Source: Elusimicrobiota bacterium
GTDB lineage: Bacteria > Elusimicrobiota > Elusimicrobia > UBA1565
Assembly: GCA_043827405.1 (NCBI GenBank)
Contig: JBDRPD010000087.1
Coordinates: forward strand, 1-64,000
Direction of reading: 5' to 3'
DNA length: 64,000 nt
In this document: positions 1 to 64,000 of the stretch, in pieces
How positions within the stretch are numbered: position 1 is the first letter of the stretch
Layout of the letters: each line of letters starts with the position of its first letter
Program-made: the position numbers and the translations under genes
The notes under the pieces: generated by a model
Told to the model about the DNA's origin: nothing
What the model saw: only the letters and a program-made list of their open reading frames with translations
Databases searched by the model: none

Positions 1-204
1 ACCCGATCTGGGCTATCATGTACTCACCTCGCGGGTGAAAAGTTTCCTGACTTCTCACCGAAATCTCGTCAGCACGGGACGCGAGGTCTTTTTATTGCTT
101 TCGGGTCTATTTGTCCAGGGCTTACTGGAGGATCAAGGAAAACGGCACACCTTGCATGGACGCGTAAGAAGTCCTAATATCTCATATTCAGGAAGGATTT
201 TTTT

Positions 205-1518
205 ATGAAATCGCATAATATATGTGTCGTCGGCACCGGCTATGTGGGACTCGTCACGGGGACCTGCCTGGCGGAGATAGGGCACCACGTCATCTGCGTG
301 GATTCGGACAAGTCCAAGATCAAGGCCCTGAAGTCCGGGAAATGCCCGATCTACGAGCCCGGACTGCTCCCCCTGCTCAAGAAGAATATCAAAGCGAAAA
401 GGATTTCCTTTACCGACTCGATTCGCGCCGGCATGAGCTCGCGCGGACGGCGCGCCCAGGTCGTCTTCATTGCGGTCGGCACGCCGCCCCGGGCGGACGG
501 CTCGGCCGACCTGTCGGCCGTGGAAGCCGTGGCGGCGGAAGCCGCCCGCGCCATGAAGGACTACACGATCCTGGTCGACAAATCGACCGTCCCGGTCGAA
601 ACGGGGGCGTGGGTGCAAAAGACCGTCGAGCGCGTCAACAAGCGCGGCGTCCCCTACGACGTCGCCTCGAACCCGGAGTTCCTCGCTGAAGGCTCCGCCG
701 TCGATGATTTCATGAAGCCCGACCGCGTCGTCCTCGGCGTGTCCTCCCCGCGGGCGGAGAAGGTCCTGCGCGAGGTCTACGCCCCGCTCAACAGCGCGGT
801 GCTCGTCACCGACGTCAAGAGCGCCGAGCTGATCAAGCACGCCTCCAACTCCTTTCTCGCCACCAAGATATCCTTCATCAACGCCGTCAGCCGCCTGTGC
901 GAGACCGTCGGCGCCGACATCTCCGCCGTCGCCAAGGGCATGGGCCTCGACAAGCGGATCGGGCCGAGCTTTCTGCGCCCCGGCATCGGCTTCGGCGGGT
1001 TCTGCTTTCCCAAGGACCTTGAAGCCTTCCAGTGGATATGCCGGAAGAAGGGGTATGACTTCACCCTCCTTGAGGAAGTGCAGAAGATCAACCGGGAGCA
1101 GAAGCTCTGGGTGCAGCGGCACGTGGAAGAGCTGCTGTGGAACTTCGAAGGCAAGCGCGTGGCGCTGTGGGGCTTGGCGTTCAAGCCCAACACCGACGAC
1201 ATGCGCTTCGCTCCGAGCATCGATATCGTCGCCGGGCTCAAGACCCACGGCGTGAAGATCGCGGCCTATGATCCGGTCGCCATGCCCAATGCGCGCAAGG
1301 TGCTCAAGGGCGTCCAGTTCACCAAGGACCCCTATGCGGCCGCCAAAGGCGCCGACTGCCTGGTCCTCGCCACGGAATGGCCGGAGTTTAAGAATATCGA
1401 CTTCAAGCGGATTCTAAAATTAATGAAGAACCCTATCCTGCTCGACGGCCGCAACCTCTACGATCCCGCGAAGATGCGCCGCCTCGGCTTCCAATACCGC
1501 TCCGTGGGCCGGCCGTGA
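205..1518 (+). CDS. ugd: UDP-glucose/GDP-mannose dehydrogenase family protein (UDP-glucose 6-dehydrogenase)
   Basis: GTGYVG Rossmann motif, [21 protein letters not shown] catalytic Cys motif, [10 protein letters not shown]. Confidence 0.93.
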
Positions 1519-2462
1519 AAAAGACGCGCGCCAAACCCCAGCGCATACTGATCACGGGGGCGGCGGGATTTCTCGGCAGCCACCTCGCCGAGCGCTTCCT
1601 CGCCGAGGGCCACCAGGTCATCGGCATCGACAACTTCATCACCGGCCGCGTCGAGAACATCGACCGCCTCTTCCAGAACCCGCGCTTCTCCTTTATCCAG
1701 CACGATGTAACCAGCTTCATCCACGTGCCGGGCAAGCTCGACGCCGTCCTGCACTTCGCCAGCCCCGCCAGCCCCATCGACTACGCCCACTATCCGATCC
1801 CGACGCTCAAAGTCGGAGCCCTCGGAACCCACAAGGTCCTGGGACTCGCCAAGGATAAAGGCGCCGTGTTTATGCTCGCTTCGACTTCGGAGACCTACGG
1901 CGACCCGCTGGTCAATCCCCAGCCCGAGTCCTACTGGGGCAACGTCAACCCCATCGGACCCCGCGGCGTCTATGACGAAGCCAAGCGTTTCGCCGAGGCC
2001 ATGACCATGGCCTACCACCGGTTTCACAAGATGCAGGTACGGATCGTCCGCATCTTCAACACCTACGGCCCGCGGATGCGGAAAAAAGACGGGCGGGCGG
2101 TCCCGGCGTTCATGACCCAGGCGCTCAAGAACCGGCCGCTCACGGTCTTCGGCCGGGGGCGGCAGACGCGCAGCCTCTGCTACGTCTCCGACCTCATCGA
2201 CGGCATCACGCGCCTGCTGCGGTCGCGGATCAACGCCCCGGTCAATATCGGCAATCCCAAGGAGCTCTCGATCCTCGAGCTCGCACAGACCATCAAGCGG
2301 CTCGCCGGCTCAAAGTCGAAAATCGTCTTCAAGCCGCTGCCGGTTGATGATCCGCAGGTGCGGCGGCCGGACATTACGCTCGCGAAAAAGGCGCTGCGCT
2401 GGTCGCCGAAAGTCGCGCTCGAGGACGGCCTGCGGCAGACCCTTGAGTACTTCCGCAGCTAA
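1515..2462 (+). CDS. UDP-glucuronate decarboxylase (UDP-xylose synthase)-like SDR
   Basis: [59 protein letters not shown] overlap with ugd. Confidence 0.88.
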
Positions 2463-3150
2463 GATCTCGATCCTCCTTCCCTGCTTCAACGAAGCCGCCG
2501 GCATACCGCGCCTGGAAAGCGTCCTATTTCCCGCCCTCGACCGCCTGGGGGAGCCCTATGAGGTCGTCGCCGTCGATGACGGCTCCACGGACGGGACCGG
2601 GCGGGAGCTCGGCGCGCTCGCGCAAAAGGTCCGCCGGCTGCGCGTGCTCACGCACGCCGAGAACCGCGGCCTGGGCGCGGCGCTGCGCACCGGCCTGCGG
2701 GCGGCGCGCGGCGAATGGATCGTCTTCCTGGACGCGGACCTGACCTTCCACCCGGAGCTCATCGGCGGCCTGCTGGCGGCGCAGCGCGCGAGCGGTGCCG
2801 ACTGCGTATCGGGCTCGCCGTTTCTGGACGGCATGCCGGGAGTCCCCTGGAGCCGCCGCCTGCCCAGCATGCTGCTCAACGCATTCTACCGCGGCTTCCT
2901 CAGCCGGCGCCTGACCTCGTTCACTCCGATGTTCCGGCTCTACCGGGCCGCGGACCTCCGGTCGATACGGCTCGCCTCCGACGGCTTCGAGATTTCCGCC
3001 GAAATCCTGGCGCGGCTGCTGCGCGCCGGACGCACGGTCCGGGAAATCCCGGCGCCGCTGACCGTCCGGACCGCCGGCAGCTCCAAGCTGCGGTGCTGGC
3101 GGGAATTAGCCAACCACCTGCGCCTGATCGGCCGCCTTCTCGCCCCCTGA
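2443..3150 (+). CDS. Glycosyltransferase family 2 (DPM1/ArnC-like)
   Basis: [32 protein letters not shown]; start re-assigned to in-frame TTG at 2443 (uncertain). Confidence 0.85.
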
Positions 3151-3243
3151 CCGGGGCGAAATGAAAACGTAACACCCAGCGGCTAGCATCATTAAGGAAG
3201 ACGCCGAGCCGGCCGCGCGACGCGGTTCGGCTCTATATATTTC

Positions 3244-6200
3244 ATGGAAAAACAATTCTTCGATCCCGGACAGGTCAACGACGTCGAAACCGCGCGTCTC
3301 GCGCTGCGCTGGTCGCTGGAGAAGATCCACGGCCTGCAGTCCGATCTGGAGAAGACCCGGGCGACGGCCCAGGATGCCGTCGAGAAGCTGCGGCTGACAA
3401 CGGACCAGATCGCCCAGAAGGACGCCGCCATCCTGCGCTGGCAGAACACCATCAAGACCTGGGAGGCCAACTGGAAGGACCATCAGCAGATGGAGGAGGA
3501 TATCCGGGAGCGCCTCAAGAAAGAACTGGTCCGCGAGGAGAGCGCCCACGATAGCGAAGCCCGCCGCCAGCTCCAGCTGCAGATCGAGGCGCTGCACAAG
3601 GAGATCGCCGCCAAGGAATCCTCTATCGGCGAGCTGCGCCGCGAGCTGATCGACGCCGTTAAGAATACCCGCGTTGAGAGCGAAAAGGAAACCCAGGAAC
3701 TGCTGGCCCACCAGCAGCGCGCGCTCGAGGAAACCAAAGAAAGCCTCATGGAGCGGCTGCGCATCCAGCAGGAGGTCATTCACAAGAAGGAGCGCGACCT
3801 CGAGGATCAGCAGCGCCTGCTGGACGAAAAGGTGCAGGCCAAGGAAGCGGAGATTCGCCGCCGCTACGAGCGCCACGAAGACGAGCTGGGCAAGCGCAAC
3901 CGCCTGGCGCTGGAACGCGCGGAAGTCGAGCTGGGCGAACGCTTCGAGGCGAAGCTGACGCACCAAGAGACCATCCTGCGGCAAAAGGAAATGCAGCTGG
4001 AGGAGCGCCGCCAGCGGCTCGAGCAGGAACACGTCAAGCGGATGGATCAGCTGGAGGCCGCGCATCATCACAAGTACGAGAACGAGTGGGGACGGCTGCA
4101 GCAGCGGCTCGAAGCCGAGCGCAAGATTCTGGAGGAGCACTACCGCCAGAAGGAGACCGCTCTCGACGCCAATATCCTGCGCCGCAACGAGGAAGTCCAG
4201 CAGCACTACCAGAAAACCGAAGACGAGCTGATCGCCAAATATCAAGAGATCCAGAATCAGCTCGTCAAGAAAGAAAAAGAGCTGTGGGCGACGCATCAGA
4301 AGCACCTCGACGACTCGCTCGCCAAGAACCGCGAGGCGCTCAACGCCCAGCGCGAGGAACTCGAAGCGGATTTCGCGAAAAAAGAGCAGCAGCTTTTCGA
4401 TAAGCATAAAGCGCTGGAAAGCGCGTTTGAAAAAAAGGAGCAGGAGCTGTTTGAGCGCCAGCAGGCGCTGCAGGACGGCCTGCGCGGCAAAGAAGAGGAG
4501 CTCGTTGGAAAATACCACAAGCTGCAGGCGCTGGCGGCGGAGAAATCCAAGAAAGAATGGGAGGAGCGGACGGCGCAGGTCAACCGCACGCTCGAGGACT
4601 ACCGTCAGAAAATAGACGCCGAGCGCGCGCAGCTGGAGAACGAATACCGGGGGAAGGAAGAAGCCCTCTTCCAGAACCAGCAGGACCTGGAACGCGAGCG
4701 CTCCGTGCTCAAAAAGTCCTTCGACGAACGGCTGCGCGCGCAGACCAAGGAGCTGGAAGAGACCTCCCGCGCCAAAGAGGCGGAGCGGGAGGCGCACCAC
4801 AAGAGCAGCGTCGCGGCCCTGCGCGAGGCGCACGAGAAATTCGAGCTCGAGACGGAAGCCGCGCACGCCGCCGCGCTCGCCGAGGAACGCGCGCGGACGG
4901 CGGCGGAAATTGAGAAGGCCCGCGAGCAGGCCGCCGCAGAGACGGCGAAAACCCGCGACAGCGCGGCCGCCGAAGCGGAAAAGCTGCGCGTCGAAACGGC
5001 CAAAGAGATCGCGGCGGCGCGCGCCCAGACGGCGGAAGAACTGGAGGCCGAGCGCCTGAGCAGCGAGACGCACTACAAAAAGCTGCGCCAGGAGCTGTCC
5101 CAGGAATTCATCAATAAGGAAGCCGCCCTGCGGCGCGACCTGCAGAACGAGCAGACCCAGTGGCTGCGGGAGCAGGACGCATCGCTTTCCAGCCTGCGCA
5201 AAGAACTCGTCGAAAGGAGCCTTAAGGACACCTCGGAGCTCCGGCAGAAATACGAGGAGCGGATGCAGGTCGCGGAAAGCGAGCGCAACGCCAAGCTCAT
5301 CGATGAGCGCAAAATCCTCAACGCCCAGTTCCAGAAATTGGAAGCGGAGCTCAACGCCCGCTACGAAGCGCGCGTCAAGCAGCTCACCGAAGACATGCGC
5401 AAGAAGGAAGCGGAAACCCTCGCCGCCGCGCGCACGGCGCTGGAAGAAGAGCGGGCCAAGGTGGCGGAAGAGAAGGACTCCCTGCGCAGCCATTACCAAG
5501 CCCTCTCCGCCAAGCTCACGGCCGCCTTCGACGAAAAGGAGAAAAAGCTGCGCGATGAAATCTTCACCCGCGAAGCCGCGCTGAAGTCCGAAATCGCCGG
5601 GAAGGAAGAGTTTTACCGGACGACCTACGAAGAGGCGCTCGCCAAGGAGAAGCAGGAGGCCGAAACCCGCATGGAGCTCCTGGAAAAGAGGCTGCGCGGA
5701 AACCTCGCGGCCCGGGAGCGGACGGCGGAAGAGGCGCGCGCCAAGCGCGAGCAGGACTGGGTCGGCGAGCGCGAGCGGCTGCTCAACGAAGAGCGGACGC
5801 GGCTCGAGCAGGCCTTCAATCAGAAGGAAGCCGTCCTCGACAACCTGCGCCGCAGCCTGGAGGAAAAGCACGACAACAGCATCCGCGAGCTGGCGGCGGA
5901 GCACCATGCCAAACTGCAGCGCCTGGAAGAGACGCAGCAGCAGCACGACCAGGAGATCGAGTCGGCGCGCCTGAAGTTCGCGCTGGACGCCCGCAACCGC
6001 GAAAACCAGCTGCAGGAAGCCTTCCGGCTGAAAGAAGAGCAGCTCCGCCGCGCTCTCGACGAGCGCAAAGCCGAACTCGGGCGGCTCGAGTCGGAGTTCC
6101 AAGCCCGGTCGATCCAGCGCGAAGCGCAGCTGCAAGGAGAGCTGTCCGCCCGGGAGACGGCCTGGCTCAAAGCCCAGCGCGCCTCGCACGACAAGGAGCG

Positions 6201-7011
6201 CCGCGAATGGGAGAACGGACGGCAGCGCGAGTGGGACGAGCGCCGCCGGGCGCTCGAAGTCGCCTACCAGCAGAAGTTCAACAAGCTGGAGGAAACGATC
6301 CACAAGCGCCAGCAGGAGGTCGAGGCTTCGCTGACGCAAAAAGAGAAGGACCTCATCGTCGCCTACGAGAACCAGCTGTTCAGGGCGCGCGCGGACATGG
6401 AGGCGTCCTACCGCGCGCGCGAAGAAGCGCTCGAGCTAAAGTACCTCGAGAACGAGAAGCGGTCCGCCACCGAGCGCGTGGCGCGCGAGAACGCCTGGAG
6501 CATGCAGAAGCAGGAAATCGTCGACCGCGAGATCATGCAGCTGCGCAAGGAGTTCACGGAAAAGCAGGAAGAGGTGGCCGGCCTTAAGGAAGTGCAGGAG
6601 GCGAAGCACGATGAACGCCGGCAGGCCCTCGAAGCGCAGCACGACAAGCGAACCCGCGACCTGGAGAAGGCTTCAGCGGCCGAGCGCGACGCGGCGCGCA
6701 CCTTCCTCGAGCGGCGCTCGAAGGAGCTCGAGGACACCTACCGCGAGAAGTTCTCCGAACTGGAGAAGGAAAAGAGCCGGGCCGCGGCCTATCTGCAGCA
6801 GAAAGAAAGCGAACTCATCGAACAGCATCAGCATCGCGAAGGCGAGATGCGCAAGGCCTGGGAAATCAAGCAGCTCGAGTTTTCACAGCAGCATGAGGAG
6901 AAGCTGCGCAAGCTCGCCGAAGAGCGCGAGTCGCAGCAGCAGGACTACCAGCTCCGCATACGCGAACTCGAGCTCCGGCGGCAGAAGGATCGCCCCCACA
7001 CCGAAGACTAG
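3244..7011 (+). CDS. Giant coiled-coil protein of unknown function (1255 aa)
   Basis: Uninterrupted E/K/R/Q/L/A-rich ORF almost free of Pro, with few Gly, GC-rich third codon positions; no signal peptide, TM segment or Walker motif seen. Confidence 0.85.
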   Translation: MEKQFFDPGQVNDVETARLALRWSLEKIHGLQSDLEKTRATAQDAVEKLRLTTDQIAQKDAAILRWQNTIKTWEANWKDHQQMEEDIRERLKKELVREESAHDSEARRQLQLQIEALHKEIAAKESSIGELRRELIDAVKNTRVESEKETQELLAHQQRALEETKESLMERLRIQQEVIHKKERDLEDQQRLLDEKVQAKEAEIRRRYERHEDELGKRNRLALERAEVELGERFEAKLTHQETILRQKEMQLEERRQRLEQEHVKRMDQLEAAHHHKYENEWGRLQQRLEAERKILEEHYRQKETALDANILRRNEEVQQHYQKTEDELIAKYQEIQNQLVKKEKELWATHQKHLDDSLAKNREALNAQREELEADFAKKEQQLFDKHKALESAFEKKEQELFERQQALQDGLRGKEEELVGKYHKLQALAAEKSKKEWEERTAQVNRTLEDYRQKIDAERAQLENEYRGKEEALFQNQQDLERERSVLKKSFDERLRAQTKELEETSRAKEAEREAHHKSSVAALREAHEKFELETEAAHAAALAEERARTAAEIEKAREQAAAETAKTRDSAAAEAEKLRVETAKEIAAARAQTAEELEAERLSSETHYKKLRQELSQEFINKEAALRRDLQNEQTQWLREQDASLSSLRKELVERSLKDTSELRQKYEERMQVAESERNAKLIDERKILNAQFQKLEAELNARYEARVKQLTEDMRKKEAETLAAARTALEEERAKVAEEKDSLRSHYQALSAKLTAAFDEKEKKLRDEIFTREAALKSEIAGKEEFYRTTYEEALAKEKQEAETRMELLEKRLRGNLAARERTAEEARAKREQDWVGERERLLNEERTRLEQAFNQKEAVLDNLRRSLEEKHDNSIRELAAEHHAKLQRLEETQQQHDQEIESARLKFALDARNRENQLQEAFRLKEEQLRRALDERKAELGRLESEFQARSIQREAQLQGELSARETAWLKAQRASHDKERREWENGRQREWDERRRALEVAYQQKFNKLEETIHKRQQEVEASLTQKEKDLIVAYENQLFRARADMEASYRAREEALELKYLENEKRSATERVARENAWSMQKQEIVDREIMQLRKEFTEKQEEVAGLKEVQEAKHDERRQALEAQHDKRTRDLEKASAAERDAARTFLERRSKELEDTYREKFSELEKEKSRAAAYLQQKESELIEQHQHREGEMRKAWEIKQLEFSQQHEEKLRKLAEERESQQQDYQLRIRELELRRQKDRPHTED

Positions 7012-7049
7012 AACGTACAAGCTGCGTTTTACCCTGCCGCAGTTTCTGT

Positions 7050-7072
7050 GCCGGTCGATGACTTCGACCGGC
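7050..7072. terminator. Hairpin between convergent genes (possible terminator)
   Basis: GCCGGTCGA-tgact-TCGACCGGC, 9-bp perfect stem; no clear U-tract. Confidence 0.4.
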
Positions 7073-7080
7073 CTGAGCCG

Positions 7081-9489
7081 CTACTTCGAAGTCGCCGTAA
7101 AGACGCCGTCCCAATCGCCGCCGGGCGGCGACTTGCGGCAAGCGGCGATGCGCTCAAGGTAGAGATCGTAGAGCTTCTCCAGCGGGAAATCCATATAGCG
7201 CAGCGCATCCACCGCCGCTTCCGCCGCTTCCCACTGCTGCCCGCGGTAGGCCGCGATCAGCGCGGCGTGCGTTTGGGCGAACTTCTTGAACTTGTCGGTC
7301 CGCGCCAGCGCTTCGTCGCCCAGCAGCGTAAAGATGTGGACCGGGACCGTCTTGCCTTTCACCTTGATTAGGTCCAGCTCCACCGCCGCGAACTCCGGAA
7401 CGAGCCGCCGCGTATTATCGCCGATGACGATTTCCACCCCATAGGACTTGGACTGTCCCTCGAGGCGGGAGGCGAGGTTCACGTCGTCGCCCAGCACCGA
7501 GTACTCCTGCCGCAGATCCGAGCCCATATTGCCGACGCAGCATTGCCCGGAATTGAGCCCGATGCCGGCGCGAATAGGAATATACTTGCGCCCTTCTTTT
7601 TCCGCGTCCCGCGCCCACTGCTCATTGAGCTCGAGCAGCCGCTCGCGCATGGAAAGCGCCGCCCGGCAGGCGTTGGCCGCATGCTGCTCGTCGGTCAAGG
7701 GCGCGTTCCAGAACGCCATGATGCAGTCGCCCATATACTTGTCGATCGTCCCCTTGTGATCAAGGACGATATTGGTCATCGGGGTCAGATAGGCGTTGAT
7801 AAACTGCGTCAGCCCGTGCGCGTCGAACTGCTCCGAGATCGTGGTGAAGCCGCGGATATCGGAGAACATGAGCGTCATCTCCCGCGTCTCGCCGCCCAGC
7901 TCCAGCTTCGAGGAATCCCGCGCCAGCTGCTCGACGAGCGCCGGCGACATGTAGCGTCCGAAGGCCAGCTGGATATGCTTTCTTTCCGCTTCCGTGCGCA
8001 GGTAGTTGATGAGAGACGACGAGATATAGACCGCGAATACGACGATCGACGGGAAAACCGGGTCGAGCAGCAGGCTCTTTTCCGTAAACGCGTACCAGGA
8101 AGCGCCGCCCGCCGCCGCGATTCCGGCGCCGGCGATGACGGCGCTCATGGCGGCGCCGAGCCGCGAGGTAATCGCGATCAGGACGATGCCCAACAGCAGC
8201 AGCGTGTAAAATTCGATAAGGTTGGCCCATACGGGCCGCCGGAGAAACTGCTGCAGAAACACCTGCTCGACGATCTGCGCATGCACCTCGACTCCCGGAG
8301 CCGTCTGGTTCAGCGGCGTCGCACGCTGATCCTTCAGCCCCGCGGCGCTGGTGCCGAGGAATACGATCCGCCCCGCGAGCAGGCTCTCCTTGTCGAGATC
8401 CTTCCAGGCGCGGTCATCCAAAACTTTCCATGCCGGCACGAAGCGCTGCGGCTTATGGCCGCTGTCATAGAGCAGGATTTTTCCCTCGGCGTCGGTCGGC
8501 GCCGTCAGACCGACGGCCTCGCCCTCTGCGACGGGGACCTGCCCGAACTCGATGGTGATAATGCCGTTGCCCGCGCCGTAGTCCCACTCGCCATGCCCCC
8601 CCCCGGCCCGAACCTTGTAGCCGCGGCTGCCGAGAGCCGCCCGGATCGCCTCCGCCGACAGCGAGGGGTAGACGACGCCGTCCAGCTTAAACATCATCGG
8701 GACGCGCCGGATCACGCCGTCCCGGTCCGGCGTATTGCTGAAGTTGCCGTTTCCCGCGGCGCGCTGCTCCAGCAGCGGCAGGGCCACAACGGCGCCGCCG
8801 TAATCTTCCGGAATATAGTCCTCGGGCTGTTTTATATCCAGCTCGATATTCCGGTCCTCCCGCTCCCTCCCCGACAGCTCTTCGGCCGTGATAACCGGTC
8901 CGCCATCCCGGACCTTCGAGGCGAACAAATATCCCGCCTTAACCTGCGGCCGCGCCGCATTGGTCTGCGGCACCAGCGAATACCCGGTTACCACCGTCCC
9001 CTCCGCTATGGCTTGGGCGAAAATCTTATCGTGGTCCGGAAGATCCTTCAGCCGGTCGCGGAAAAAGCGGAACTCATCCGTCTGCGGCAGCTCGCTGGCG
9101 ATCAAAGCCGGCGAGGTGCGGTCCGGCTCGGCGAAAACGACATCGAAGACCACAACGCCGGCGCCCCCTTCACCGAGGCGACGTATGAGTTTTGCCAGTT
9201 TCGTCCGCGGCCACGGCCACTGGCCGACGCGCTCAAGGCTCGCGTCATCGATATCAATGATGCGGACCGGGGCGTCGGCGCGGTAGGGGCGCGGACGCAG
9301 CCGCTGATAGGAATCGAATACTCGCGAACGCAGGTCCCGCAAGACGGGCGGATTTATCCACCAAAGACCGACGGAGCAGGCCAGCAGCAGCGTAGGGACG
9401 ACGCCGTAGGCGTAGAGCCACAGCCGGTCCGGAGTCAGATGGAGCGCATCGGCCAGCCGCCGCATCCAGCGCGAGATACTCGCGAGCAT
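7081..9489 (-). CDS. CHASE2-domain class III adenylate cyclase
   Basis: IIDIDDASL..GQWPWPR, FDVVFAEPDR, PGVEVHA (CHASE2), 3 TM, FSDIRGFT, DKYMGDCIMAFWNAP, GDDVNLASRLEG; start chosen at ATG 9489 behind AAGGAG. Confidence 0.92.
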   Translation of the reverse strand: MLASISRWMRRLADALHLTPDRLWLYAYGVVPTLLLACSVGLWWINPPVLRDLRSRVFDSYQRLRPRPYRADAPVRIIDIDDASLERVGQWPWPRTKLAKLIRRLGEGGAGVVVFDVVFAEPDRTSPALIASELPQTDEFRFFRDRLKDLPDHDKIFAQAIAEGTVVTGYSLVPQTNAARPQVKAGYLFASKVRDGGPVITAEELSGREREDRNIELDIKQPEDYIPEDYGGAVVALPLLEQRAAGNGNFSNTPDRDGVIRRVPMMFKLDGVVYPSLSAEAIRAALGSRGYKVRAGGGHGEWDYGAGNGIITIEFGQVPVAEGEAVGLTAPTDAEGKILLYDSGHKPQRFVPAWKVLDDRAWKDLDKESLLAGRIVFLGTSAAGLKDQRATPLNQTAPGVEVHAQIVEQVFLQQFLRRPVWANLIEFYTLLLLGIVLIAITSRLGAAMSAVIAGAGIAAAGGASWYAFTEKSLLLDPVFPSIVVFAVYISSSLINYLRTEAERKHIQLAFGRYMSPALVEQLARDSSKLELGGETREMTLMFSDIRGFTTISEQFDAHGLTQFINAYLTPMTNIVLDHKGTIDKYMGDCIMAFWNAPLTDEQHAANACRAALSMRERLLELNEQWARDAEKEGRKYIPIRAGIGLNSGQCCVGNMGSDLRQEYSVLGDDVNLASRLEGQSKSYGVEIVIGDNTRRLVPEFAAVELDLIKVKGKTVPVHIFTLLGDEALARTDKFKKFAQTHAALIAAYRGQQWEAAEAAVDALRYMDFPLEKLYDLYLERIAACRKSPPGGDWDGVFTATSK

Positions 9490-9602
9490 GCGCTCATTCT
9501 CCTTTAAATGCCACATAAACTTCAAGCCGCCGGAGTTGACCTCATGCCGGGAAATTAGGACAATTCTGTACTTATCATGCTGCCGTGCGCATCGAGGTCA
9601 TA

Positions 9603-11012
9603 ATGAACTTACTCCACAAATTTTCCTTCCGTGCCGCGCTGTGTCTGAGCGCAATCCTGCTGGCCGGCGCACCGCTGCAGGCCCAAGACTACGATGATGA
9701 GATGGACCGCCCCGAGACCGCGACCGCGGCTCAGGACCAGGCGGTCAGCGCCGCCGAAACGGCGGACGAACACCGCGTCGCAGAAGGCGCCGGCGGCATC
9801 ACCTACGACGAGGTCCTGGCCGATCCCGACAATATCGAGCTCAACTACAAATACGCCAAAGGCCTGATAGCAAGCGGCAACCTCCGCACGGCGGCCGCGA
9901 CCCTGGAGCGCATTCTTATGGTCGATCCCGCCCTGCCGAAAGTGCGGCTGACCTACGCCGTCGTCCTCTACCGGCTCGACAACCTGCCGGAGGCGCGCCG
10001 GGAGCTCAATACGCTCAAGGACCTCCCCATGCCGGCCAGCCTGCAGCAGGAAATCCAGGAGTATCTCAAGCGCATCCAGCGGCGCCAGCGGCACACCAAT
10101 GTCAGCGGCCGCCTCGGTCTCGGCTACCAGTACGACTCCAACCGCAACGCCGCGCCCAAGTCCGGCCAGCGCCTGTTCGGCGGCACCCCCATCAACCTGA
10201 CCACCGGCCACAAGGAGCAGGACACGAGCGTTATTGTCCTGGCGCAGGCCGGCCTGACGCATGACCTGGGCCTGCAGGGCGGGCATACTTTGCTCGCCAA
10301 CTTCAGCCACTACCGCGCCGAGCAGACCCAGGTGGATACGCTCGATTTCCAGGCTTTTAACTGGGACTTCGGCGGCACGATTAAATCCGCCCGGTACGGG
10401 AACCTCACTCCGCGCGCGGTATTCGGCTATATCAGCCTGCATGAGAACACCTATTTGCGGTCCCGCGGCATGGACTTCGCCTATGAGCGGCCCATCAATG
10501 ACCGCTGGACGGCATTTTCCAACCTCGGCCTCCAGTTCCAGGAGTTCATTAACGGGCCGGACGTCCCGCAGGCCGTCGATCGCACCGGCCCGCAAACGGA
10601 TTTCAGCCTGGGCAGCAATATCCTCCTAAACCCGCGCATGCGGCTGACTTTGCGCTACCAGTATTTAATAAAGGACGCGCGCCGGAACTGGAACGCTTAT
10701 CACCGCCATGCGCTGCATGCCTCGCATGCCTGGGTCCTGGGCAAGGGGATGTTCCTCCTGACATATCTCACCCTCAGCAAGGACGTCTACAACGAGCCTG
10801 ACCGCGCCGTTTATCCCGACCGCCTGCGCAAGGACAACTCCACCCGCAACGGCTTCACCTTCGGCGTGCCGCTGGGGATGCTCGGCCGGCCCTTCAAGGA
10901 TCTGCTCTGGACTTTGAACTGGGAGTTCTACCAGTCCGACTCGAACCTCATCAGCTACACCTACAAGAACCACAAAGTCAACACCATGTTCACCTACCGG
11001 TTCGACTACTAA
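9603..11012 (+). CDS. Exported TPR + C-terminal beta-barrel outer-membrane protein (Slam/DUF560-like)
   Basis: Signal peptide ending LQA-Q, TPR-like helices, GLGYQYDSNRN barrel start, alternating aromatic strands, terminal FTYRFDY; SD GAGGT before ATG 9603. Confidence 0.7.
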   Translation: MNLLHKFSFRAALCLSAILLAGAPLQAQDYDDEMDRPETATAAQDQAVSAAETADEHRVAEGAGGITYDEVLADPDNIELNYKYAKGLIASGNLRTAAATLERILMVDPALPKVRLTYAVVLYRLDNLPEARRELNTLKDLPMPASLQQEIQEYLKRIQRRQRHTNVSGRLGLGYQYDSNRNAAPKSGQRLFGGTPINLTTGHKEQDTSVIVLAQAGLTHDLGLQGGHTLLANFSHYRAEQTQVDTLDFQAFNWDFGGTIKSARYGNLTPRAVFGYISLHENTYLRSRGMDFAYERPINDRWTAFSNLGLQFQEFINGPDVPQAVDRTGPQTDFSLGSNILLNPRMRLTLRYQYLIKDARRNWNAYHRHALHASHAWVLGKGMFLLTYLTLSKDVYNEPDRAVYPDRLRKDNSTRNGFTFGVPLGMLGRPFKDLLWTLNWEFYQSDSNLISYTYKNHKVNTMFTYRFDY

Positions 11013-11030
11013 AGGCAGACGGAGACCACT

Positions 11031-12311
11031 ATGAAATCAATCACCCTTTCTCTATGCACCTTATGCGCACTGCTGCTGTCTTCCGGCGGCGCATCGGCCG
11101 CGCTGACGCGCATCGGCGCGGCGGGCGGCGTCTCCGGCCAGGTCCTGGCTCTCGCCCCGCAGGCAACCGACGCCCGCGTTATGAAGAGCGGCAAAGTGGT
11201 CTACTCCAAAGACCGGGTTACCACCGACGCCCGCGGCCGCATGCAGGTGATGCTTCTCGACCAGACCGTCTTCACCCTGGGACCGAACACCGAGATCGTG
11301 CTCGACGATTTCGTCTACGATCCGGTCAACACCTCCGCCAATAAGGTCAGCGCGCGCGTCTCCAAGGGCGTATTCCGCTTCGTGACCGGCAAGATCGCGC
11401 GCCAGAAGCCCTCCAGCATGAAGGTCAAGCTGCCGGTCGGCACCATCGGCATCCGCGGCACCATAGCCGCCGGCCGCACCGACGGCAAGACCGCGACTGT
11501 GGCCCTGCTGGGCCCGGGCGGCCAAAACAACGCCGGCGAGAAGGCCGGCGCGATCTCGGTTTCCAACGCCGGGGTAACGGTCGAGATCACGCGCCCCGGC
11601 TACGGCACGGATATCGGCGGCCCCGGCATCCCGCCGACCCCGCCCTTCAAGCTCTCGAATGAACAGCTGAGCAGTCTCGACGTGGCGCCCAAGGCCGAGG
11701 CGGGCGGCGGCGAAGGCGATGAGCCGGCCGCCGGCGGCAAGAGCGCGACGGAAGAGTCCGGGCAGGATACCGCCGCCGCGCAGGGCGATTTGACGGAAAC
11801 CGGCAGCACCGGTGAACTGGCGAGCAGCGTCAGCGATGTCAGCAACGAAGCGGCGCAGGAAGCGGCCCAAACCTCCGCCTCCGACGGCGACGCCCAGTGG
11901 ACGGATATCCGAACCATCCCCACCGGCTCGGGCTACTTCAGCGGGAGCGGGAATTACACCTGCACCGGGGGCAGCGGCTGCTCCAGCGGCGGCAGCGGCT
12001 CGTTCTCCTCCTACGTCGACGTCAGCTTCACCAACAACACCATCACCAATGTCAGCTTTTCGCTCAGCGGCACCATAACCGCTTCCACCAGTCTGTCCGG
12101 CGGCCCCATACCCTTCGGCAGCAGCGGCGTCGCAACCCAGACCTTCAACGGGAGCCAGGTCGGAGACTTCGCCAACACCTCGGTCACCTTCCTGAACTCC
12201 GGGGGATCGGTGGGCAATCAGATGCGCTTTGATATGCAGTACAGCGGCGTCGCAGGAACCCTGGACTCCGGCGCGACGGCCGTCGGAAACTATACCGCCA
12301 GCGGCGGCTGA
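11031..12311 (+). CDS. Secreted FecR-domain protein with Ser/Gly/Thr-rich beta C-terminal domain
   Basis: Signal peptide; DRVTT..GRMQVMLLDQTVFTLGPNT, GVFRFVTG, GTIGIRGT FecR-type motifs; acidic linker; beta-rich tail. Confidence 0.8.
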   Translation: MKSITLSLCTLCALLLSSGGASAALTRIGAAGGVSGQVLALAPQATDARVMKSGKVVYSKDRVTTDARGRMQVMLLDQTVFTLGPNTEIVLDDFVYDPVNTSANKVSARVSKGVFRFVTGKIARQKPSSMKVKLPVGTIGIRGTIAAGRTDGKTATVALLGPGGQNNAGEKAGAISVSNAGVTVEITRPGYGTDIGGPGIPPTPPFKLSNEQLSSLDVAPKAEAGGGEGDEPAAGGKSATEESGQDTAAAQGDLTETGSTGELASSVSDVSNEAAQEAAQTSASDGDAQWTDIRTIPTGSGYFSGSGNYTCTGGSGCSSGGSGSFSSYVDVSFTNNTITNVSFSLSGTITASTSLSGGPIPFGSSGVATQTFNGSQVGDFANTSVTFLNSGGSVGNQMRFDMQYSGVAGTLDSGATAVGNYTASGG

Positions 12312-12349
12312 TCGCCTGTGGAATTCATTCATTTTGCTAGAATAAATGG

Positions 12350-12715
12350 ATGAATTCCGCCGGCCAACGCGACGAACGCCCTTGGGGGAGCTGGGAAATC
12401 CTGCTGGAAGAGCCGACGTATAAGGTAAAGCGCATCATCGTCAAGCCCGCCGCGAGGCTCAGCTACCAGCGGCACAGCAAGCGGCAGGAACATTGGGCGG
12501 TGGTGCAGGGGAAGGCCGTGGCGACGCTCGACGGGAAAGACATCCCGCTCGCGGCCGGAGAGCATATCGACATACCCCAGGGCGCCGCGCACCGCATAGC
12601 GAATCCCGGCGCGCAGCAAATGGTTTTTATTGAAGTCCAGCTGGGCTCTTATTTCGGAGAGGACGACATCGAGCGCCTCGAAGACGATTACGGAAGGGAG
12701 GGAACGACCGCATGA
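12350..12715 (+). CDS. Mannose-6-phosphate isomerase type II C-terminal cupin domain protein
   Basis: ERPWG, LSYQRH..RQEHW, HRIANPG, IEVQLGSYFGEDDIERLEDDYGR. Confidence 0.88.
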   Translation: MNSAGQRDERPWGSWEILLEEPTYKVKRIIVKPAARLSYQRHSKRQEHWAVVQGKAVATLDGKDIPLAAGEHIDIPQGAAHRIANPGAQQMVFIEVQLGSYFGEDDIERLEDDYGREGTTA

Positions 12716-13788
12716 CCGGCGATTGGGAAGCGTTTTACCGCAAGGATGTCTCCGAGAAACTCGACTGCTTCACGCGCAACGGCCGCCTCTTCGACTGCCT
12801 GTTCTCCCAGCAGTTCGACCGGGGCCTGCTCGACCGTCTCATCCTCCTGGCCGACCACATGCGGCGGATCACAAAAGTCCGCGCCGGCGACGACTTCCTC
12901 CGCCTCCTGCTCGCCAACCGCCGGGCCATGCTCTACTTCTCCCAGCCTTCGACCCGGACCTTCCTGTCCTTCATGAGCGCCTGCCACATCCTCGGCATCC
13001 GCGTGCTTGAAATCCGCGACCTCAAGACGTCTTCCCAGGTTAAAGGCGAGTCGGTCGAAGACACCATTCGGACTTTCTCCAGCTACGTCGACCTCATCAT
13101 CATGCGCCACCACGAGCCGGGCCTGGTCGAAAAAGCGTCCTGGACCCTCAACGACCATCCCCGCCCGGTCCCCGTCATCAACGCCGGCTCGGGCGCGGAC
13201 CAGCATCCGACCCAGGCGCTCCTCGATATTTACTCGCTCAACCGCTACCTGCCGGGAGGTCTCGACGGCAAGCACGTCGTGATGTGCGGCGACCTGCGGC
13301 GTGGACGCACAGTGCGCTCGCTCTCCTATCTCCTGAAGAACTACCGCGGCGTCCGCATCACCTACGTCGCCCCGGAGTCCTTCCGCATGGAAAGCGACAT
13401 CCTGGACTTTCTCAAGCGCCACCATATCCCGTTCACTGAAACCGAAGACCTGGAGTCGACCTACCCGGATGCGGACGCCATCTACATGACCCGCATCCAG
13501 GACGAGCACGACAAGAACGGCGAATCGCGCGGCGTAGACTACAGCCCCTTCCACTTCCGCCCCGAACACCTGAAAAAAATCGGGCCCGACACCATCCTGC
13601 TGCACCCGCTGCCGCGCCGCGAGGAAATCTCTCCCGAGGTCGACCGCGATCCGCGCGCCGTCTATTGGCGGCAGGAGCGCAACGGCATGTGGATCCGCGC
13701 CTCGCTGATCGCCCTGGTTTTCGGGCTGGAAGACAAAATTCTGAACTTCTCCGCCCCCGCCGAGACGGCGGCCGCAGGAGCCCGATGA
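12712..13788 (+). CDS. pyrB: Aspartate carbamoyltransferase catalytic subunit
   Basis: PSTRT, KGESVEDT, NAGSG..QHPTQALLD, GDL..GRTVRSL, YMTRIQ, HPLPR. Confidence 0.92.
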   Translation: MTGDWEAFYRKDVSEKLDCFTRNGRLFDCLFSQQFDRGLLDRLILLADHMRRITKVRAGDDFLRLLLANRRAMLYFSQPSTRTFLSFMSACHILGIRVLEIRDLKTSSQVKGESVEDTIRTFSSYVDLIIMRHHEPGLVEKASWTLNDHPRPVPVINAGSGADQHPTQALLDIYSLNRYLPGGLDGKHVVMCGDLRRGRTVRSLSYLLKNYRGVRITYVAPESFRMESDILDFLKRHHIPFTETEDLESTYPDADAIYMTRIQDEHDKNGESRGVDYSPFHFRPEHLKKIGPDTILLHPLPRREEISPEVDRDPRAVYWRQERNGMWIRASLIALVFGLEDKILNFSAPAETAAAGAR

Positions 13789-14867
13789 GATCAGAGCGCC
13801 CGCTCGCCGCCGCCGCCCTAGCGGTCCTGCTCCTCATGGGAACGGCGAAGCCGGCGCTCACGGTCCGCCCGATCAAGATACCGGCGCCCGAGTTTCCGCC
13901 GGGCCTGGCATGGATCAACTCGGTCGCCTTCAACCTCGAACGCCTGCGGGGAAACCGCGTGGTCATGGTCACGTTCATCAACACGATGACCGCGGCCTCC
14001 GTCCGCACCTTTCCGCACCTCAACCGCCTGTGGGACCGCTACAACCAAAAAGGGCTGATGATCATCGGCGTGCATACGCCCGATTATGATTTCGACCGGG
14101 ACCCGCTCTCGATCAAGGACGTCATCGAGCGCAACAAGATACGCTTCCCCGTCGTCATCGACGGCAGCCGTCAAATATGGAAATCCTACCGTAATGAAGG
14201 CTGGCCCGCGCACTACCTGATCGACCATAAAGGCCGGATCATTCACGACCGCCTCGGCGAAGGCGGCTTCGCGGAGTTCGAGGATGAGATTCTGCAGGCG
14301 CTGCGCAAGCTCCGCCGCTACCGCCCGGCCAAGAACTACGTCATCCCGCCGGATCCGGTCCGCAAGGGCTGCGGCAAGGCGACCGCCGGTTTCTATCTCG
14401 GGTCGCGCCGCGGCAGCGAACTCAAGAAGATCCGCGCCGACCGAAGCCGCGCCCTGGTGGATGTACGCGACGGCGAGATCGCGGCGGCCGGCCGCTGGTC
14501 GACGGAGCTCGATGCCGTCCGCTCGAAGGAGGACGCCGAGACCCCGACCGACGACCTGCGCCTGCGCCTGATCTACCACGGGACGGAGTGCTTGACGGTG
14601 CTGACGCGGACCAGCCGCGAACCGGCGCGCGTCTACCTTAAACAGAACAACCTCTGGCTGCATTCCGGGAACGGCGGCAAGGATGTCGTGTGGGACGACG
14701 ACGACCGCAGCTACATCCTGGTCGACAAACCGCGCCTCTACAATATAACCCGCAACAAGAAGGAAGAGCTCTTCGAGCTGAGCTTCTATCCCGCCCGGGC
14801 CGGAGTGGGCTTCGCCAGCTTCGAGTTCTCGGACCAATGCCAGACCGAGGCCGCCAAGCCCCGATGA
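13785..14867 (+). CDS. Exported thioredoxin-like (redoxin/DipZ C-terminal-like) protein lacking CxxC
   Basis: Signal peptide; APEF..WINS, IIGVHTP, WPAHYLID..GRI..GEG; ATGA overlap with pyrB. Confidence 0.75.
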   Translation: MRSERPLAAAALAVLLLMGTAKPALTVRPIKIPAPEFPPGLAWINSVAFNLERLRGNRVVMVTFINTMTAASVRTFPHLNRLWDRYNQKGLMIIGVHTPDYDFDRDPLSIKDVIERNKIRFPVVIDGSRQIWKSYRNEGWPAHYLIDHKGRIIHDRLGEGGFAEFEDEILQALRKLRRYRPAKNYVIPPDPVRKGCGKATAGFYLGSRRGSELKKIRADRSRALVDVRDGEIAAAGRWSTELDAVRSKEDAETPTDDLRLRLIYHGTECLTVLTRTSREPARVYLKQNNLWLHSGNGGKDVVWDDDDRSYILVDKPRLYNITRNKKEELFELSFYPARAGVGFASFEFSDQCQTEAAKPR

Positions 14868-15979
14868 CCGAGCCCCCCCGCCTGCCTCCGGCGTTCGACC
14901 GCCAGCGCCTGATCCAGTACTTTTTCTTTGCGGTCTTCCTGCTCCTGCTGTGGCAGGTGGTACGCATCCTGATGCCGTTCTATCTGGCGCTGCTGGGCGC
15001 GGCGCTGCTGGCGCTGCTTACCTATCCGCTGCACGCCTGGGTGGCCCGCCGCCTATGGCGCTCCCCAAGCATCGCGGCCGGCATCAGCACCACCGGCATT
15101 TTCACCATCGTCGTCATCCCCGTACTGCTGTTCGGCTGGATATCCATCAAGGAAACCTCGAAGATCTACCCCGTGGTGCGGGACTGGGTCCAGGAGGCGG
15201 ACTTCTCCACCCCCCGGCCCGTCTACGACTACCTCCCGCCGCAGCTGGCCGCGATGGGACGCCGCGCCGCGGATTTCGCCAGGCGCTGGAACATCGACCC
15301 CAAAAAGATATTCCTTGATAATCTCGACCAGCTCAGCAGCGGCATGACGGGACTCGCCAAAGCGCTCATTAAAAATACCCTGTTTCTTCTCTTCAACATC
15401 TTAATCCTGACCTTTACCTTGTTCTTCTTCCTGCGCGACGGGCCCTTCATCATCCGGCGCGCGGTGGAACTGGTGCCCATGGCGCCGCGCAACAAGCACG
15501 CGATCGTCCACCGGATTCAGATCACTCTGTCCGCGGTAATCCGCGGCGTATTCGTAGTAGCGGTGGTAGAGGGGATTCTGGCCAGCCTGGGTTTCGCCCT
15601 GCTCGGCGTTCCGTTTCCGGTCTTTCTCGGCCTCCTGACCTCCTTTCTCGCCCCGATACCCTTCTTCGGCCCCGCGAGCATCTGGATCCCCGTATCCGCG
15701 GGGCTGTTTATCAGCGGTGCGTACACCTCCGCGATCTACGTCTTCTTGTGGGGTTTATGCGTGGTGAGCGTCATCGACAATTTCCTTCGACCGCTGCTGG
15801 TCAGCGCGGACGCCAAGCTCCCCATCCTGCTCCTGTTTTTCGGAATGATCGGAGGCTTGAAGGTCTACGGCGTCACCGGCGTTGTGCTCGGTCCGCTCAC
15901 GATCGCGCTGCTGCTGGCCTTCATCAATATCTACCGGCGCGAATACCGCTGGCTCATACATCCCACCAAGCAAGGTTGA
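14864..15979 (+). CDS. AI-2E family transporter
   Basis: Multi-TM; FFFLRDG, IPFFGP..IWIP, IDNFLRP, GGL..YG..GVVLGP. Confidence 0.9.
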   Translation: MTEPPRLPPAFDRQRLIQYFFFAVFLLLLWQVVRILMPFYLALLGAALLALLTYPLHAWVARRLWRSPSIAAGISTTGIFTIVVIPVLLFGWISIKETSKIYPVVRDWVQEADFSTPRPVYDYLPPQLAAMGRRAADFARRWNIDPKKIFLDNLDQLSSGMTGLAKALIKNTLFLLFNILILTFTLFFFLRDGPFIIRRAVELVPMAPRNKHAIVHRIQITLSAVIRGVFVVAVVEGILASLGFALLGVPFPVFLGLLTSFLAPIPFFGPASIWIPVSAGLFISGAYTSAIYVFLWGLCVVSVIDNFLRPLLVSADAKLPILLLFFGMIGGLKVYGVTGVVLGPLTIALLLAFINIYRREYRWLIHPTKQG

Positions 15980-15980
15980 C

Positions 15981-17210
15981 ATGAAATTTAACGAACTATC
16001 GATACATCCCGATCTCCTCAAAGCGGTCACCGCGATGGGCTTCGAGAAGCCCACGCCGATCCAGCAGCAGGCGATTCCTCCCGCGCTCGAAGGACAAGAC
16101 ATCGTCGGCTCAGCGCAGACCGGCAGCGGCAAAACCGTCGCCTTTGCTCTCCCGCTGCTCAACCGGCTGCTGACCAAAGAAGCCCGGAACAAGAAAACGG
16201 TCCGCGCCGTAATTCTGGTGCCGGTGCGCGAGCTGGCCGCGCAGGTAGAGGCCGTGCTGGCCGAGTGCGGGCAGTTCACCAAGCTGAAGACGACTTTAAT
16301 CATGGGCGGCGCTTCCTGGCCGCAGCAGGTGAAGGCGCTCAATGACGGCATCGATATCGTGGTCGCCACCCCCGGCCGCCTGCTCGATCACCTGCAGAAC
16401 AACCGCGGGTTTCACCTGCGCGACTGCGAATTCCTCATTCTCGACGAAGGCGACCGGATGCTGGACATGGGGTTTCTCCCCGACATCCAGCGCATCCTGC
16501 AGCAGCTCTCCGCCGACCGGCAGACGCTGGTTTTTTCGGCCACTATCCCGCCGGAGATCGCAGCCATCGTCAAAAAGTTTCAAAAAAACCCGACCCGCAT
16601 CAAAATCGACCCCACCCACGCGCCCGCGGAAGGGGTCCGGCAGCGGATCTTCCCCATCACCGAAAGCCAAAAATGCGACCTTCTGGTCGCCCTGATCGAG
16701 CACTTTAAAATAAAGGCGGCGCTGGTGTTTACGGCGACCAAGCGCCGGGCGGATATCGTGCAGAACATTCTGCAGAAAAAGGGCTACGCCGCCGCCGCCC
16801 TGCATTCCGACCTGGCGCAGAACCTGCGCACCAAGACCCTGCAGGCCTTTCGCGACAAGAAAACGCGCATCCTTGTGGCGACCGATATCGCGGCCCGCGG
16901 ATTCGACATCCGCCACGTCAGCCATGTCATCAACTACGACGTGCCGACCTTCAACGAAGACTACCTGCACCGCATCGGGCGGACCGCGCGGGTATTCACC
17001 GTCGGCGACGCCTTCACCCTCATGAACCCGCAGGAAAAAGGCGAGGTCGAGTCGATCGAGCGCTTTCTAAAGATGACTATCGAGCGCTGCGCGCTCGAGG
17101 GCTTCGACTACGACGTGCCCCCGAACCTCAAAGCGTACAAGGCGCCGTACCAGACCCGCTTCCGCATGCCGAAACGGAGCTTCAAGAAAGGGCGGAGCCG
17201 CCCGTTCTAG
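15981..17210 (+). CDS. DEAD/DEAH-box RNA helicase (RhlE-like)
   Basis: Q motif GFEKPTPIQ, AQTGSGKT, TPGRLLD, DEGD, SAT, HRIGRTAR. Confidence 0.92.
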   Translation: MKFNELSIHPDLLKAVTAMGFEKPTPIQQQAIPPALEGQDIVGSAQTGSGKTVAFALPLLNRLLTKEARNKKTVRAVILVPVRELAAQVEAVLAECGQFTKLKTTLIMGGASWPQQVKALNDGIDIVVATPGRLLDHLQNNRGFHLRDCEFLILDEGDRMLDMGFLPDIQRILQQLSADRQTLVFSATIPPEIAAIVKKFQKNPTRIKIDPTHAPAEGVRQRIFPITESQKCDLLVALIEHFKIKAALVFTATKRRADIVQNILQKKGYAAAALHSDLAQNLRTKTLQAFRDKKTRILVATDIAARGFDIRHVSHVINYDVPTFNEDYLHRIGRTARVFTVGDAFTLMNPQEKGEVESIERFLKMTIERCALEGFDYDVPPNLKAYKAPYQTRFRMPKRSFKKGRSRPF

Positions 17211-17833
17211 TGGGCGGCGCCCCGCTTCTGGCCGCCGCTTTGCTGCTGACGGCCTGCGTCCGCTCCGCTCCTCCGGACCCCGCTTCCGGCGAGCGCTTTA
17301 TCGATATCAGCGAACTGGACCCGAGCATCGCCGTCGACATCCGCTACGCCACCGCCGACAACTTCACGCGGACGGTCCTCTATCCCGTCAACCGCTGCGC
17401 GCTGCGCCGCCGCGCGGCGCAAGCGCTGGTGCAGGTGCAAAAGGAACTGCGCAGCGGCGGGCTGGGGCTGAAGGTATGGGACTGCTACCGGCCGCTATCG
17501 ATCCAGAACAAGCTGTGGGAGCTGGTGCCGGATCCGCGCTACGTGGCCGATCCCAAGCGGGGCTCGCGGCACAACCGCGGCGCGGCCGTCGACGCGACGC
17601 TCGTCGACCGGTCCGGCCGCGAGCTGGAGATGCCGACGGGCTATGACGATTTCAGCGAGCGAGCGCACCGGGACTACGCGGCGGCCGCGCCCGCCGCGCG
17701 CAAGAACAGCGAACAGCTTGCACGGGTTATGGAGAAGCACGGCTTCACCGGGCTGCGGACCGAATGGTGGCACTTCGACTTCGCCGGCTGGCGGGAGTAC
17801 GACGTGGAGGACCGCCCGCTGGAAGCGCTATGA
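17210..17833 (+). CDS. ddpX: D-Ala-D-Ala dipeptidase (M15D, VanX/DdpX family), probable lipoprotein
   Basis: DIRYAT.DNF, DCYRP, SRHNRGAAVD, EWWHF; lipobox-like LLTAC. Confidence 0.85.
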   Translation: MGGAPLLAAALLLTACVRSAPPDPASGERFIDISELDPSIAVDIRYATADNFTRTVLYPVNRCALRRRAAQALVQVQKELRSGGLGLKVWDCYRPLSIQNKLWELVPDPRYVADPKRGSRHNRGAAVDATLVDRSGRELEMPTGYDDFSERAHRDYAAAAPAARKNSEQLARVMEKHGFTGLRTEWWHFDFAGWREYDVEDRPLEAL

Positions 17834-18897
17834 CCGGCGACCGCATAACGCGTCTGACCGCGCGGCTCCTGAACGCGCCGCTGCGCGAATCCTTCGAGAT
17901 CGCCACCGGCGGCCAGGCGCGGGCCGCCAACGTGCTCGTCGAATTGCGGCTCGCCGACGGGACCCGGGGCTACGGCGAATGCGCGCCCTTCCCCGACTTC
18001 AACGGCGAGACCCAGACGCGGACCCTGCGCGCCGTCCGCGCCCAGGCGGGGCTGCTCACCGGCCGGCGTGCCGCGTCCGCCGGAGCGCTCGCTAAAGAAC
18101 TGGCCGAGCGTCTGCCCCGCTGCGGCGCCGCCCGTGCGGGCCTGGAGATGGCTCTGCTCGACGCCTGGTCCCGCTGCCGGCACTTCCCCCTGCGGGTCTT
18201 TTTCGGCGGCGCCGAAACACGGCTCGCCACCGACATCACCATTCCGATCACCCCCAGCGAACACGCCCGGCGCAGCGCCCGGCGCCACGCCCGCTGCGGC
18301 ATCAACACGCTCAAGATCAAGATCGGCCGCGACGCGGACGAAGACCTGGAACGAATCGCGGCGGTGCGCGACGGCCACCCGCGGGCCCGCCTGCTCCTGG
18401 ACGCCAACGGCGGCTATGACGCCGACGGCGCCCTGCGCCTGCTGCGCCGCCTCTCCCGCCTCGGCATACGCCCGGCGCTGTTCGAGCAGCCGGTACCGCG
18501 GGAGGACCTGGCCGGCCTGCGGATCGTCTCCCGCCGCATACCGGTGGCGGCCGACGAAAGCGCCTCCTCGCTGCGCGACGTGCTGCGGCTGGCGCGCCGC
18601 AAGGCAGTCCAGGTCGTCAACATCAAGCCCATGAAATGCGGGCTGTTTGAAAGCCTGGATATCGCGCGCACCGCGCGCGCGGCGGGCATGAAGCTGATGA
18701 TCGGCGGCCTCGTGGAATCGCGGCTGGCGATGACCTGCTCCGCGCATTTCGCGGCCGGGCTCGGCGGCTTCAGTTTTGTGGACCTGGACACGCCCCTGTT
18801 CTTCACCCGCGACCCCATGCGCGGCGTACCCATACGCCGCGGCGGCGTCTACGACCTGAGCCGCGTACGGGCCGGCATCGGCGTCGTCCCCAAATAA
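17830..18897 (+). CDS. Dipeptide epimerase (L-Ala-D/L-Glu epimerase, enolase superfamily)
   Basis: GYGECAP, KIKIG, DANGGY, EQP, ADES, NIKPMKCG, DLD. Confidence 0.88.
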   Translation: MTGDRITRLTARLLNAPLRESFEIATGGQARAANVLVELRLADGTRGYGECAPFPDFNGETQTRTLRAVRAQAGLLTGRRAASAGALAKELAERLPRCGAARAGLEMALLDAWSRCRHFPLRVFFGGAETRLATDITIPITPSEHARRSARRHARCGINTLKIKIGRDADEDLERIAAVRDGHPRARLLLDANGGYDADGALRLLRRLSRLGIRPALFEQPVPREDLAGLRIVSRRIPVAADESASSLRDVLRLARRKAVQVVNIKPMKCGLFESLDIARTARAAGMKLMIGGLVESRLAMTCSAHFAAGLGGFSFVDLDTPLFFTRDPMRGVPIRRGGVYDLSRVRAGIGVVPK

Positions 18898-18914
18898 AAA
18901 TAATAAGATACCCC

Positions 18915-19907
18915 ATGAGAAAAACGCTATTGTGCTCCGCCGTCCTGCTCGCTTTGCCGCTGGCGCTCTGCGCCCGAGCCTCCGCCGCCGTCGACCGCGG
19001 CAAGATCATCGAGCATGTCCGCCGAAAGTTCAGCACGCCGAACAGCTACACCCTCAAGATCGGCGACCTGAAGCCGGCGGCGCTTGCCGGCTACCTTAAG
19101 GGCAGCATAACCATTGAGGCCAAGGGCTCCAAATCAGTGCGCGACATCCACATATCCGAGGACGGCCGCTACTACTTCCTGGCGCCGCTCTTCGATGTCC
19201 GGCCCTCCGGCTTTCCCGGCCTGCAGATCGTTACGGCGGCCAAAGACCAGCCCGCGCCGCCGCCGATATACCTGTCCCCGGACGGCAAGCACCTCTTCCT
19301 GGGAAACGGCACCGGGGCGCCGCAGGACAGCCTGATCGAGCCGGACGAAGCGAACCGCGACAAGATCAGCCTCAAGGGCGTCCATGCCGCGGGACCGGCG
19401 AACGCTCCGGTCACCCTGGTCGAATACTCCGACATGCAATGCCCCTACTGCAAAATGGCGCATGATCTGCTCGACGAAAAACTAAAGCAGGCCTATGGCG
19501 ACAAGGTCCGCCGGATCTTCAAGCACTACCCTCTGCGCAATATCCATCCCTGGGCCCATGACGCCGCCGTCGCCGTTTCCTGTGCCGGCATGCAGAGCGG
19601 CGATGGCTATCACGCACTCATTAGCGGCTTCTTTCGCGAGCAGAAACAGATCACGCCGCAAAACCTGCGGGGAAAGGCTCTCGGCTTTGCCGCCGAGGCC
19701 AAGCTGAAGATCGAGCCGTACACGCTCTGCCTCGACAAGAAAGAATCCGCGAAGCTCGTCGAAGCCGATATCGCGGAGGGCGACAGGCTGCAGGTTGAGT
19801 CCACTCCCTCGATATTCATTAACGGCCGCAAACTCCTCAACGCCTTGGACTTCCAGGCCATCAGCGAAATTATCGACGAGAAGCTGGCGGAGCGCAAAGC
19901 CCCGTAA
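18915..19907 (+). CDS. DsbA/DsbC-like exported thiol-disulfide oxidoreductase
   Basis: Signal peptide; APVTLVEYSDMQCPYC, KHYPL, STPSIFING. Confidence 0.85.
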   Translation: MRKTLLCSAVLLALPLALCARASAAVDRGKIIEHVRRKFSTPNSYTLKIGDLKPAALAGYLKGSITIEAKGSKSVRDIHISEDGRYYFLAPLFDVRPSGFPGLQIVTAAKDQPAPPPIYLSPDGKHLFLGNGTGAPQDSLIEPDEANRDKISLKGVHAAGPANAPVTLVEYSDMQCPYCKMAHDLLDEKLKQAYGDKVRRIFKHYPLRNIHPWAHDAAVAVSCAGMQSGDGYHALISGFFREQKQITPQNLRGKALGFAAEAKLKIEPYTLCLDKKESAKLVEADIAEGDRLQVESTPSIFINGRKLLNALDFQAISEIIDEKLAERKAP

Positions 19908-19927
19908 AATCCGCCGGCGCCGGCGGG

Positions 19928-20173
19928 CTAGCCGGAACGCGTCAGGCGATCGTTAATGCGGCGCCGCAGCAGCACGAGCTTCTCGGGATCTACCGACCGC
20001 TCCGCTTGGGCGCACACGGCTTGAGATATCCGCTCCAGCTGGCGGCTATAGCGTGCGCAACTGCCGCACATCATCAGGTGCATGCGCACGATGAGCTTGG
20101 TTATCCAGGAAGCATTATCGAACTCTCCGTTCGTCGACCGCCTGGCCAGCTCACGGCAGTTTGTCAGAATCAT
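19928..20173 (-). CDS. Small zf-HC2 (anti-sigma zinc-finger-like) protein
   Basis: N-terminal C, HLMMCGSC (HxxxCxxC) followed by Y..QL. Confidence 0.65.
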   Translation of the reverse strand: MILTNCRELARRSTNGEFDNASWITKLIVRMHLMMCGSCARYSRQLERISQAVCAQAERSVDPEKLVLLRRRINDRLTRSG

Positions 20174-20325
20174 CTAAGAAGTAAGTGCCGCCGCCCTCCG
20201 GGATATTACACCAAGCCCGGGAAAACGCCGCAGCCCCTGTAATGTTTTCCCGCGCGTCGGCACTTACGGATAGCCCCGCCCGGCCGGAAATTTGCGAGAA
20301 TCCTGGAACAGCCGGAAACCCAAAC

Positions 20326-21048
20326 ATGCCTCCGCGCGCAGCCCTCCTCATGCTTGCCATGCTTTGCGCGGCGTTCGCGTCCGGCGCCCCGCTGCTTCCC
20401 GCGGAACCCGCCTTCTCCGGCGGCGCCCTCCCGGACGGCTGGGAGGCGCTGACGTTTAAAAAAATCCCCCGGCATACCGTCTACCGCTGGTCGCGAAGCG
20501 AAAGCGCCATCCACGCGGTAAGCCGCGACTCGGCCTCGGGCCTGATCCGGCGCCTGTCCGTCGATGCCGGCGCGGCCCCGATTCTGCGCTGGCGCTGGCG
20601 TGTTTCCGGAATAGTGGAACGGGGAGATGCCCGCAGCAAAGCCGGCGATGACTACCCCGCCCGTCTCTACATAACCTTCAAGTACGATCCCAAACGCACC
20701 GGTTTAGGGACCCGCATGAAGTACGGTCTAGCGAAGACGCTTTACGGCGAGTACCCGCCGCACGCCGGAATCAACTACATCTGGGCCAATAAGCTGCCGC
20801 GCGGCACGACGATCGCCAATGCCTATACCGACCGCGTCAAGATGGTGGCGATACGCTCGGGTGAATCGGAAGCAGGCAAATGGCTGCGGGAGGAGCGCGA
20901 CATTGTGCGGGATTACCGCGAGCTCTTCGGCGAGGAGCCGCCGCCGATCGCCGGCATCGCCATCATGAGCGACACCGACAATACCCACGGCAGCGCCGAG
21001 GCCTGGTACGCCGACATCGGGCTATTTCCCCGGCCGGTGAAACAATGA
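20326..21048 (+). CDS. DUF3047 domain-containing exported protein
   Basis: SASGL, LRWRWRV, KAGDDYPARLY, INYIWAN, IAIMSDTDNT; start re-assigned to ATG 20326. Confidence 0.82.
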   Translation: MPPRAALLMLAMLCAAFASGAPLLPAEPAFSGGALPDGWEALTFKKIPRHTVYRWSRSESAIHAVSRDSASGLIRRLSVDAGAAPILRWRWRVSGIVERGDARSKAGDDYPARLYITFKYDPKRTGLGTRMKYGLAKTLYGEYPPHAGINYIWANKLPRGTTIANAYTDRVKMVAIRSGESEAGKWLREERDIVRDYRELFGEEPPPIAGIAIMSDTDNTHGSAEAWYADIGLFPRPVKQ

Positions 21049-21668
21049 ACGGCCCGGCAGAAGCCGTCCTGCAGCTGCTGGCCGCGATGGATATCCTGGG
21101 CGCCTGGGCGCCGGCGGCTTTCATCGGCGCCTATATTCTGGCGACCGTGCTGTTGGTGCCCGGCACGCTCCTGACTCTGGGCGCGGGACTGCTCTTCGGC
21201 GTGGTTATGGGCAGCGTCTATGTCTCGATCGCCTCGACTTTGGGAGCCGCCGCCGCGTTCCTCATCGGCCGCTATCTCGCCCGCGGCTGGATCGCGCGGA
21301 AAATCGCGGGCAGCGCAAAGTTTAATGCCATCGATGAAGCCGTCGCCGCCGAGGGCTGGAAGATCGTCGGTCTCGCGCGGCTTTCACCCATCTTCCCGTT
21401 TAATGTCCTCAACTACGCCTGCGGTCTCACCCGCGTCTCGTTCAAGGACTACATCCTCGCCTCCTGGGCCGGCATGCTGCCGGGCACTGTTTTGTACGTC
21501 TATCTCGGCTCGATCACGAGCGACCTCGCCGCTCTCGGCGCGGGAACCGGACAGAAAACCCCGGCCCAGTGGGCGCTGACGGTCGTCGGTCTCATCGCGA
21601 CCGCGGCGGTTACTATCTATATCACCCGCATCGCCCGCACCGCGCTGAAGCAAAGGATAAAAATATGA
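21045..21668 (+). CDS. TVP38/TMEM64 (DedA/SNARE-associated) membrane protein
   Basis: PG.LLTLGAG..FG, GA..AF.IGRY, RLSPIFPFNVLNY, GMLPGT. Confidence 0.9.
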   Translation: MNGPAEAVLQLLAAMDILGAWAPAAFIGAYILATVLLVPGTLLTLGAGLLFGVVMGSVYVSIASTLGAAAAFLIGRYLARGWIARKIAGSAKFNAIDEAVAAEGWKIVGLARLSPIFPFNVLNYACGLTRVSFKDYILASWAGMLPGTVLYVYLGSITSDLAALGAGTGQKTPAQWALTVVGLIATAAVTIYITRIARTALKQRIKI

Positions 21669-23191
21669 CCGCTGCGCCGCTGCTTATACCGCTGGATGAG
21701 CACAACAAAGCCTGCCTCGAAAACGTGCATCCGCCGGACTGGATCAACCCCGAGCCCGCGGGCCGCTACAATCTCGTCGTTATCGGCGCCGGCACCGCGG
21801 GGCTGATCACCGCCATCGGCGCCGCCGGGCTGGGCGCCAAGGTCGCGCTCATCGAGCGCCATTTAATGGGCGGCGACTGCCTCAATGCCGGCTGCGTGCC
21901 GTCCAAGGGCCTGCTGCGGGCCGCGCGCGCCGCCGCCGACGCGCGGCGCGCCGGCGAGTTCGGCGTGCGGACCGGCCCGGTGGAGGTAGATTTCCCCAAG
22001 GTCATGGAGCGGATGCGCCGCCTGCGCGCCGGCATCAGCAAAAACGACTCCGCCCGGCGCTTCACCGAAGCCGGCGTCGACGTCTTTATCGGCGACGGGA
22101 AATTCACCGCTCCCGGAGAAATCGAAGTCGCCGGCAAAACGCTCCGCTACGCCAAAGCGGTCATCGCGACCGGAGCCCGCGCCGCCGCGCCGCCGATCCC
22201 GGGGATCAACGACACCGGCCATCTCACCAACGAGACGGTCTTCTCGCTGACCGAGCTTCCCAAGCGCCTGCTGGTGGTGGGCGCCGGACCGATCGGCGTC
22301 GAGCTGTCCCAGGCCTTCGCCCGCTTCGGCTCCGAGGTGCACCTGCTGGAGGCGGCCGGCCAGATACTTATCCGCGAGGACAAGGACGCGGCGAAGATCG
22401 TCGAACAGGCGCTGCTGCGCGACGGGGTAAACATCATCTCCGGCTGCGCCGTCAAAAAGCTCGCGCACAAAGACGGCGGCAAGGTCGTCGAGCTCGACTG
22501 CGGTAACGGCTGCCGTGAAATCCCTTTCGACGAGGTGCTCATTGCCGTCGGCCGCGCGCCGAACGTCGACGGTATGGGTTTGGAAAAAATAGGCGTCGAG
22601 TTCGACTCCCGCCTGGGAGTAACGGTCGACGACACCCTGCAGACAACGAATCCGGACATCTACGCGGCCGGCGACGTCTGCAGCCGCTACAAATTCACGC
22701 ACACGGCCGACGCGCTCGCCCGGATCGTCATCCAGAACGCGCTCTTCGGCCTGCCGGGTCTCAAGAAGAAAGCCAGCGCCCTCACCATCCCTTGGTGCAC
22801 TTACTCCGATCCCGAGATCGCCCACGTCGGGATATATGAGAAAGACGCGGCGGCGGAAGGCCTCCGGGTGCGAACCTTCATGCACGGCATGGCGGACGTG
22901 GACCGCGCCGTCCTTGACGGCGACACCGCAGGCTTCGTCAAGGTGCATGTTGAGGAGGGGACGGACCGCATCCTGGGAGCCACGGTGGTGGCCCGGCATG
23001 CGGGCGATATCATCAGCGAACTGACTCTGGCGATGACGGCCGGTGCCGGCCTGGGGGTGATCGCCGGCACCATTCACCCTTATCCGACGCAGGCCGAAGC
23101 CGTCAAGCGCGTCGGCGATGCCTATAGCCGGACCAAGCTCACCCCGGTGGTAAAAAGCCTGTTCGGACGCTGGCTCGCCTGGAGCCGCTGA
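21665..23191 (+). CDS. Mercuric-reductase-like pyridine nucleotide-disulfide oxidoreductase
   Basis: GAGTAG, GGDCLNAGCVPSK, GAGPIG, IHPYPT; no C-terminal Cys-Cys. Confidence 0.87.
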   Translation: MTAAPLLIPLDEHNKACLENVHPPDWINPEPAGRYNLVVIGAGTAGLITAIGAAGLGAKVALIERHLMGGDCLNAGCVPSKGLLRAARAAADARRAGEFGVRTGPVEVDFPKVMERMRRLRAGISKNDSARRFTEAGVDVFIGDGKFTAPGEIEVAGKTLRYAKAVIATGARAAAPPIPGINDTGHLTNETVFSLTELPKRLLVVGAGPIGVELSQAFARFGSEVHLLEAAGQILIREDKDAAKIVEQALLRDGVNIISGCAVKKLAHKDGGKVVELDCGNGCREIPFDEVLIAVGRAPNVDGMGLEKIGVEFDSRLGVTVDDTLQTTNPDIYAAGDVCSRYKFTHTADALARIVIQNALFGLPGLKKKASALTIPWCTYSDPEIAHVGIYEKDAAAEGLRVRTFMHGMADVDRAVLDGDTAGFVKVHVEEGTDRILGATVVARHAGDIISELTLAMTAGAGLGVIAGTIHPYPTQAEAVKRVGDAYSRTKLTPVVKSLFGRWLAWSR

Positions 23192-23200
23192 CGCCAGCCG

Positions 23201-23431
23201 CTATTTCTTGGCGTGCGTCCCGTCGCAGTACGGAGGCTTTCCCGACTTGCCGCAGCCGCACCACGCGATCTGAATATCCTCAGTGACTTCCACAACCAGG
23301 GGAATCTTGCCTTGGCCCTTGGTCTTATGGGAGCCGTCGCAGTACGGCCGCTTGGCGCTTTCGCCGCAGGCGCACCAGGCGTACTTTCCTTTTTTCTCCT
23401 GCTTGACGAACGGTCCATCTTGAAATGCCAC
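23201..23431 (-). CDS. CDGSH iron-sulfur protein with two CDGSH motifs
   Basis: WCACGES..PYCDGSH and WCGCGKS..PYCDGTH; SD GGAGG. Confidence 0.9.
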   Translation of the reverse strand: MAFQDGPFVKQEKKGKYAWCACGESAKRPYCDGSHKTKGQGKIPLVVEVTEDIQIAWCGCGKSGKPPYCDGTHAKK

Positions 23432-23440
23432 GCGCCCTCC

Positions 23441-25771
23441 CTACTTCTTCTCCAGCAATTTCCTCACCACCGCTAAATCATTTGTGGGCATCTCGCAGGT
23501 GAAATCCGCGCAGATATAGGCCGTCGCCTTATCCGCGATCGGCACCATGCCCTTGAGGATGGGAAGGCGTTTCGCCAGCCGCTCATGCACCTCGCCGGGC
23601 GGGACGACCAGCAGGATCTTGGCCGGCATATAGCGTGAGTGCACGATGCGCAGCATCTCACGCAGTCCAGGATCGTCCAGCTTCCCCGCCAGGATAATCT
23701 GCCGCGGCTTGGTCGAGGCGAAGTCGGCGGCGGCCATCAGCTGCGGCAGGGTCTGCGGGTGCTCGCGCAGCTGCGTGCCGAAGCGCTTAAGCGTCAGCCC
23801 AGCGGCTTGCTTGAAATCTTCCCGCTGCGCCAGCTGGCTCAGACGCAAAAGATTGAGCGCCGCGATCGAGCTCGCCGCGGGCTCCACATTGTCGGAATCC
23901 TCGATCATGCGGGTCAGCAGATGCGGCGCGTCGCCGGCGGCCGTCATGAAGCACCCGCCTTTATCCGCGTCGCAGAAGTCCCGCTGCAGCGTCTCGGTGA
24001 GCTCTATCGACCAGTCGAGCCAGTCGGGGTCGAAGGACGCCTCATAAAGATCGAGCAGCCCCTGCGCCAGGAAGGCGTAGTCGCCGGCCATGCCCGGAAT
24101 CTTGCGCTCGCCGCCGGCCCAGCGCCGGTACAGTTTTTTATTCTTGGCGTCATAAAGCCGCGCGCGCAGAAAACGCGCCGCTTTCTCGGCCGCCGCCAGG
24201 TAGCGCTCGTCTTCCAGCACCTGATAGCCGCGCGCCAATGCGGTGAGCATCAGCCCGTTCCAGGAGGCCAGCACCTTGTCGTCGAGGCCCGGACGGGGAC
24301 GCTGGGCGCGCGCCGCGAGCAGGGTCTTGAGCGCCCGCTTGAGCGCCCGCCCGACGGCGCGCTCGCTGACGCCGAACTTCGCGGCCGTCTCGGCCGGGGT
24401 GTGCTCGGCGTAGAGGATATTCTTCCCGGCGAATTCCCCGTGCGGATCCTCGGGGGCGTTGCCGTTCGGGCGCACCCCATAGCGGTAGGCGAACATCGGG
24501 GCGCCGTCGGCGAGCAGCGCGGAGAGCTCATCCGCCGTCCATAAATAGAACGCCCCCTCGGCCTTATGCTCGCGGCCCGGCTCCGGGGGCAGGCTGTCGG
24601 CGTCTTCCGCCGAGAAGAACCCGCCCTCCGTATGGGTCATATCCCGCAGCACGTAGTCCAAAGTTTCGGCGGCAACGCGCGCCAGCTCGGGGTTCCGGCT
24701 TGCCTGATAGGCTTCAAGGAAATTGGCCGCGAGCTGGGCGTTGTCGTAAAGCATCTTCTCAAAATGCGGTACGCGCCAAGCGCCGTCGACCGAATAGCGC
24801 GCGAAACCGCCGCCCACGTGATCATAGATGCCGCCCCGGGCCATGCGCAGCAGGGTGCCCTCGACCATCTCAAGCGCCCGCTTGCTGCCGGTGCGGGCGT
24901 AGTAGCGCAGGAGGAAATTCTGGCGCACCGGCAGCGGAAACTTTGGGCCGCCTTCGCCGAAGCCGCCGTGCTCGGCGTCGAAGTTATCGTTGTAGAATTC
25001 GAAAAGCCCCTCGATCCAGGCGGGCTCGAAATCGGCTTCCCGGCCGCTCACCGCCGCACTCACCTGCAGCGCCCGCGTCAGGCGCTCGGCATCTTCGCCG
25101 ATCCGCTCGCGCTCCTCGCCCCACAGTTTGGCGATTTTCTCCAGCACGTCGGGGAAGCCCGGCCGGCCGGACACGGAACGCGGCGGGAAATAGGTACCGC
25201 CAAAGAACGGCTTGCGGTCCGCGGTCATCCAGATCGACAGCGGCCAGCCCCCGCCCCAGCCCGCGCCGTTGGCCAGCGTCATATAGATCTTGTCAATGTC
25301 GGGCCGCTCCTCGCGGTCGACCTTGATCGAGACGAAATGCTTATTGAGCAGCGCGGCGATATCCGCGTCGGTAAAGGACTCCCGCTCCATGACATGACAC
25401 CAGTGGCAGGTGGAGTAGCCGATCGACAGGAAGATCGGTTTGCCCTCAGCGCGCGCCTTCTTGAAGGCCGCCTCGCCCCACGGGTACCAGTCGACGGGAT
25501 TGTCCGCGTGCTGGCGGAGATACGGGCTCTGTTCGGCGGCCAGCCGGTTCTTCTTGGACCGCTTCATCTTCTTCTCCTGGGGCCGGCCCGCCGGGACCAC
25601 GTTTTCGAATGCCGTCATCGGCGACTGCTGCGCAGCGATAGGCTCGGCGGCTTCCGTTACGGGGAGATAGCGCCACGCCACAATGCCCAGAGCGACGGAG
25701 AGTCCCAGCACAGCGCATGCGCCGGTTCCGTATTCCGCTTTCCGGCGGCTCTTTTCCTTCCCCCGCGCCAC
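23441..25771 (-). CDS. YyaL/SSP411-like thioredoxin + six-hairpin domain protein
   Basis: [66 protein letters not shown]; start uncertain (alternative ATG 25567). Confidence 0.9.
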
Positions 25772-25781
25772 GCCCGCTCCG

Positions 25782-26621
25782 CTAAATCTTGCCGTGCTTG
25801 CCGGCCAACACCTCTTCGATCACCTGCTTAAGCATCGGGTAGTTGGCGCCGCGGATGAGGTGTCCGTTGACCACAAAAGCCGGCGTGCCGCTGATCCCCA
25901 GCGCTCCGGCCTCCCTGGCGTCTTTATTGACCTTGGCCAGCGTCTCCTGCTTGTCGTAGCAGGCATTGAACTTTTTCTTATCGAGCCCGGCTTCCTTTAC
26001 GAAGCCCTCCAGCTTATCCTCGTAATTGGCCGATGATATCTGCTGCTGGTTCTCGAAAAAGGAATCGTGGAGCTGCCACAGCTTTTCGTTGCTCTGCAGG
26101 CCGGCGCATTCGACCGCCATGGCGGCGGGCTCGGCCCAGGGATGGATGCTAACCAGCGGCATGGACTTGTAGACCCAACGCACCTTCTTGGGGTAGTCCT
26201 TCATCACGCGGTCGACCATCATGCGGTAGCCGCGCGTGCAGAAACCGCACTGAAAGTCGGTATACTCGACCACCACGATCGGGGCGTCCTTGGGCCCTCG
26301 CGTCCCGGCGTCCTTGAGGTTGATAAGCTTGAGCCGCTCGTCATCCGGATGGATCTTGAGGTCCTTGAAGCCCCCGAGGATATAGTGGCGGCCGTTCTGC
26401 GAAACGTAAAGCTCCTCGGTCTGGGAGCCCTGGCCGGCGCTGAAGGTCACCTCGTAGAGATCAAAGGACGGCACGTCCGATTTCTTGGGCTCGCCGAGCT
26501 TCACGGTAATGCCGGGAGGCAGCGGATAGGACTCCTGGAGATGCTCGAGCAGCTTGGCATCGTCCAGGGCGTACGCCGGCGCGGCGAGCAGAGCGGCGAA
26601 AAGCAGAGCTAGATTTTTCAT
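25782..26621 (-). CDS. DsbA/DsbC-like exported thiol-disulfide oxidoreductase
   Basis: Signal peptide; [25 protein letters not shown]. Confidence 0.85.
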
Positions 26622-26695
26622 TGGGGAATTCCTCAGGTGCGGTGCGACTACTATATTATATAATCATCTTCCGCTAACGTCGTGTTTCCCCTATA

Positions 26696-26767
26696 GCGCT
26701 CGTAGTTCAATGGATAGAGCACCAGCCTGCGGAGCTGGAAATCTGGGTTCGAATCCCGGCGAGCGCA
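26696..26767 (+). tRNA. tRNA-Arg (anticodon GCG)
   Basis: Acceptor GCGCTCG/CGAGCGC, D-arm TAGTTCAATGGATAGAGC, anticodon arm CCAGC-CTGCGGA-GCTGG, T-loop GTTCGAATC; CCA not encoded. Confidence 0.95.
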
Positions 26768-26858
26768 AACCTCTCTCCAGTTAAGGTGCCAGGCATGTTA
26801 TCCAAACAGGCGGCTTTGGTATTGGGTTGTGCTTTAACTGCGGGTTGTTACAGCGAGG

Positions 26859-27620
26859 CTATTTCAGGTACTTCCGCAGCCGCGTCAGCCCCGCCTGGCA
26901 GTCGGCATTGGCGGGATCGAGCGTCAGACAAATCTCCCACTCCGCCTTCGCTTTCTTGTAGTCCAGCTTCTGGAAGTGGATGATGCCGCTGTTCCAATGC
27001 TTGAGGCCGCCCCGCTTGCCGTCGGCTCCGCCATTCGACGCCGTGCCGGCGCGGAGCGCCGGCCGGGACGGACTGCCCCGGAACTTCCACGGCGCTACCG
27101 GATTCTCCCCGGCCCACAGCCCCCGCTTCGCCGCCCGGGCCTCCAGCTCCAGCTTCTTGTGCTCCTCGGCTTTCGGCGCCCTAATCTGATCCCACCAGCC
27201 CAGCCCGGCCCCGATCAGTTCCTTGCTTAGGTCCAGGTCGCCGATATAGACCACGCCCAAAGCGCGACCGCCGACCATATGTCCGAGTACGCGCACGCGA
27301 ACGAACTCGCCGAAAAGCATGCTTGCCATGAACTGCTCGGCGCGCAGGCCGTAGGGCTGCTTCATCTCGGGACAGTCCACGCCGAATACATCGACCATCA
27401 CGGTTTTCCCCTTGAACGGGAACTGGATCGTATCTCCGTCGACGGCCTGAGCGTCATGGCTCACCATGGTGGAAGCGTCATCGCTGGCGGGACTGCCGCT
27501 GTGACAGTGAAAGCCCTGCTTGCCCGGGTCTTCATGACAGCCGTCCTGGTCGAGATCGCCCGGATGGGCGAAAACCGTGACGGGCAGCAGGAGTAAAACA
27601 GGAAGCAGGGAGCGGCGCAT
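26859..27620 (-). CDS. Secreted thermonuclease (SNase) family protein with N-terminal YHYH-like motif and C-terminal TPR
   Basis: Signal peptide; HPGDLDQDGCH...FHCH; VDGDTI, GVDCPE..QPYG, AR.AKRGLW...PW. Confidence 0.82.
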   Translation of the reverse strand: MRRSLLPVLLLLPVTVFAHPGDLDQDGCHEDPGKQGFHCHSGSPASDDASTMVSHDAQAVDGDTIQFPFKGKTVMVDVFGVDCPEMKQPYGLRAEQFMASMLFGEFVRVRVLGHMVGGRALGVVYIGDLDLSKELIGAGLGWWDQIRAPKAEEHKKLELEARAAKRGLWAGENPVAPWKFRGSPSRPALRAGTASNGGADGKRGGLKHWNSGIIHFQKLDYKKAKAEWEICLTLDPANADCQAGLTRLRKYLK

Positions 27621-27762
27621 GCATAAGTTTAGCCCCCCCGTCGCGATTCCGGCAAGTACCCGATTAATTACGACCGTATTGCATCCGGCGGTGATTATAA
27701 TTCCCCTGGCACGCGACCCGGCGCGGGGCTATCCTAGGGACATCGCCGCACCGGAGGAACCC

Positions 27763-28512
27763 ATGCCCCGACTGCTGAAAGCCGCCGCCGTGTTTGCCTT
27801 ATCCTACTGCTTCGCCGCGCCCGCATGGGCGGAAAACGATAAAGCCAAAGGACAGCCGCCGGAGGAAACCCCCAGCGGCACTCAGCCCGCCGACCCGGGA
27901 GAACGTCCCGCAATCCCTGGGGACAATGATTATTTAAGCAACGACGGTTGGGGTAAGAAGGGCGCCAAAGGCAAGAAAGCGAAACGCAAGAAAAGGAAGC
28001 TGCGCCGAATGCGCAGCGACGGCGGCTTCGAGAGCGAGGAAGGGCCCGAGAGTGGCCGCGGACGAGGACCCGGCATGGAGCGCGGCGGCGGTGAGGGCGA
28101 AGAAGAGATGGAGGGCCGGGGAGAGAAAGGAGCGCAGAGCAAAAAAAGGAAGCTGCGCAAGATACGCCGCCGGTCGATGCAGGACATGGGTAATGACGGC
28201 GAAGGAATGGAAGGCGCCGAAGGCATGGAGGGCGGCGAGGGCATGGGTGGTCGCGGACCGGGCATGCGCGGACGTGGACGAGGTCCCGGCGGCGGCGAAG
28301 GGATGAAAGGCGGTCAAGGCATGCGCGGTCGCGGACCGGGCATGCGCGGACGTGGACGGGGGCCCGGCGGCGGCGAAGGGATGGAGGACGGCGAGGGCAT
28401 GGGCGGACGTGGACCGGGCATGCGCGGACGTGGACGGGGTCCCGGCGGCGGCGAAGGGATGGAGGACGGCGAGGGCATGGGCGACCGAGGACGCGGGCGC
28501 GGACCGCGCTGA
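27763..28512 (+). CDS. Exported low-complexity Gly/Arg/Met/Glu-rich repeat protein
   Basis: SD GGAGG, ATG 27763, signal peptide ending AWA; K/R tracts and 26-aa repeats. Confidence 0.7.
   Translation: MPRLLKAAAVFALSYCFAAPAWAENDKAKGQPPEETPSGTQPADPGERPAIPGDNDYLSNDGWGKKGAKGKKAKRKKRKLRRMRSDGGFESEEGPESGRGRGPGMERGGGEGEEEMEGRGEKGAQSKKRKLRKIRRRSMQDMGNDGEGMEGAEGMEGGEGMGGRGPGMRGRGRGPGGGEGMKGGQGMRGRGPGMRGRGRGPGGGEGMEDGEGMGGRGPGMRGRGRGPGGGEGMEDGEGMGDRGRGRGPR
28210..28506 (+). repeat. 78-bp coding tandem repeat, about 3.5-4 imperfect copies
   Basis: CCCGGCGGCGGCGAAGGGATG recurs at 28285, 28363 and 28441 (period 78). Confidence 0.9.
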
Positions 28513-28561
28513 ACAACGGCGATTGCCCCCTCCAGGCGAAAGCGGTAACATTATAGTTACC

Positions 28562-28879
28562 ATGGACCGCTTCGCCGAACTGCTGATCCGCCAGCGCCAG
28601 GCGGCGGGCTTTCCCACCGCCTACGCTTTCTACCACCGCAACGGCGGGCGCGGCAAGTTCAACTTCACCTTCGCCTACTACGCCAAGATTGAGCGCGGCA
28701 AGGCTCTGCCCCGAGGCGAGTGGCTGCCGCCGCTGCTGACCCTGCTCAAGCTATCCCCCTCCTCCCCGGCGCGGCGGGACATTTTGCTAGCGTATCTAAG
28801 GGACCTGCTGGGCGATGATGATATTTTCGACGGCCATTTCATACCCCTGCTAAAGAGTCCGGCGGCCGCCGCGGAGTAA
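28562..28879 (+). CDS. Small putative helix-turn-helix (XRE-like) protein
   Basis: F.ELL.RQRQAAG...YYAKIERGKALP pattern resembles XRE HTH; promoter-like TTGCCC-17-TAACAT upstream. Confidence 0.55.
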   Translation: MDRFAELLIRQRQAAGFPTAYAFYHRNGGRGKFNFTFAYYAKIERGKALPRGEWLPPLLTLLKLSPSSPARRDILLAYLRDLLGDDDIFDGHFIPLLKSPAAAAE

Positions 28880-28915
28880 TCGCATGTCGAAGCTCGCAAA
28901 CGAGGTTATCGGAAA

Positions 28916-29797
28916 ATGAAAAGTGCATGGATACTCGCCGCACTGCTGGCCTCGCCCGTTACCGCCGCCGTGTCCGCCCCGGAGCAGTCCGGCGGCAAGC
29001 AGATTGAAGTCAACATCAAGGTCGACAAGCTGGCGACCGGCGGCATTGTTAAGTTCGGCGAGAACATCCGGATCACCGAAGGCGAAGAAATCGCGGGGCC
29101 CGTCGTAGCCATCGGCGGCTCGATCCGATCCGACGGCCATATCGACGGACCGGCGGTATCCGTCGGCGGCTCGGTTGAGCTCGGACCGAGCGCCGTCGTG
29201 GAGGGTCCGGTCGTATCGCTCGGCGGGCGCACCCACCGGGCGGAAGGCAGCCGCATCGAAGGGCCCATTGTGGATCTGCCCGGCACCGGCGTCCTCGGAC
29301 GCTTCGCGGCCGCGGCCGCCTACATCGGCGCCGCCTCGGCGGCGATCTATATCGTCGCCAAGGCGTCCACGGGAATCGGCTGGATCGTACTCTCACTGGT
29401 TCTGGTGGCCCTATTCCCCAAATCTCTCCGCCAGACCAAGGACCATCTCAGCCGGAAGTTTACGGAAAGCGCGCTGGTAGGCCTGATCGCCTGGCCGGCG
29501 CTCCTGGTCATCTCGCTGACGCTGCTGGTATCGATCATCGGCATGCCGCTGGTCCCGCTGCTGCTGACTATCGCCGCCGCCGCCTACGTCTGGGGATTTG
29601 CCGCGATCGCCTATCTGCTCGGCGAGCGCCTGTCCATGGGCCGCTGGAAGAGCCCGTTCGCCAGCATGGCCGTCGGAATGCTGATTCTCAAGCTCCTGCA
29701 GTGGGTGCCGATCGTGCAGTGGATTGTATTCTCGGCCGTTGCCATCGTCGGCGTCGGCGCATCCATTCTGAGCCGCTTCGGACTCAAGAACTCTTAG
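28916..29797 (+). CDS. Membrane protein with N-terminal beta-helix (bactofilin-like) repeats
   Basis: Signal peptide; repeats GPVVAIGGS / GPAVSVGGS / GPVVSLGG; multiple C-terminal TM segments. Confidence 0.7.
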   Translation: MKSAWILAALLASPVTAAVSAPEQSGGKQIEVNIKVDKLATGGIVKFGENIRITEGEEIAGPVVAIGGSIRSDGHIDGPAVSVGGSVELGPSAVVEGPVVSLGGRTHRAEGSRIEGPIVDLPGTGVLGRFAAAAAYIGAASAAIYIVAKASTGIGWIVLSLVLVALFPKSLRQTKDHLSRKFTESALVGLIAWPALLVISLTLLVSIIGMPLVPLLLTIAAAAYVWGFAAIAYLLGERLSMGRWKSPFASMAVGMLILKLLQWVPIVQWIVFSAVAIVGVGASILSRFGLKNS

Positions 29798-30314
29798 CTT
29801 CTTTCGAGATCCGCCGAAATTCGGCCAGGTGGGTGAGCGAAGACAGGTCCGTCATCCGATCGAGAAAAACGCGCCCGTCGAGATGGTCGCATTCGTGCTG
29901 CAGTATCCGCGCGTGCAGGCCCTCGGCGATAAACTCCAGCGGCCGGCCCTCGCGGTCGAGCGCCTTGACGCGGACGGTGCGGGCGCGCGGGACTTTGCCG
30001 CGCAGATCCGGGACGCTTAGACAGCCCTCCCAGTCCTCCTCCGTCTCCGCGCCGGCCAGCGACAATTCCGGATTGAACAGGACCTGAAGCGGCAGCGCCT
30101 GAGCCGGCGGGTCCCCCATGGATTCCATGACCACCAACCGTCCCGGGACCTGCACCTGCGGCGCGGCGAGGCCCACCCCGGAATATTCGCGCATGGTCTC
30201 GATCATGTCCTCGACCAACCGCTGGGTCTCGGGGGCGGCGATCTCTCCCGCGGTGAACGGGCGCGCGATCCCGCGCAAAACAGGATTTCCCAACAGCGCG
30301 ACTCCGAGAATCAC
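29784..30314 (-). CDS. def: Peptide deformylase
   Basis: GVGLAAPQ, EGCLSVP, QHECDHLDG; start re-assigned to GTG 30314. Confidence 0.93.
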   Translation of the reverse strand: MILGVALLGNPVLRGIARPFTAGEIAAPETQRLVEDMIETMREYSGVGLAAPQVQVPGRLVVMESMGDPPAQALPLQVLFNPELSLAGAETEEDWEGCLSVPDLRGKVPRARTVRVKALDREGRPLEFIAEGLHARILQHECDHLDGRVFLDRMTDLSSLTHLAEFRRISKEAKSS

Positions 30315-30400
30315 CCGGCGCCCGCCCCGGCACCTTTTATTGCCGCCATTACTCTTATATGATATCAAGCCGCGCAGCCGACCGATACCGGAGAGCGATA

Positions 30401-31285
30401 ATGGAGCCCCCTCAGCCGCCGCAAGAATTCGTCCCCGGCGGCTTCTGGCTGCGCGCCGGCGCCTACATGATCGACGGCTTCATCGCCGGCGTGCCGGCCG
30501 CGCTGGTCTCCTCCGCGGCGACCCTGGCGGGAACGCATAGCGCGCTGGCGAGCCTGCTGGGATTGTCGGTGCCGATCGCCTACTTCACCTACATGCCGGC
30601 GGCCCATGACGGCCGGACTTTGGGCAAGATGGCGGCCGGGCTTGCCGTCATCCGCGCCGACGGCTCGGCGCTCACTTTCGGCCGCGCCTTCGGCCGCTGG
30701 GTCGGCTACTATCTGTCGAGCCTGCCGCTGTTTCTCGGCTTTATCGCCGCCGCTTTTACCAAGGAGAAGCGGGCGCTGCACGACTATGTCGCCGATACGC
30801 GCGTCGTAGTCGTCCAGGACATCGGGAAGCTGCGCCGGTTCGTGGTGATCTGCTGCGGCCTGCTGATCCCGCTTGTTTTCATCCTCGGCATCCTCGCGGC
30901 GATCGCTATCCCGAACTTCACAAGATCCGCGCAGAGCGCCCGTGAAAGCGCAACCAAAGGGAATCTCGGCGCGATGCGCGCCGCGCTCTCGATCTACTAC
31001 GGTGATCAGGATGGATTCTACCCCGAAACGCCCGCCGTGCTTACCCGCGACGGCCGCTACCTCACGAGCATCCCTTCCGCCAATACGCCCCCGCATCACC
31101 CGCAGAACTCCCAAGTCGTACTCTACGACGGCGCGACTTGCGACGGCCAAGAGATCATCTCGACAAATCTGCAGGACAGCGGCGGCTGGGGCTACATCTC
31201 CGCTCCCAACTCGCCCTGCCACGGCATGCTGTTCGTGGACTGCTCCCATACCGACAGCAAAGGCTCAACCTGGAACAATTACTGA
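30401..31285 (+). CDS. RDD family protein fused to a pilin/GspG-like domain
   Basis: GFWLRAGAYMID, TLGK..GL, KRALHD.VADTRVV, then ILGILAAIAIPNF..ARE..TKGNL..MR.AL..YY.D.DG.YP. Confidence 0.8.
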   Translation: MEPPQPPQEFVPGGFWLRAGAYMIDGFIAGVPAALVSSAATLAGTHSALASLLGLSVPIAYFTYMPAAHDGRTLGKMAAGLAVIRADGSALTFGRAFGRWVGYYLSSLPLFLGFIAAAFTKEKRALHDYVADTRVVVVQDIGKLRRFVVICCGLLIPLVFILGILAAIAIPNFTRSAQSARESATKGNLGAMRAALSIYYGDQDGFYPETPAVLTRDGRYLTSIPSANTPPHHPQNSQVVLYDGATCDGQEIISTNLQDSGGWGYISAPNSPCHGMLFVDCSHTDSKGSTWNNY

Positions 31286-31295
31286 GGACCGCATT

Positions 31296-32012
31296 ATGGC
31301 CGCCACCACCAGTTCGCTGCATCGTGAGACGATCCGCTATAAAGCCGGCACTACCGACTTGGAAGGCATGCTGGTCTACGACGGCTCAACCAAGGGCCGG
31401 CGGCCGGGCGTGCTGCTGGCACATTCCCGCATGGGGCTGGACGCTTTCACCCGGCGCCGCGCGGTGCAGCTGGCGCGCCGCGGCGGCGCCGTCTTCGCGC
31501 TAGATCTCTACGGCGAAGGCCGCGGCGCCCAAAACGCCGCGGAGGCGGACGAGCTGGCGCGCGCCCTGTTTGACGATCGCGCGCTGCTGCGCGCCCGCGC
31601 CCAAGCGGCGCTCAAAATCCTGCGCGAGCAGCGCTTTGTCGAGTCCCGCAACCTCGCCGCGGTCGGCTTCGGCCTCGGCGGCTGTGCCGCCCTGGAGCTC
31701 GCGCGCGGCGGCGCCGACCTGCGCGGCGCGGTCAGTTTCCACGGCACGCTCAAGACCGGCGGTGCCGGAACAGAACCGGGATTCCACGGCCGCCTGCTCG
31801 TCCTGCATGGCGCCGAAGACGCTCTGGTCCCGCCGCCAGAAGTCGCCGCTTTCCAGCAGGAGATGAAGGAAGCGAAAGCCGACTGGCGGCTCATCACCTA
31901 CGGCGGCTGCGCGCATGCCTTCACCGACCCGGACGCCGGCACCTACAATGGAGCCGCCGATACGCGCTCGTGGGCGGCAGCCTGCGCCTTCCTCGACGAG
32001 ATATTCGACTAA
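31296..32012 (+). CDS. Dienelactone hydrolase family protein (nucleophile Cys replaced)
   Basis: RPGVL, FALDLYG, VSFHG, LHGAED, YGG..HAFT; elbow reads GFGLGG. Confidence 0.85.
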   Translation: MAATTSSLHRETIRYKAGTTDLEGMLVYDGSTKGRRPGVLLAHSRMGLDAFTRRRAVQLARRGGAVFALDLYGEGRGAQNAAEADELARALFDDRALLRARAQAALKILREQRFVESRNLAAVGFGLGGCAALELARGGADLRGAVSFHGTLKTGGAGTEPGFHGRLLVLHGAEDALVPPPEVAAFQQEMKEAKADWRLITYGGCAHAFTDPDAGTYNGAADTRSWAAACAFLDEIFD

Positions 32013-32095
32013 TTAAAGACCCAACCCGATAGGCCGTACACCAGCACGCTGATCAAGGCGACGGCGGGCGAAGCGAAGAGGCCGAGACGCCGCAT
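32009..32095 (-). CDS. Putative 28-aa hydrophobic small protein downstream of tatC
   Basis: ATG directly follows tatC TAG; MRRLGLFASPAVALISVLVYGLSGWVFN; too short for the ORF track. Confidence 0.3.
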   Translation of the reverse strand: MRRLGLFASPAVALISVLVYGLSGWVFN

Positions 32096-32815
32096 CTACC
32101 CGGAGGTCCGGGCGCAGCGCATGATGAGCAGCGTAATCTCGAACAGAATAATCGTCGGAACCGCGAGCGCGATCTGGGAGACCACGTCGGGCCCGGGGGT
32201 GAGCATCGCGGCCGCAACCACGCCGGCGAAATAGATGTAGCGGCGCTTGGCGGCGAGCATCTCATAAGTAATGATGCCGGCGCGGTGCAGAAACAGCAGC
32301 ACCAAAGGGATCTGAAACACCAGACCGAAAGCCAGCGCGAGCAAAGTGACGAACTCCAAATACGCCCCGACGGCGAAAAGCGGCTGCACCTGGTCGGAGC
32401 CGTAGGCCATAAGGAAGTGCACGGCGTTGGGGATGACGAAGAATACGGCCAAAGACACCCCCGCCAGGAACAGAAAGTACGACGCCGGCAGGATGATCAG
32501 CACCCCCTTGCGCAGGTCCTTGCCGATCGCGCAGGCGGTGAAGGTCCAAACCTGATGCAGGACCACCGGCAGGGAAAGAAGAAGCCCCCCGAATGCCGCC
32601 ACTTTAAAGCGGGTAAAGAATGCCTCGGTCGGGGCGAGGAAAATCAACCCGCCGACCGGCCGCGCCAGCCAAGCGAGAAAATCTCCCGACCAGTTCCAAA
32701 CGACAGCCGTCCCGACGAAGATCACCAGCAGAGAGATAATAAGACAGCGGCGCAGAGCCTCCAGATGCTCGGTGAGCGTCATCTCCCGGTCCTCGTAGCG
32801 CTCAGGATTAAACAT
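32096..32815 (-). CDS. tatC: Twin-arginine translocase subunit TatC
   Basis: EMTLTEHLEALR, PTEAF, FGLVFQIP, TPGPD.VSQ; 6 TM. Confidence 0.93.
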   Translation of the reverse strand: MFNPERYEDREMTLTEHLEALRRCLIISLLVIFVGTAVVWNWSGDFLAWLARPVGGLIFLAPTEAFFTRFKVAAFGGLLLSLPVVLHQVWTFTACAIGKDLRKGVLIILPASYFLFLAGVSLAVFFVIPNAVHFLMAYGSDQVQPLFAVGAYLEFVTLLALAFGLVFQIPLVLLFLHRAGIITYEMLAAKRRYIYFAGVVAAAMLTPGPDVVSQIALAVPTIILFEITLLIMRCARTSG

Positions 32816-33296
32816 GGTCGTCCCCCGCCATCATTTGCAGCGCATGCGGCAGGAGGTCGGCGATGCTGGCGAGGGACTCCTCCGCACCCCGGGGGCTGCC
32901 CGGCAGGTTGAGAATCAGGGTGCGCCGGCGCTGGCCGCAAACAGCGCGCGACAACACCGCGAACGGCGCGGCCTTCTCGCCTTCGCGCCGCATGCGCTCG
33001 ACAAGTCCGGGCACCTCGCGCTCGACCACCGCGCGCGTGGCCTCCGGAGTGACATCCCGCGGCCCCAAGCCCGTCCCGCCGCAAGTCAGCACGATATCCG
33101 GCGGCGCCGGGCGATCGCACCAGTCGCGCAGACAGGCGGCGACGGCAGCCTGCTCGTCCGCCACAACCGCCTGCTCAACGACGGACCAGCCGCGCGCCGC
33201 CGCCGCCCGGGCCAGGGCGGGGCCGCTTAAATCCTCGCGCTTCCCCGCAGCCGAACGGTCGCTGACGACGAGCACGGCAATGGATAGTTTCGACAT
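32808..33296 (-). CDS. mogA: MogA/MoaB molybdenum cofactor biosynthesis protein
   Basis: VSDR...REDLSGP, GGTGLGPRDVTPEAT, NLPGSP. Confidence 0.88.
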   Translation of the reverse strand: MSKLSIAVLVVSDRSAAGKREDLSGPALARAAAARGWSVVEQAVVADEQAAVAACLRDWCDRPAPPDIVLTCGGTGLGPRDVTPEATRAVVEREVPGLVERMRREGEKAAPFAVLSRAVCGQRRRTLILNLPGSPRGAEESLASIADLLPHALQMMAGDDHV

Positions 33297-33337
33297 TTTT
33301 GGATTATAGCAATTTGAAAATTTGGTATTCTTCGTCG
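33297..33337. promoter_or_regulatory. Divergent extended -10 promoters for mogA and the M23 peptidase (both apparently leaderless)
   Basis: Minus: TGcTATAAT-6 nt-ATG(33296). Plus: TGgTATTCT(33326-33331)-6 nt-ATG(33338). No SD on either side. Confidence 0.65.
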
Positions 33338-34198
33338 ATGTCGACGGGCAATTTCCTCAGAACCGCGCTCTGCGCCGGCCTGCTCGCCGGAAGCGGGACC
33401 GCCGCCGCATTTGAAGTGCGCCTGACGCCGCCCGATCCGCGGCCCGGCGATATTCTGCAAGTCGAAGTCATCGGCCTCGACAACCCCGTCCGCGCCGAGT
33501 GCCTGTTTCGCGCGACCGCTTATCCGCTCTACCCCGTCGCCCCCGGCCGCCTGCGGGCTCTTATCGGCCTGCCGGCCCACACCCCTCCAGGGGAATACCC
33601 CCTGCGGGTGCGGCGCAAAGGCTTCCTCCTTCCCGCAGCGGTCAAAACCGCGCTCGTCACGGTGCCGAACCGGAAGTTCACCCACCAGCGCATTACCATG
33701 ACGCAGCAGAAAGCGCGCCTGCCCGGCGGACCTTCGGCGCGCGACGCGCTCCAGCTCATCCGCAGAACGCTGCAGGTCGAGAGCCGGAAGCAGTTGTGGC
33801 GCGGTCGCTTTCTGCGGCCGGCCAAAGGCCGGCAGACCTCCGACTACGGACACAGCCGGACGGTCAACGACAAGGCGTCATGGGCTTGGCATAAAGGCGT
33901 TGATTACTCCGCCCGCCTCGGCAGCGAAATAATCGCTCCGGCCGCGGGCCGCATCATTCTGCGCGGGCACTTCCCCATCCAGGGCCGCCTGCTTATTCTC
34001 GACCACGGGCAAGGACTCATGTCGGCCTTTATGCATCTCAAGACCTTCCGGGTCGACCACGGCGATACGGTACGCGCGGGAGCCCGCCTGGGAGATATCG
34101 GGACCAGCGGCTTCTCAACCGCGCCGCATCTGCACTGGGGAGTCTATCTGCACGGCGCGCCGGTGGACCCGGTGCCGCTGCTGGAGCGAAAGCTGTAG
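33338..34198 (+). CDS. M23 family metallopeptidase
   Basis: Signal peptide; HKGVD, DHGQG, GFSTAPHLHW, VDP. Confidence 0.9.
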   Translation: MSTGNFLRTALCAGLLAGSGTAAAFEVRLTPPDPRPGDILQVEVIGLDNPVRAECLFRATAYPLYPVAPGRLRALIGLPAHTPPGEYPLRVRRKGFLLPAAVKTALVTVPNRKFTHQRITMTQQKARLPGGPSARDALQLIRRTLQVESRKQLWRGRFLRPAKGRQTSDYGHSRTVNDKASWAWHKGVDYSARLGSEIIAPAAGRIILRGHFPIQGRLLILDHGQGLMSAFMHLKTFRVDHGDTVRAGARLGDIGTSGFSTAPHLHWGVYLHGAPVDPVPLLERKL

Positions 34199-34211
34199 CG
34201 CCCGCCGCCGG

Positions 34212-34538
34212 CTACCAGGTAACGGTGTAGACCGCCAGCTTGCCGTCGGCGGCATTCGAGGCATCCTTGCAGGCGATGCTTACGGTCGGCCCCTTGTCCC
34301 CGGAAAAGTCGCAGGAGGTCGCGCTCTTCGCCGCCGGGTTGCAGGGGGTGCCCTTCCACTCCTCGTTTTTCTGCGCCATGCAGGCTTCCACCCAGCTCCG
34401 GTTCTCTTCGCTGGCCTTGGTGCGGGAAAACAGGATATGGCTGCCGAATATGATCTGCAGCACCCCGGTCGCGAACAGCAGCAGGACCATGGACATCACC
34501 AGGACCTGCACCAGCGCGACGCCCGATTCGTTTCTCAT
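34212..34538 (-). CDS. PilX-like minor pilin
   Basis: NESG-VALVQVL hydrophobic N-terminus lacking Glu5; several Cys. Confidence 0.6.
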   Translation of the reverse strand: MRNESGVALVQVLVMSMVLLLFATGVLQIIFGSHILFSRTKASEENRSWVEACMAQKNEEWKGTPCNPAAKSATSCDFSGDKGPTVSIACKDASNAADGKLAVYTVTW

Positions 34539-35203
34539 GGCGACTGTGAGAACTCCATATTAAACGTCGAATCCACTTTATGCTGGATCATCGGACTCTG
34601 GATATTAAGCGCGGGGATGATCATCTTGAAGTTCACCCGCACCTGATTGCGCTCTTGCACATCGTCGCCGGTGGCGCGGGAAAAAACGTTATTCATCTCA
34701 TCCTTTTCGACCTTGGAGGCAAGGAGCATGCCGCCGGAATCGACTCCACAGGCGCCGATGGACGGCGCCGCCGTGCCGGTACCGGAATAGCGCCACAGGC
34801 AGCGCGGCTCATGCTGCCCGCCGGCCGTACAGCGTCCCGGCACCTCGTCGCTCACGCAGTAGTAGAACCAGGAGACGTTCTCGCTGGCGGCCACCTGCGT
34901 CCAAGCATTCGGCGCCGGCTCATACGTGGGCGCGTAGTTTTTAAATCCGCTGAGCACGTCGTTCCGGCCCCCGAGCACCGGAGTGTCGAGCCGCGTCGCA
35001 GCGTGCAAATCCTTGTCTATCCAACGCATCGCCACCAGCCCCATATTTCGCAGCCTGGTCTCCCGCAGTATGCGGTAGCCCTGGCGGTAGGCCGTCGAAT
35101 AGATGACCGAAAGCCCGGCGATGACCATGGCGAATATAAAGATCGCGATCATCAGCTCGATGAGGGTGAAGCCGCGCCGCCGGAATAGCATGGTCCGCAT
35201 CAT
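34535..35203 (-). CDS. PilW-like prepilin-type N-terminal cleavage/methylation protein
   Basis: RRRG-FTLIELMIAI class III signal. Confidence 0.8.
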   Translation of the reverse strand: MMRTMLFRRRGFTLIELMIAIFIFAMVIAGLSVIYSTAYRQGYRILRETRLRNMGLVAMRWIDKDLHAATRLDTPVLGGRNDVLSGFKNYAPTYEPAPNAWTQVAASENVSWFYYCVSDEVPGRCTAGGQHEPRCLWRYSGTGTAAPSIGACGVDSGGMLLASKVEKDEMNNVFSRATGDDVQERNQVRVNFKMIIPALNIQSPMIQHKVDSTFNMEFSQSP

Positions 35204-35661
35204 TGCTGCCAGGTCACGTTGAAGATGACCTTATGTCCATCGCCGACCTTGGTCACCGTATAAGTCAGGCGCATCTGAATACTTGAATCGTCGCGCTCAC
35301 GCACCGGCAGCAGCTTGGTCACATTATGCTGGCAGACATCGAGCGCATAGCAGTCGGCGGGACAGTTGCCCACGGCGTAATTCCCCGAGGGGCCGCACTC
35401 GTCCTCGGGAATTTTCCACTTGGCCGTGGGTCCGGAAATATTCTGGTCGTCGGTCACATAGGCCTTGATTTTCTCTCTCGCCTGGGCGATAGCCAGCAGC
35501 GCCGCGGTCCGGCGCTCGGTTCGGACCCCCGAGATTTTGGACGTCAGCGCCAGCGAGAACACCGAGGTGACGACCACGGCGATCAACAGCACCGCTATCA
35601 TGGTCTCCACCAACGAAAACCCTTTGCGGCTTTTTAGTTTTTTTCTTATTATTGCTGGCAT
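35200..35661 (-). CDS. PilV-like prepilin-type N-terminal cleavage/methylation protein
   Basis: SRKG-FSLVETMIAV class III signal; start re-assigned to ATG 35661. Confidence 0.8.
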   Translation of the reverse strand: MPAIIRKKLKSRKGFSLVETMIAVLLIAVVVTSVFSLALTSKISGVRTERRTAALLAIAQAREKIKAYVTDDQNISGPTAKWKIPEDECGPSGNYAVGNCPADCYALDVCQHNVTKLLPVRERDDSSIQMRLTYTVTKVGDGHKVIFNVTWQQ

Positions 35662-35711
35662 TTTCTTAAACAAATACCAAGCAGCCCAGCAAGCGATGGG
35701 AGCCCATTTGA

Positions 35712-35740
35712 AGTTTAACAGCATCGTATAGCACCGTCAA
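35712..35740 (-). promoter_or_regulatory. Sigma70-type promoter of the minor pilin operon
   Basis: TTGACG-17 nt-TAAACT on the minus strand, with TG extension. Confidence 0.6.
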
Positions 35741-35789
35741 TACCCTGCTGTTGTCAGAGCCCGGGATAGAATGATAAAATCACCGTATT

Positions 35790-35863
35790 GGTGCGATACC
35801 CAAGTGGTTTAAGGGGCGAGTCTGCAAAACTCGTATTCATGGGTTCGAATCCCATTCGCACCT
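35790..35863 (+). tRNA. tRNA-Cys (anticodon GCA)
   Basis: Acceptor GGTGCGA/TCGCACC, U discriminator, anticodon arm CGAGT-CTGCAAA-ACTCG, GTTCGAATC; CCA not encoded. Confidence 0.95.
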
Positions 35864-35899
35864 AAATTTTTTCTCAAAACCCGCGAAAAACCTGTTTTC

Positions 35900-35929
35900 T
35901 TGCTCTATTTCCGGCAAATTTGATACTAT
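35900..35929 (+). promoter_or_regulatory. Sigma70-type promoter of the guaB-pur-pyr operon
   Basis: TTGCTC-18 nt-TACTAT with TGn extension. Confidence 0.6.
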
Positions 35930-35935
35930 TTTCCT

Positions 35936-36060
35936 CGACGAGAACGCCGATATTCACGGCGTCCCGAGAGGGAGCAAGGGCCGTTACCTTTTAATGCCCC
36001 ATCCGATCCTCAAAACCGCCGGCAGCACCTGCGTCCCGTTGTTGCCGCGCGGTTTTTTTA
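35936..36060 (+). ncRNA. Candidate cis-regulatory leader RNA (attenuator/riboswitch-like)
   Basis: Three hairpins followed by an intrinsic terminator, between the promoter and the guaB SD. Confidence 0.6.
36012..36059 (+). terminator. Intrinsic terminator within the guaB leader
   Basis: AAAACCGC-CGGCAGCA / TGTTGCCG-c-GCGG followed by T7. Confidence 0.8.
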
Positions 36061-36082
36061 CATCTCCAGGAGGTTGCACAAT

Positions 36083-37246
36083 ATGCCCGTCTTTATAGGT
36101 CGCGATCGGGAAGCCCGGCGCTGCTACGGCTTTGATGAGATCGCCATTGTCCCCGGCAATGTCACCGTGGACCCGGAAGAGGTCGATACCACTCTGCGCT
36201 TCGGCGATGTTGAGCTAAAAATACCTTTTCTCGCCTCGGCGATGGACGGCGTTGTCGACGTCGACTTCGCGATCGCTTTCGGCAAATGCGGCGGACTCGG
36301 AGTGCTCAACCTCGACGGCATCAATACCCGCTACGAGAAGCCCAAAGAGGTGCTCGCCGCCATCGCTTCGGCCAAGCCGGATGAGGCGACCAAGCTGGTC
36401 CAGGAGCTCTACCAGGAACCGACCAAAGAGCATCTGATCGCCCAGCGCGTCGAGGAGATCTGCAAAGCCAAGGTTCACTGCGCGGTGAGCACGATCCCCC
36501 AGAACGCGGACAAGTACGGCCCGATCGCCGAGGAGGCCGGCTGCGATGTCTTCGTCGTGCAGTCCACGGTCACCACGGTCCGCCACAAGTCGACGCGCTA
36601 CACTCCGTTTGACATCACCCAATTCTGCAAAGCGCGCAGGATCCCCGTCATCGTCGGCAACTCCGTCGGCTACAACGTGGCCATCGAACTCATGGAAGCC
36701 GGCATCAGCGGCCTGCTCGTCGGCGTGGGGCCCGGCGCCGCCTGCACTACCCGCGGCGTTCTCGGCCTCGGAGTCCCGCAGGTGACCGCGACCGTCGACA
36801 GCGCGGCGGCGCGCGACTTCTACTTCAAGAAGACCGGCCGCTACGTGCCCATCATCACCGACGGCGGCATGTCGACCGGCGGCGATATCTGCAAGGCGAT
36901 CGCCTGCGGCTCCGACGGCGTCATGGTGGGCTCCGCCTTCGCCCGCACCAAGGAGGCGCCGGGCCGCGGCTTTCACTGGGGCATGGCGACGCCGCACCAG
37001 AACCTCCCGCGCGGCACCCGCATCCGCGTCGGAGTCACGGGAACGCTCGAGGAGATACTCTTCGGCCCCTCCCGCCTGGACGACGGCAGCCAGAACCTGG
37101 TCGGCGCGCTCAAAACCTGCATGGGCTCGATCGGCGCCTCCAGCATCAAGGAGATGCAGCTGACCGAGGTTATTATCGCCCCGTCGATCCGCACCGAGGG
37201 GAAGATATTCCAAAAGGCCCAGCAGATCGGCATGGGGAAGTTCTGA
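36083..37246 (+). CDS. guaB: GuaB3-family IMP dehydrogenase (no CBS domains)
   Basis: YGFDEIAIVPG, ASAMDGVVD, GVGPGAACTTR, ITDGG, WGMATP; ATG 36083 behind AGGAGG. Confidence 0.9.
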   Translation: MPVFIGRDREARRCYGFDEIAIVPGNVTVDPEEVDTTLRFGDVELKIPFLASAMDGVVDVDFAIAFGKCGGLGVLNLDGINTRYEKPKEVLAAIASAKPDEATKLVQELYQEPTKEHLIAQRVEEICKAKVHCAVSTIPQNADKYGPIAEEAGCDVFVVQSTVTTVRHKSTRYTPFDITQFCKARRIPVIVGNSVGYNVAIELMEAGISGLLVGVGPGAACTTRGVLGLGVPQVTATVDSAAARDFYFKKTGRYVPIITDGGMSTGGDICKAIACGSDGVMVGSAFARTKEAPGRGFHWGMATPHQNLPRGTRIRVGVTGTLEEILFGPSRLDDGSQNLVGALKTCMGSIGASSIKEMQLTEVIIAPSIRTEGKIFQKAQQIGMGKF

Positions 37247-37250
37247 ACGC

Positions 37251-38777
37251 ATGATACTCATCCTGGATTTCGGCTCGCAGTACACCCAGCTCATCGCGCG
37301 CCGGCTGCGCGAGCTGGAAATCTACGCCGAAATCCTGCCCTACAACGCCGACCCCGCGCGCATCCGCGCGCTCAAGCCCAGCGGCTTGATCCTGTCGGGA
37401 GGACCGTCGAGCGTACACGCCGCGAAAGCCCCGCGTATTAGTAAAGAGCTGCTCGACGGCGGTATCCCGGTCCTGGGCATCTGCTACGGCATGCAGCTCA
37501 TGATCCAGATGCACGGCGGGCGCGTGCGCGCCGCCAAGGAGCGCGAATACGGCCACTCCCGAATCCGCGTATGCGGCGACGATCCGCTGTTTAAGGGCCT
37601 GCCGCGCGACATGGACGTATGGATGAGCCACGGCGACGGCGCGCAAGCGCTGGGCAACGGCTTCCGCGTTCTCGCCCGCACCCCCGCCGCCCCTTACGCC
37701 GCCATCGGCGATCCGGCACGGCGCTTCTACGGCGTGCAGTTTCACCCGGAAGTCGCGCATACGCCGCAGGGGGCGCGCCTGCTGCGCAACTTCGCGCGCG
37801 GCATCTGCGGACATAAGCCGCGCTGGACGCTGTCCAGCTTCCTGCACGACGCCGTCTCCGACATCCGCCGCACCGTCAGCCAAAAGAAGGTTGTGCTCGG
37901 GCTCTCGGGCGGCGTCGACTCTTCGGTCGCGGCGGCGCTCCTGCATCGGGCGATCGGCCGCCGCCTGCACTGCATCTTCGTCGACACCGGCCTGCTGCGC
38001 AAAAACGACCGCGAGCGGATGCGCGGCGTCTTCGCCAAAAACCTGGGCCTGAACCTGCGCATCGCCGACGCATCATCGCTGTTTTTACGGCGCCTGCGGG
38101 GCGTCGCCGATCCCGAACGCAAGCGCAAAATTATCGGCCGCGCCTTCATCGAGGTATTTCAGCAAGAGGCGAAAAAGCTGGGCGGCGTCGAATTCCTTGC
38201 GCAAGGGACGCTCTACCCCGACGTTATCGAATCGGTCTCGGTCCACGGACCCTCAGCGGTCATCAAGAGCCACCATAACGTCGGCGGCCTGCCCAAGCGC
38301 ATGAAGCTCAAACTCGTTGAGCCGCTGCGCATGCTGTTCAAAGACGAAGTGCGCAGCCTGGGCCGGGAACTGCGGCTGCCGGAAGAAGTCCTCGGCATGC
38401 ATCCTTTTCCCGGGCCGGGACTTGCGATCCGCGTACTGGGCTCCGTCACGCCGGCCGCGGTCAAGACCCTGCGCCAGGCCGACTGGATCATGCAGGAAGA
38501 GCTGCGCGCCGCCGGCTGGTACAACAAGATTTGGCAGGCCTTCGTCGTCCTGCTGCCGGTACGCAGCGTCGGGGTAATGGGCGACGCCCGCACCTACGAG
38601 AACGCGGCGGCGCTGCGCATGGTGGGCTCCAACGACGGCATGACCGCCCACTGGACGCGCCTGCCTTATGACCTGCTGGCCAAGATCTCGAGCCGTATCG
38701 TCGGCGAAGTTCGCGGCATCAACCGCGTAGTCTACGACATCAATTCCAAGCCGCCGTCCACGATTGAATGGGAGTGA
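37251..38777 (+). CDS. guaA: GMP synthase (glutamine-hydrolysing)
   Basis: LDFGSQY, GICYGMQ, QFHPE, SGGVDS, KSHHNVGGLP, KPPSTIEWE. Confidence 0.97.
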   Translation: MILILDFGSQYTQLIARRLRELEIYAEILPYNADPARIRALKPSGLILSGGPSSVHAAKAPRISKELLDGGIPVLGICYGMQLMIQMHGGRVRAAKEREYGHSRIRVCGDDPLFKGLPRDMDVWMSHGDGAQALGNGFRVLARTPAAPYAAIGDPARRFYGVQFHPEVAHTPQGARLLRNFARGICGHKPRWTLSSFLHDAVSDIRRTVSQKKVVLGLSGGVDSSVAAALLHRAIGRRLHCIFVDTGLLRKNDRERMRGVFAKNLGLNLRIADASSLFLRRLRGVADPERKRKIIGRAFIEVFQQEAKKLGGVEFLAQGTLYPDVIESVSVHGPSAVIKSHHNVGGLPKRMKLKLVEPLRMLFKDEVRSLGRELRLPEEVLGMHPFPGPGLAIRVLGSVTPAAVKTLRQADWIMQEELRAAGWYNKIWQAFVVLLPVRSVGVMGDARTYENAAALRMVGSNDGMTAHWTRLPYDLLAKISSRIVGEVRGINRVVYDINSKPPSTIEWE

Positions 38778-38787
38778 ACCTGTGACC

Positions 38788-39675
38788 ATGACCCTAGAAC
38801 GCTCAGAAGAAATCGGACTCAAGCTGGTGGCGCGCGGCAAGGTCCGCGACATCTACGCCCTCGGCGGCGACCGGCTGCTCCTGATCGCAACCGACCGCAT
38901 CTCGGCTTTCGACCATGTGCTGTCCCCGGCCATCCCCGGCAAGGGACGCATCCTCACCCAAACCTCCGCTTTCTGGTTTAACAAGATGCGGAAGGTGGTC
39001 CCTAATCACTTCATCTCGGCGGACCTCGGCGATATTCGCCGCTCCCTGCCGAAGACCGCCCGCCTGGACTCCGCGGAGTACGCCGGGCGCGTCACCCTGG
39101 CGCACCGCGCCCGGCGCATCGACACGGAGTGCGTTGTCCGGGGATATCTCGCGGGCTCCGCCTGGAGCGAATACCGGAAAACCGGCGCGGTCTGCGGCCA
39201 CCGGCTGCCCAAGGGGCTGCGCATGGGCGAGCGCCTCAAGCTGCCGATCTTCACGCCTGCGACCAAGGCCGATACGGGCCACGATGAGAACATCAGCCGC
39301 GAGCGGCTTGCCGACCTGGTCGGCTCCGAGCTGGCGTACGAGCTGGAAGTATACAGCATCCGCCTCTATACCGAAGCCGCGCAGTATCTGGACGAGCGCG
39401 GCCTAATCCTCGCCGACACCAAATTTGAATTCGGCTTTATCGACAACCGGCTTTCGGTCATTGACGAGATGCTGACGCCGGACTCTTCGCGCCTATGGGA
39501 AAAAGCGAAGTATCGGATCGGCCGGTCGCCGGCCAGCTTCGACAAGCAGTTCGTGCGCGACTATCTCGAAAAACAGGCCTGGAACAAGCAGCCCCCGGCT
39601 CCGACGCTCCCGCCGTCGGTCGTCGCCGGCACCACCCAGCGCTACCAAGAGGCGTATGAGAGGCTGACCCAATGA
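38788..39675 (+). CDS. purC: SAICAR synthase
   Basis: GKVRDIY, DRISAFD, ECVVRGYLAGS, DTKFEFG, DEMLTPDSSR; start approximate (GTG 38782 possible). Confidence 0.95.
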   Translation: MTLERSEEIGLKLVARGKVRDIYALGGDRLLLIATDRISAFDHVLSPAIPGKGRILTQTSAFWFNKMRKVVPNHFISADLGDIRRSLPKTARLDSAEYAGRVTLAHRARRIDTECVVRGYLAGSAWSEYRKTGAVCGHRLPKGLRMGERLKLPIFTPATKADTGHDENISRERLADLVGSELAYELEVYSIRLYTEAAQYLDERGLILADTKFEFGFIDNRLSVIDEMLTPDSSRLWEKAKYRIGRSPASFDKQFVRDYLEKQAWNKQPPAPTLPPSVVAGTTQRYQEAYERLTQ

Positions 39676-40190
39676 GCATCCAGCATAAACACAACGGCAC
39701 GGCGGTCAAGGTCCCCCCCCGCTACCGCATCGAAGTGGCGGCGAAATACGGACAGGATGACCCGCACGGCGCCGCCCTGAGCTCGCAGCTCGCGTCCATC
39801 GGGCTGCCCGCCAGCCTCGACGTCCGCGTCTCCTCGCTCTACGAGCTGATCGGAACGATGACCAAGCATCACATTCAGACGCTGTCCCGGGACCTGCTGA
39901 CTGATCCCATAACCCAGGAATTTCGCCTGGACGATACCGCCTCATCACCGGCCTTCCTCATCGGGCCCCACTGGCGCGTGGAGGTGTGGCTTAAACCCAC
40001 GGTGACCGATCCGACCGGCGAGAGCGTGCGCGAGGCGGTCGGCGATCTCGGTCTGCCGCGGCCGGAACAGGTGCGTACAGGAACGGCCTACCGCATCCTC
40101 GGCAACGCCCGGCGCCCGCAGATCGACAGGCTCCTCAACAAGCTGCTGTCCAACCCGCTGATCCACGAGACGATCGTGCAGGAGCTATGA
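39672..40190 (+). CDS. purS: FGAM synthase PurS-like subunit with two tandem PurS-like repeats
   Basis: DP.G...L...G...LLTDPI and VEVWLKPTVTDPTG...LG...VRTG...LLSNPLI; lies between purC and purL. Confidence 0.75.
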   Translation: MSIQHKHNGTAVKVPPRYRIEVAAKYGQDDPHGAALSSQLASIGLPASLDVRVSSLYELIGTMTKHHIQTLSRDLLTDPITQEFRLDDTASSPAFLIGPHWRVEVWLKPTVTDPTGESVREAVGDLGLPRPEQVRTGTAYRILGNARRPQIDRLLNKLLSNPLIHETIVQEL

Positions 40191-42661
40191 AGACCGCTGC
40201 GCCGCCGCCGCCCGTCAAGACCGTCGCCGCCAGCCCTTGGGAGGAGCCTTGGCTCACCGCGCCCCTGGCGAAACTGACGGCGGCCGACGCCCGCTGCGGC
40301 TGGTCGCTCAACGCCGAAGAGCTCAAGACGATACAGGCGCACTTCCGCACCCTCGACCGCGAGCCGACGCACGCCGAGATAGAGACCATCGCCCAGACCT
40401 GGTCGGAGCACTGCAAGCACAAGACCTTCACCAGTCCCATTTGCTATCAGGAAGGCCGCAGCAAAAAGCGCTATAAAAGCCTGCTCGACGAAACGATCAA
40501 GGCCGCGACCAAGCGCCTCAATAGAAGTTGGTGCCTCTCCGTCTTTTCCGACAACGCGGGGGTCGTGCAATTCGACAAGAAATGGGCCCTCGCCTACAAA
40601 GTCGAGACGCACAACCATCCCTGCGCCATAGAACCGTACGGCGGCGCGGAAACGGGCGTGGGCGGCGTGATCCGCGACATTCTCGGCGTAGGTTTGGGCG
40701 CGAAACCCATACTCAATACCGATATCTTCTGCTTCGCCCCGCCCGACTATAAGGGCACGCTGCCCAACGGCACCCTGCACCCGCGCCGCACCATGAAGGG
40801 CGTGGTCTCAGGCGTCCGGGACTACGGCAACCGCATGGGCATCCCGACGGCCTCCGGAGCGATCTGGTTCGACGAAGCCTACCGGTTCAACCCCCTCATT
40901 TTTGTGGGCACGGTCGGTCTGATGCCGATCGGCGCCGTCAAGAAGCGCGTCGCCCCCGGCGACATCATCCTGGCGGTCGGCGGCCGCACCGGCCGCGACG
41001 GCATCCACGGCGCGACGTTCTCCTCCGCCGACCTCAACGGAAGCGAGGGAGCGTCCGTGGTTCAGATCGGACACGCGATCAATGAGAAGCGCATGCTCGA
41101 CGCCCTGCTGCGCGCGCGCGACCTAAAGCTCTACCGCGCGCTGACGGATTGCGGCGCCGGCGGCTTCTCTTCGGCGATCGGAGAACTGGCCGTTGACGCC
41201 GGCGCCCGCGGCGGCGCGAACGTTCAGCTCAAAGGCTCCCTACTGAAGGCGGCGGATCTCGATCCTTGGGAGATATGGATATCCGAATCGCAGGAGCGCA
41301 TGGTCCTGGCCGTCCCGCCCAAGAATCTTAAAGCGATCCAGGACCTGTTCGCGACGGAAGGCGTCGAAACCTGCGCCCTGGGCGCCTTCGCCAACACCGG
41401 ACGGCTTACCGTCCGCCACGATGGAGAAACCCTCGTGGATCTGGACCTGCGTTTCCTGCACAACGGCCTGCCGCGGCGCGAACGCAGCGCCGTATGGAAC
41501 CCGCCGGCGAAAAACGGCGCGGTCAAACGCGGCGGCCGGGAAGACGTACGCCGCCAAATACCCGATATTCTGCGGTGGATGCTCGCGCACCCCAACGTTT
41601 GCAGCCGCGAATGGGTCATCCGCCAGTATGATCACGAGGTTCTGGCCGGCACGGTAGTCAAACCGCTGCACGGCCTGCACCATGACGGCCCGGGCGACGC
41701 CAGCGTTTTCTGGCCGACCGCCGTCACCGGCGAAACGAAATCCTATAGGGGGCTGGCGGTCTCCCACGGCATCAACCCCAACTACGGCAAGATCGATCCG
41801 CACGCCATGGCGCTGCTCGCGGTTGACGAGGCCCTAGGCAACCTGGTCTGCGTGGGCGCGGATGTAAGCCGGGCGTCCATGCTTGATAACTTTTGCTGGG
41901 GCAACCCGGACGACCCGCAGACTTTGGGCGCGCTGGTGCGGGCCGCCCAAGGCTGCCACGATGCCTCGATCGGCTATGGCGTGCCGTTTATTTCCGGCAA
42001 GGACAGCCTCAATAATGAGTACACCGACCCCAAGGGCGTCCGGCACGCGATCCCGGGCACGCTGCTAATATCCGCGCTCGCCCCGGTACCCGATATCCGC
42101 AAAGCGGTCACCATGGATTTCAAGAATCCGGGCAACCCCATCTACCTGGTCGGCGCCACGCGCGACGAGCTCGGCGCGTCCCTATACGCCGAGTGGAGCG
42201 GGAAGCACGAAGGACGCCTGCCCGCGGTCGACTGCAAATGCGCCCGCGCGACGCTGGCGGCGGTACAGAACGCGAGCGCCAAAGGCGTTGTGCGCAGCGC
42301 CCACAACCTCTCCGAGGGCGGGCTGGCGGTCGCACTCTCCGAAATGGCGTTCTCGGGAGACATCGGCGCCCAGATCGACCTTGACCGCATGCTCCGCGCC
42401 AAGGAAATCTGCGACGAGGCGACGCTGCTGTTCTCGGAATCGCCGAGCCGGTTCCTGCTTGAAATAGACGCCGATAAGGAAAAGACCATCGCCAAGCTGT
42501 TCCGGGGAGTCCCGCTGGCGCGTATCGGCGCCACCATCGCCAACCCCGTCCTGCGCATCGTCAGCCTCGACGGACGGCTGTTGATGGAGGAAGGAGTACG
42601 CGAGCTCAAGGCCGCCTGGAAAGAGACGCTGCCGACCATGCTCGACGGGAGGAAACGATGA
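40187..42661 (+). CDS. purL: FGAM synthase subunit PurL
   Basis: WSEHCKHK, ETHNHP, TGRDGIHGA, DCGAGG, SESQERM, QYDHEV, SGKDSL. Confidence 0.96.
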   Translation: MKTAAPPPPVKTVAASPWEEPWLTAPLAKLTAADARCGWSLNAEELKTIQAHFRTLDREPTHAEIETIAQTWSEHCKHKTFTSPICYQEGRSKKRYKSLLDETIKAATKRLNRSWCLSVFSDNAGVVQFDKKWALAYKVETHNHPCAIEPYGGAETGVGGVIRDILGVGLGAKPILNTDIFCFAPPDYKGTLPNGTLHPRRTMKGVVSGVRDYGNRMGIPTASGAIWFDEAYRFNPLIFVGTVGLMPIGAVKKRVAPGDIILAVGGRTGRDGIHGATFSSADLNGSEGASVVQIGHAINEKRMLDALLRARDLKLYRALTDCGAGGFSSAIGELAVDAGARGGANVQLKGSLLKAADLDPWEIWISESQERMVLAVPPKNLKAIQDLFATEGVETCALGAFANTGRLTVRHDGETLVDLDLRFLHNGLPRRERSAVWNPPAKNGAVKRGGREDVRRQIPDILRWMLAHPNVCSREWVIRQYDHEVLAGTVVKPLHGLHHDGPGDASVFWPTAVTGETKSYRGLAVSHGINPNYGKIDPHAMALLAVDEALGNLVCVGADVSRASMLDNFCWGNPDDPQTLGALVRAAQGCHDASIGYGVPFISGKDSLNNEYTDPKGVRHAIPGTLLISALAPVPDIRKAVTMDFKNPGNPIYLVGATRDELGASLYAEWSGKHEGRLPAVDCKCARATLAAVQNASAKGVVRSAHNLSEGGLAVALSEMAFSGDIGAQIDLDRMLRAKEICDEATLLFSESPSRFLLEIDADKEKTIAKLFRGVPLARIGATIANPVLRIVSLDGRLLMEEGVRELKAAWKETLPTMLDGRKR

Positions 42662-43431
42662 AAGCTCCCAAGATAATGATCCTCCGCACCGCGGGCACGA
42701 ATTGCGACGTGGAGACCGCCGCCGCCTTCAAGCTGGCCGGCGGCGCCCCCGAGATGGTCCATATCCGCGAGCTGAAAACCGGGAAGAAAAAGGTCTTCGA
42801 CTACGCCATCCTGGCCATCCCCGGGGGCTTCTCCTACGGAGACGACGTCAGCGCCGGCAGAATCCTCGCCAACGAGATCCGCAACCGGGTAAAGGATATC
42901 CGCGCCTTTATCCGCAGCGGCCGCCCGGTACTGGGTATTTGCAACGGCTTCCAGGCGCTGGTCAAGGCGGGCATCCTGCCGTACTCTCCCTCCGGCGAGC
43001 AGGTAGCATCGCTCGCCCACAACGACACCAACCGTTTCGAAACGCGCTGGGTACGGCTGCGGCTCAATCTGCAGAGCCAGTCGCTGTTCACGCAGGGGCT
43101 GCCGGAAATCATCGAGCTGCCCGTCGCGCACGCGGAAGGCAGGTTCGTCGTGAAGTCGCCCAAGATTCTGGAGACGCTGAAGAAGAGCCGCGCGATCATC
43201 ATGCAGTACGTCAACGAAGAGGGCAAATTTTCCGGCTTCCCCTACAACCCCAACGGCTCGCTGTTTAATATCGCCGCCATCACGAACCCCGAAGGGAACT
43301 GTCTGGGGATGATGCCGCATCCCGAGCGCTACACCACGCGCTACCATCATCCGAGCTGGACCCGGCACACGTTCGTGAAGGACGGGGTCGGTCTGGAAAT
43401 TTTCCGCAACGCCGTAAAGTACGTAAATTAG
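42658..43431 (+). CDS. purQ: FGAM synthase glutaminase subunit PurQ
   Basis: GTNC, GGFSYGD, GICNGFQ, NPNGS, MMPHPER. Confidence 0.96.
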   Translation: MKAPKIMILRTAGTNCDVETAAAFKLAGGAPEMVHIRELKTGKKKVFDYAILAIPGGFSYGDDVSAGRILANEIRNRVKDIRAFIRSGRPVLGICNGFQALVKAGILPYSPSGEQVASLAHNDTNRFETRWVRLRLNLQSQSLFTQGLPEIIELPVAHAEGRFVVKSPKILETLKKSRAIIMQYVNEEGKFSGFPYNPNGSLFNIAAITNPEGNCLGMMPHPERYTTRYHHPSWTRHTFVKDGVGLEIFRNAVKYVN

Positions 43432-43454
43432 CCGGCCCAGGAGGTGGCGGATCG

Positions 43455-44891
43455 ATGTGCGGTATCGTCGGCATTGCCGATCACAAGGATGCGTCTCAAC
43501 TCGCCTATCTAGGCCTGTTCGCGCTGCAGCACCGCGGCCAGGAGGCCGCCGGCATCATCATGTCCCATCGCGGACGGCTCGCCGGCCGCATCGCGCTGGG
43601 GCTGGTCGCGGAAGCGTTTCCGGAAGCGGCGCTCAGGAGCCTTAAGGGACGCACGGCCGTCGGCCACGTGCGCTACGCGACGGCGGGCGGCGGGGGTTTG
43701 CGCAACGCCCAGCCGCTCGTTTTCGCCACCCGCCACGGCCAAATCTCCGTATCGCACAACGGCACGCTGACCAATGCGCTGTCGCTGCGCCGCCGCCTGG
43801 AGCGCGACGGCGCGATCTTTCGCAGCACGACCGACAGCGAGGTCGTGGTGCACTTGATCGCCCGCCGCCAGGGAACGGTGGAGCAGGCGATCGCGGAATC
43901 CCTGCGCCTCCTGGAAGGCGCCTACTCCTTCATCTTCCAAACTCCCGACAAGCTCATCGCCGCGCGCGACCCCCTGGGCTTCCGTCCGCTGTGTCTCGGC
44001 CGGATCGGGCGCGCCTACGTCTTCGCCTCCGAGACCACGGCGCTTAATCACATGGGCGCGCGGCTGGTGCGCGAGATCGAGCCCGGCGAGATCGTGATTG
44101 TCGAAGGGCGCAAGCTGCGCAGCCTGCGCATTCTCGCTCCCCGCCGTGCTTCCGCCTTTTGCGTGTTCGAGCAGATTTACTTCGCGCGGCCCGACTCCAC
44201 CGTCTTCGGCCGCAGCGTACACGCCACGCGCCGCGCCCTCGGCCGGGAGCTGGCCCGCGAGATGTGGGGGCTGGAAGCGGACATCGTTGTTCCCGTCCCC
44301 GACTCCGGAGTCACCGCGGCTCTGGGATTCGCCGGCGAGTCCGGCGTACCGCTTGAGCTGGGCTTCGTACGCAGCCACTACGTTGGACGCTCCTTCATTC
44401 AGCCGGCGCAGATCCTGCGCGACAGCGCGGTATCTCTCAAGCTGGCGCCGGTGCGGGAGATTCTTAAGGGCAAGCGCATCGTGCTGGTGGACGACTCACT
44501 GGTGCGCGGAACAACATCGCAGCGCATCTGCCGCACCCTGCGCGAAGTCGGCGCCAAGAGCATCCACGTGGCGGTCTCCTCGCCGCCGATCATCTCTCCC
44601 TGCTACTACGGGATAGATACCCCGAGCGAGAACGAGCTGCTGTCGGCCAACAATACGCTGGAGCAGACCCGCCGCTTCCTGCATGCGGACTCCATCCACT
44701 TCCTGAGCATCGAGGGGATGCTGCGCGCCGCGAACGCGCCGTGCCGGCGGCGGATCTTCTGCACCGCCTGCTTCACCGGCCGCTATCCGACGCGCATCAC
44801 CGATTTCAGGATCGGGGAAAGCGCGCGCTGCATCGCGCTGCGCAACGGCCGAGCCGCCGCGCAGCCGCCGGACCCGGCGGTCAGGGCATGA
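43455..44891 (+). CDS. purF: Amidophosphoribosyltransferase
   Basis: MCGIVG, QHRGQE, GHVRY, VDDSLVRGTT, PCYYGID, CTACF. Confidence 0.96.
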   Translation: MCGIVGIADHKDASQLAYLGLFALQHRGQEAAGIIMSHRGRLAGRIALGLVAEAFPEAALRSLKGRTAVGHVRYATAGGGGLRNAQPLVFATRHGQISVSHNGTLTNALSLRRRLERDGAIFRSTTDSEVVVHLIARRQGTVEQAIAESLRLLEGAYSFIFQTPDKLIAARDPLGFRPLCLGRIGRAYVFASETTALNHMGARLVREIEPGEIVIVEGRKLRSLRILAPRRASAFCVFEQIYFARPDSTVFGRSVHATRRALGRELAREMWGLEADIVVPVPDSGVTAALGFAGESGVPLELGFVRSHYVGRSFIQPAQILRDSAVSLKLAPVREILKGKRIVLVDDSLVRGTTSQRICRTLREVGAKSIHVAVSSPPIISPCYYGIDTPSENELLSANNTLEQTRRFLHADSIHFLSIEGMLRAANAPCRRRIFCTACFTGRYPTRITDFRIGESARCIALRNGRAAAQPPDPAVRA

Positions 44892-46168
44892 ACGTCTTAC
44901 TCATCGGCTCGGGCGGCAGGGAGCATGCGCTGGCGTGGAAGATCGCACAGAGCCCGCGGCTGGACAAGCTCTACGCCGCCCCCGGATCGAGCGCCATCGG
45001 CGCGCTCGCCGAATGCGTCGAGCTCAGCGTTGCGGACCATGGCGCAACGACGGCCTTTTGCCGCGAGCACCGGATTCATCTCGTCGTCATCGGCCCGGAA
45101 GAGCCGCTGGCCGCCGGGCTGGCGGACGCTCTGCATGCGGCCGGCGTCCCGGTCTTCGGCCCCGCGCGCGCGACCGCGCGCCTGGAATCATCCAAGGCTT
45201 TCGCCAAGGATTTCATGCAGCGTCACGGCATACCGACCGCCGCCGGCGCCGACTTTTCCGATCCGGGCCTGGCGCGACGAGCTCTGGCCGCCTCCGATTT
45301 TCCGCTCGTTATCAAGGCGGACGGCCTGGCCGCCGGCAAGGGCGTAATTGTCTGCCGGGACATGGCGGAGGCCGAGGCGGCCGTCGAAGACCTCATGCTC
45401 AAGGGCGCCCACGGCGGCGCCGGCCGCCGTCTTATTATTGAGGAATGCCTTACCGGACCGGAAGTATCGATCATGGGCCTATGCGACGGCAAGAGGTTCC
45501 TCGCCCTGCCCCCGAGCTCGGATCACAAGCGCCTGCTCGAAGGCGACCGGGGGCCGAACACCGGCGGCATGGGCGTCATCGCGCCGACGCCGCACCTGAG
45601 CGGGGAGCTCGCCCGCCGCGTGCACCGCGAGATCATCGACCCCGTGCTCGCGGGGATGCGGGCCGACGGCCTGCGCTTCAACGGAGTACTTTACTGCGGG
45701 CTGATGCTGACGGCCGACGGGCCGAAAGTCCTCGAATTCAACGTCCGCTTCGGCGACCCCGAAACCCAGGCGGTTCTGCCGCTGCTGCGCTGCGACCTGC
45801 TGGAATGCCTCGACGCGGCCGCCTGCGGCGATTTAAACGAACGCATTCTGCCGTGGGACGGCGCCGCCTTTAATGTGGTGCTGGCCGCGGAAGGCTATCC
45901 GGAAGAACCCATCACCGGACGCATCATCGAGGGCCTCGACGCCGAGATGGACGACGAGGCGCTGGTCTTTCACGCCGGCACGGTGCGGGTGAACGGAGAG
46001 TGGAAAACGAAGGGCGGCCGGGTCCTGAGCGTTACCGGGCTGGGCCGCAACCTGGCGGACGCCCGTGAACGGGCCTACGCCGCGGCGGGCAGGATCCGTT
46101 TCGCCGGAGCGCAGTACCGCCGCGATATCGGGCATCAGGCCATCCGGCCTATGGAGAAAACGGCATGA
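44888..46168 (+). CDS. purD: Phosphoribosylamine-glycine ligase
   Basis: GSGGREHA, KADGLAAGKGV, GPNTGGMG, RFGDPETQ, GGRVL. Confidence 0.96.
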   Translation: MNVLLIGSGGREHALAWKIAQSPRLDKLYAAPGSSAIGALAECVELSVADHGATTAFCREHRIHLVVIGPEEPLAAGLADALHAAGVPVFGPARATARLESSKAFAKDFMQRHGIPTAAGADFSDPGLARRALAASDFPLVIKADGLAAGKGVIVCRDMAEAEAAVEDLMLKGAHGGAGRRLIIEECLTGPEVSIMGLCDGKRFLALPPSSDHKRLLEGDRGPNTGGMGVIAPTPHLSGELARRVHREIIDPVLAGMRADGLRFNGVLYCGLMLTADGPKVLEFNVRFGDPETQAVLPLLRCDLLECLDAAACGDLNERILPWDGAAFNVVLAAEGYPEEPITGRIIEGLDAEMDDEALVFHAGTVRVNGEWKTKGGRVLSVTGLGRNLADARERAYAAAGRIRFAGAQYRRDIGHQAIRPMEKTA

Positions 46169-46656
46169 GCGGAATCGGCGCAGCGATCATAATGGGAAGC
46201 GACTCGGACCTGCCGGTGATGAAGAAAGCCGCCGAACTGCTGGACGATTTCGCCGTCGGCTACCGGATGACGATCGGCTCGGCGCATCGCAGCCCGGAAT
46301 ACGTAGCGGAGTTTGTACGCGCCGCGGAACAGGACGGGGTCGGCGTTTTCATCGCCGCCGCCGGCATGGCCGCGCACCTGGCGGGCGCCGTGGCCGGCCT
46401 CACGACGCGCCCGGTCATCGGCGTGCCCATGGGCTCCAAGCTGGCGGGCTTCGACTCCCTGCTTTCCACGGTACAGATGCCCCGCGGGGTGCCGGTCGCC
46501 ACGGTGGCGATCGACGGCGGCGCCAACGCCGCCCTTCTTGCCGTGCAGATTCTGGCCCTGTCCGACAAGACGCTCGCCGAGCGGCTCACCGCGCACAAGA
46601 AGGAAATGGCGGCGGCGGTCCGCCGCCAAGCCGAAGCTTTGCATTCGCATGCCTGA
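46165..46656 (+). CDS. purE: N5-CAIR mutase
   Basis: [31 protein letters not shown]. Confidence 0.95.
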
Positions 46657-47941
46657 CCTGCGCATCGCCAACGGCCTCATCATCGACCCCGCATCGGGGC
46701 TGGAAGCCCGCCGCGACCTGCTGGTCCGCCGGGGCAAGGTCGCCGCCATCATCCCCCCGCGCAGCAAAACGCCGACGGCCAGGATCATTGATGCCGCGGG
46801 CTGCTGGGTCGTCCCCGGACTGATCGATATGCATGTGCACCTGCGCGATCCGGGTACGCCGGAAGACGAGACCCTGGAGACCGGCACGCGGGCGGCAGCC
46901 GCCGGCGGCGTGACCACGGTGCTGGCGATGGCCAATACCCGGCCCGTCATCGACACCCCCCAACGAGTCCGCCGCGTCCGCGCGCATGCCCGGCGCCGCG
47001 CCGTCGTCAATGTCCTGGTCGCCGGCGCGGTAACCCGCGGCCTGCGCGGCGAGCGCCTCACCGCCCTCGAGCAGCTCGCCGCCGCCGGCGTCGCCGCCTT
47101 CTCCGATGACGGCCGTCCGGTCATGAACGCGGAGCTCATGCGGCAAGCGCTCCTGCGTGCCCGGCGGCTCAACCTGCCGGTGCTCGACCATGCGGAAGAC
47201 GACCATCTAACCGGCGACGGCGTTATGCACGCGGGCCGCCGCGCGACCCGGCTGGGGCTGCCCGGAATCCCCGCCGCCGCGGAAACTTTGATGGCCATGC
47301 GGGATATCGCGCTCGCCGAGCTCACGGGCGGCCGCCTCCACATCTGCCATGTCAGCTGCGCCGGCACGGTCCAGCTCATCCGGAAAGCAAAGAAGCGCGG
47401 AGCGCCGGTGACCGGCGAGGCCGCGCCGCACCACTTCACTTTGACCGACGCCGATATCCCGCGCGCGGGCGCCGATTACAAGATGAAGCCTCCGCTGCGC
47501 GGGCGCGCCGACCGCAAGGCTATCATCGCCGGCCTGGCGGACGGGACCCTGGACGCCATCGCGACCGATCACGCGCCTCACGCGCCCGCGAAAAAGGCGC
47601 GCGGCCTGCGCACGGCGCCGTTCGGCATCATCGGCCTGGAAACTTTGCTCCCCCTGTCGCTGGCGCTCGTCAGGCGCGGACAGCTGACCCGCCGGCGTCT
47701 GATCGAATTGCTCTCCGCCGCTCCGGCCGCGATCCTCGGCCTAAAGACCAAGGGGCATCTCCGCCCGCACCGTGCCGACGCTGATATTACGATTATCGAC
47801 CCGCAAGCGTGCTGGCGAGCCCCGCGCCGCGGCGCCTCGCGCAGCCGCAATACGCCGTTTGCCGGACGCCGGCTGCGCGGACGGGCCCGCGCCACTATCG
47901 TCGGCGGCGAAGTCGTCCATCTGCAGGAGGCCGTGCGATGA
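46649..47941 (+). CDS. pyrC: Dihydroorotase (type I)
   Basis: [45 protein letters not shown]. Confidence 0.93.
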
Positions 47942-48633
47942 GAAAATGCGCCCTCGGGCTGCTGCTCCTCGGCGCCGCTTTGGCCGCCTGCGATGACGGA
48001 GCATCGCAGCAGGAACCCGCGGAGGAAGCCGCGCCGGCGGGAAATGTCTCCTCGTCCGGCGGCGGCGGCGGACAGGTCAGCGTGCAGCGCAACCCCCAGG
48101 CGCGCGGCGCGATCGAAGAGCGCTACGAAAAGGCCCTGCAGTCCATAAAGAAGCGCGAGTGGGACAATGCGCATGACGAGCTGACCGACGCCCTCAAGCG
48201 CGGACAAGGCCACGCGATGGAAAGCGATATTCGCCAGCAGATCAAGGTCGCCGAGCAGGGCCTCCTCGCTCAGCCGACCTACGAGGCGGCCGACCTGATG
48301 CAGAACTCCGCCAATTTCTTTGGCCGCCGGGTCTCGGTGCGAGGAACCCTTGTCCCCGGCGGTAAAGTCGGCCGGGCATCCCATTACTTTTGGATCCGTA
48401 CCGCCCGGCGCAAAATCCAGGCCCGCTACGGCAAGCTCTCCCTCGACGACAAGAAGACCATCCTCCTGCTGAAGGAAGGAGCGCTCGTGCTGGGACGCGG
48501 CTCCCTGAAGGAGCCCTGGGGCACCAACCCCAACCCCTACCTCGAACTCTCTTATTTCCGGCTGGAAAAGCTCTCGCCGGAGCGCGCGGCGGCGCAAAAG
48601 AAGCGCCGCGCCGGCGAGCAGGATGCGCCATGA
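47938..48633 (+). CDS. Hypothetical lipoprotein
   Basis: MRK-hydrophobic-LAAC lipobox; SD AGGAGG; ATGA overlaps with pyrC and pyrD. Confidence 0.75.
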   Translation: MRKCALGLLLLGAALAACDDGASQQEPAEEAAPAGNVSSSGGGGGQVSVQRNPQARGAIEERYEKALQSIKKREWDNAHDELTDALKRGQGHAMESDIRQQIKVAEQGLLAQPTYEAADLMQNSANFFGRRVSVRGTLVPGGKVGRASHYFWIRTARRKIQARYGKLSLDDKKTILLLKEGALVLGRGSLKEPWGTNPNPYLELSYFRLEKLSPERAAAQKKRRAGEQDAP

Positions 48634-49718
48634 GCCTCTACGAGCAGGTCCTGCGGCCGCTGCTCTTCCGCCTCGACCCGGAGACGGCGCACGACTGCGC
48701 GGCCCGCGTACTTGAGCTGGCCGGACGCACGCCCTTCGCATATGACCTGATCGCCGCCTCCCGCACCTTCAGCGACCCCGCGCTCAAGAGCGAAACGGCG
48801 GGGCTGCGCTTCCCCAACCCCGTGGGTCTGGCCGCCGGCTTCGACAAGGACTGCCGCCTCGCGGATATCCTGCCGGCTTTCGGTTTCGGCTTTCTGGAGC
48901 TGGGCACGGTCACCGCCCGCCCGCAGCCGGGCAATCCCAGGCCGCGCCTGTTCCGGTTCCCGAAATCCCGGGCGCTGATCAACCGCTTCGGCTTCAACGG
49001 CGCGGGCGCCGACGCGGCCCGCGAGCACCTGCGGCTCCGGCGACGGCGCCTGGTCCCGGTCGGGATCAATATCGGGCTCAACGCCGACGCGGCGCAGCAA
49101 GACGCTCCCGAGGAGTACGCGCGGACCTTCGCCAAGCTTTACCCGCACGGCGACTATTTCGCGGTCAACGTCAGCTCGCCCAACACCAGCGGCCTGCGCC
49201 GCCTGCAGGACAAGCTCGAGCTGGAACGTATCCTGCGCCGCCTGCAGGACCTCAACGGCGACCGCAAGCCGATCTTCGTCAAGCTCTCGCCCGATCTGGA
49301 CCTCGCGGCGCTCGACTCGCTGCTGCCCATGCTCGAAGCGCACGCCGCCGGCGTCATCTGCACCAATACCACGACCTCGCGGCCGGACGTTGACGACGAA
49401 GCCGCCGCCACCCGCGGCGGCCTGAGCGGCGCGCCGCTGCGCGACCTCTCCACCCTCATGATCCGTGAGATTTATCGCCGAACCGGCGGGCGGCTGCCCA
49501 TTATCGGCGTCGGCGGAATCTTCACCGCCGAAGACGCCTACCAAAAGATCTGCGCCGGCGCGAGCATTGTCCAGATTTACACTTCTTTCATCTACCGCGG
49601 CCCCGGGCTGCCGGCGGCCATCAACCGCGGCCTGGCGCGCATCCTGCGCGAGCAGGGGCTCAAGAATATCGGCGCGGCGGTCGGCCGCTCGCATACCGTG
49701 GGAACGGGGGCCGGATGA
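48630..49718 (+). CDS. pyrD: Quinone-dependent dihydroorotate dehydrogenase (class 2)
   Basis: LDPETAH, NPVGLAAGFDK, GNPRPRLFR, NVSSPNT, GGLSG, IIGVGGI. Confidence 0.95.
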   Translation: MSLYEQVLRPLLFRLDPETAHDCAARVLELAGRTPFAYDLIAASRTFSDPALKSETAGLRFPNPVGLAAGFDKDCRLADILPAFGFGFLELGTVTARPQPGNPRPRLFRFPKSRALINRFGFNGAGADAAREHLRLRRRRLVPVGINIGLNADAAQQDAPEEYARTFAKLYPHGDYFAVNVSSPNTSGLRRLQDKLELERILRRLQDLNGDRKPIFVKLSPDLDLAALDSLLPMLEAHAAGVICTNTTTSRPDVDDEAAATRGGLSGAPLRDLSTLMIREIYRRTGGRLPIIGVGGIFTAEDAYQKICAGASIVQIYTSFIYRGPGLPAAINRGLARILREQGLKNIGAAVGRSHTVGTGAG

Positions 49719-50479
49719 CCGACGTTATCGTCGCGCTCGATGTGGACACCATACAGGAAGAGGAGCGCCTCCTGGATCAGCTGAAGGGGACGATCCGCTA
49801 CTACAAGATCGGGCTGCGGCTGTTCACCGCGCACGGCAAGCGCGCGGTTGATCTTGTGCACCGGCAGGGCGGACGGGTTTTTCTCGATCTCAAGTTCCAC
49901 GATCTGCCGCAGACCGTATCCGACGCCGTGCACGAAGCGCAGAAAATGCACGTCTATTCCTTAAGCCTGCACCTATCGGGAGGAATCGACATGCTGCACG
50001 CCGCGGCCGCGGTCCATCCGCGGCCGAAGCTATGGGGCGTGACGGTGCTGACCAGCTTAACCACGACCGACCTCCGCATTCTGCATCCCAAAGCCGCGGT
50101 GCACCCGACGGTACAGCGTCTGGCCAAGACGGGCGTCGCGCATAAAATCGACGGGATCATCTGCTCGGGGCAGGAGGTCGACCTCCTGCGCAAAAAGCTC
50201 GGGCCCGACACCTGCTTTATCACGCCGGGCATACGCCCGAAAGGCTACCAGCGCCACGATCAGAAGCGCATCATTACGCCGGGCGAGGCGGCGCGCCTGG
50301 GCATCCGCTTTGTGGTGATCGGACGGCCGATCACCAAGGCGAACAGCCCGCTCGCCGAGGCGCAGAAAATCCTCACCGAGATGAAGAACGCCGCGCCCGC
50401 GAGCCTTCTGGAAGGACCCGCGCGCGAAAGCGCGCCGGAGCTCGGCCGCAACCGGGAATTCAAAACGGAGGACGCGTGA
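49715..50479 (+). CDS. pyrF: Orotidine-5'-phosphate decarboxylase
   Basis: IVALD, FLDLKFHDLPQTV, VTVLTS, TPGIRP, DQKR, GRPIT. Confidence 0.95.
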   Translation: MTDVIVALDVDTIQEEERLLDQLKGTIRYYKIGLRLFTAHGKRAVDLVHRQGGRVFLDLKFHDLPQTVSDAVHEAQKMHVYSLSLHLSGGIDMLHAAAAVHPRPKLWGVTVLTSLTTTDLRILHPKAAVHPTVQRLAKTGVAHKIDGIICSGQEVDLLRKKLGPDTCFITPGIRPKGYQRHDQKRIITPGEAARLGIRFVVIGRPITKANSPLAEAQKILTEMKNAAPASLLEGPARESAPELGRNREFKTEDA

Positions 50480-51066
50480 ACAGCGACGAGCTCAAGGGCA
50501 TATTCCGCGACGCGGGCGCGCTTCTCAGCGGACACTTCAAGCTGTCGTCGGGCCGGCACAGCGGCCAGTATTTCCAGTGCGCGCTCGTCCTGTCCGACAC
50601 CCGGACCGCGCGCCTCCTCGGCGAAGAGCTCGCCGCCCTGCTGCCCCGCGAATGGGGCCGGCCGGAAACGGTCGTCGGGCCGGCCCTGGGCGGGGTGATC
50701 ATCGGCCACGAGACGGCCCGCGCCCTGAACGCCCGCTCGATCTTCACTGAAAGAAAGGACGGAAAGATGTCTTTGCGGCGGGGCTTCGCGGTGCGCCCGG
50801 GAGAGAAAGTCCTCATCGTCGAGGATGTCGTCACCACCGGAAAATCCTCCGGCGAAACAGCCGCGCGGCTGCGCGAACACGGCGCCGTTGTTATCGGCAT
50901 CCTCGGCATCGTTCAGCGCGGAGCGGAAGACCCCGAGCTCGGCCTCCCCGTCCGCTGTCTGGCCCACCTGCCCGCGGTGAGCTATGAGGAAGCGGACTGC
51001 CCGCTGTGCGCCAAAGGCATTCCCGTTGTTAAGCCGGGCAGCCGCACAAAGGAGACCCCATGCTGA
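50476..51066 (+). CDS. pyrE: Orotate phosphoribosyltransferase
   Basis: GHFKLSSGRHS, VEDVVTTG, CPLC..G...KPGSR. Confidence 0.94.
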   Translation: MNSDELKGIFRDAGALLSGHFKLSSGRHSGQYFQCALVLSDTRTARLLGEELAALLPREWGRPETVVGPALGGVIIGHETARALNARSIFTERKDGKMSLRRGFAVRPGEKVLIVEDVVTTGKSSGETAARLREHGAVVIGILGIVQRGAEDPELGLPVRCLAHLPAVSYEEADCPLCAKGIPVVKPGSRTKETPC

Positions 51067-52028
51067 CCTACAAGAAGTCCGGAGTGGACATCGACAAGGC
51101 GGACTCGCTGGTAAGTTATCTAAAGAAGAAGGCGCCGTCGATCGGCGGCTTCGCCGGGCTTTACCCGCTGAAGCTCGACGGCAAGGGCCCGCACTGCCTT
51201 GTCGCCTCCACCGACGGAGTCGGCACCAAGCTGAAGGTCGCCCTGCTGATGCGGCGGCACCAGACCATCGGCATCGACCTTGTCGCCATGTGCGTCAACG
51301 ACCTGATCACCTGCGGCGCCAAGCCGCTGATTTTCCTCGACTACTACGCCACCGGCAAGCTCGACGTCAAGCGCTCGCAGGACATCTTCCAGGGCATCCT
51401 GAACGGCTGCCGGCAGTCGGGCGCCGCGCTTCTGGGCGGCGAAACCGCCGAGATGCCGGGCTGCTACCCCCGCGGCGAGTACGACCTCGCGGGCTTCGCC
51501 GTCGGCATCGTGAACAGCAAAGATGTTATCGACGGCAGCAAAATCTTTCCCGGCGACCTGCTCCTGGGCCTGCCGTCTAACGGCGTGCACTCCAACGGCT
51601 TTTCACTGGTGCGCCGGGTATTCAAGGGCCGGATGCTCAAAACGCTGGGGCGCAAGCTGCTGACGCCGACCAAGATCTACGTCGATGAAATCGCCTCTCT
51701 GCTGCAGGGCTTGCGCAAGGAGAAGCAGATCGTCCTCGGCATGGCGCATATCACCGGCGGCGGCCTGCCCGGCAACGTAGTGCGCATACTGCCCCGCCGG
51801 TGCCGCGCCGTGATCCGGACCGGCTCCTGGAAGACGCCCCGCATCTTCCAGGAAATCCAGCAGCGCGGACGCGTGCCGGATGCGGACATGTGGCGAACTT
51901 TTAATATGGGAATCGGCATGGTCATCGTGATCCGTCCCAACGCTTTGGAGCCGGCGCGCCGCATCCTGCCGCAGGCCAAACTGATCGGCGAGATCGTCGC
52001 AGGACGCCGGGAAGTCACCCTCAACTAA
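51060..52028 (+). CDS. purM: AIR synthase
   Basis: YKKSGVDI, TDGVGTK, DLVAMCVND, GGETAEMP, SNGVHSNGFS, HITGGG, TFNMGIG. Confidence 0.96.
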   Translation: MLTYKKSGVDIDKADSLVSYLKKKAPSIGGFAGLYPLKLDGKGPHCLVASTDGVGTKLKVALLMRRHQTIGIDLVAMCVNDLITCGAKPLIFLDYYATGKLDVKRSQDIFQGILNGCRQSGAALLGGETAEMPGCYPRGEYDLAGFAVGIVNSKDVIDGSKIFPGDLLLGLPSNGVHSNGFSLVRRVFKGRMLKTLGRKLLTPTKIYVDEIASLLQGLRKEKQIVLGMAHITGGGLPGNVVRILPRRCRAVIRTGSWKTPRIFQEIQQRGRVPDADMWRTFNMGIGMVIVIRPNALEPARRILPQAKLIGEIVAGRREVTLN

Positions 52029-52032
52029 TGCC

Positions 52033-52110
52033 GGTACCGGTTATTAACATTAACTTTTGGTTCGAATTATTTATGGATATGCTCAAAAGTTAATGTTAAT
52101 AACCGGTACC
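52033..52110. repeat. Perfect 27-bp AT-rich inverted repeat with 24-nt spacer
   Basis: GGTACCGGTTATTAACATTAACTTTTG (52033-52059) and its exact reverse complement (52084-52110). Confidence 0.95.
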
Positions 52111-52129
52111 AAAGGCTAGGAGTTTAATT

Positions 52130-54316
52130 ATGCTTAAGATCGCGGTTTTCGCTTCCGGCGACGGCACCAATCTCCAGGCGCTCATTGACGCCTGCAAGAG
52201 CCGCCGCATCCCCGGGGAGATCGTACGGGTAATCTCTTCGCGCAAAGACGCGGGCGCCCTGCGGCGGGCCGCGGCGGCGGGGATCGAGCACCGCGCCATC
52301 CTGCCGGCGGACTTCGACTCCCCCGAAGCCTTCGACGCGGAGCTCGCCGCCGAGTGCCGGCGGGCGGACGCCGGCCTCATCTGCCTGGCGGGCTTCATGC
52401 GCAAGCTCCGCCGGCCGATGCTCGACGCCTACCCCGGACGCATCGTGAATATCCACCCCGCGCTGCTGCCGTCTTTCGGCGGCAAGGGGATGTATGGGCC
52501 GCGGGTCCACGAAGCCGTACTCAAATCCGGAGTGAAAATATCCGGCTGCACGGTGCACGCGGTTGATGAGCTCTACGACCATGGCGCGATCCTGGCGCAA
52601 ACCTCGGTACCGGTCCTATCCGACGATACGGCGGAGTCTTTGGCGGCGCGCGTACTGGTCCAGGAGCATTGGCTCTATCCCGAAGTGGTAAAGCTCTTCG
52701 CCGAGGACCGCGTCGAGATCGACGGCCCGCGCGCCGCGATCCGCCCGTCCCGCCACGAAGACTCGCCGCGCATCCGGCGCGCCATCCTTTCAGTCTCCGA
52801 TAAAGAGGGGCTCGTCGACTTCGCCAAGGGCCTGGAAGAGCTGGGCATCGAGATCGTCTCCACTTCCGGCACCGCCCGGGCTTTGCGCGAAGCCGGCGTA
52901 GAGGTGCGTTCGCTCGACTCCTTGACCGGCTTCCCGGAAATCCTCAGCGGCCGCGTAAAAACCCTGCATCCGAAAATTCACGGCGGCATCCTCCTGCGCC
53001 GGGGCGATCCGGAGCAGGCTCGGGAAGCGTCCATCCACGGACTCGAACCGATCGACCTGGTCGCCGTGAACCTTTATCCGTTCGCGAAAGCGGCCGCCAA
53101 GGCGAGCTCGCCCTACAGCCGGGAAGCGCTGGAGAATATCGATATCGGCGGCGTGACCCTGATCCGCGCCGCGGCCAAGAACTTTGAAGACGTCGCCGTG
53201 GTCGTTTCTCCGTCCGATTACGGCGCGCTGCTCAAGGAACTAGGCGACTCATCCTGCCAGCTCAGCCTCGAGTCGCGGCGGCGGCTGGCGCTGACCGCCT
53301 TCCGCCATACCGCGGGCTACGACGCCATGATCTCCACCGCCTGGGGCTCGGCGGACAAGAACGCGGGGCCGTTTCCCGACAAGCTCGAGGTCGGCCTGCG
53401 GCGGGTGCAGACCCTGCGCTACGGCGAGAACCCGCACCAGAAAGCCGCGCTTTACGTGCGGGAGGAAAAAGGCGAGCCCTCTTATACCCAGCTGCAGGGC
53501 AAGGAGCTCTCCTACAACAACCTGCTCGACGCCTTCGGCACCTGGGACGCGGTAAATGAATTTCAGGAACCGGCGGCGGTGATCTTTAAGCATGTGACGC
53601 CGTCCGGCATCGGCACGGCACCGGCCCTGCTGGAAGCCTTCGACCGCGCCTGGGCTTCGGACCCCCTAAGCGCCTTCGGCGGCATCCTCGCCGTCAACCA
53701 GCGTTTCACCCGGGACATCGCCGAGCGCCTCGCCAAGCGCTTCATGGAAGTGATCGTCGCGCCCGAGTTCGCGCCGGAGGCGCTCGAGCTGCTGGAAAAA
53801 AAGAAGAACCTGCGCCTGCTGGTCATGAAGAATCCTCCGACGCGCACGCACCTGCTGCGCTCGCTGGGCGATGAGGTGCTGGTAACCGAGCCCGACCGCA
53901 TGACGTTCGGCGGCGACCTCAAGGTCGCGACCAAGCGCCGGCCGACGAAAGACGAGGAGGCGGCCCTGCGCTTTGCCTGGATCGTCTGCAAGCATGTGCG
54001 CTCCAACGCCATCGTGCTGGCCGATCCCAACGGCACCGTGGGCATCGGAGCGGGGCAGATGTCGCGCGTCGACTCGGTGCATATGGCGGGAGTCAAGTTC
54101 GCGGAGTACAAGAAGGATTACGGCGCGCCCAAGACCCTCGTAATGGCTTCGGACGCTTTCTTCCCCTTTCGCGACGGCATTGACGCCGCCTGCCGCTACG
54201 GCATCACGGCGGTGATCCAGCCGGGAGGCTCCATCCGCGACGAGGATGTGATCAAGGCGGCCGATGAGCATGCTCTGGCCATGGTCTTCACCGGCATGCG
54301 GCATTTCCGGCACTAA
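52130..54316 (+). CDS. purH: Fused PurN (GAR formyltransferase) - PurH (IMP cyclohydrolase/AICAR formyltransferase)
   Basis: N-terminal [28 protein letters not shown] (PurN); then [43 protein letters not shown] (PurH), all in one frame. Confidence 0.95.
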
Positions 54317-54353
54317 CTGACACCAAGCCGCTTGGCGGATTTCCACCGGGGCT

Positions 54354-56180
54354 TCAGGACCGCGGGTCTTCGGCGAATACTTCGAGCGCCTGCGGCGTCA
54401 CGGCGCCGAAAAACCGCGCGAAATACCGGGACGCGGCGCGACGGCGCGACGCCAGGTCCGCGAGCGTCAGAGCGGATATCTCCTCGAGCGCGGCGCGCAG
54501 CTCCGCGGGCGTGCGGGCGATCCATTTCAAATCCGTAAACCCCGGCAGCGGATCGGTGCGCAAAAACGTCGTCAAGTCCAGAAACACGACCGGCAGCCCC
54601 TGGCGCGCCGCCTCCACCCCCGCGGTCGAGGAGGCGAAAAGGACGGTATCCGCCCAGTCCAGGCATTCCTGAAGGCTCATTTCTGACGCTATCCGGTACG
54701 GAAAACCGACAGATGAACGCACAGCGCGGCTCAAAGATAGGGGGTTCGACGGATGCGGCCGCACAAGAAGCTCGGGGGCGCCGGCGGCGAAAGTGCGGTC
54801 GAGCAAATCGAACACCTGTGGGGGTTCGCTCGGTTTTGTCGCGAGGGCCACCAGCAGCCTCTCGCCTTTCGGCGTTCTCTCTTTTGGGGCGGCGTTTGCC
54901 GGCAGCATGCGCAGCGCGCAGCTGCGGCGCAGGAGCCGCGCGGGGAAGTTCCCGCGCTCAAGCAGGTGGTGCGAGACCGCGCCGTTTGTAATGATCCGGT
55001 CGGGTAGGGGAAGGTCTCGCTCTTCGCCGCGGCCGAGGAGCAGGTTAAGGTGATAATCGGTCAGGGTAGAGTGCTGATAGCCGATCACCGCCGGACGATC
55101 AACGGCGGCGCGGGCGGCGAGTGTGATCATGCGCCCCCAGGTATGATTCTCGTAAGGCAAGAAGATGCGGTCAGCGGCGAGCGCTTTCAACAGCGCGTCC
55201 ATGCATTCATAGTGCCACATATCATAAAACAGGCTGCTGTTACGGGCGTTCGCCGCCAGCTCTTCGGTGATGAACGGCGCCGCATCGAGCCCGCAGAATG
55301 ATTGATCGCCGACTACGGGAAAAGCAAAATAGCGCCGCTTGAGGGCGCGGCCCAATAGGCGCAGCAAGGCCGCAAAACCGAGGAAAGTATCGATGGGAAT
55401 CACCGGAGACTCGGGGTCCGGTGCGGCGATGCGCGACAGACTGCGCCGAAAATCATGCGTGATCCAGCCGATCGTGAGCGGCGCGAGCCCGCGCTCGGAT
55501 AAGTATCGACGGAGCTCGCCGAAATAGGTGTCCCGATAGCGACCGCTGTTGTCGAAGGACTGGTGGTTGATTAGGGTGGCGATAACCGAATAGCGGATCG
55601 AGGGATCGGGCCTGAAACGCATCGCCATCCGCACCCGCAGCAACCTCCAGGCCGCGCGGAAAAAACCCACCATCGGTCCGCCGGGAAGAATGCGGTTGAG
55701 GCGGGCCTTTAGCGGCTCCTGCAGGCGCGTCGTTCCGAAAACGCGAACGCCCCGATCTTCCCCCCACCGCTTCAACTGGGCCAGCAGCAGAGGGTCGGCG
55801 CAGGCGATAATCAGCGTTCCCCCTTGCTCCCTTAAGGCCAGCCCGGTTAGCAGAGAAAGACGGAAACAGCGTTCCGGCAGTAGCCCGAACGCCGGATTCT
55901 TGTCGGGCAGGCGAAATCCCCACCAGGTACGGCTGGCGTTGGCCCTGCCGAGGGCGGCCACAAACTCGGCGTACTCTTGGGGGAAATCCACGGCGCGCTC
56001 CGCCGCTAGGGAATGGGCGTCCAGTTCACGCGCCTCGGGCAGGTGGTGGAGGCGGGAACGCAGCGCCGCCGCCGCCGCTCCCTTGTCAAGGATGAGAAGG
56101 CGGGCCGGCCGCGCTCTCAAGACCTCGCTTGGCACGCGGCCGTCTATCGGGTCGAAGAAGTGAATCTCAGGTGGGGGCAT
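54354..56180 (-). CDS. Hypothetical protein, probably surface-polysaccharide biosynthesis (GT-B-like)
   Basis: DTYFGEL, PYENHTW, GYQHS, VRPHP, SSTAGVEA..G.PV; start re-assigned to ATG 56180. Confidence 0.55.
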   Translation of the reverse strand: MPPPEIHFFDPIDGRVPSEVLRARPARLLILDKGAAAAALRSRLHHLPEARELDAHSLAAERAVDFPQEYAEFVAALGRANASRTWWGFRLPDKNPAFGLLPERCFRLSLLTGLALREQGGTLIIACADPLLLAQLKRWGEDRGVRVFGTTRLQEPLKARLNRILPGGPMVGFFRAAWRLLRVRMAMRFRPDPSIRYSVIATLINHQSFDNSGRYRDTYFGELRRYLSERGLAPLTIGWITHDFRRSLSRIAAPDPESPVIPIDTFLGFAALLRLLGRALKRRYFAFPVVGDQSFCGLDAAPFITEELAANARNSSLFYDMWHYECMDALLKALAADRIFLPYENHTWGRMITLAARAAVDRPAVIGYQHSTLTDYHLNLLLGRGEERDLPLPDRIITNGAVSHHLLERGNFPARLLRRSCALRMLPANAAPKERTPKGERLLVALATKPSEPPQVFDLLDRTFAAGAPELLVRPHPSNPLSLSRAVRSSVGFPYRIASEMSLQECLDWADTVLFASSTAGVEAARQGLPVVFLDLTTFLRTDPLPGFTDLKWIARTPAELRAALEEISALTLADLASRRRAASRYFARFFGAVTPQALEVFAEDPRS

Positions 56181-56268
56181 GACATACATTCTAGCAAGCC
56201 CCTAGGTCCTATGCCCGGCGGGACCATCGCCCCTGGTTGACCGGACCCGCGGCCGCTACCTTTGTAGT

Positions 56269-58254
56269 ATGCGCATCTCCAAGCTGGCCGTCCTGGCGCT
56301 GAGCGCGGCGCTTGCCGCCTTCGGCGCCCGGCCCGCCGCCGCTGATGAACGGCCGCCCGACCGGCCGGCCTCATACCACATCTATCTGCATGTACCCCCC
56401 CTCCCGGACGCCTCCAAAGAGGACCAGCAGGCCCGACGCCAAGCCGTCGAGGTGCGGCTGACGGCCATTGTGGACGGGGGCGCCCTTGGCGACCGCATCG
56501 AGCAGACGCTCGACGGCCAATGGATCGTCCGCTGGAGCGCAAAGACATGGACCCCTCGCGACGCCGGCGCGCGTATCGCCCGGGCGAAAGCGGCCTTCGC
56601 TCCGGCCGAGAAGGTCTCGATCGCGCTCGTCCCGGTAGAGCACCAGACCGTCGAGGTGCGGGACCCGGCCGAGATCGAGCAGCGCCTGCGAACCGATACC
56701 GGCGCGGTCCACGAATGGTACCGGGAACGCTTCGGACCGTCCTTCCCGCGCGAGCTCCTGGTCTCCGCGGACGGCGGGGCCGTCTTCGATTTTTCCGCCG
56801 TCCGGCAGGACGCCCCCGGCCTCGACTCGGCCGGGGTCTTGTTCGACGCCACCGGGCGCCCGCGAGACGCCGCGGCCGTTACCGAACGCATCCGTCTCGC
56901 CCGGGCGAAGCCCGGCGCCCAATCCGGCGTGAACTCCCGGATCAAGGAGCCCCCCGCGCCGCCGAAGTTCGACGGCGCGGTCATCGCCGCGGCCGAAGAC
57001 GCCGAGACGCAGGACGCCTTAAGGGCCCTGATCTACGCCTCGCGGGGCTACGAAAACGGTTTTGGGAAGGGCAGCGGCCTCCACGGACCGATGGGATTAA
57101 GCAACGCGACTTTCCAATGGGCGCAAAAGGAGGCCGGCGCCGAGCAGAAGAAGATCCTGGAGCAGGGCATCGACGACGATCGGGCCAACATCCTCGCGGG
57201 CGCCATCGTCTTCGACCGCCTGAAGACGCAGTTCGGAGGCAATACCAGCCGCGCCGTCGCGGCGTTCCACGTCGGCGCGGGCAATGTCCGCAAGCATGGC
57301 GGCATCCCTGCCGACGCGCAGCACTACCTCGCCCGCTTTCATTTGGCCCACCAGCAGGGCATACGCCGAGCATTGGATCCGGCCTCGCCGAAAGCCGCGC
57401 GCAAGAAGGTTGTCGCGGAGAAGCCCGTTTCCCCCATCGGAGCCATTCTCCGCCGCATCCGGGAGGAAGCCACCGCCCTCCTCCGGGGCGAGCCGCCCAC
57501 CGGCCGCCGGGACTCATTCAAGAACGTCCCCAAGAGCCTGGTCGAGGACATCTGGGAGGAAGCCACCAGCGGAAAGTGGCAGACCGACCCCAATGCCCTG
57601 ATCGCGCTGTCGGAAGCCGAGGGCGGCGTCAACGCCGGGACCTCGCACGCGAACGCCCGCGGCGTCCTGCAGATCACGCCGGAGACCGCGCTCTGGGAGT
57701 GCGGGCTGTCGCGCGCGGAGCTGGCCGACCGGGCAAAGAACATCGCCTGCGCCGAGAAGGTCTTCGCGCGCCGGCTAAAAAATGCGGACGGGGACATCGT
57801 CCTTGCCTGGGCGCTCTACAACACCAAGGTCAAGTGGCACCGGCAGATGATCGCGGAGAAGCGCGTCGCCAATATCAAGGAGACCGTCCGCCACGTAACC
57901 CGCGCCGCCTACCGCTACTACCAGCTCACCGGAAACCCGGCGTTTGACCCCGGCTCACGGGCCTTCCGTGAGAAGTACTTTAAAACCGTCCAAGCCCTGC
58001 GCTGGTCGGCGGAGTCCTACCTCGACATCCAGCGGTGGGACCGCAACGAAGGCTACAAGGGCGAGATCCGCTACGCCGAAAAAGTTCCGGCGCTGGAAGG
58101 GACTCTCGCCGCGGGTCCAAACAGCGCGCCCGGCCGCTGGCGCCGCAACAGCACCGGGACGCACTGGTACCGCAGCTCGCGCGCCCAGGGGCAGCGCTGG
58201 GACGTCTACCCCTACCGCGACCAGAACGGCCGCGTGACCGACCCGCCTGTTTAA
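56269..58254 (+). CDS. Secreted lytic transglycosylase with two SLT-like domains
   Basis: Signal peptide; GPMGL..NILAGA..AVAAFHVGAGNV and ALSEAEGG..ARGVLQITPET..NIAC..ALYN. Confidence 0.7.
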   Translation: MRISKLAVLALSAALAAFGARPAAADERPPDRPASYHIYLHVPPLPDASKEDQQARRQAVEVRLTAIVDGGALGDRIEQTLDGQWIVRWSAKTWTPRDAGARIARAKAAFAPAEKVSIALVPVEHQTVEVRDPAEIEQRLRTDTGAVHEWYRERFGPSFPRELLVSADGGAVFDFSAVRQDAPGLDSAGVLFDATGRPRDAAAVTERIRLARAKPGAQSGVNSRIKEPPAPPKFDGAVIAAAEDAETQDALRALIYASRGYENGFGKGSGLHGPMGLSNATFQWAQKEAGAEQKKILEQGIDDDRANILAGAIVFDRLKTQFGGNTSRAVAAFHVGAGNVRKHGGIPADAQHYLARFHLAHQQGIRRALDPASPKAARKKVVAEKPVSPIGAILRRIREEATALLRGEPPTGRRDSFKNVPKSLVEDIWEEATSGKWQTDPNALIALSEAEGGVNAGTSHANARGVLQITPETALWECGLSRAELADRAKNIACAEKVFARRLKNADGDIVLAWALYNTKVKWHRQMIAEKRVANIKETVRHVTRAAYRYYQLTGNPAFDPGSRAFREKYFKTVQALRWSAESYLDIQRWDRNEGYKGEIRYAEKVPALEGTLAAGPNSAPGRWRRNSTGTHWYRSSRAQGQRWDVYPYRDQNGRVTDPPV

Positions 58255-58284
58255 CGGCTCAAGAAGAAGCTCCTGCGGGGCGAA

Positions 58285-59745
58285 CTAGCTCTCCGGGCGC
58301 CGCCATGAGCGTTCGTCGCCCATAAGCTTGTCGGCCTCTTCCGGCCCCCAGCATCCCGCCGGATAGAGGCCGGGCGCCGCGTCGTCCTCTTGGAGCAGTG
58401 GATCGAAAAAAGCCCAGGTATCGCGAACCGCGTCATCGCGGATGAAGAGCGTCTGATCTCCCAGCATGGCGTCCAGCAGCAGCCGGTGGTATGCTTCCGG
58501 CGGGTCCGCGCCGAAAATTTCTCTATAGTGGACATCCATCGTCAGCGAGCCCAGACAGAGCTTCGGTCCGGGCTTCTTCGCCTCGAGAGTCAGGGAAATG
58601 CCTTCGTCCGGCTGGATGCGGAAGGTTAAAACGTTCGCCGCCAAATCTTCGGGAGTCAGGCCGGGAATGATCGAGTGCGGAACACTTTTGAACACGACCG
58701 CGATCTCGGCGACCCGGCGGGCGAGCTTTTTCCCGGAACGCAGGAATATGGGAACTCCCTTCCAGCGCCAGTTGTCTATCTCCAGGCGCATCGCGGCATA
58801 GGTCGGCGTCCGCGAACCTTCCGCGACGCCCGGCTCTCGCGCATAACCCGCGTACTGACCGAGCACGACATGCTCGGCGCGCGCCCGCTTATCCAACGGC
58901 AGGAGCGACTGGAAAACCTTGGCCTTCTCATTGCGTATCGCATCGGCGCCGAACCCCGACGGGGGCTCCATGGCGGTCAGGGCAAGAAGCTGCGTCATAT
59001 GGTTCTGAAACATATCGCGCAGGACGCCCGACGAGTCGTAATAGCCCGCCCGGCTCTCGACCCCGAGGCTTTCAAGGACCGAGATTTGGATATGGTCCAC
59101 ATGCTCACGGTTCCATACCGGCTCGAATATGGAGTTGGCGAAACGAAACATCATAATGTTCTGAACCGTCTCTTTCCCCAAGTAGTGGTCGATGCGGTAT
59201 ATCTGCTCCTCGCGTAAAAACTTCCCGATCTCGCCGCTCAGGCTGCGGGCGCTCTCGAGATCACGGCCGAATGGTTTTTCCACGACCACGCGGGAACGGC
59301 CCTTCCCGCCGACCCCTTCCAGCAGGCCGGCCTCGGCCAACCGGCGCGGGATGACGGGATAAAGCGCGGGCGGGACGGCCAGATAGTAGACCACGTTGCC
59401 CGCGGAGCCGAATTTCCGGTCCAGCTCTTCGAGCTTCGACTTCAGCGAGGCGTAGGTGGCCGGATCGTCGTAGGAGCCGCTGAGATAATAAAGGGCGTTA
59501 AGGCCGGGGGCGCGCGAACGGAAGGCCTCATCGCTGAGACTGCTGCGGGCGATGCCGAGCGCGTAGAAGCCTTGCGGCAGGAGCTTTCCTTTTTGCAGAG
59601 AAAGCAGCGCCGGCAGCAGTTTACGCGCGGCAAGATCGCCGGAGGCGCCGAAGATGACAAGTCCGCAGGGCTCCGGCCGCGTCTCGACGCAGAGGCGCTC
59701 TCTGACGCGGATGCGGGAGCGGGACTCCTTTTCCGCTTCGTTCAA
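58285..59745 (-). CDS. zwf: Glucose-6-phosphate 1-dehydrogenase
   Basis: FGASGDLA, EKPFG, RIDHYLGKE, RDMFQNH, NWRWKGVP. Confidence 0.96.
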   Translation of the reverse strand: MNEAEKESRSRIRVRERLCVETRPEPCGLVIFGASGDLAARKLLPALLSLQKGKLLPQGFYALGIARSSLSDEAFRSRAPGLNALYYLSGSYDDPATYASLKSKLEELDRKFGSAGNVVYYLAVPPALYPVIPRRLAEAGLLEGVGGKGRSRVVVEKPFGRDLESARSLSGEIGKFLREEQIYRIDHYLGKETVQNIMMFRFANSIFEPVWNREHVDHIQISVLESLGVESRAGYYDSSGVLRDMFQNHMTQLLALTAMEPPSGFGADAIRNEKAKVFQSLLPLDKRARAEHVVLGQYAGYAREPGVAEGSRTPTYAAMRLEIDNWRWKGVPIFLRSGKKLARRVAEIAVVFKSVPHSIIPGLTPEDLAANVLTFRIQPDEGISLTLEAKKPGPKLCLGSLTMDVHYREIFGADPPEAYHRLLLDAMLGDQTLFIRDDAVRDTWAFFDPLLQEDDAAPGLYPAGCWGPEEADKLMGDERSWRRPES

Positions 59746-60647
59746 GTCCGCCCCTTCCGGCGGACCGCGTGGCCGCCGAACTCGCCGCGCAGCGCAGACA
59801 AGAGCTTGTCCGAGAATGCGTCCTTTTGGCGGGAACGGAAGCGGCGGAAAAGGGCAAGCGCGATCGTCGGCACGGGCACGGCCGCCTCCACCGCCTCCTG
59901 GACGGTCCAGCGGCCCTCGCCCGAATCCGGCACGTAGCCCGCGACCGATTTCAGCTCCGGGTCTTTTTGCAGCGCGCTCTCGATGAGCTCCAGCAGCCAG
60001 GAGCGCACGACGCTCCCCCGGTTCCAGAGGCCGGCGATTCGGCGGAGATCCATTTTCGCCGGATGGGAGCGCAGGAGCTCAAAGCCCTCGGCGTAGGCCT
60101 GCATGAGCGCATATTCGATACCGTTGTGGATCATTTTGACGAAATGCCCGGTTCCGGCCGGACCGACATGCGCATAGCCGTTCTTGGGCGCCAAGGTCTT
60201 GAACACCGGCTCAAGCGTCCTGAAGGCGCGCCGCTCGCCGCCGATCATGAGGCAGTACCCCTCTTTGAGCCCCCATATGCCGCCGCTCACCCCCGCGTCG
60301 AGGTAATGGATTCCTTGGCGGCCGAGAACACGCACATGCTCGGCGTCGTCTTTGTATAGGGAGTTCCCTCCGTCCACGACGATATCCCCCTTATCGAGAA
60401 GCGCGGAAAGCTCGCGGACCGCCGCCCGAACGGGCTCGCCGGCCGGGATCATGAGCCATACCGATCTCGGCGCCTTGAGCTTGGCCACAGCTTCCTTGAT
60501 GGTCCGGGCTCGCGATGCGCCGAAGCGAACCGCGGCGGTCACGGCCTTCCCGTCGCGATCGCATCCCACGACCTGATGCCCGCCTTTAATGAGGCGGCGC
60601 GTCATGTTTAAGCCCATCTTGCCCAACCCGATCATCGCTATGCGCAT
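59742..60647 (-). CDS. gnd: Decarboxylating 6-phosphogluconate dehydrogenase (short form)
   Basis: GLGKMG, DGGNS, GVSGG, GHFVKMIHNGIEY, DSGEGRW, FGGH. Confidence 0.94.
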   Translation of the reverse strand: MRIAMIGLGKMGLNMTRRLIKGGHQVVGCDRDGKAVTAAVRFGASRARTIKEAVAKLKAPRSVWLMIPAGEPVRAAVRELSALLDKGDIVVDGGNSLYKDDAEHVRVLGRQGIHYLDAGVSGGIWGLKEGYCLMIGGERRAFRTLEPVFKTLAPKNGYAHVGPAGTGHFVKMIHNGIEYALMQAYAEGFELLRSHPAKMDLRRIAGLWNRGSVVRSWLLELIESALQKDPELKSVAGYVPDSGEGRWTVQEAVEAAVPVPTIALALFRRFRSRQKDAFSDKLLSALRGEFGGHAVRRKGRT

Positions 60648-60707
60648 AAAATCCCCCTGCCAGTGCCGACTGACAATCAGTTTCCCATACTACCTGGGTA
60701 TAAGTGA

Positions 60708-60727
60708 AGCGCCGCGGCCGCGGCGCT
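60708..60727. other. 20-bp GC-rich perfect palindrome just after the transketolase stop codon
   Basis: AGCGCCGCGGCCGCGGCGCT. Confidence 0.6.
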
Positions 60728-60729
60728 CC

Positions 60730-61671
60730 TCACGCCAAGCCGCGCAGACAGGCCTGCGCGATGTGTTCGCTGGACAGTCCGTGTTTTCGGTACAGTTCGG
60801 CGCCGTCCGCGGATTCCCCGAAGTCGCGGACGCCGAGGCGCACAACGGGACAGGCCGCGCCCTGTTCAGCCAGCGCCTCGCTGACGGCGCTGCCGAGGCC
60901 GCCGATGACGTTGTGGTCCTCGACGGTGACGATGCGGCCGCTTTCCGCCGCCGCCGCCGCCACGGCGCCGCCGTCGAACGGCGCGATGGTCGCGGCGTTG
61001 ACGACGCGGACCGCGGTTCCTTGACGCTCGAGTTCGCGCGCCGCGGCGAGCGCTTCGCCGACCGTCCCGCCGGAGGCGAATATCGTCGCCTGCAGGGGAG
61101 CGCCGCCGCGCCGGGGCTCGAACAGGGTATCGGCAACGCCGACCTTGAACACGTAGTCGCGCGCATGGACATCGTCCATCTTTTGCCGCGTCAGACGGAT
61201 ATAGACCGGCCCGGGGTACGTGATCATCCACTCGACCGCCTGCTGCGTCTCCCGGTCGTCGGCGGGCTGCAGGATGGTGACATGCGGGAGCGAGCGCATC
61301 GCGCCCAAGTCCTCCAAACCCATCTGTGAGGCCCCGTCCTCGCCGATGCCGATGCCCGCATGCGTACCGACGAGCTTGACGTCGGCGCGGTTGTAGGCGA
61401 CGGCGACCCGGATCGTCTCCAAGCGGCCGACGAGGAAGCAGGCGAAGCTCGTCGCCACCGCGGTCTTGCCGCACAGCGCCAGTCCCGCCGCGGCGCCGAT
61501 CATGTTCTGCTCGGCGATGCCGAACTCGAAGTGCCGGTCGGGGAATTCCTTTTGAAAATCGACGGTCATGGTCGATTTAGCCAAGTCGGCGTCGAGGACG
61601 ACGAGGTTCTTGTGCTTGCGTCCGAGCCGCGCCAATGCTTCGCCGAAGGAGCTGCGCGTCGCCCTACCCAT
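60730..61671 (-). CDS. Transketolase C-terminal subunit
   Basis: LDADLAKST, GIAEQNM, GEDGASQM, VEDHNVIGGLG. Confidence 0.93.
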   Translation of the reverse strand: MGRATRSSFGEALARLGRKHKNLVVLDADLAKSTMTVDFQKEFPDRHFEFGIAEQNMIGAAAGLALCGKTAVATSFACFLVGRLETIRVAVAYNRADVKLVGTHAGIGIGEDGASQMGLEDLGAMRSLPHVTILQPADDRETQQAVEWMITYPGPVYIRLTRQKMDDVHARDYVFKVGVADTLFEPRRGGAPLQATIFASGGTVGEALAAARELERQGTAVRVVNAATIAPFDGGAVAAAAAESGRIVTVEDHNVIGGLGSAVSEALAEQGAACPVVRLGVRDFGESADGAELYRKHGLSSEHIAQACLRGLA

Positions 61672-62500
61672 TGCGCAGCTCCTTGACGGCGCGGTCCGCC
61701 TCGTCTTTGCCGGGGACCTTGCCGTGCCAGCCGATGTCGTTTTCCATAAATGAGACGCCCTTCCCTTTTACCGTTTTTGCGATGATCGCCAACGGCCGCT
61801 GCTGTTCCCGCCGCGCCTCGCCCAGCGCCCGCCGGATCGCGGCGAAATCGTGGCCGTTGATCTCGGCCGTATTCCAGTTGAAGGCCTGGAACTTGGCGGC
61901 GAGGGGCGCGATATCCATGATCTCCGCGACCGGTCCGTCGATCTGCCCGCCGTTGCAGTCGACGATTGCCGTCAGATTGCCCAGCTTGAACTTCGGCGCC
62001 GACATGACCGCCTCCCACACCTGGCCCTCCTGCATCTCGCCGTCTCCGAGGATGCACCAAGTGCGGTAGTCCAGCTTATCCAGACGGGCGGCCAATGCCA
62101 TGCCGACGCCGATGGATAGGCCTTGTCCCAGTGAACCGGTTGAGACCTCGATGCCGGGCAGGCGCAAGCGGTCCGGGTGTCCCTGCAGCGGGCTGTCCAG
62201 CCGGCGCAGGCGCAGCAGTTCCGTTTTAGGGAAATAGCCCGCGTGCGCCATGATGCTGTAAAGCGCCGGGCAGGCGTGCCCCTTCGAGAGGATGACACGG
62301 TCGCGCTCCGGCCAGCCGGGTTCGTCCGGCCGGTGGCGGATGAACTCGGTATAAAGCACGGACAGGATGTCGATGATCGACAGGGAGCCCCCAGGATGTC
62401 CGGAGCCGGCCCGCTCCAGCATGCGGATGATGTCGATGCGCAGTTCGCGCGTGAGCGCTTCGAGGTCGGTATTCCGTCGTTCATTCCGGACGTCGGCCAT
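61664..62500 (-). CDS. Transketolase N-terminal subunit
   Basis: GHPGGSLS, SKGH, GSLGQG, GDGEMQEG, TVKGKG, WHG; start re-assigned to ATG 62500. Confidence 0.93.
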   Translation of the reverse strand: MADVRNERRNTDLEALTRELRIDIIRMLERAGSGHPGGSLSIIDILSVLYTEFIRHRPDEPGWPERDRVILSKGHACPALYSIMAHAGYFPKTELLRLRRLDSPLQGHPDRLRLPGIEVSTGSLGQGLSIGVGMALAARLDKLDYRTWCILGDGEMQEGQVWEAVMSAPKFKLGNLTAIVDCNGGQIDGPVAEIMDIAPLAAKFQAFNWNTAEINGHDFAAIRRALGEARREQQRPLAIIAKTVKGKGVSFMENDIGWHGKVPGKDEADRAVKELRNG

Positions 62501-62689
62501 AAGTCTGATTCTACAATAATGCGGAATCGCGAAAATTAAATGCGCATCAATAAATCCGTCGCAAGAGCCCGCCGGTGGAAACCGCCCAAGCCGAGGCCTT
62601 CCGGGCAATAAAAACTGGGCCCAAAGCCGCCCGCCCCTGGGGCCAAATACCCTTAACCAAGAGAACGGCGCCGCTATCCTATACGCAGA

Positions 62690-63988
62690 GTGATCCAAAT
62701 AAGAACAAACGGCAAGCGCATTATCGCGTGTCTGCTCGTCCGCGCCCTGCTGCTGAATGTCGCCTGGGCCGCCGTAAAAGCGCCGAAAGCGGCGCCCGTC
62801 GGCCAAACCGGCGCCGTCCCGGTCCATATCGCCGCGCTCGGCGGCCTGCTCTCATCCCAACACGGTTTTCAGCCGGCGCTCAATACGTCGCTCCCCTCTC
62901 TCGCCGGACCGCAGAGCCCGCATACCCTGACGCCGGTCGGTATTAGAGCATCAGACCTCAAAGTGCTGACGGTATTGCCAAGCCATACCGTCAAGCCGGT
63001 CGAGACCGCGGCCAAAGCGCCGGCGCGAACGCTCACCCGCCTGCAGAAATGGTTCGGCAAGTCCGGTTCCAATAAAGAGAAAGTAAGGAATGTATGGGAC
63101 GGTGGGGGATTCCAGAACACCGCCGGAGCCGTCTCCGGGAACTACCGCGCCCCGAACCCCGGCTGGCGGTCCAGCCACGACACGCGAACCGAGGCCGAGA
63201 AGTTCACCAGCGTCCCCGGCAGCGTCTTCGACTGGAAATCCGTGGAGGACTCACCCGGCCACGGCATCCCCCCCCTGGACTGGCTCATCCGCAGGATTTA
63301 CGGCCGCAAAGACTCGCGCTTCACCCAAGGATTCGAGATGTCAAATACCGCGCGGCGGGAAGACGCGCGGGTGTTCCTCTACGGCGAGAAGCACACCGAC
63401 AAAGGGCTGATCGCCGAGAACTTCCGCCGGCTCGCACAGGACACCACGCCGGGCCGGCGCGCCGTCGTCATGGTCGAGGCCTACCTCGGTCCCAATCTCT
63501 TCGGCAGCGAGGCGCTGGGCTACCTGGCCGCGCGCGGGATGGATGTGCGCGGGATATCCCCGGAAGACGTCGAGCTGCGCACCTGGGAGACTCCCGAGAT
63601 CTACCGGGAGACCAGCCACAGCGTGCTCCAGCACCACATGAACCAGTACGATCTCAACCAGCTCATCGGCGGCGGCGGCCGCTGGTTCTCCTACTATCCG
63701 CGCCTGGCGGCCAAGATGACGCGCAACTTCCTAAGCTGGTTCACGATGCGCCGCCAAGCCATCACCCGGCGCAACGCCGAGCTCGACAAGAACCTGGGAG
63801 CGGCGCTAGGCGAGGCGGAGCGCACAGGCGGCAGCGTGCACCTGATCACCGGCGCCGAGCACCTCCTGGAACGCCCGCTCATGGCGAACATGCCCCTGCT
63901 CGGCGGCTATAAGCTCAGAAAGAGCCTGGGCGCCGTTCTCGGCGCAGTGCCCTACCAGATCAGCCGCCCTCCCGATTCGCCGGAGTAA
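62690..63988 (+). CDS. Secreted hypothetical protein, C-terminal EreA/ChaN/TraB-like domain
   Basis: Signal-like N-terminus, low-complexity linker, then VFLYGEKH, VMVE, RRN, ITGAEHL. Confidence 0.5.
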   Translation: MIQIRTNGKRIIACLLVRALLLNVAWAAVKAPKAAPVGQTGAVPVHIAALGGLLSSQHGFQPALNTSLPSLAGPQSPHTLTPVGIRASDLKVLTVLPSHTVKPVETAAKAPARTLTRLQKWFGKSGSNKEKVRNVWDGGGFQNTAGAVSGNYRAPNPGWRSSHDTRTEAEKFTSVPGSVFDWKSVEDSPGHGIPPLDWLIRRIYGRKDSRFTQGFEMSNTARREDARVFLYGEKHTDKGLIAENFRRLAQDTTPGRRAVVMVEAYLGPNLFGSEALGYLAARGMDVRGISPEDVELRTWETPEIYRETSHSVLQHHMNQYDLNQLIGGGGRWFSYYPRLAAKMTRNFLSWFTMRRQAITRRNAELDKNLGAALGEAERTGGSVHLITGAEHLLERPLMANMPLLGGYKLRKSLGAVLGAVPYQISRPPDSPE

Positions 63989-64000
63989 GCCGGCGGCGCT

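Follow-up and report, generated by a model that had tools for sequence, protein, structure and literature searches.

The leader that precedes the guaB3 operon in this Elusimicrobiota genome reads to us as a ribosome-coupled transcription attenuator resembling that of pyrBI, with GTP as its likeliest signal, and we give this reading about even chances. Participation of the ribosome in attenuation appears quite likely in itself and, provided that it participates, GTP-limited pausing of RNA polymerase would be a moderately favoured signal. Judging from the leaders compared, the input element that relatives of this organism conserve is a start codon placed upstream, with constant spacing to the terminator, a feature missed by an earlier note on the same stretch of 64,000 nucleotides (hereafter, the window; Table 1).

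Table 1. Features of the leader and its surroundings, numbered from the first nucleotide of the window.
Feature	Position	Strand	Remarks
tRNA-Cys(GCA)	35790..35863	+	5' of the leader; own promoter-like site at 35751-35780
Sigma70-type promoter	35900..35929	+	-35 box TTGCTC at 35900-05; extended -10 element at 35921-29 (TACTAT at 35924-29, TG extension)
Inferred transcription start, G	35937	+	First purine, 8 nt past the -10 box
5' segment with GCCGA and hairpin A	35937..35962	+	GCCGA <=25 nt from the -10 box in 13/19 leaders
Weak hairpin, -11.7 kcal/mol	35968..36011	+	Includes hairpin C; SD-like segment paired with the uORF start region; AUG predicted to be buried
Putative uORF, 34 codons, MPHPILKTAGSTCVPLLPRGFFTSPGGCTICPSL	35994..36098	+	Crosses the terminator; overlaps the guaB3 start out of frame
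Predicted intrinsic terminator (attenuator)	36016..36059	+	GC stem 36016-36052, U7 36053-36059; stem 22 nt past the A of the uORF AUG
Consensus elemental pause	36041..36051	+	G-10 at 36041, C-1 at 36050, G+1 at 36051; incoming NTP = GTP
guaB3 Shine-Dalgarno (SD) sequence	36068..36073	+	guaB3 ATG at 36083
guaB3, first regulated gene	36083..37246	+	GuaB3-family IMP dehydrogenase-related; TIGR01304, 439.6 bits, above cut-off
guaA purC purS purL purQ purF purD purE pyrC hyp pyrD pyrF pyrE purM purNH	37251..54316	+	Remainder of the operon

The earlier note had described the leader as an attenuator heading a large operon for purine and pyrimidine synthesis, and both parts of this description were borne out. 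The operon runs from guaB3 to purNH (36083-54316), with 15 genes following guaB3, one of them an unknown ORF (hyp); in relatives from the same family (f1) and from family f3, the gene order is mostly preserved up to the contig ends. The leader is a conserved premature-termination leader. Its promoter, hairpins A (35944-62, -8.3 kcal/mol), B (35962-73, -5.2 kcal/mol) and C (35978-99, -5.7 kcal/mol), the terminator with seven T residues and the guaB SD sequence are all found where the note had placed them, and the same promoter layout recurs in leaders throughout the order; a simple promoter/terminator scanner listed neither the operon promoter nor the leader terminator. No IMPDH-like catalytic domain other than that of GuaB3 turned up in the genome, where no canonical guaB scored over the cut-off; GuaB3 is 77-83% identical to its closest records, some of them labelled as Elusimicrobia. 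The host genome is 98% complete, with a GC content of 63% and Rho present.

The predicted free energy of the terminator is -24.7 kcal/mol over 36012-56 and -20.3 kcal/mol for its GC core (36016-52), and the fold of the full leader has a z-score of -2.27, 6 of 200 shuffles being equally good. The inferred 5' UTR of the upstream ORF (uORF) comprises 57 nt. Contigs from three metatranscriptome sets do not extend over the leader. Since the terminator stem ends 30 nt ahead of the guaB3 start codon, there is no space for a second promoter, and the possibility that guaB has its own promoter downstream of the terminator, which the note itself had raised against its reading, does not hold.

The switch that the note had proposed fared worse. 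It supposed an anti-antiterminator/antiterminator layout in which GAGGG would pair with TCCTC and CGGCG with CGCCG. The first of these pairings belongs to the MFE structure (P ~0.8) and is compatible with the terminator, the second helix forms with P = 0.02 while the RNA is nascent, and with both forced the fold has -34.2 vs -49.3 kcal/mol, that is, 15 kcal/mol worse. The repeat GCGTCCCG is indeed present in two copies (at 35959 and 36031); the significance attached to it dissolves among 615 copies genome-wide and its occurrence in one of the 19 homologous leaders.

A divergent PyrR-type attenuator, also suggested in the note, appears very improbable. The core of a PyrR-binding loop is matched once, at 35961-71, and the operon does include pyr genes; however, the same motif occurs 56 times in the genome and in 1/19 leaders, and the antiterminator is not viable. 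The absence of pyrR, which the note had stated for the window, extends to the genomes: none of 23 has a PyrR over the cut-off (best match 28 bits vs 138), as judged with a profile for which 6/14 controls passed the same cut-off. By its motifs, the best-scoring match is presumably a hypoxanthine phosphoribosyltransferase.

Nor did an aptamer built from hairpins A, B and C find support, only short motifs being conserved among the homologous leaders; the core of hairpin A (CCG..CGG), for instance, is seen again in 5/19. As the note had supposed for the guanine, ZTP and ykkC aptamers, the leader matches none of the known riboswitch families: Rfam covariance models gave no riboswitch at the gathering score in the window and none with E <= 10 for 35860-36120, and the stretches of five relatives (L002, L032, L033, L034 and L248) returned no riboswitch, just sub-threshold chance matches. 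A resemblance to guanidine-III was likewise unsupported by the Rfam scans. The homologous leaders have no common aptamer fold, their 5' UTRs ranging from 7 to 103 nt in a gapped alignment. RNAalifold found zero consensus pairs on the MAFFT core alignment because the hairpin arms were misaligned; hence, our search model (R1) is sequence-only, and covariation was judged from pair types tabulated for each stem level.

Another kind of riboswitch, or a protein-bound RNA, has to be weighed here. The 5' segment is conserved as CGACG..GCCGA, the start being of the CG(A/T)CG type in 17 of the 19 homologous leaders, and its GCCGA could pair with CGGC of the terminator 5' arm to form a pseudoknot antiterminator that responds to a nucleotide ligand, with a logic like that of the ZTP riboswitch. 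GCCGA is close to the 5' end of 13/19 leaders, often in a hairpin loop; most leaders allow a complement of 4-6 bp with the 5' arm to be drawn, with possible compensatory forms seen by eye in L007 and L033; and neither PyrR nor Bacillus-type PurR, the latter searched for in this genome, scored over the cut-off. However, the variable 5' UTRs and the blank Rfam scans speak against such an RNA, and the non-terminator folds would cost ~6-18 kcal/mol where the stem is correctly blocked. This idea would also leave unexplained the invariant AUG with its variable next codon, a leader fused to guaA and a second lineage (see below). We regard it as improbable and conclude that the leader is probably not a riboswitch.

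What the relatives do retain became visible when their leaders were collected, as the note had advised. We found guaB3 in 88 of the 101 genomes of the order and read leaders from 17/17 genomes of family f1, 3/6 of f3 and 31/78 of the large sister family f2, with AUG and stem anchors picked by hand. In f1, hairpin and AUG are both conserved: 13 leaders (12 plus that of G003, which was outside the set used for model building) keep a hairpin of 34-41 nt in which the upper pairs vary and pairing is preserved, and in 13/13, representing 9 genera, the AUG stands 21-23 nt ahead of the stem. As a background, an ATG at 21-23 nt precedes 2 of the 139 strong intergenic terminators of the genome, one of which is the terminator of this very locus. 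L011 has two tandem AUGs, 22 and 19 nt before the stem; L006 has lost the 3' arm and kept the AUG, L026 has lost the hairpin and kept an AUG, and in L032 the tRNA-Cys gene lies immediately before guaB3. In three f3 leaders, the AUG is 11, 21 and 26 nt from the stem. The 26 f2 leaders with a script-located -10 box measure 29-47 nt, which is too short for the element, with an ATG in four. That the large sister family runs the operon without such an element counts against the attenuator proposed here.

Model R1 recovered two leaders outside its training set, those of G003 and G013. The element of G003 (E 0.34) is found ~260 nt before guaB3 and has a spacing of 23 nt and a U8 tract. Searched across 23 genomes, R1 detected the guaB3/guaA leaders and no further locus that convinced us; the two best remaining matches, which we checked, resembled coding sequence. 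No such leader was noticed by eye in 20 of the 67 further guaB3 loci that belong to other orders and classes of Elusimicrobiota, nor in nine upstream regions of a distant IMPDH/GMPR-family paralogue.

The terminator might, on the other hand, not regulate anything. It would then mainly end tRNA-Cys transcripts or act as a fixed leak, and the uORF would do nothing but melt structure and bring ribosomes to guaB3. Good U-tracts are more frequent where tRNA-Cys lies upstream, the homologous hairpins carry at least 6 U in 8 nt in just 8 of 16 cases, the tracts of the other half being poor, and many uORFs end within a few nucleotides of the guaB start or its SD sequence, several of them 2-6 nt 5' of the guaB3 start. 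Nevertheless, the operon promoter lies 5' of the terminator, with no space for another, and full U-tracts also occur without an upstream tRNA (L011, G003). Furthermore, the position of the AUG is fixed relative to the hairpin rather than to the guaB start, which is 82-104 nt away and much farther in G003. We consider a terminator devoid of regulatory function rather improbable, slightly less so than the pseudoknot. For the tRNA-Cys transcript, the leader terminator may serve as a 3' end too, and, because just 8/16 hairpins have a good U-tract, some genera may control part of the output at the level of translation.

Returning to a regulated, ribosome-coupled terminator, we consider it rather likely, from comparison of the leader sequences, that the uORF is translated. 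When one leader per genus is anchored on the AUG, its A, T and G are the only invariant positions (11/11 genera); given that the linker is just 34% identical between genera and that four-fold sites of guaB3 are near saturation (0.57 vs 0.51), the AUG is under selection. A stop codon precedes the stem end in the AUG frame in 1/11 genera, as compared to six and two in the +1 and +2 frames, and none of the 11 genera has an in-frame stop before the 5' arm plus 12 nt. All five uORFs that are in frame with guaB3 stop ahead of it. In G013 (R1 E 0.004), whose locus lacks guaB3, the AUG of the leader has kept its usual position and begins a frame of 540 codons encoding guaA, of which no other copy was found; shortly before this AUG there is a stop, no other ATG, GTG or TTG precedes the GuaA core, and the 5' arm and U-tract have decayed. 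GuaA with N-terminal extensions is tolerated in the genus of G013. Against translation, the predicted probability that the AUG is unpaired is 0.05 in the window leader vs 0.37-0.93 in 11 others, and an SD sequence for the uORF is weak or absent in most leaders. However, 167 of 393 unambiguous first-gene starts in the genome have none either, 54 of these being leaderless-like.

A second lineage points in the same direction. Among 143 distinct distant guaB3 upstream regions, a promoter could be scored in 61 and a clear terminator in four, and all four loci with a clear leader terminator have an ATG at +7 or +8 from the -10 box. From the relatives of one genome labelled as Omnitrophota, we took the best 30 of 64 matches, which as kin are not independent. 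In 29 of these best 30, an ATG, always followed by G, stands 6-8 nt past the -10 box, that is, at the transcription start, an arrangement not seen in the window leader. The first 25 codons are open in 27/29 (8.7 expected; 14 and 11 in the other frames), 23/29 frames extend to <=23 nt from guaB3 (5.9 expected), and in 9/9 cases where the uORF shares the frame of guaB3, it ends first. The sequences of these leaders are unrelated to those of f1, with 26-60 nt between AUG and stem where measured. A clear hairpin with a U-tract is present in just 11/27 leaders with a scored promoter; because many are merely U/C-rich, Rho or translational coupling may act in this lineage.

We also considered whether start-site switching onto the AUG could be the gate, as in the selection of start sites at pyrC, a further analogue (according to the accessible text of PMC6524683). 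For the Elusimicrobiota family it was rejected: the AUG lies 14-65 nt past the -10 box, and more in G003. Since the uORF is leadered (5' UTR of 7-103 nt) and its spacing of 21-23 nt to the stem is fixed, a start-site switch cannot be the gate. A GTP-sensing, ribosome-coupled attenuator, as a counterpart of pyrBI for purines, may be a widespread and undescribed control of guaB, leaderless in several uncultured phyla and leadered here, where the terminator lies one ribosome-length (21-23 nt) from the start and would govern almost all de novo purine and late pyrimidine synthesis without a repressor or an aptamer; the chances of this wider proposal fall a little short of even.

The attenuator might work as follows. 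RNA polymerase would initiate near G35937 and transcribe a short ORF that starts 22 nt ahead of the terminator and runs through it, with translation suggested by its conservation. Going by published ribosome footprints, a ribosome at the AUG would leave the stem free and, a few codons on, would cover the 5' arm, so that with 22 nt between AUG and stem a ribosome would just border on the range in which it blocks while it initiates and would have entered this range once it elongates. When GTP is plentiful, the polymerase would have covered the ~60 nt up to the U-tract by the time the ribosome, which initiates weakly, gets there; the hairpin would fold and transcription would stop. When GTP is low, the polymerase would clear the G-poor landing region and then dwell at G-incorporation pauses in the loop and the 3' arm; the ribosome would catch up and block the hairpin, allowing guaB3, guaA and the pur and pyr genes to be transcribed. 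The same ribosome would end up next to the guaB3 start or on top of it, and the translation of guaB3 may thereby be coupled.

The elemental pause has the consensus G-10..Y-1/G+1, and pause lifetime has been measured against incoming GTP (accessible text of PMC11260103). Two sites matching this consensus accompany the one in Table 1, with G+1 at 36031 and 36041. A pause site in the final 8 stem positions is present in 17/17 f1/f3 leaders and in 11/11 genera (joint probability 0.01 from upper-stem shuffles, with a per-leader chance of 0.46-0.85), as compared to 47 of the 139 terminators of the genome; on the Omnitrophota side, the excess is modest (9/12 vs 5.3 expected). Such statistics are suggestive of a GTP signal. 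Just after the AUG, G makes up 16% vs 24% in the genes of the genome, and A is not depleted; on the Omnitrophota side, the first 30 nt contain 10-11% G vs 28-30% at other ORF starts in the same loci. From AUG+28 to the stem end, U accounts for 12% and G for 36%, so that a U-rich pause region of the UTP type is not seen. The poverty in G after the AUG could instead serve low structure or Rho loading.

The mechanism presupposes that translation is coupled to transcription. In E. coli, terminators are repressed when a ribosome comes within ~10-27 nt, terminators placed early in an ORF function unless pausing enforces coupling, and the pyrBI leader relies on this to sense UTP (accessible parts of PMC4824070). 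A short distance between stop codon and terminator has been taken as a stand-in for transcription that is uncoupled (PMC7858274, in the part available); terminators distant from stop codons are expected if ribosomes block terminators (PMC7858274 and PMC4824070, likewise). From crude gene and terminator calls, which gave 89 terminators with 73 in range, 49/73 distances in the host genome are 13-34 nt and 11/73 are <=12 nt. By this proxy, the host shows the coupled pattern.

The same device of uORF and terminator could, however, take its input from the ribosome or from the general state of the cell, namely from the initiation rate, (p)ppGpp, Pro-tRNA/EF-P or total NTP, in which case nucleotide synthesis would be matched to growth rate and not to GTP. 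Since an initiating ribosome falls just short of the stem (21-23 nt), the decision would lie with the first steps of elongation. Among early uORF codons, 17/72 are Pro codons in frame, vs seven and eight out of frame and 5.5% in the genes of the genome, and they vary synonymously; Pro-sensing leader ORFs are known, as in mgtP (PMC3641672, in the text available). The enrichment could, in part, owe to shared ancestry or RNA pairing. An operon that spans both pathways would suit a general input as well. On the other side, Pro is absent from codons 2-7 in 3/12 genera and never occurs consecutively, and the early Pro pattern was not found in the Omnitrophota-side uORFs. Past the AUG, both lineages are short of G rather than of A, and guaB3 or guaA is always first in the operon. 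We hold a ribosome-side or general input to be unlikely, even if it retains appreciable weight. As for GTP-limited pausing, the pyr genes in the operon are poorly served by a GTP-only signal, which counts against it.

Among known systems, the attenuator of pyrBI in E. coli is the closest to what we propose: there, too, an intrinsic terminator lies within a leader ORF before a nucleotide-biosynthesis operon, termination is the default, pausing gives the ribosome time to draw level and obstruct the hairpin, and the peptide is not conserved (accessible text of PMC4824070). In contrast, here the operon is guaB3-guaA with purine and pyrimidine genes, the signal would be GTP and not UTP, the AUG is 22 nt from the stem whereas the pyrBI terminator lies deep inside a 135-bp ORF, the SD sequence is weak or missing, and no U-rich pause tract precedes the stem. 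The leader would therefore work like that of pyrBI, yet it is no homologue of it. For mgtM/mgtP of Salmonella, it was proposed that an NTP level is read as polymerase pausing at conserved bases of a short ORF, the peptide again not being conserved and Pro codons being involved (PMC3641672, in the text available). Those leaders, however, use alternative stem-loops that are not intrinsic terminators and serve a virulence/Mg transport operon, whereas here the ribosome would run straight over a single intrinsic terminator, which is placed for feedback ahead of GTP synthesis. In the case of yeast IMD2, an IMP dehydrogenase gene with a terminator in its leader, the polymerase senses GTP (accessible part of PMC3325174). 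There, the terminator is avoided by means of eukaryotic start-site scanning; in the present leader, it follows both candidate starts, and the ribosome would be the antiterminator. Finally, guanine, ZTP and PRPP-ppGpp (ykkC) riboswitches and PyrR attenuators also cause premature termination before nucleotide genes (PMC10912719, as far as its text is available), but the present leader has no Rfam match, conserved aptamer or PyrR gene.

Bacterial purine feedback at the gene level is attributed to PurR repressors or riboswitches in the available text of a 2024 review, where the word attenuation is absent (PMC10912719). The literature that we searched, for the most part outside subscription journals, showed no leader ORF or GTP attenuator for guaB or purine genes, and the accessible parts of PMC13323073 and PMC2965389 contain nothing on guaB. 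Polymerase-ribosome coupling is an established nucleotide sensor in the case of UTP (pyrBI) and a proposed one in that of ATP (mgtM), and a GTP version at guaB would complete the set. If true, it would explain nucleotide regulation in lineages that have neither PyrR, Bacillus-type PurR nor an Rfam riboswitch at the operon. Covariance-based RNA screens would miss the element because its conservation lies in a start codon and its spacing, in the openness of a frame and in base composition. With its fixed geometry, the 60-nt core might also offer a natural ruler for the step from initiation to elongation in coupling.

GuaB3, encoded by the first gene of the de novo purine operon, carries the sole IMPDH-like catalytic domain that was found in the 98%-complete genome of the window (G000). 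Taken together, these two facts of gene content and position argue that GuaB3 would be the working IMP dehydrogenase of this organism. In M. tuberculosis, according to one review (PMC10912719), GuaB2 alone has demonstrated activity.

Among the relatives, the leader uORF of one locus (L212) is joined in frame to guaA, because guaB3 has been lost there. The resulting GuaA protein is 540 aa long with a leader-derived N-terminus, and judging by its sequence, the joined frame is a predicted natural translational fusion. An N-terminal extension of GuaA is also present in another relative (L214, at the guaA start in G007), where a segment of some 19 residues within the extension is duplicated in tandem.

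On the Omnitrophota side, where the guaB3 leaders carry a leaderless uORF, the best 30 of 64 matches (L273-L302) had the ATG at +6 to +8 in 29 of 30 cases; base 4 was G in 29/29 of these uORFs and base 6 was A in 28/29. A long palindromic insertion separates the terminator from guaB3 in L034. Several further guaB3 loci, from Elusimicrobiota as well as Omnitrophota, have similar palindromes upstream of the gene.

Seven leaders of the sister family f2 (L014, L015, L019, L023, L027, L028 and L030) are short, and their 5' end appears by eye able to pair with the guaB3 SD region, contingent on which base the transcript starts with. By eye only, this resembles start-site control of the pyrC type.

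Coordinates of the features discussed
Feature	Location	Position	Strand
guaB3	window	36083-37246	
231-aa ORF, unannotated, between pyrC and pyrD	window	47938-48633	
AT-rich inverted repeat in the purM/purNH gap	window	52033-52110	
uORF-guaA (L212)	G013:C13	about 31070-32690	minus
Palindromic insertion (L034)	G003:C235	15830-16080	

Within the operon, the 231-aa ORF gave no match in an NCBIfam search and occupies the same place in two relatives. Two readings are possible for the inverted repeat, which is perfect over 27 bp and lies in a gap of 101 nt: an insertion of the miniature mobile or REP-like kind, or an internal control site.

Elsewhere in G000, two Rho-like genes were detected (on C3, over the cut-off, and on C60, at 345 bits), and many starts are leaderless-like or SD-less. 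C32 and C50 carry related leader terminators that have upstream sequence in common and precede secreted-looking proteins; these two may represent a riboswitch or attenuator family.
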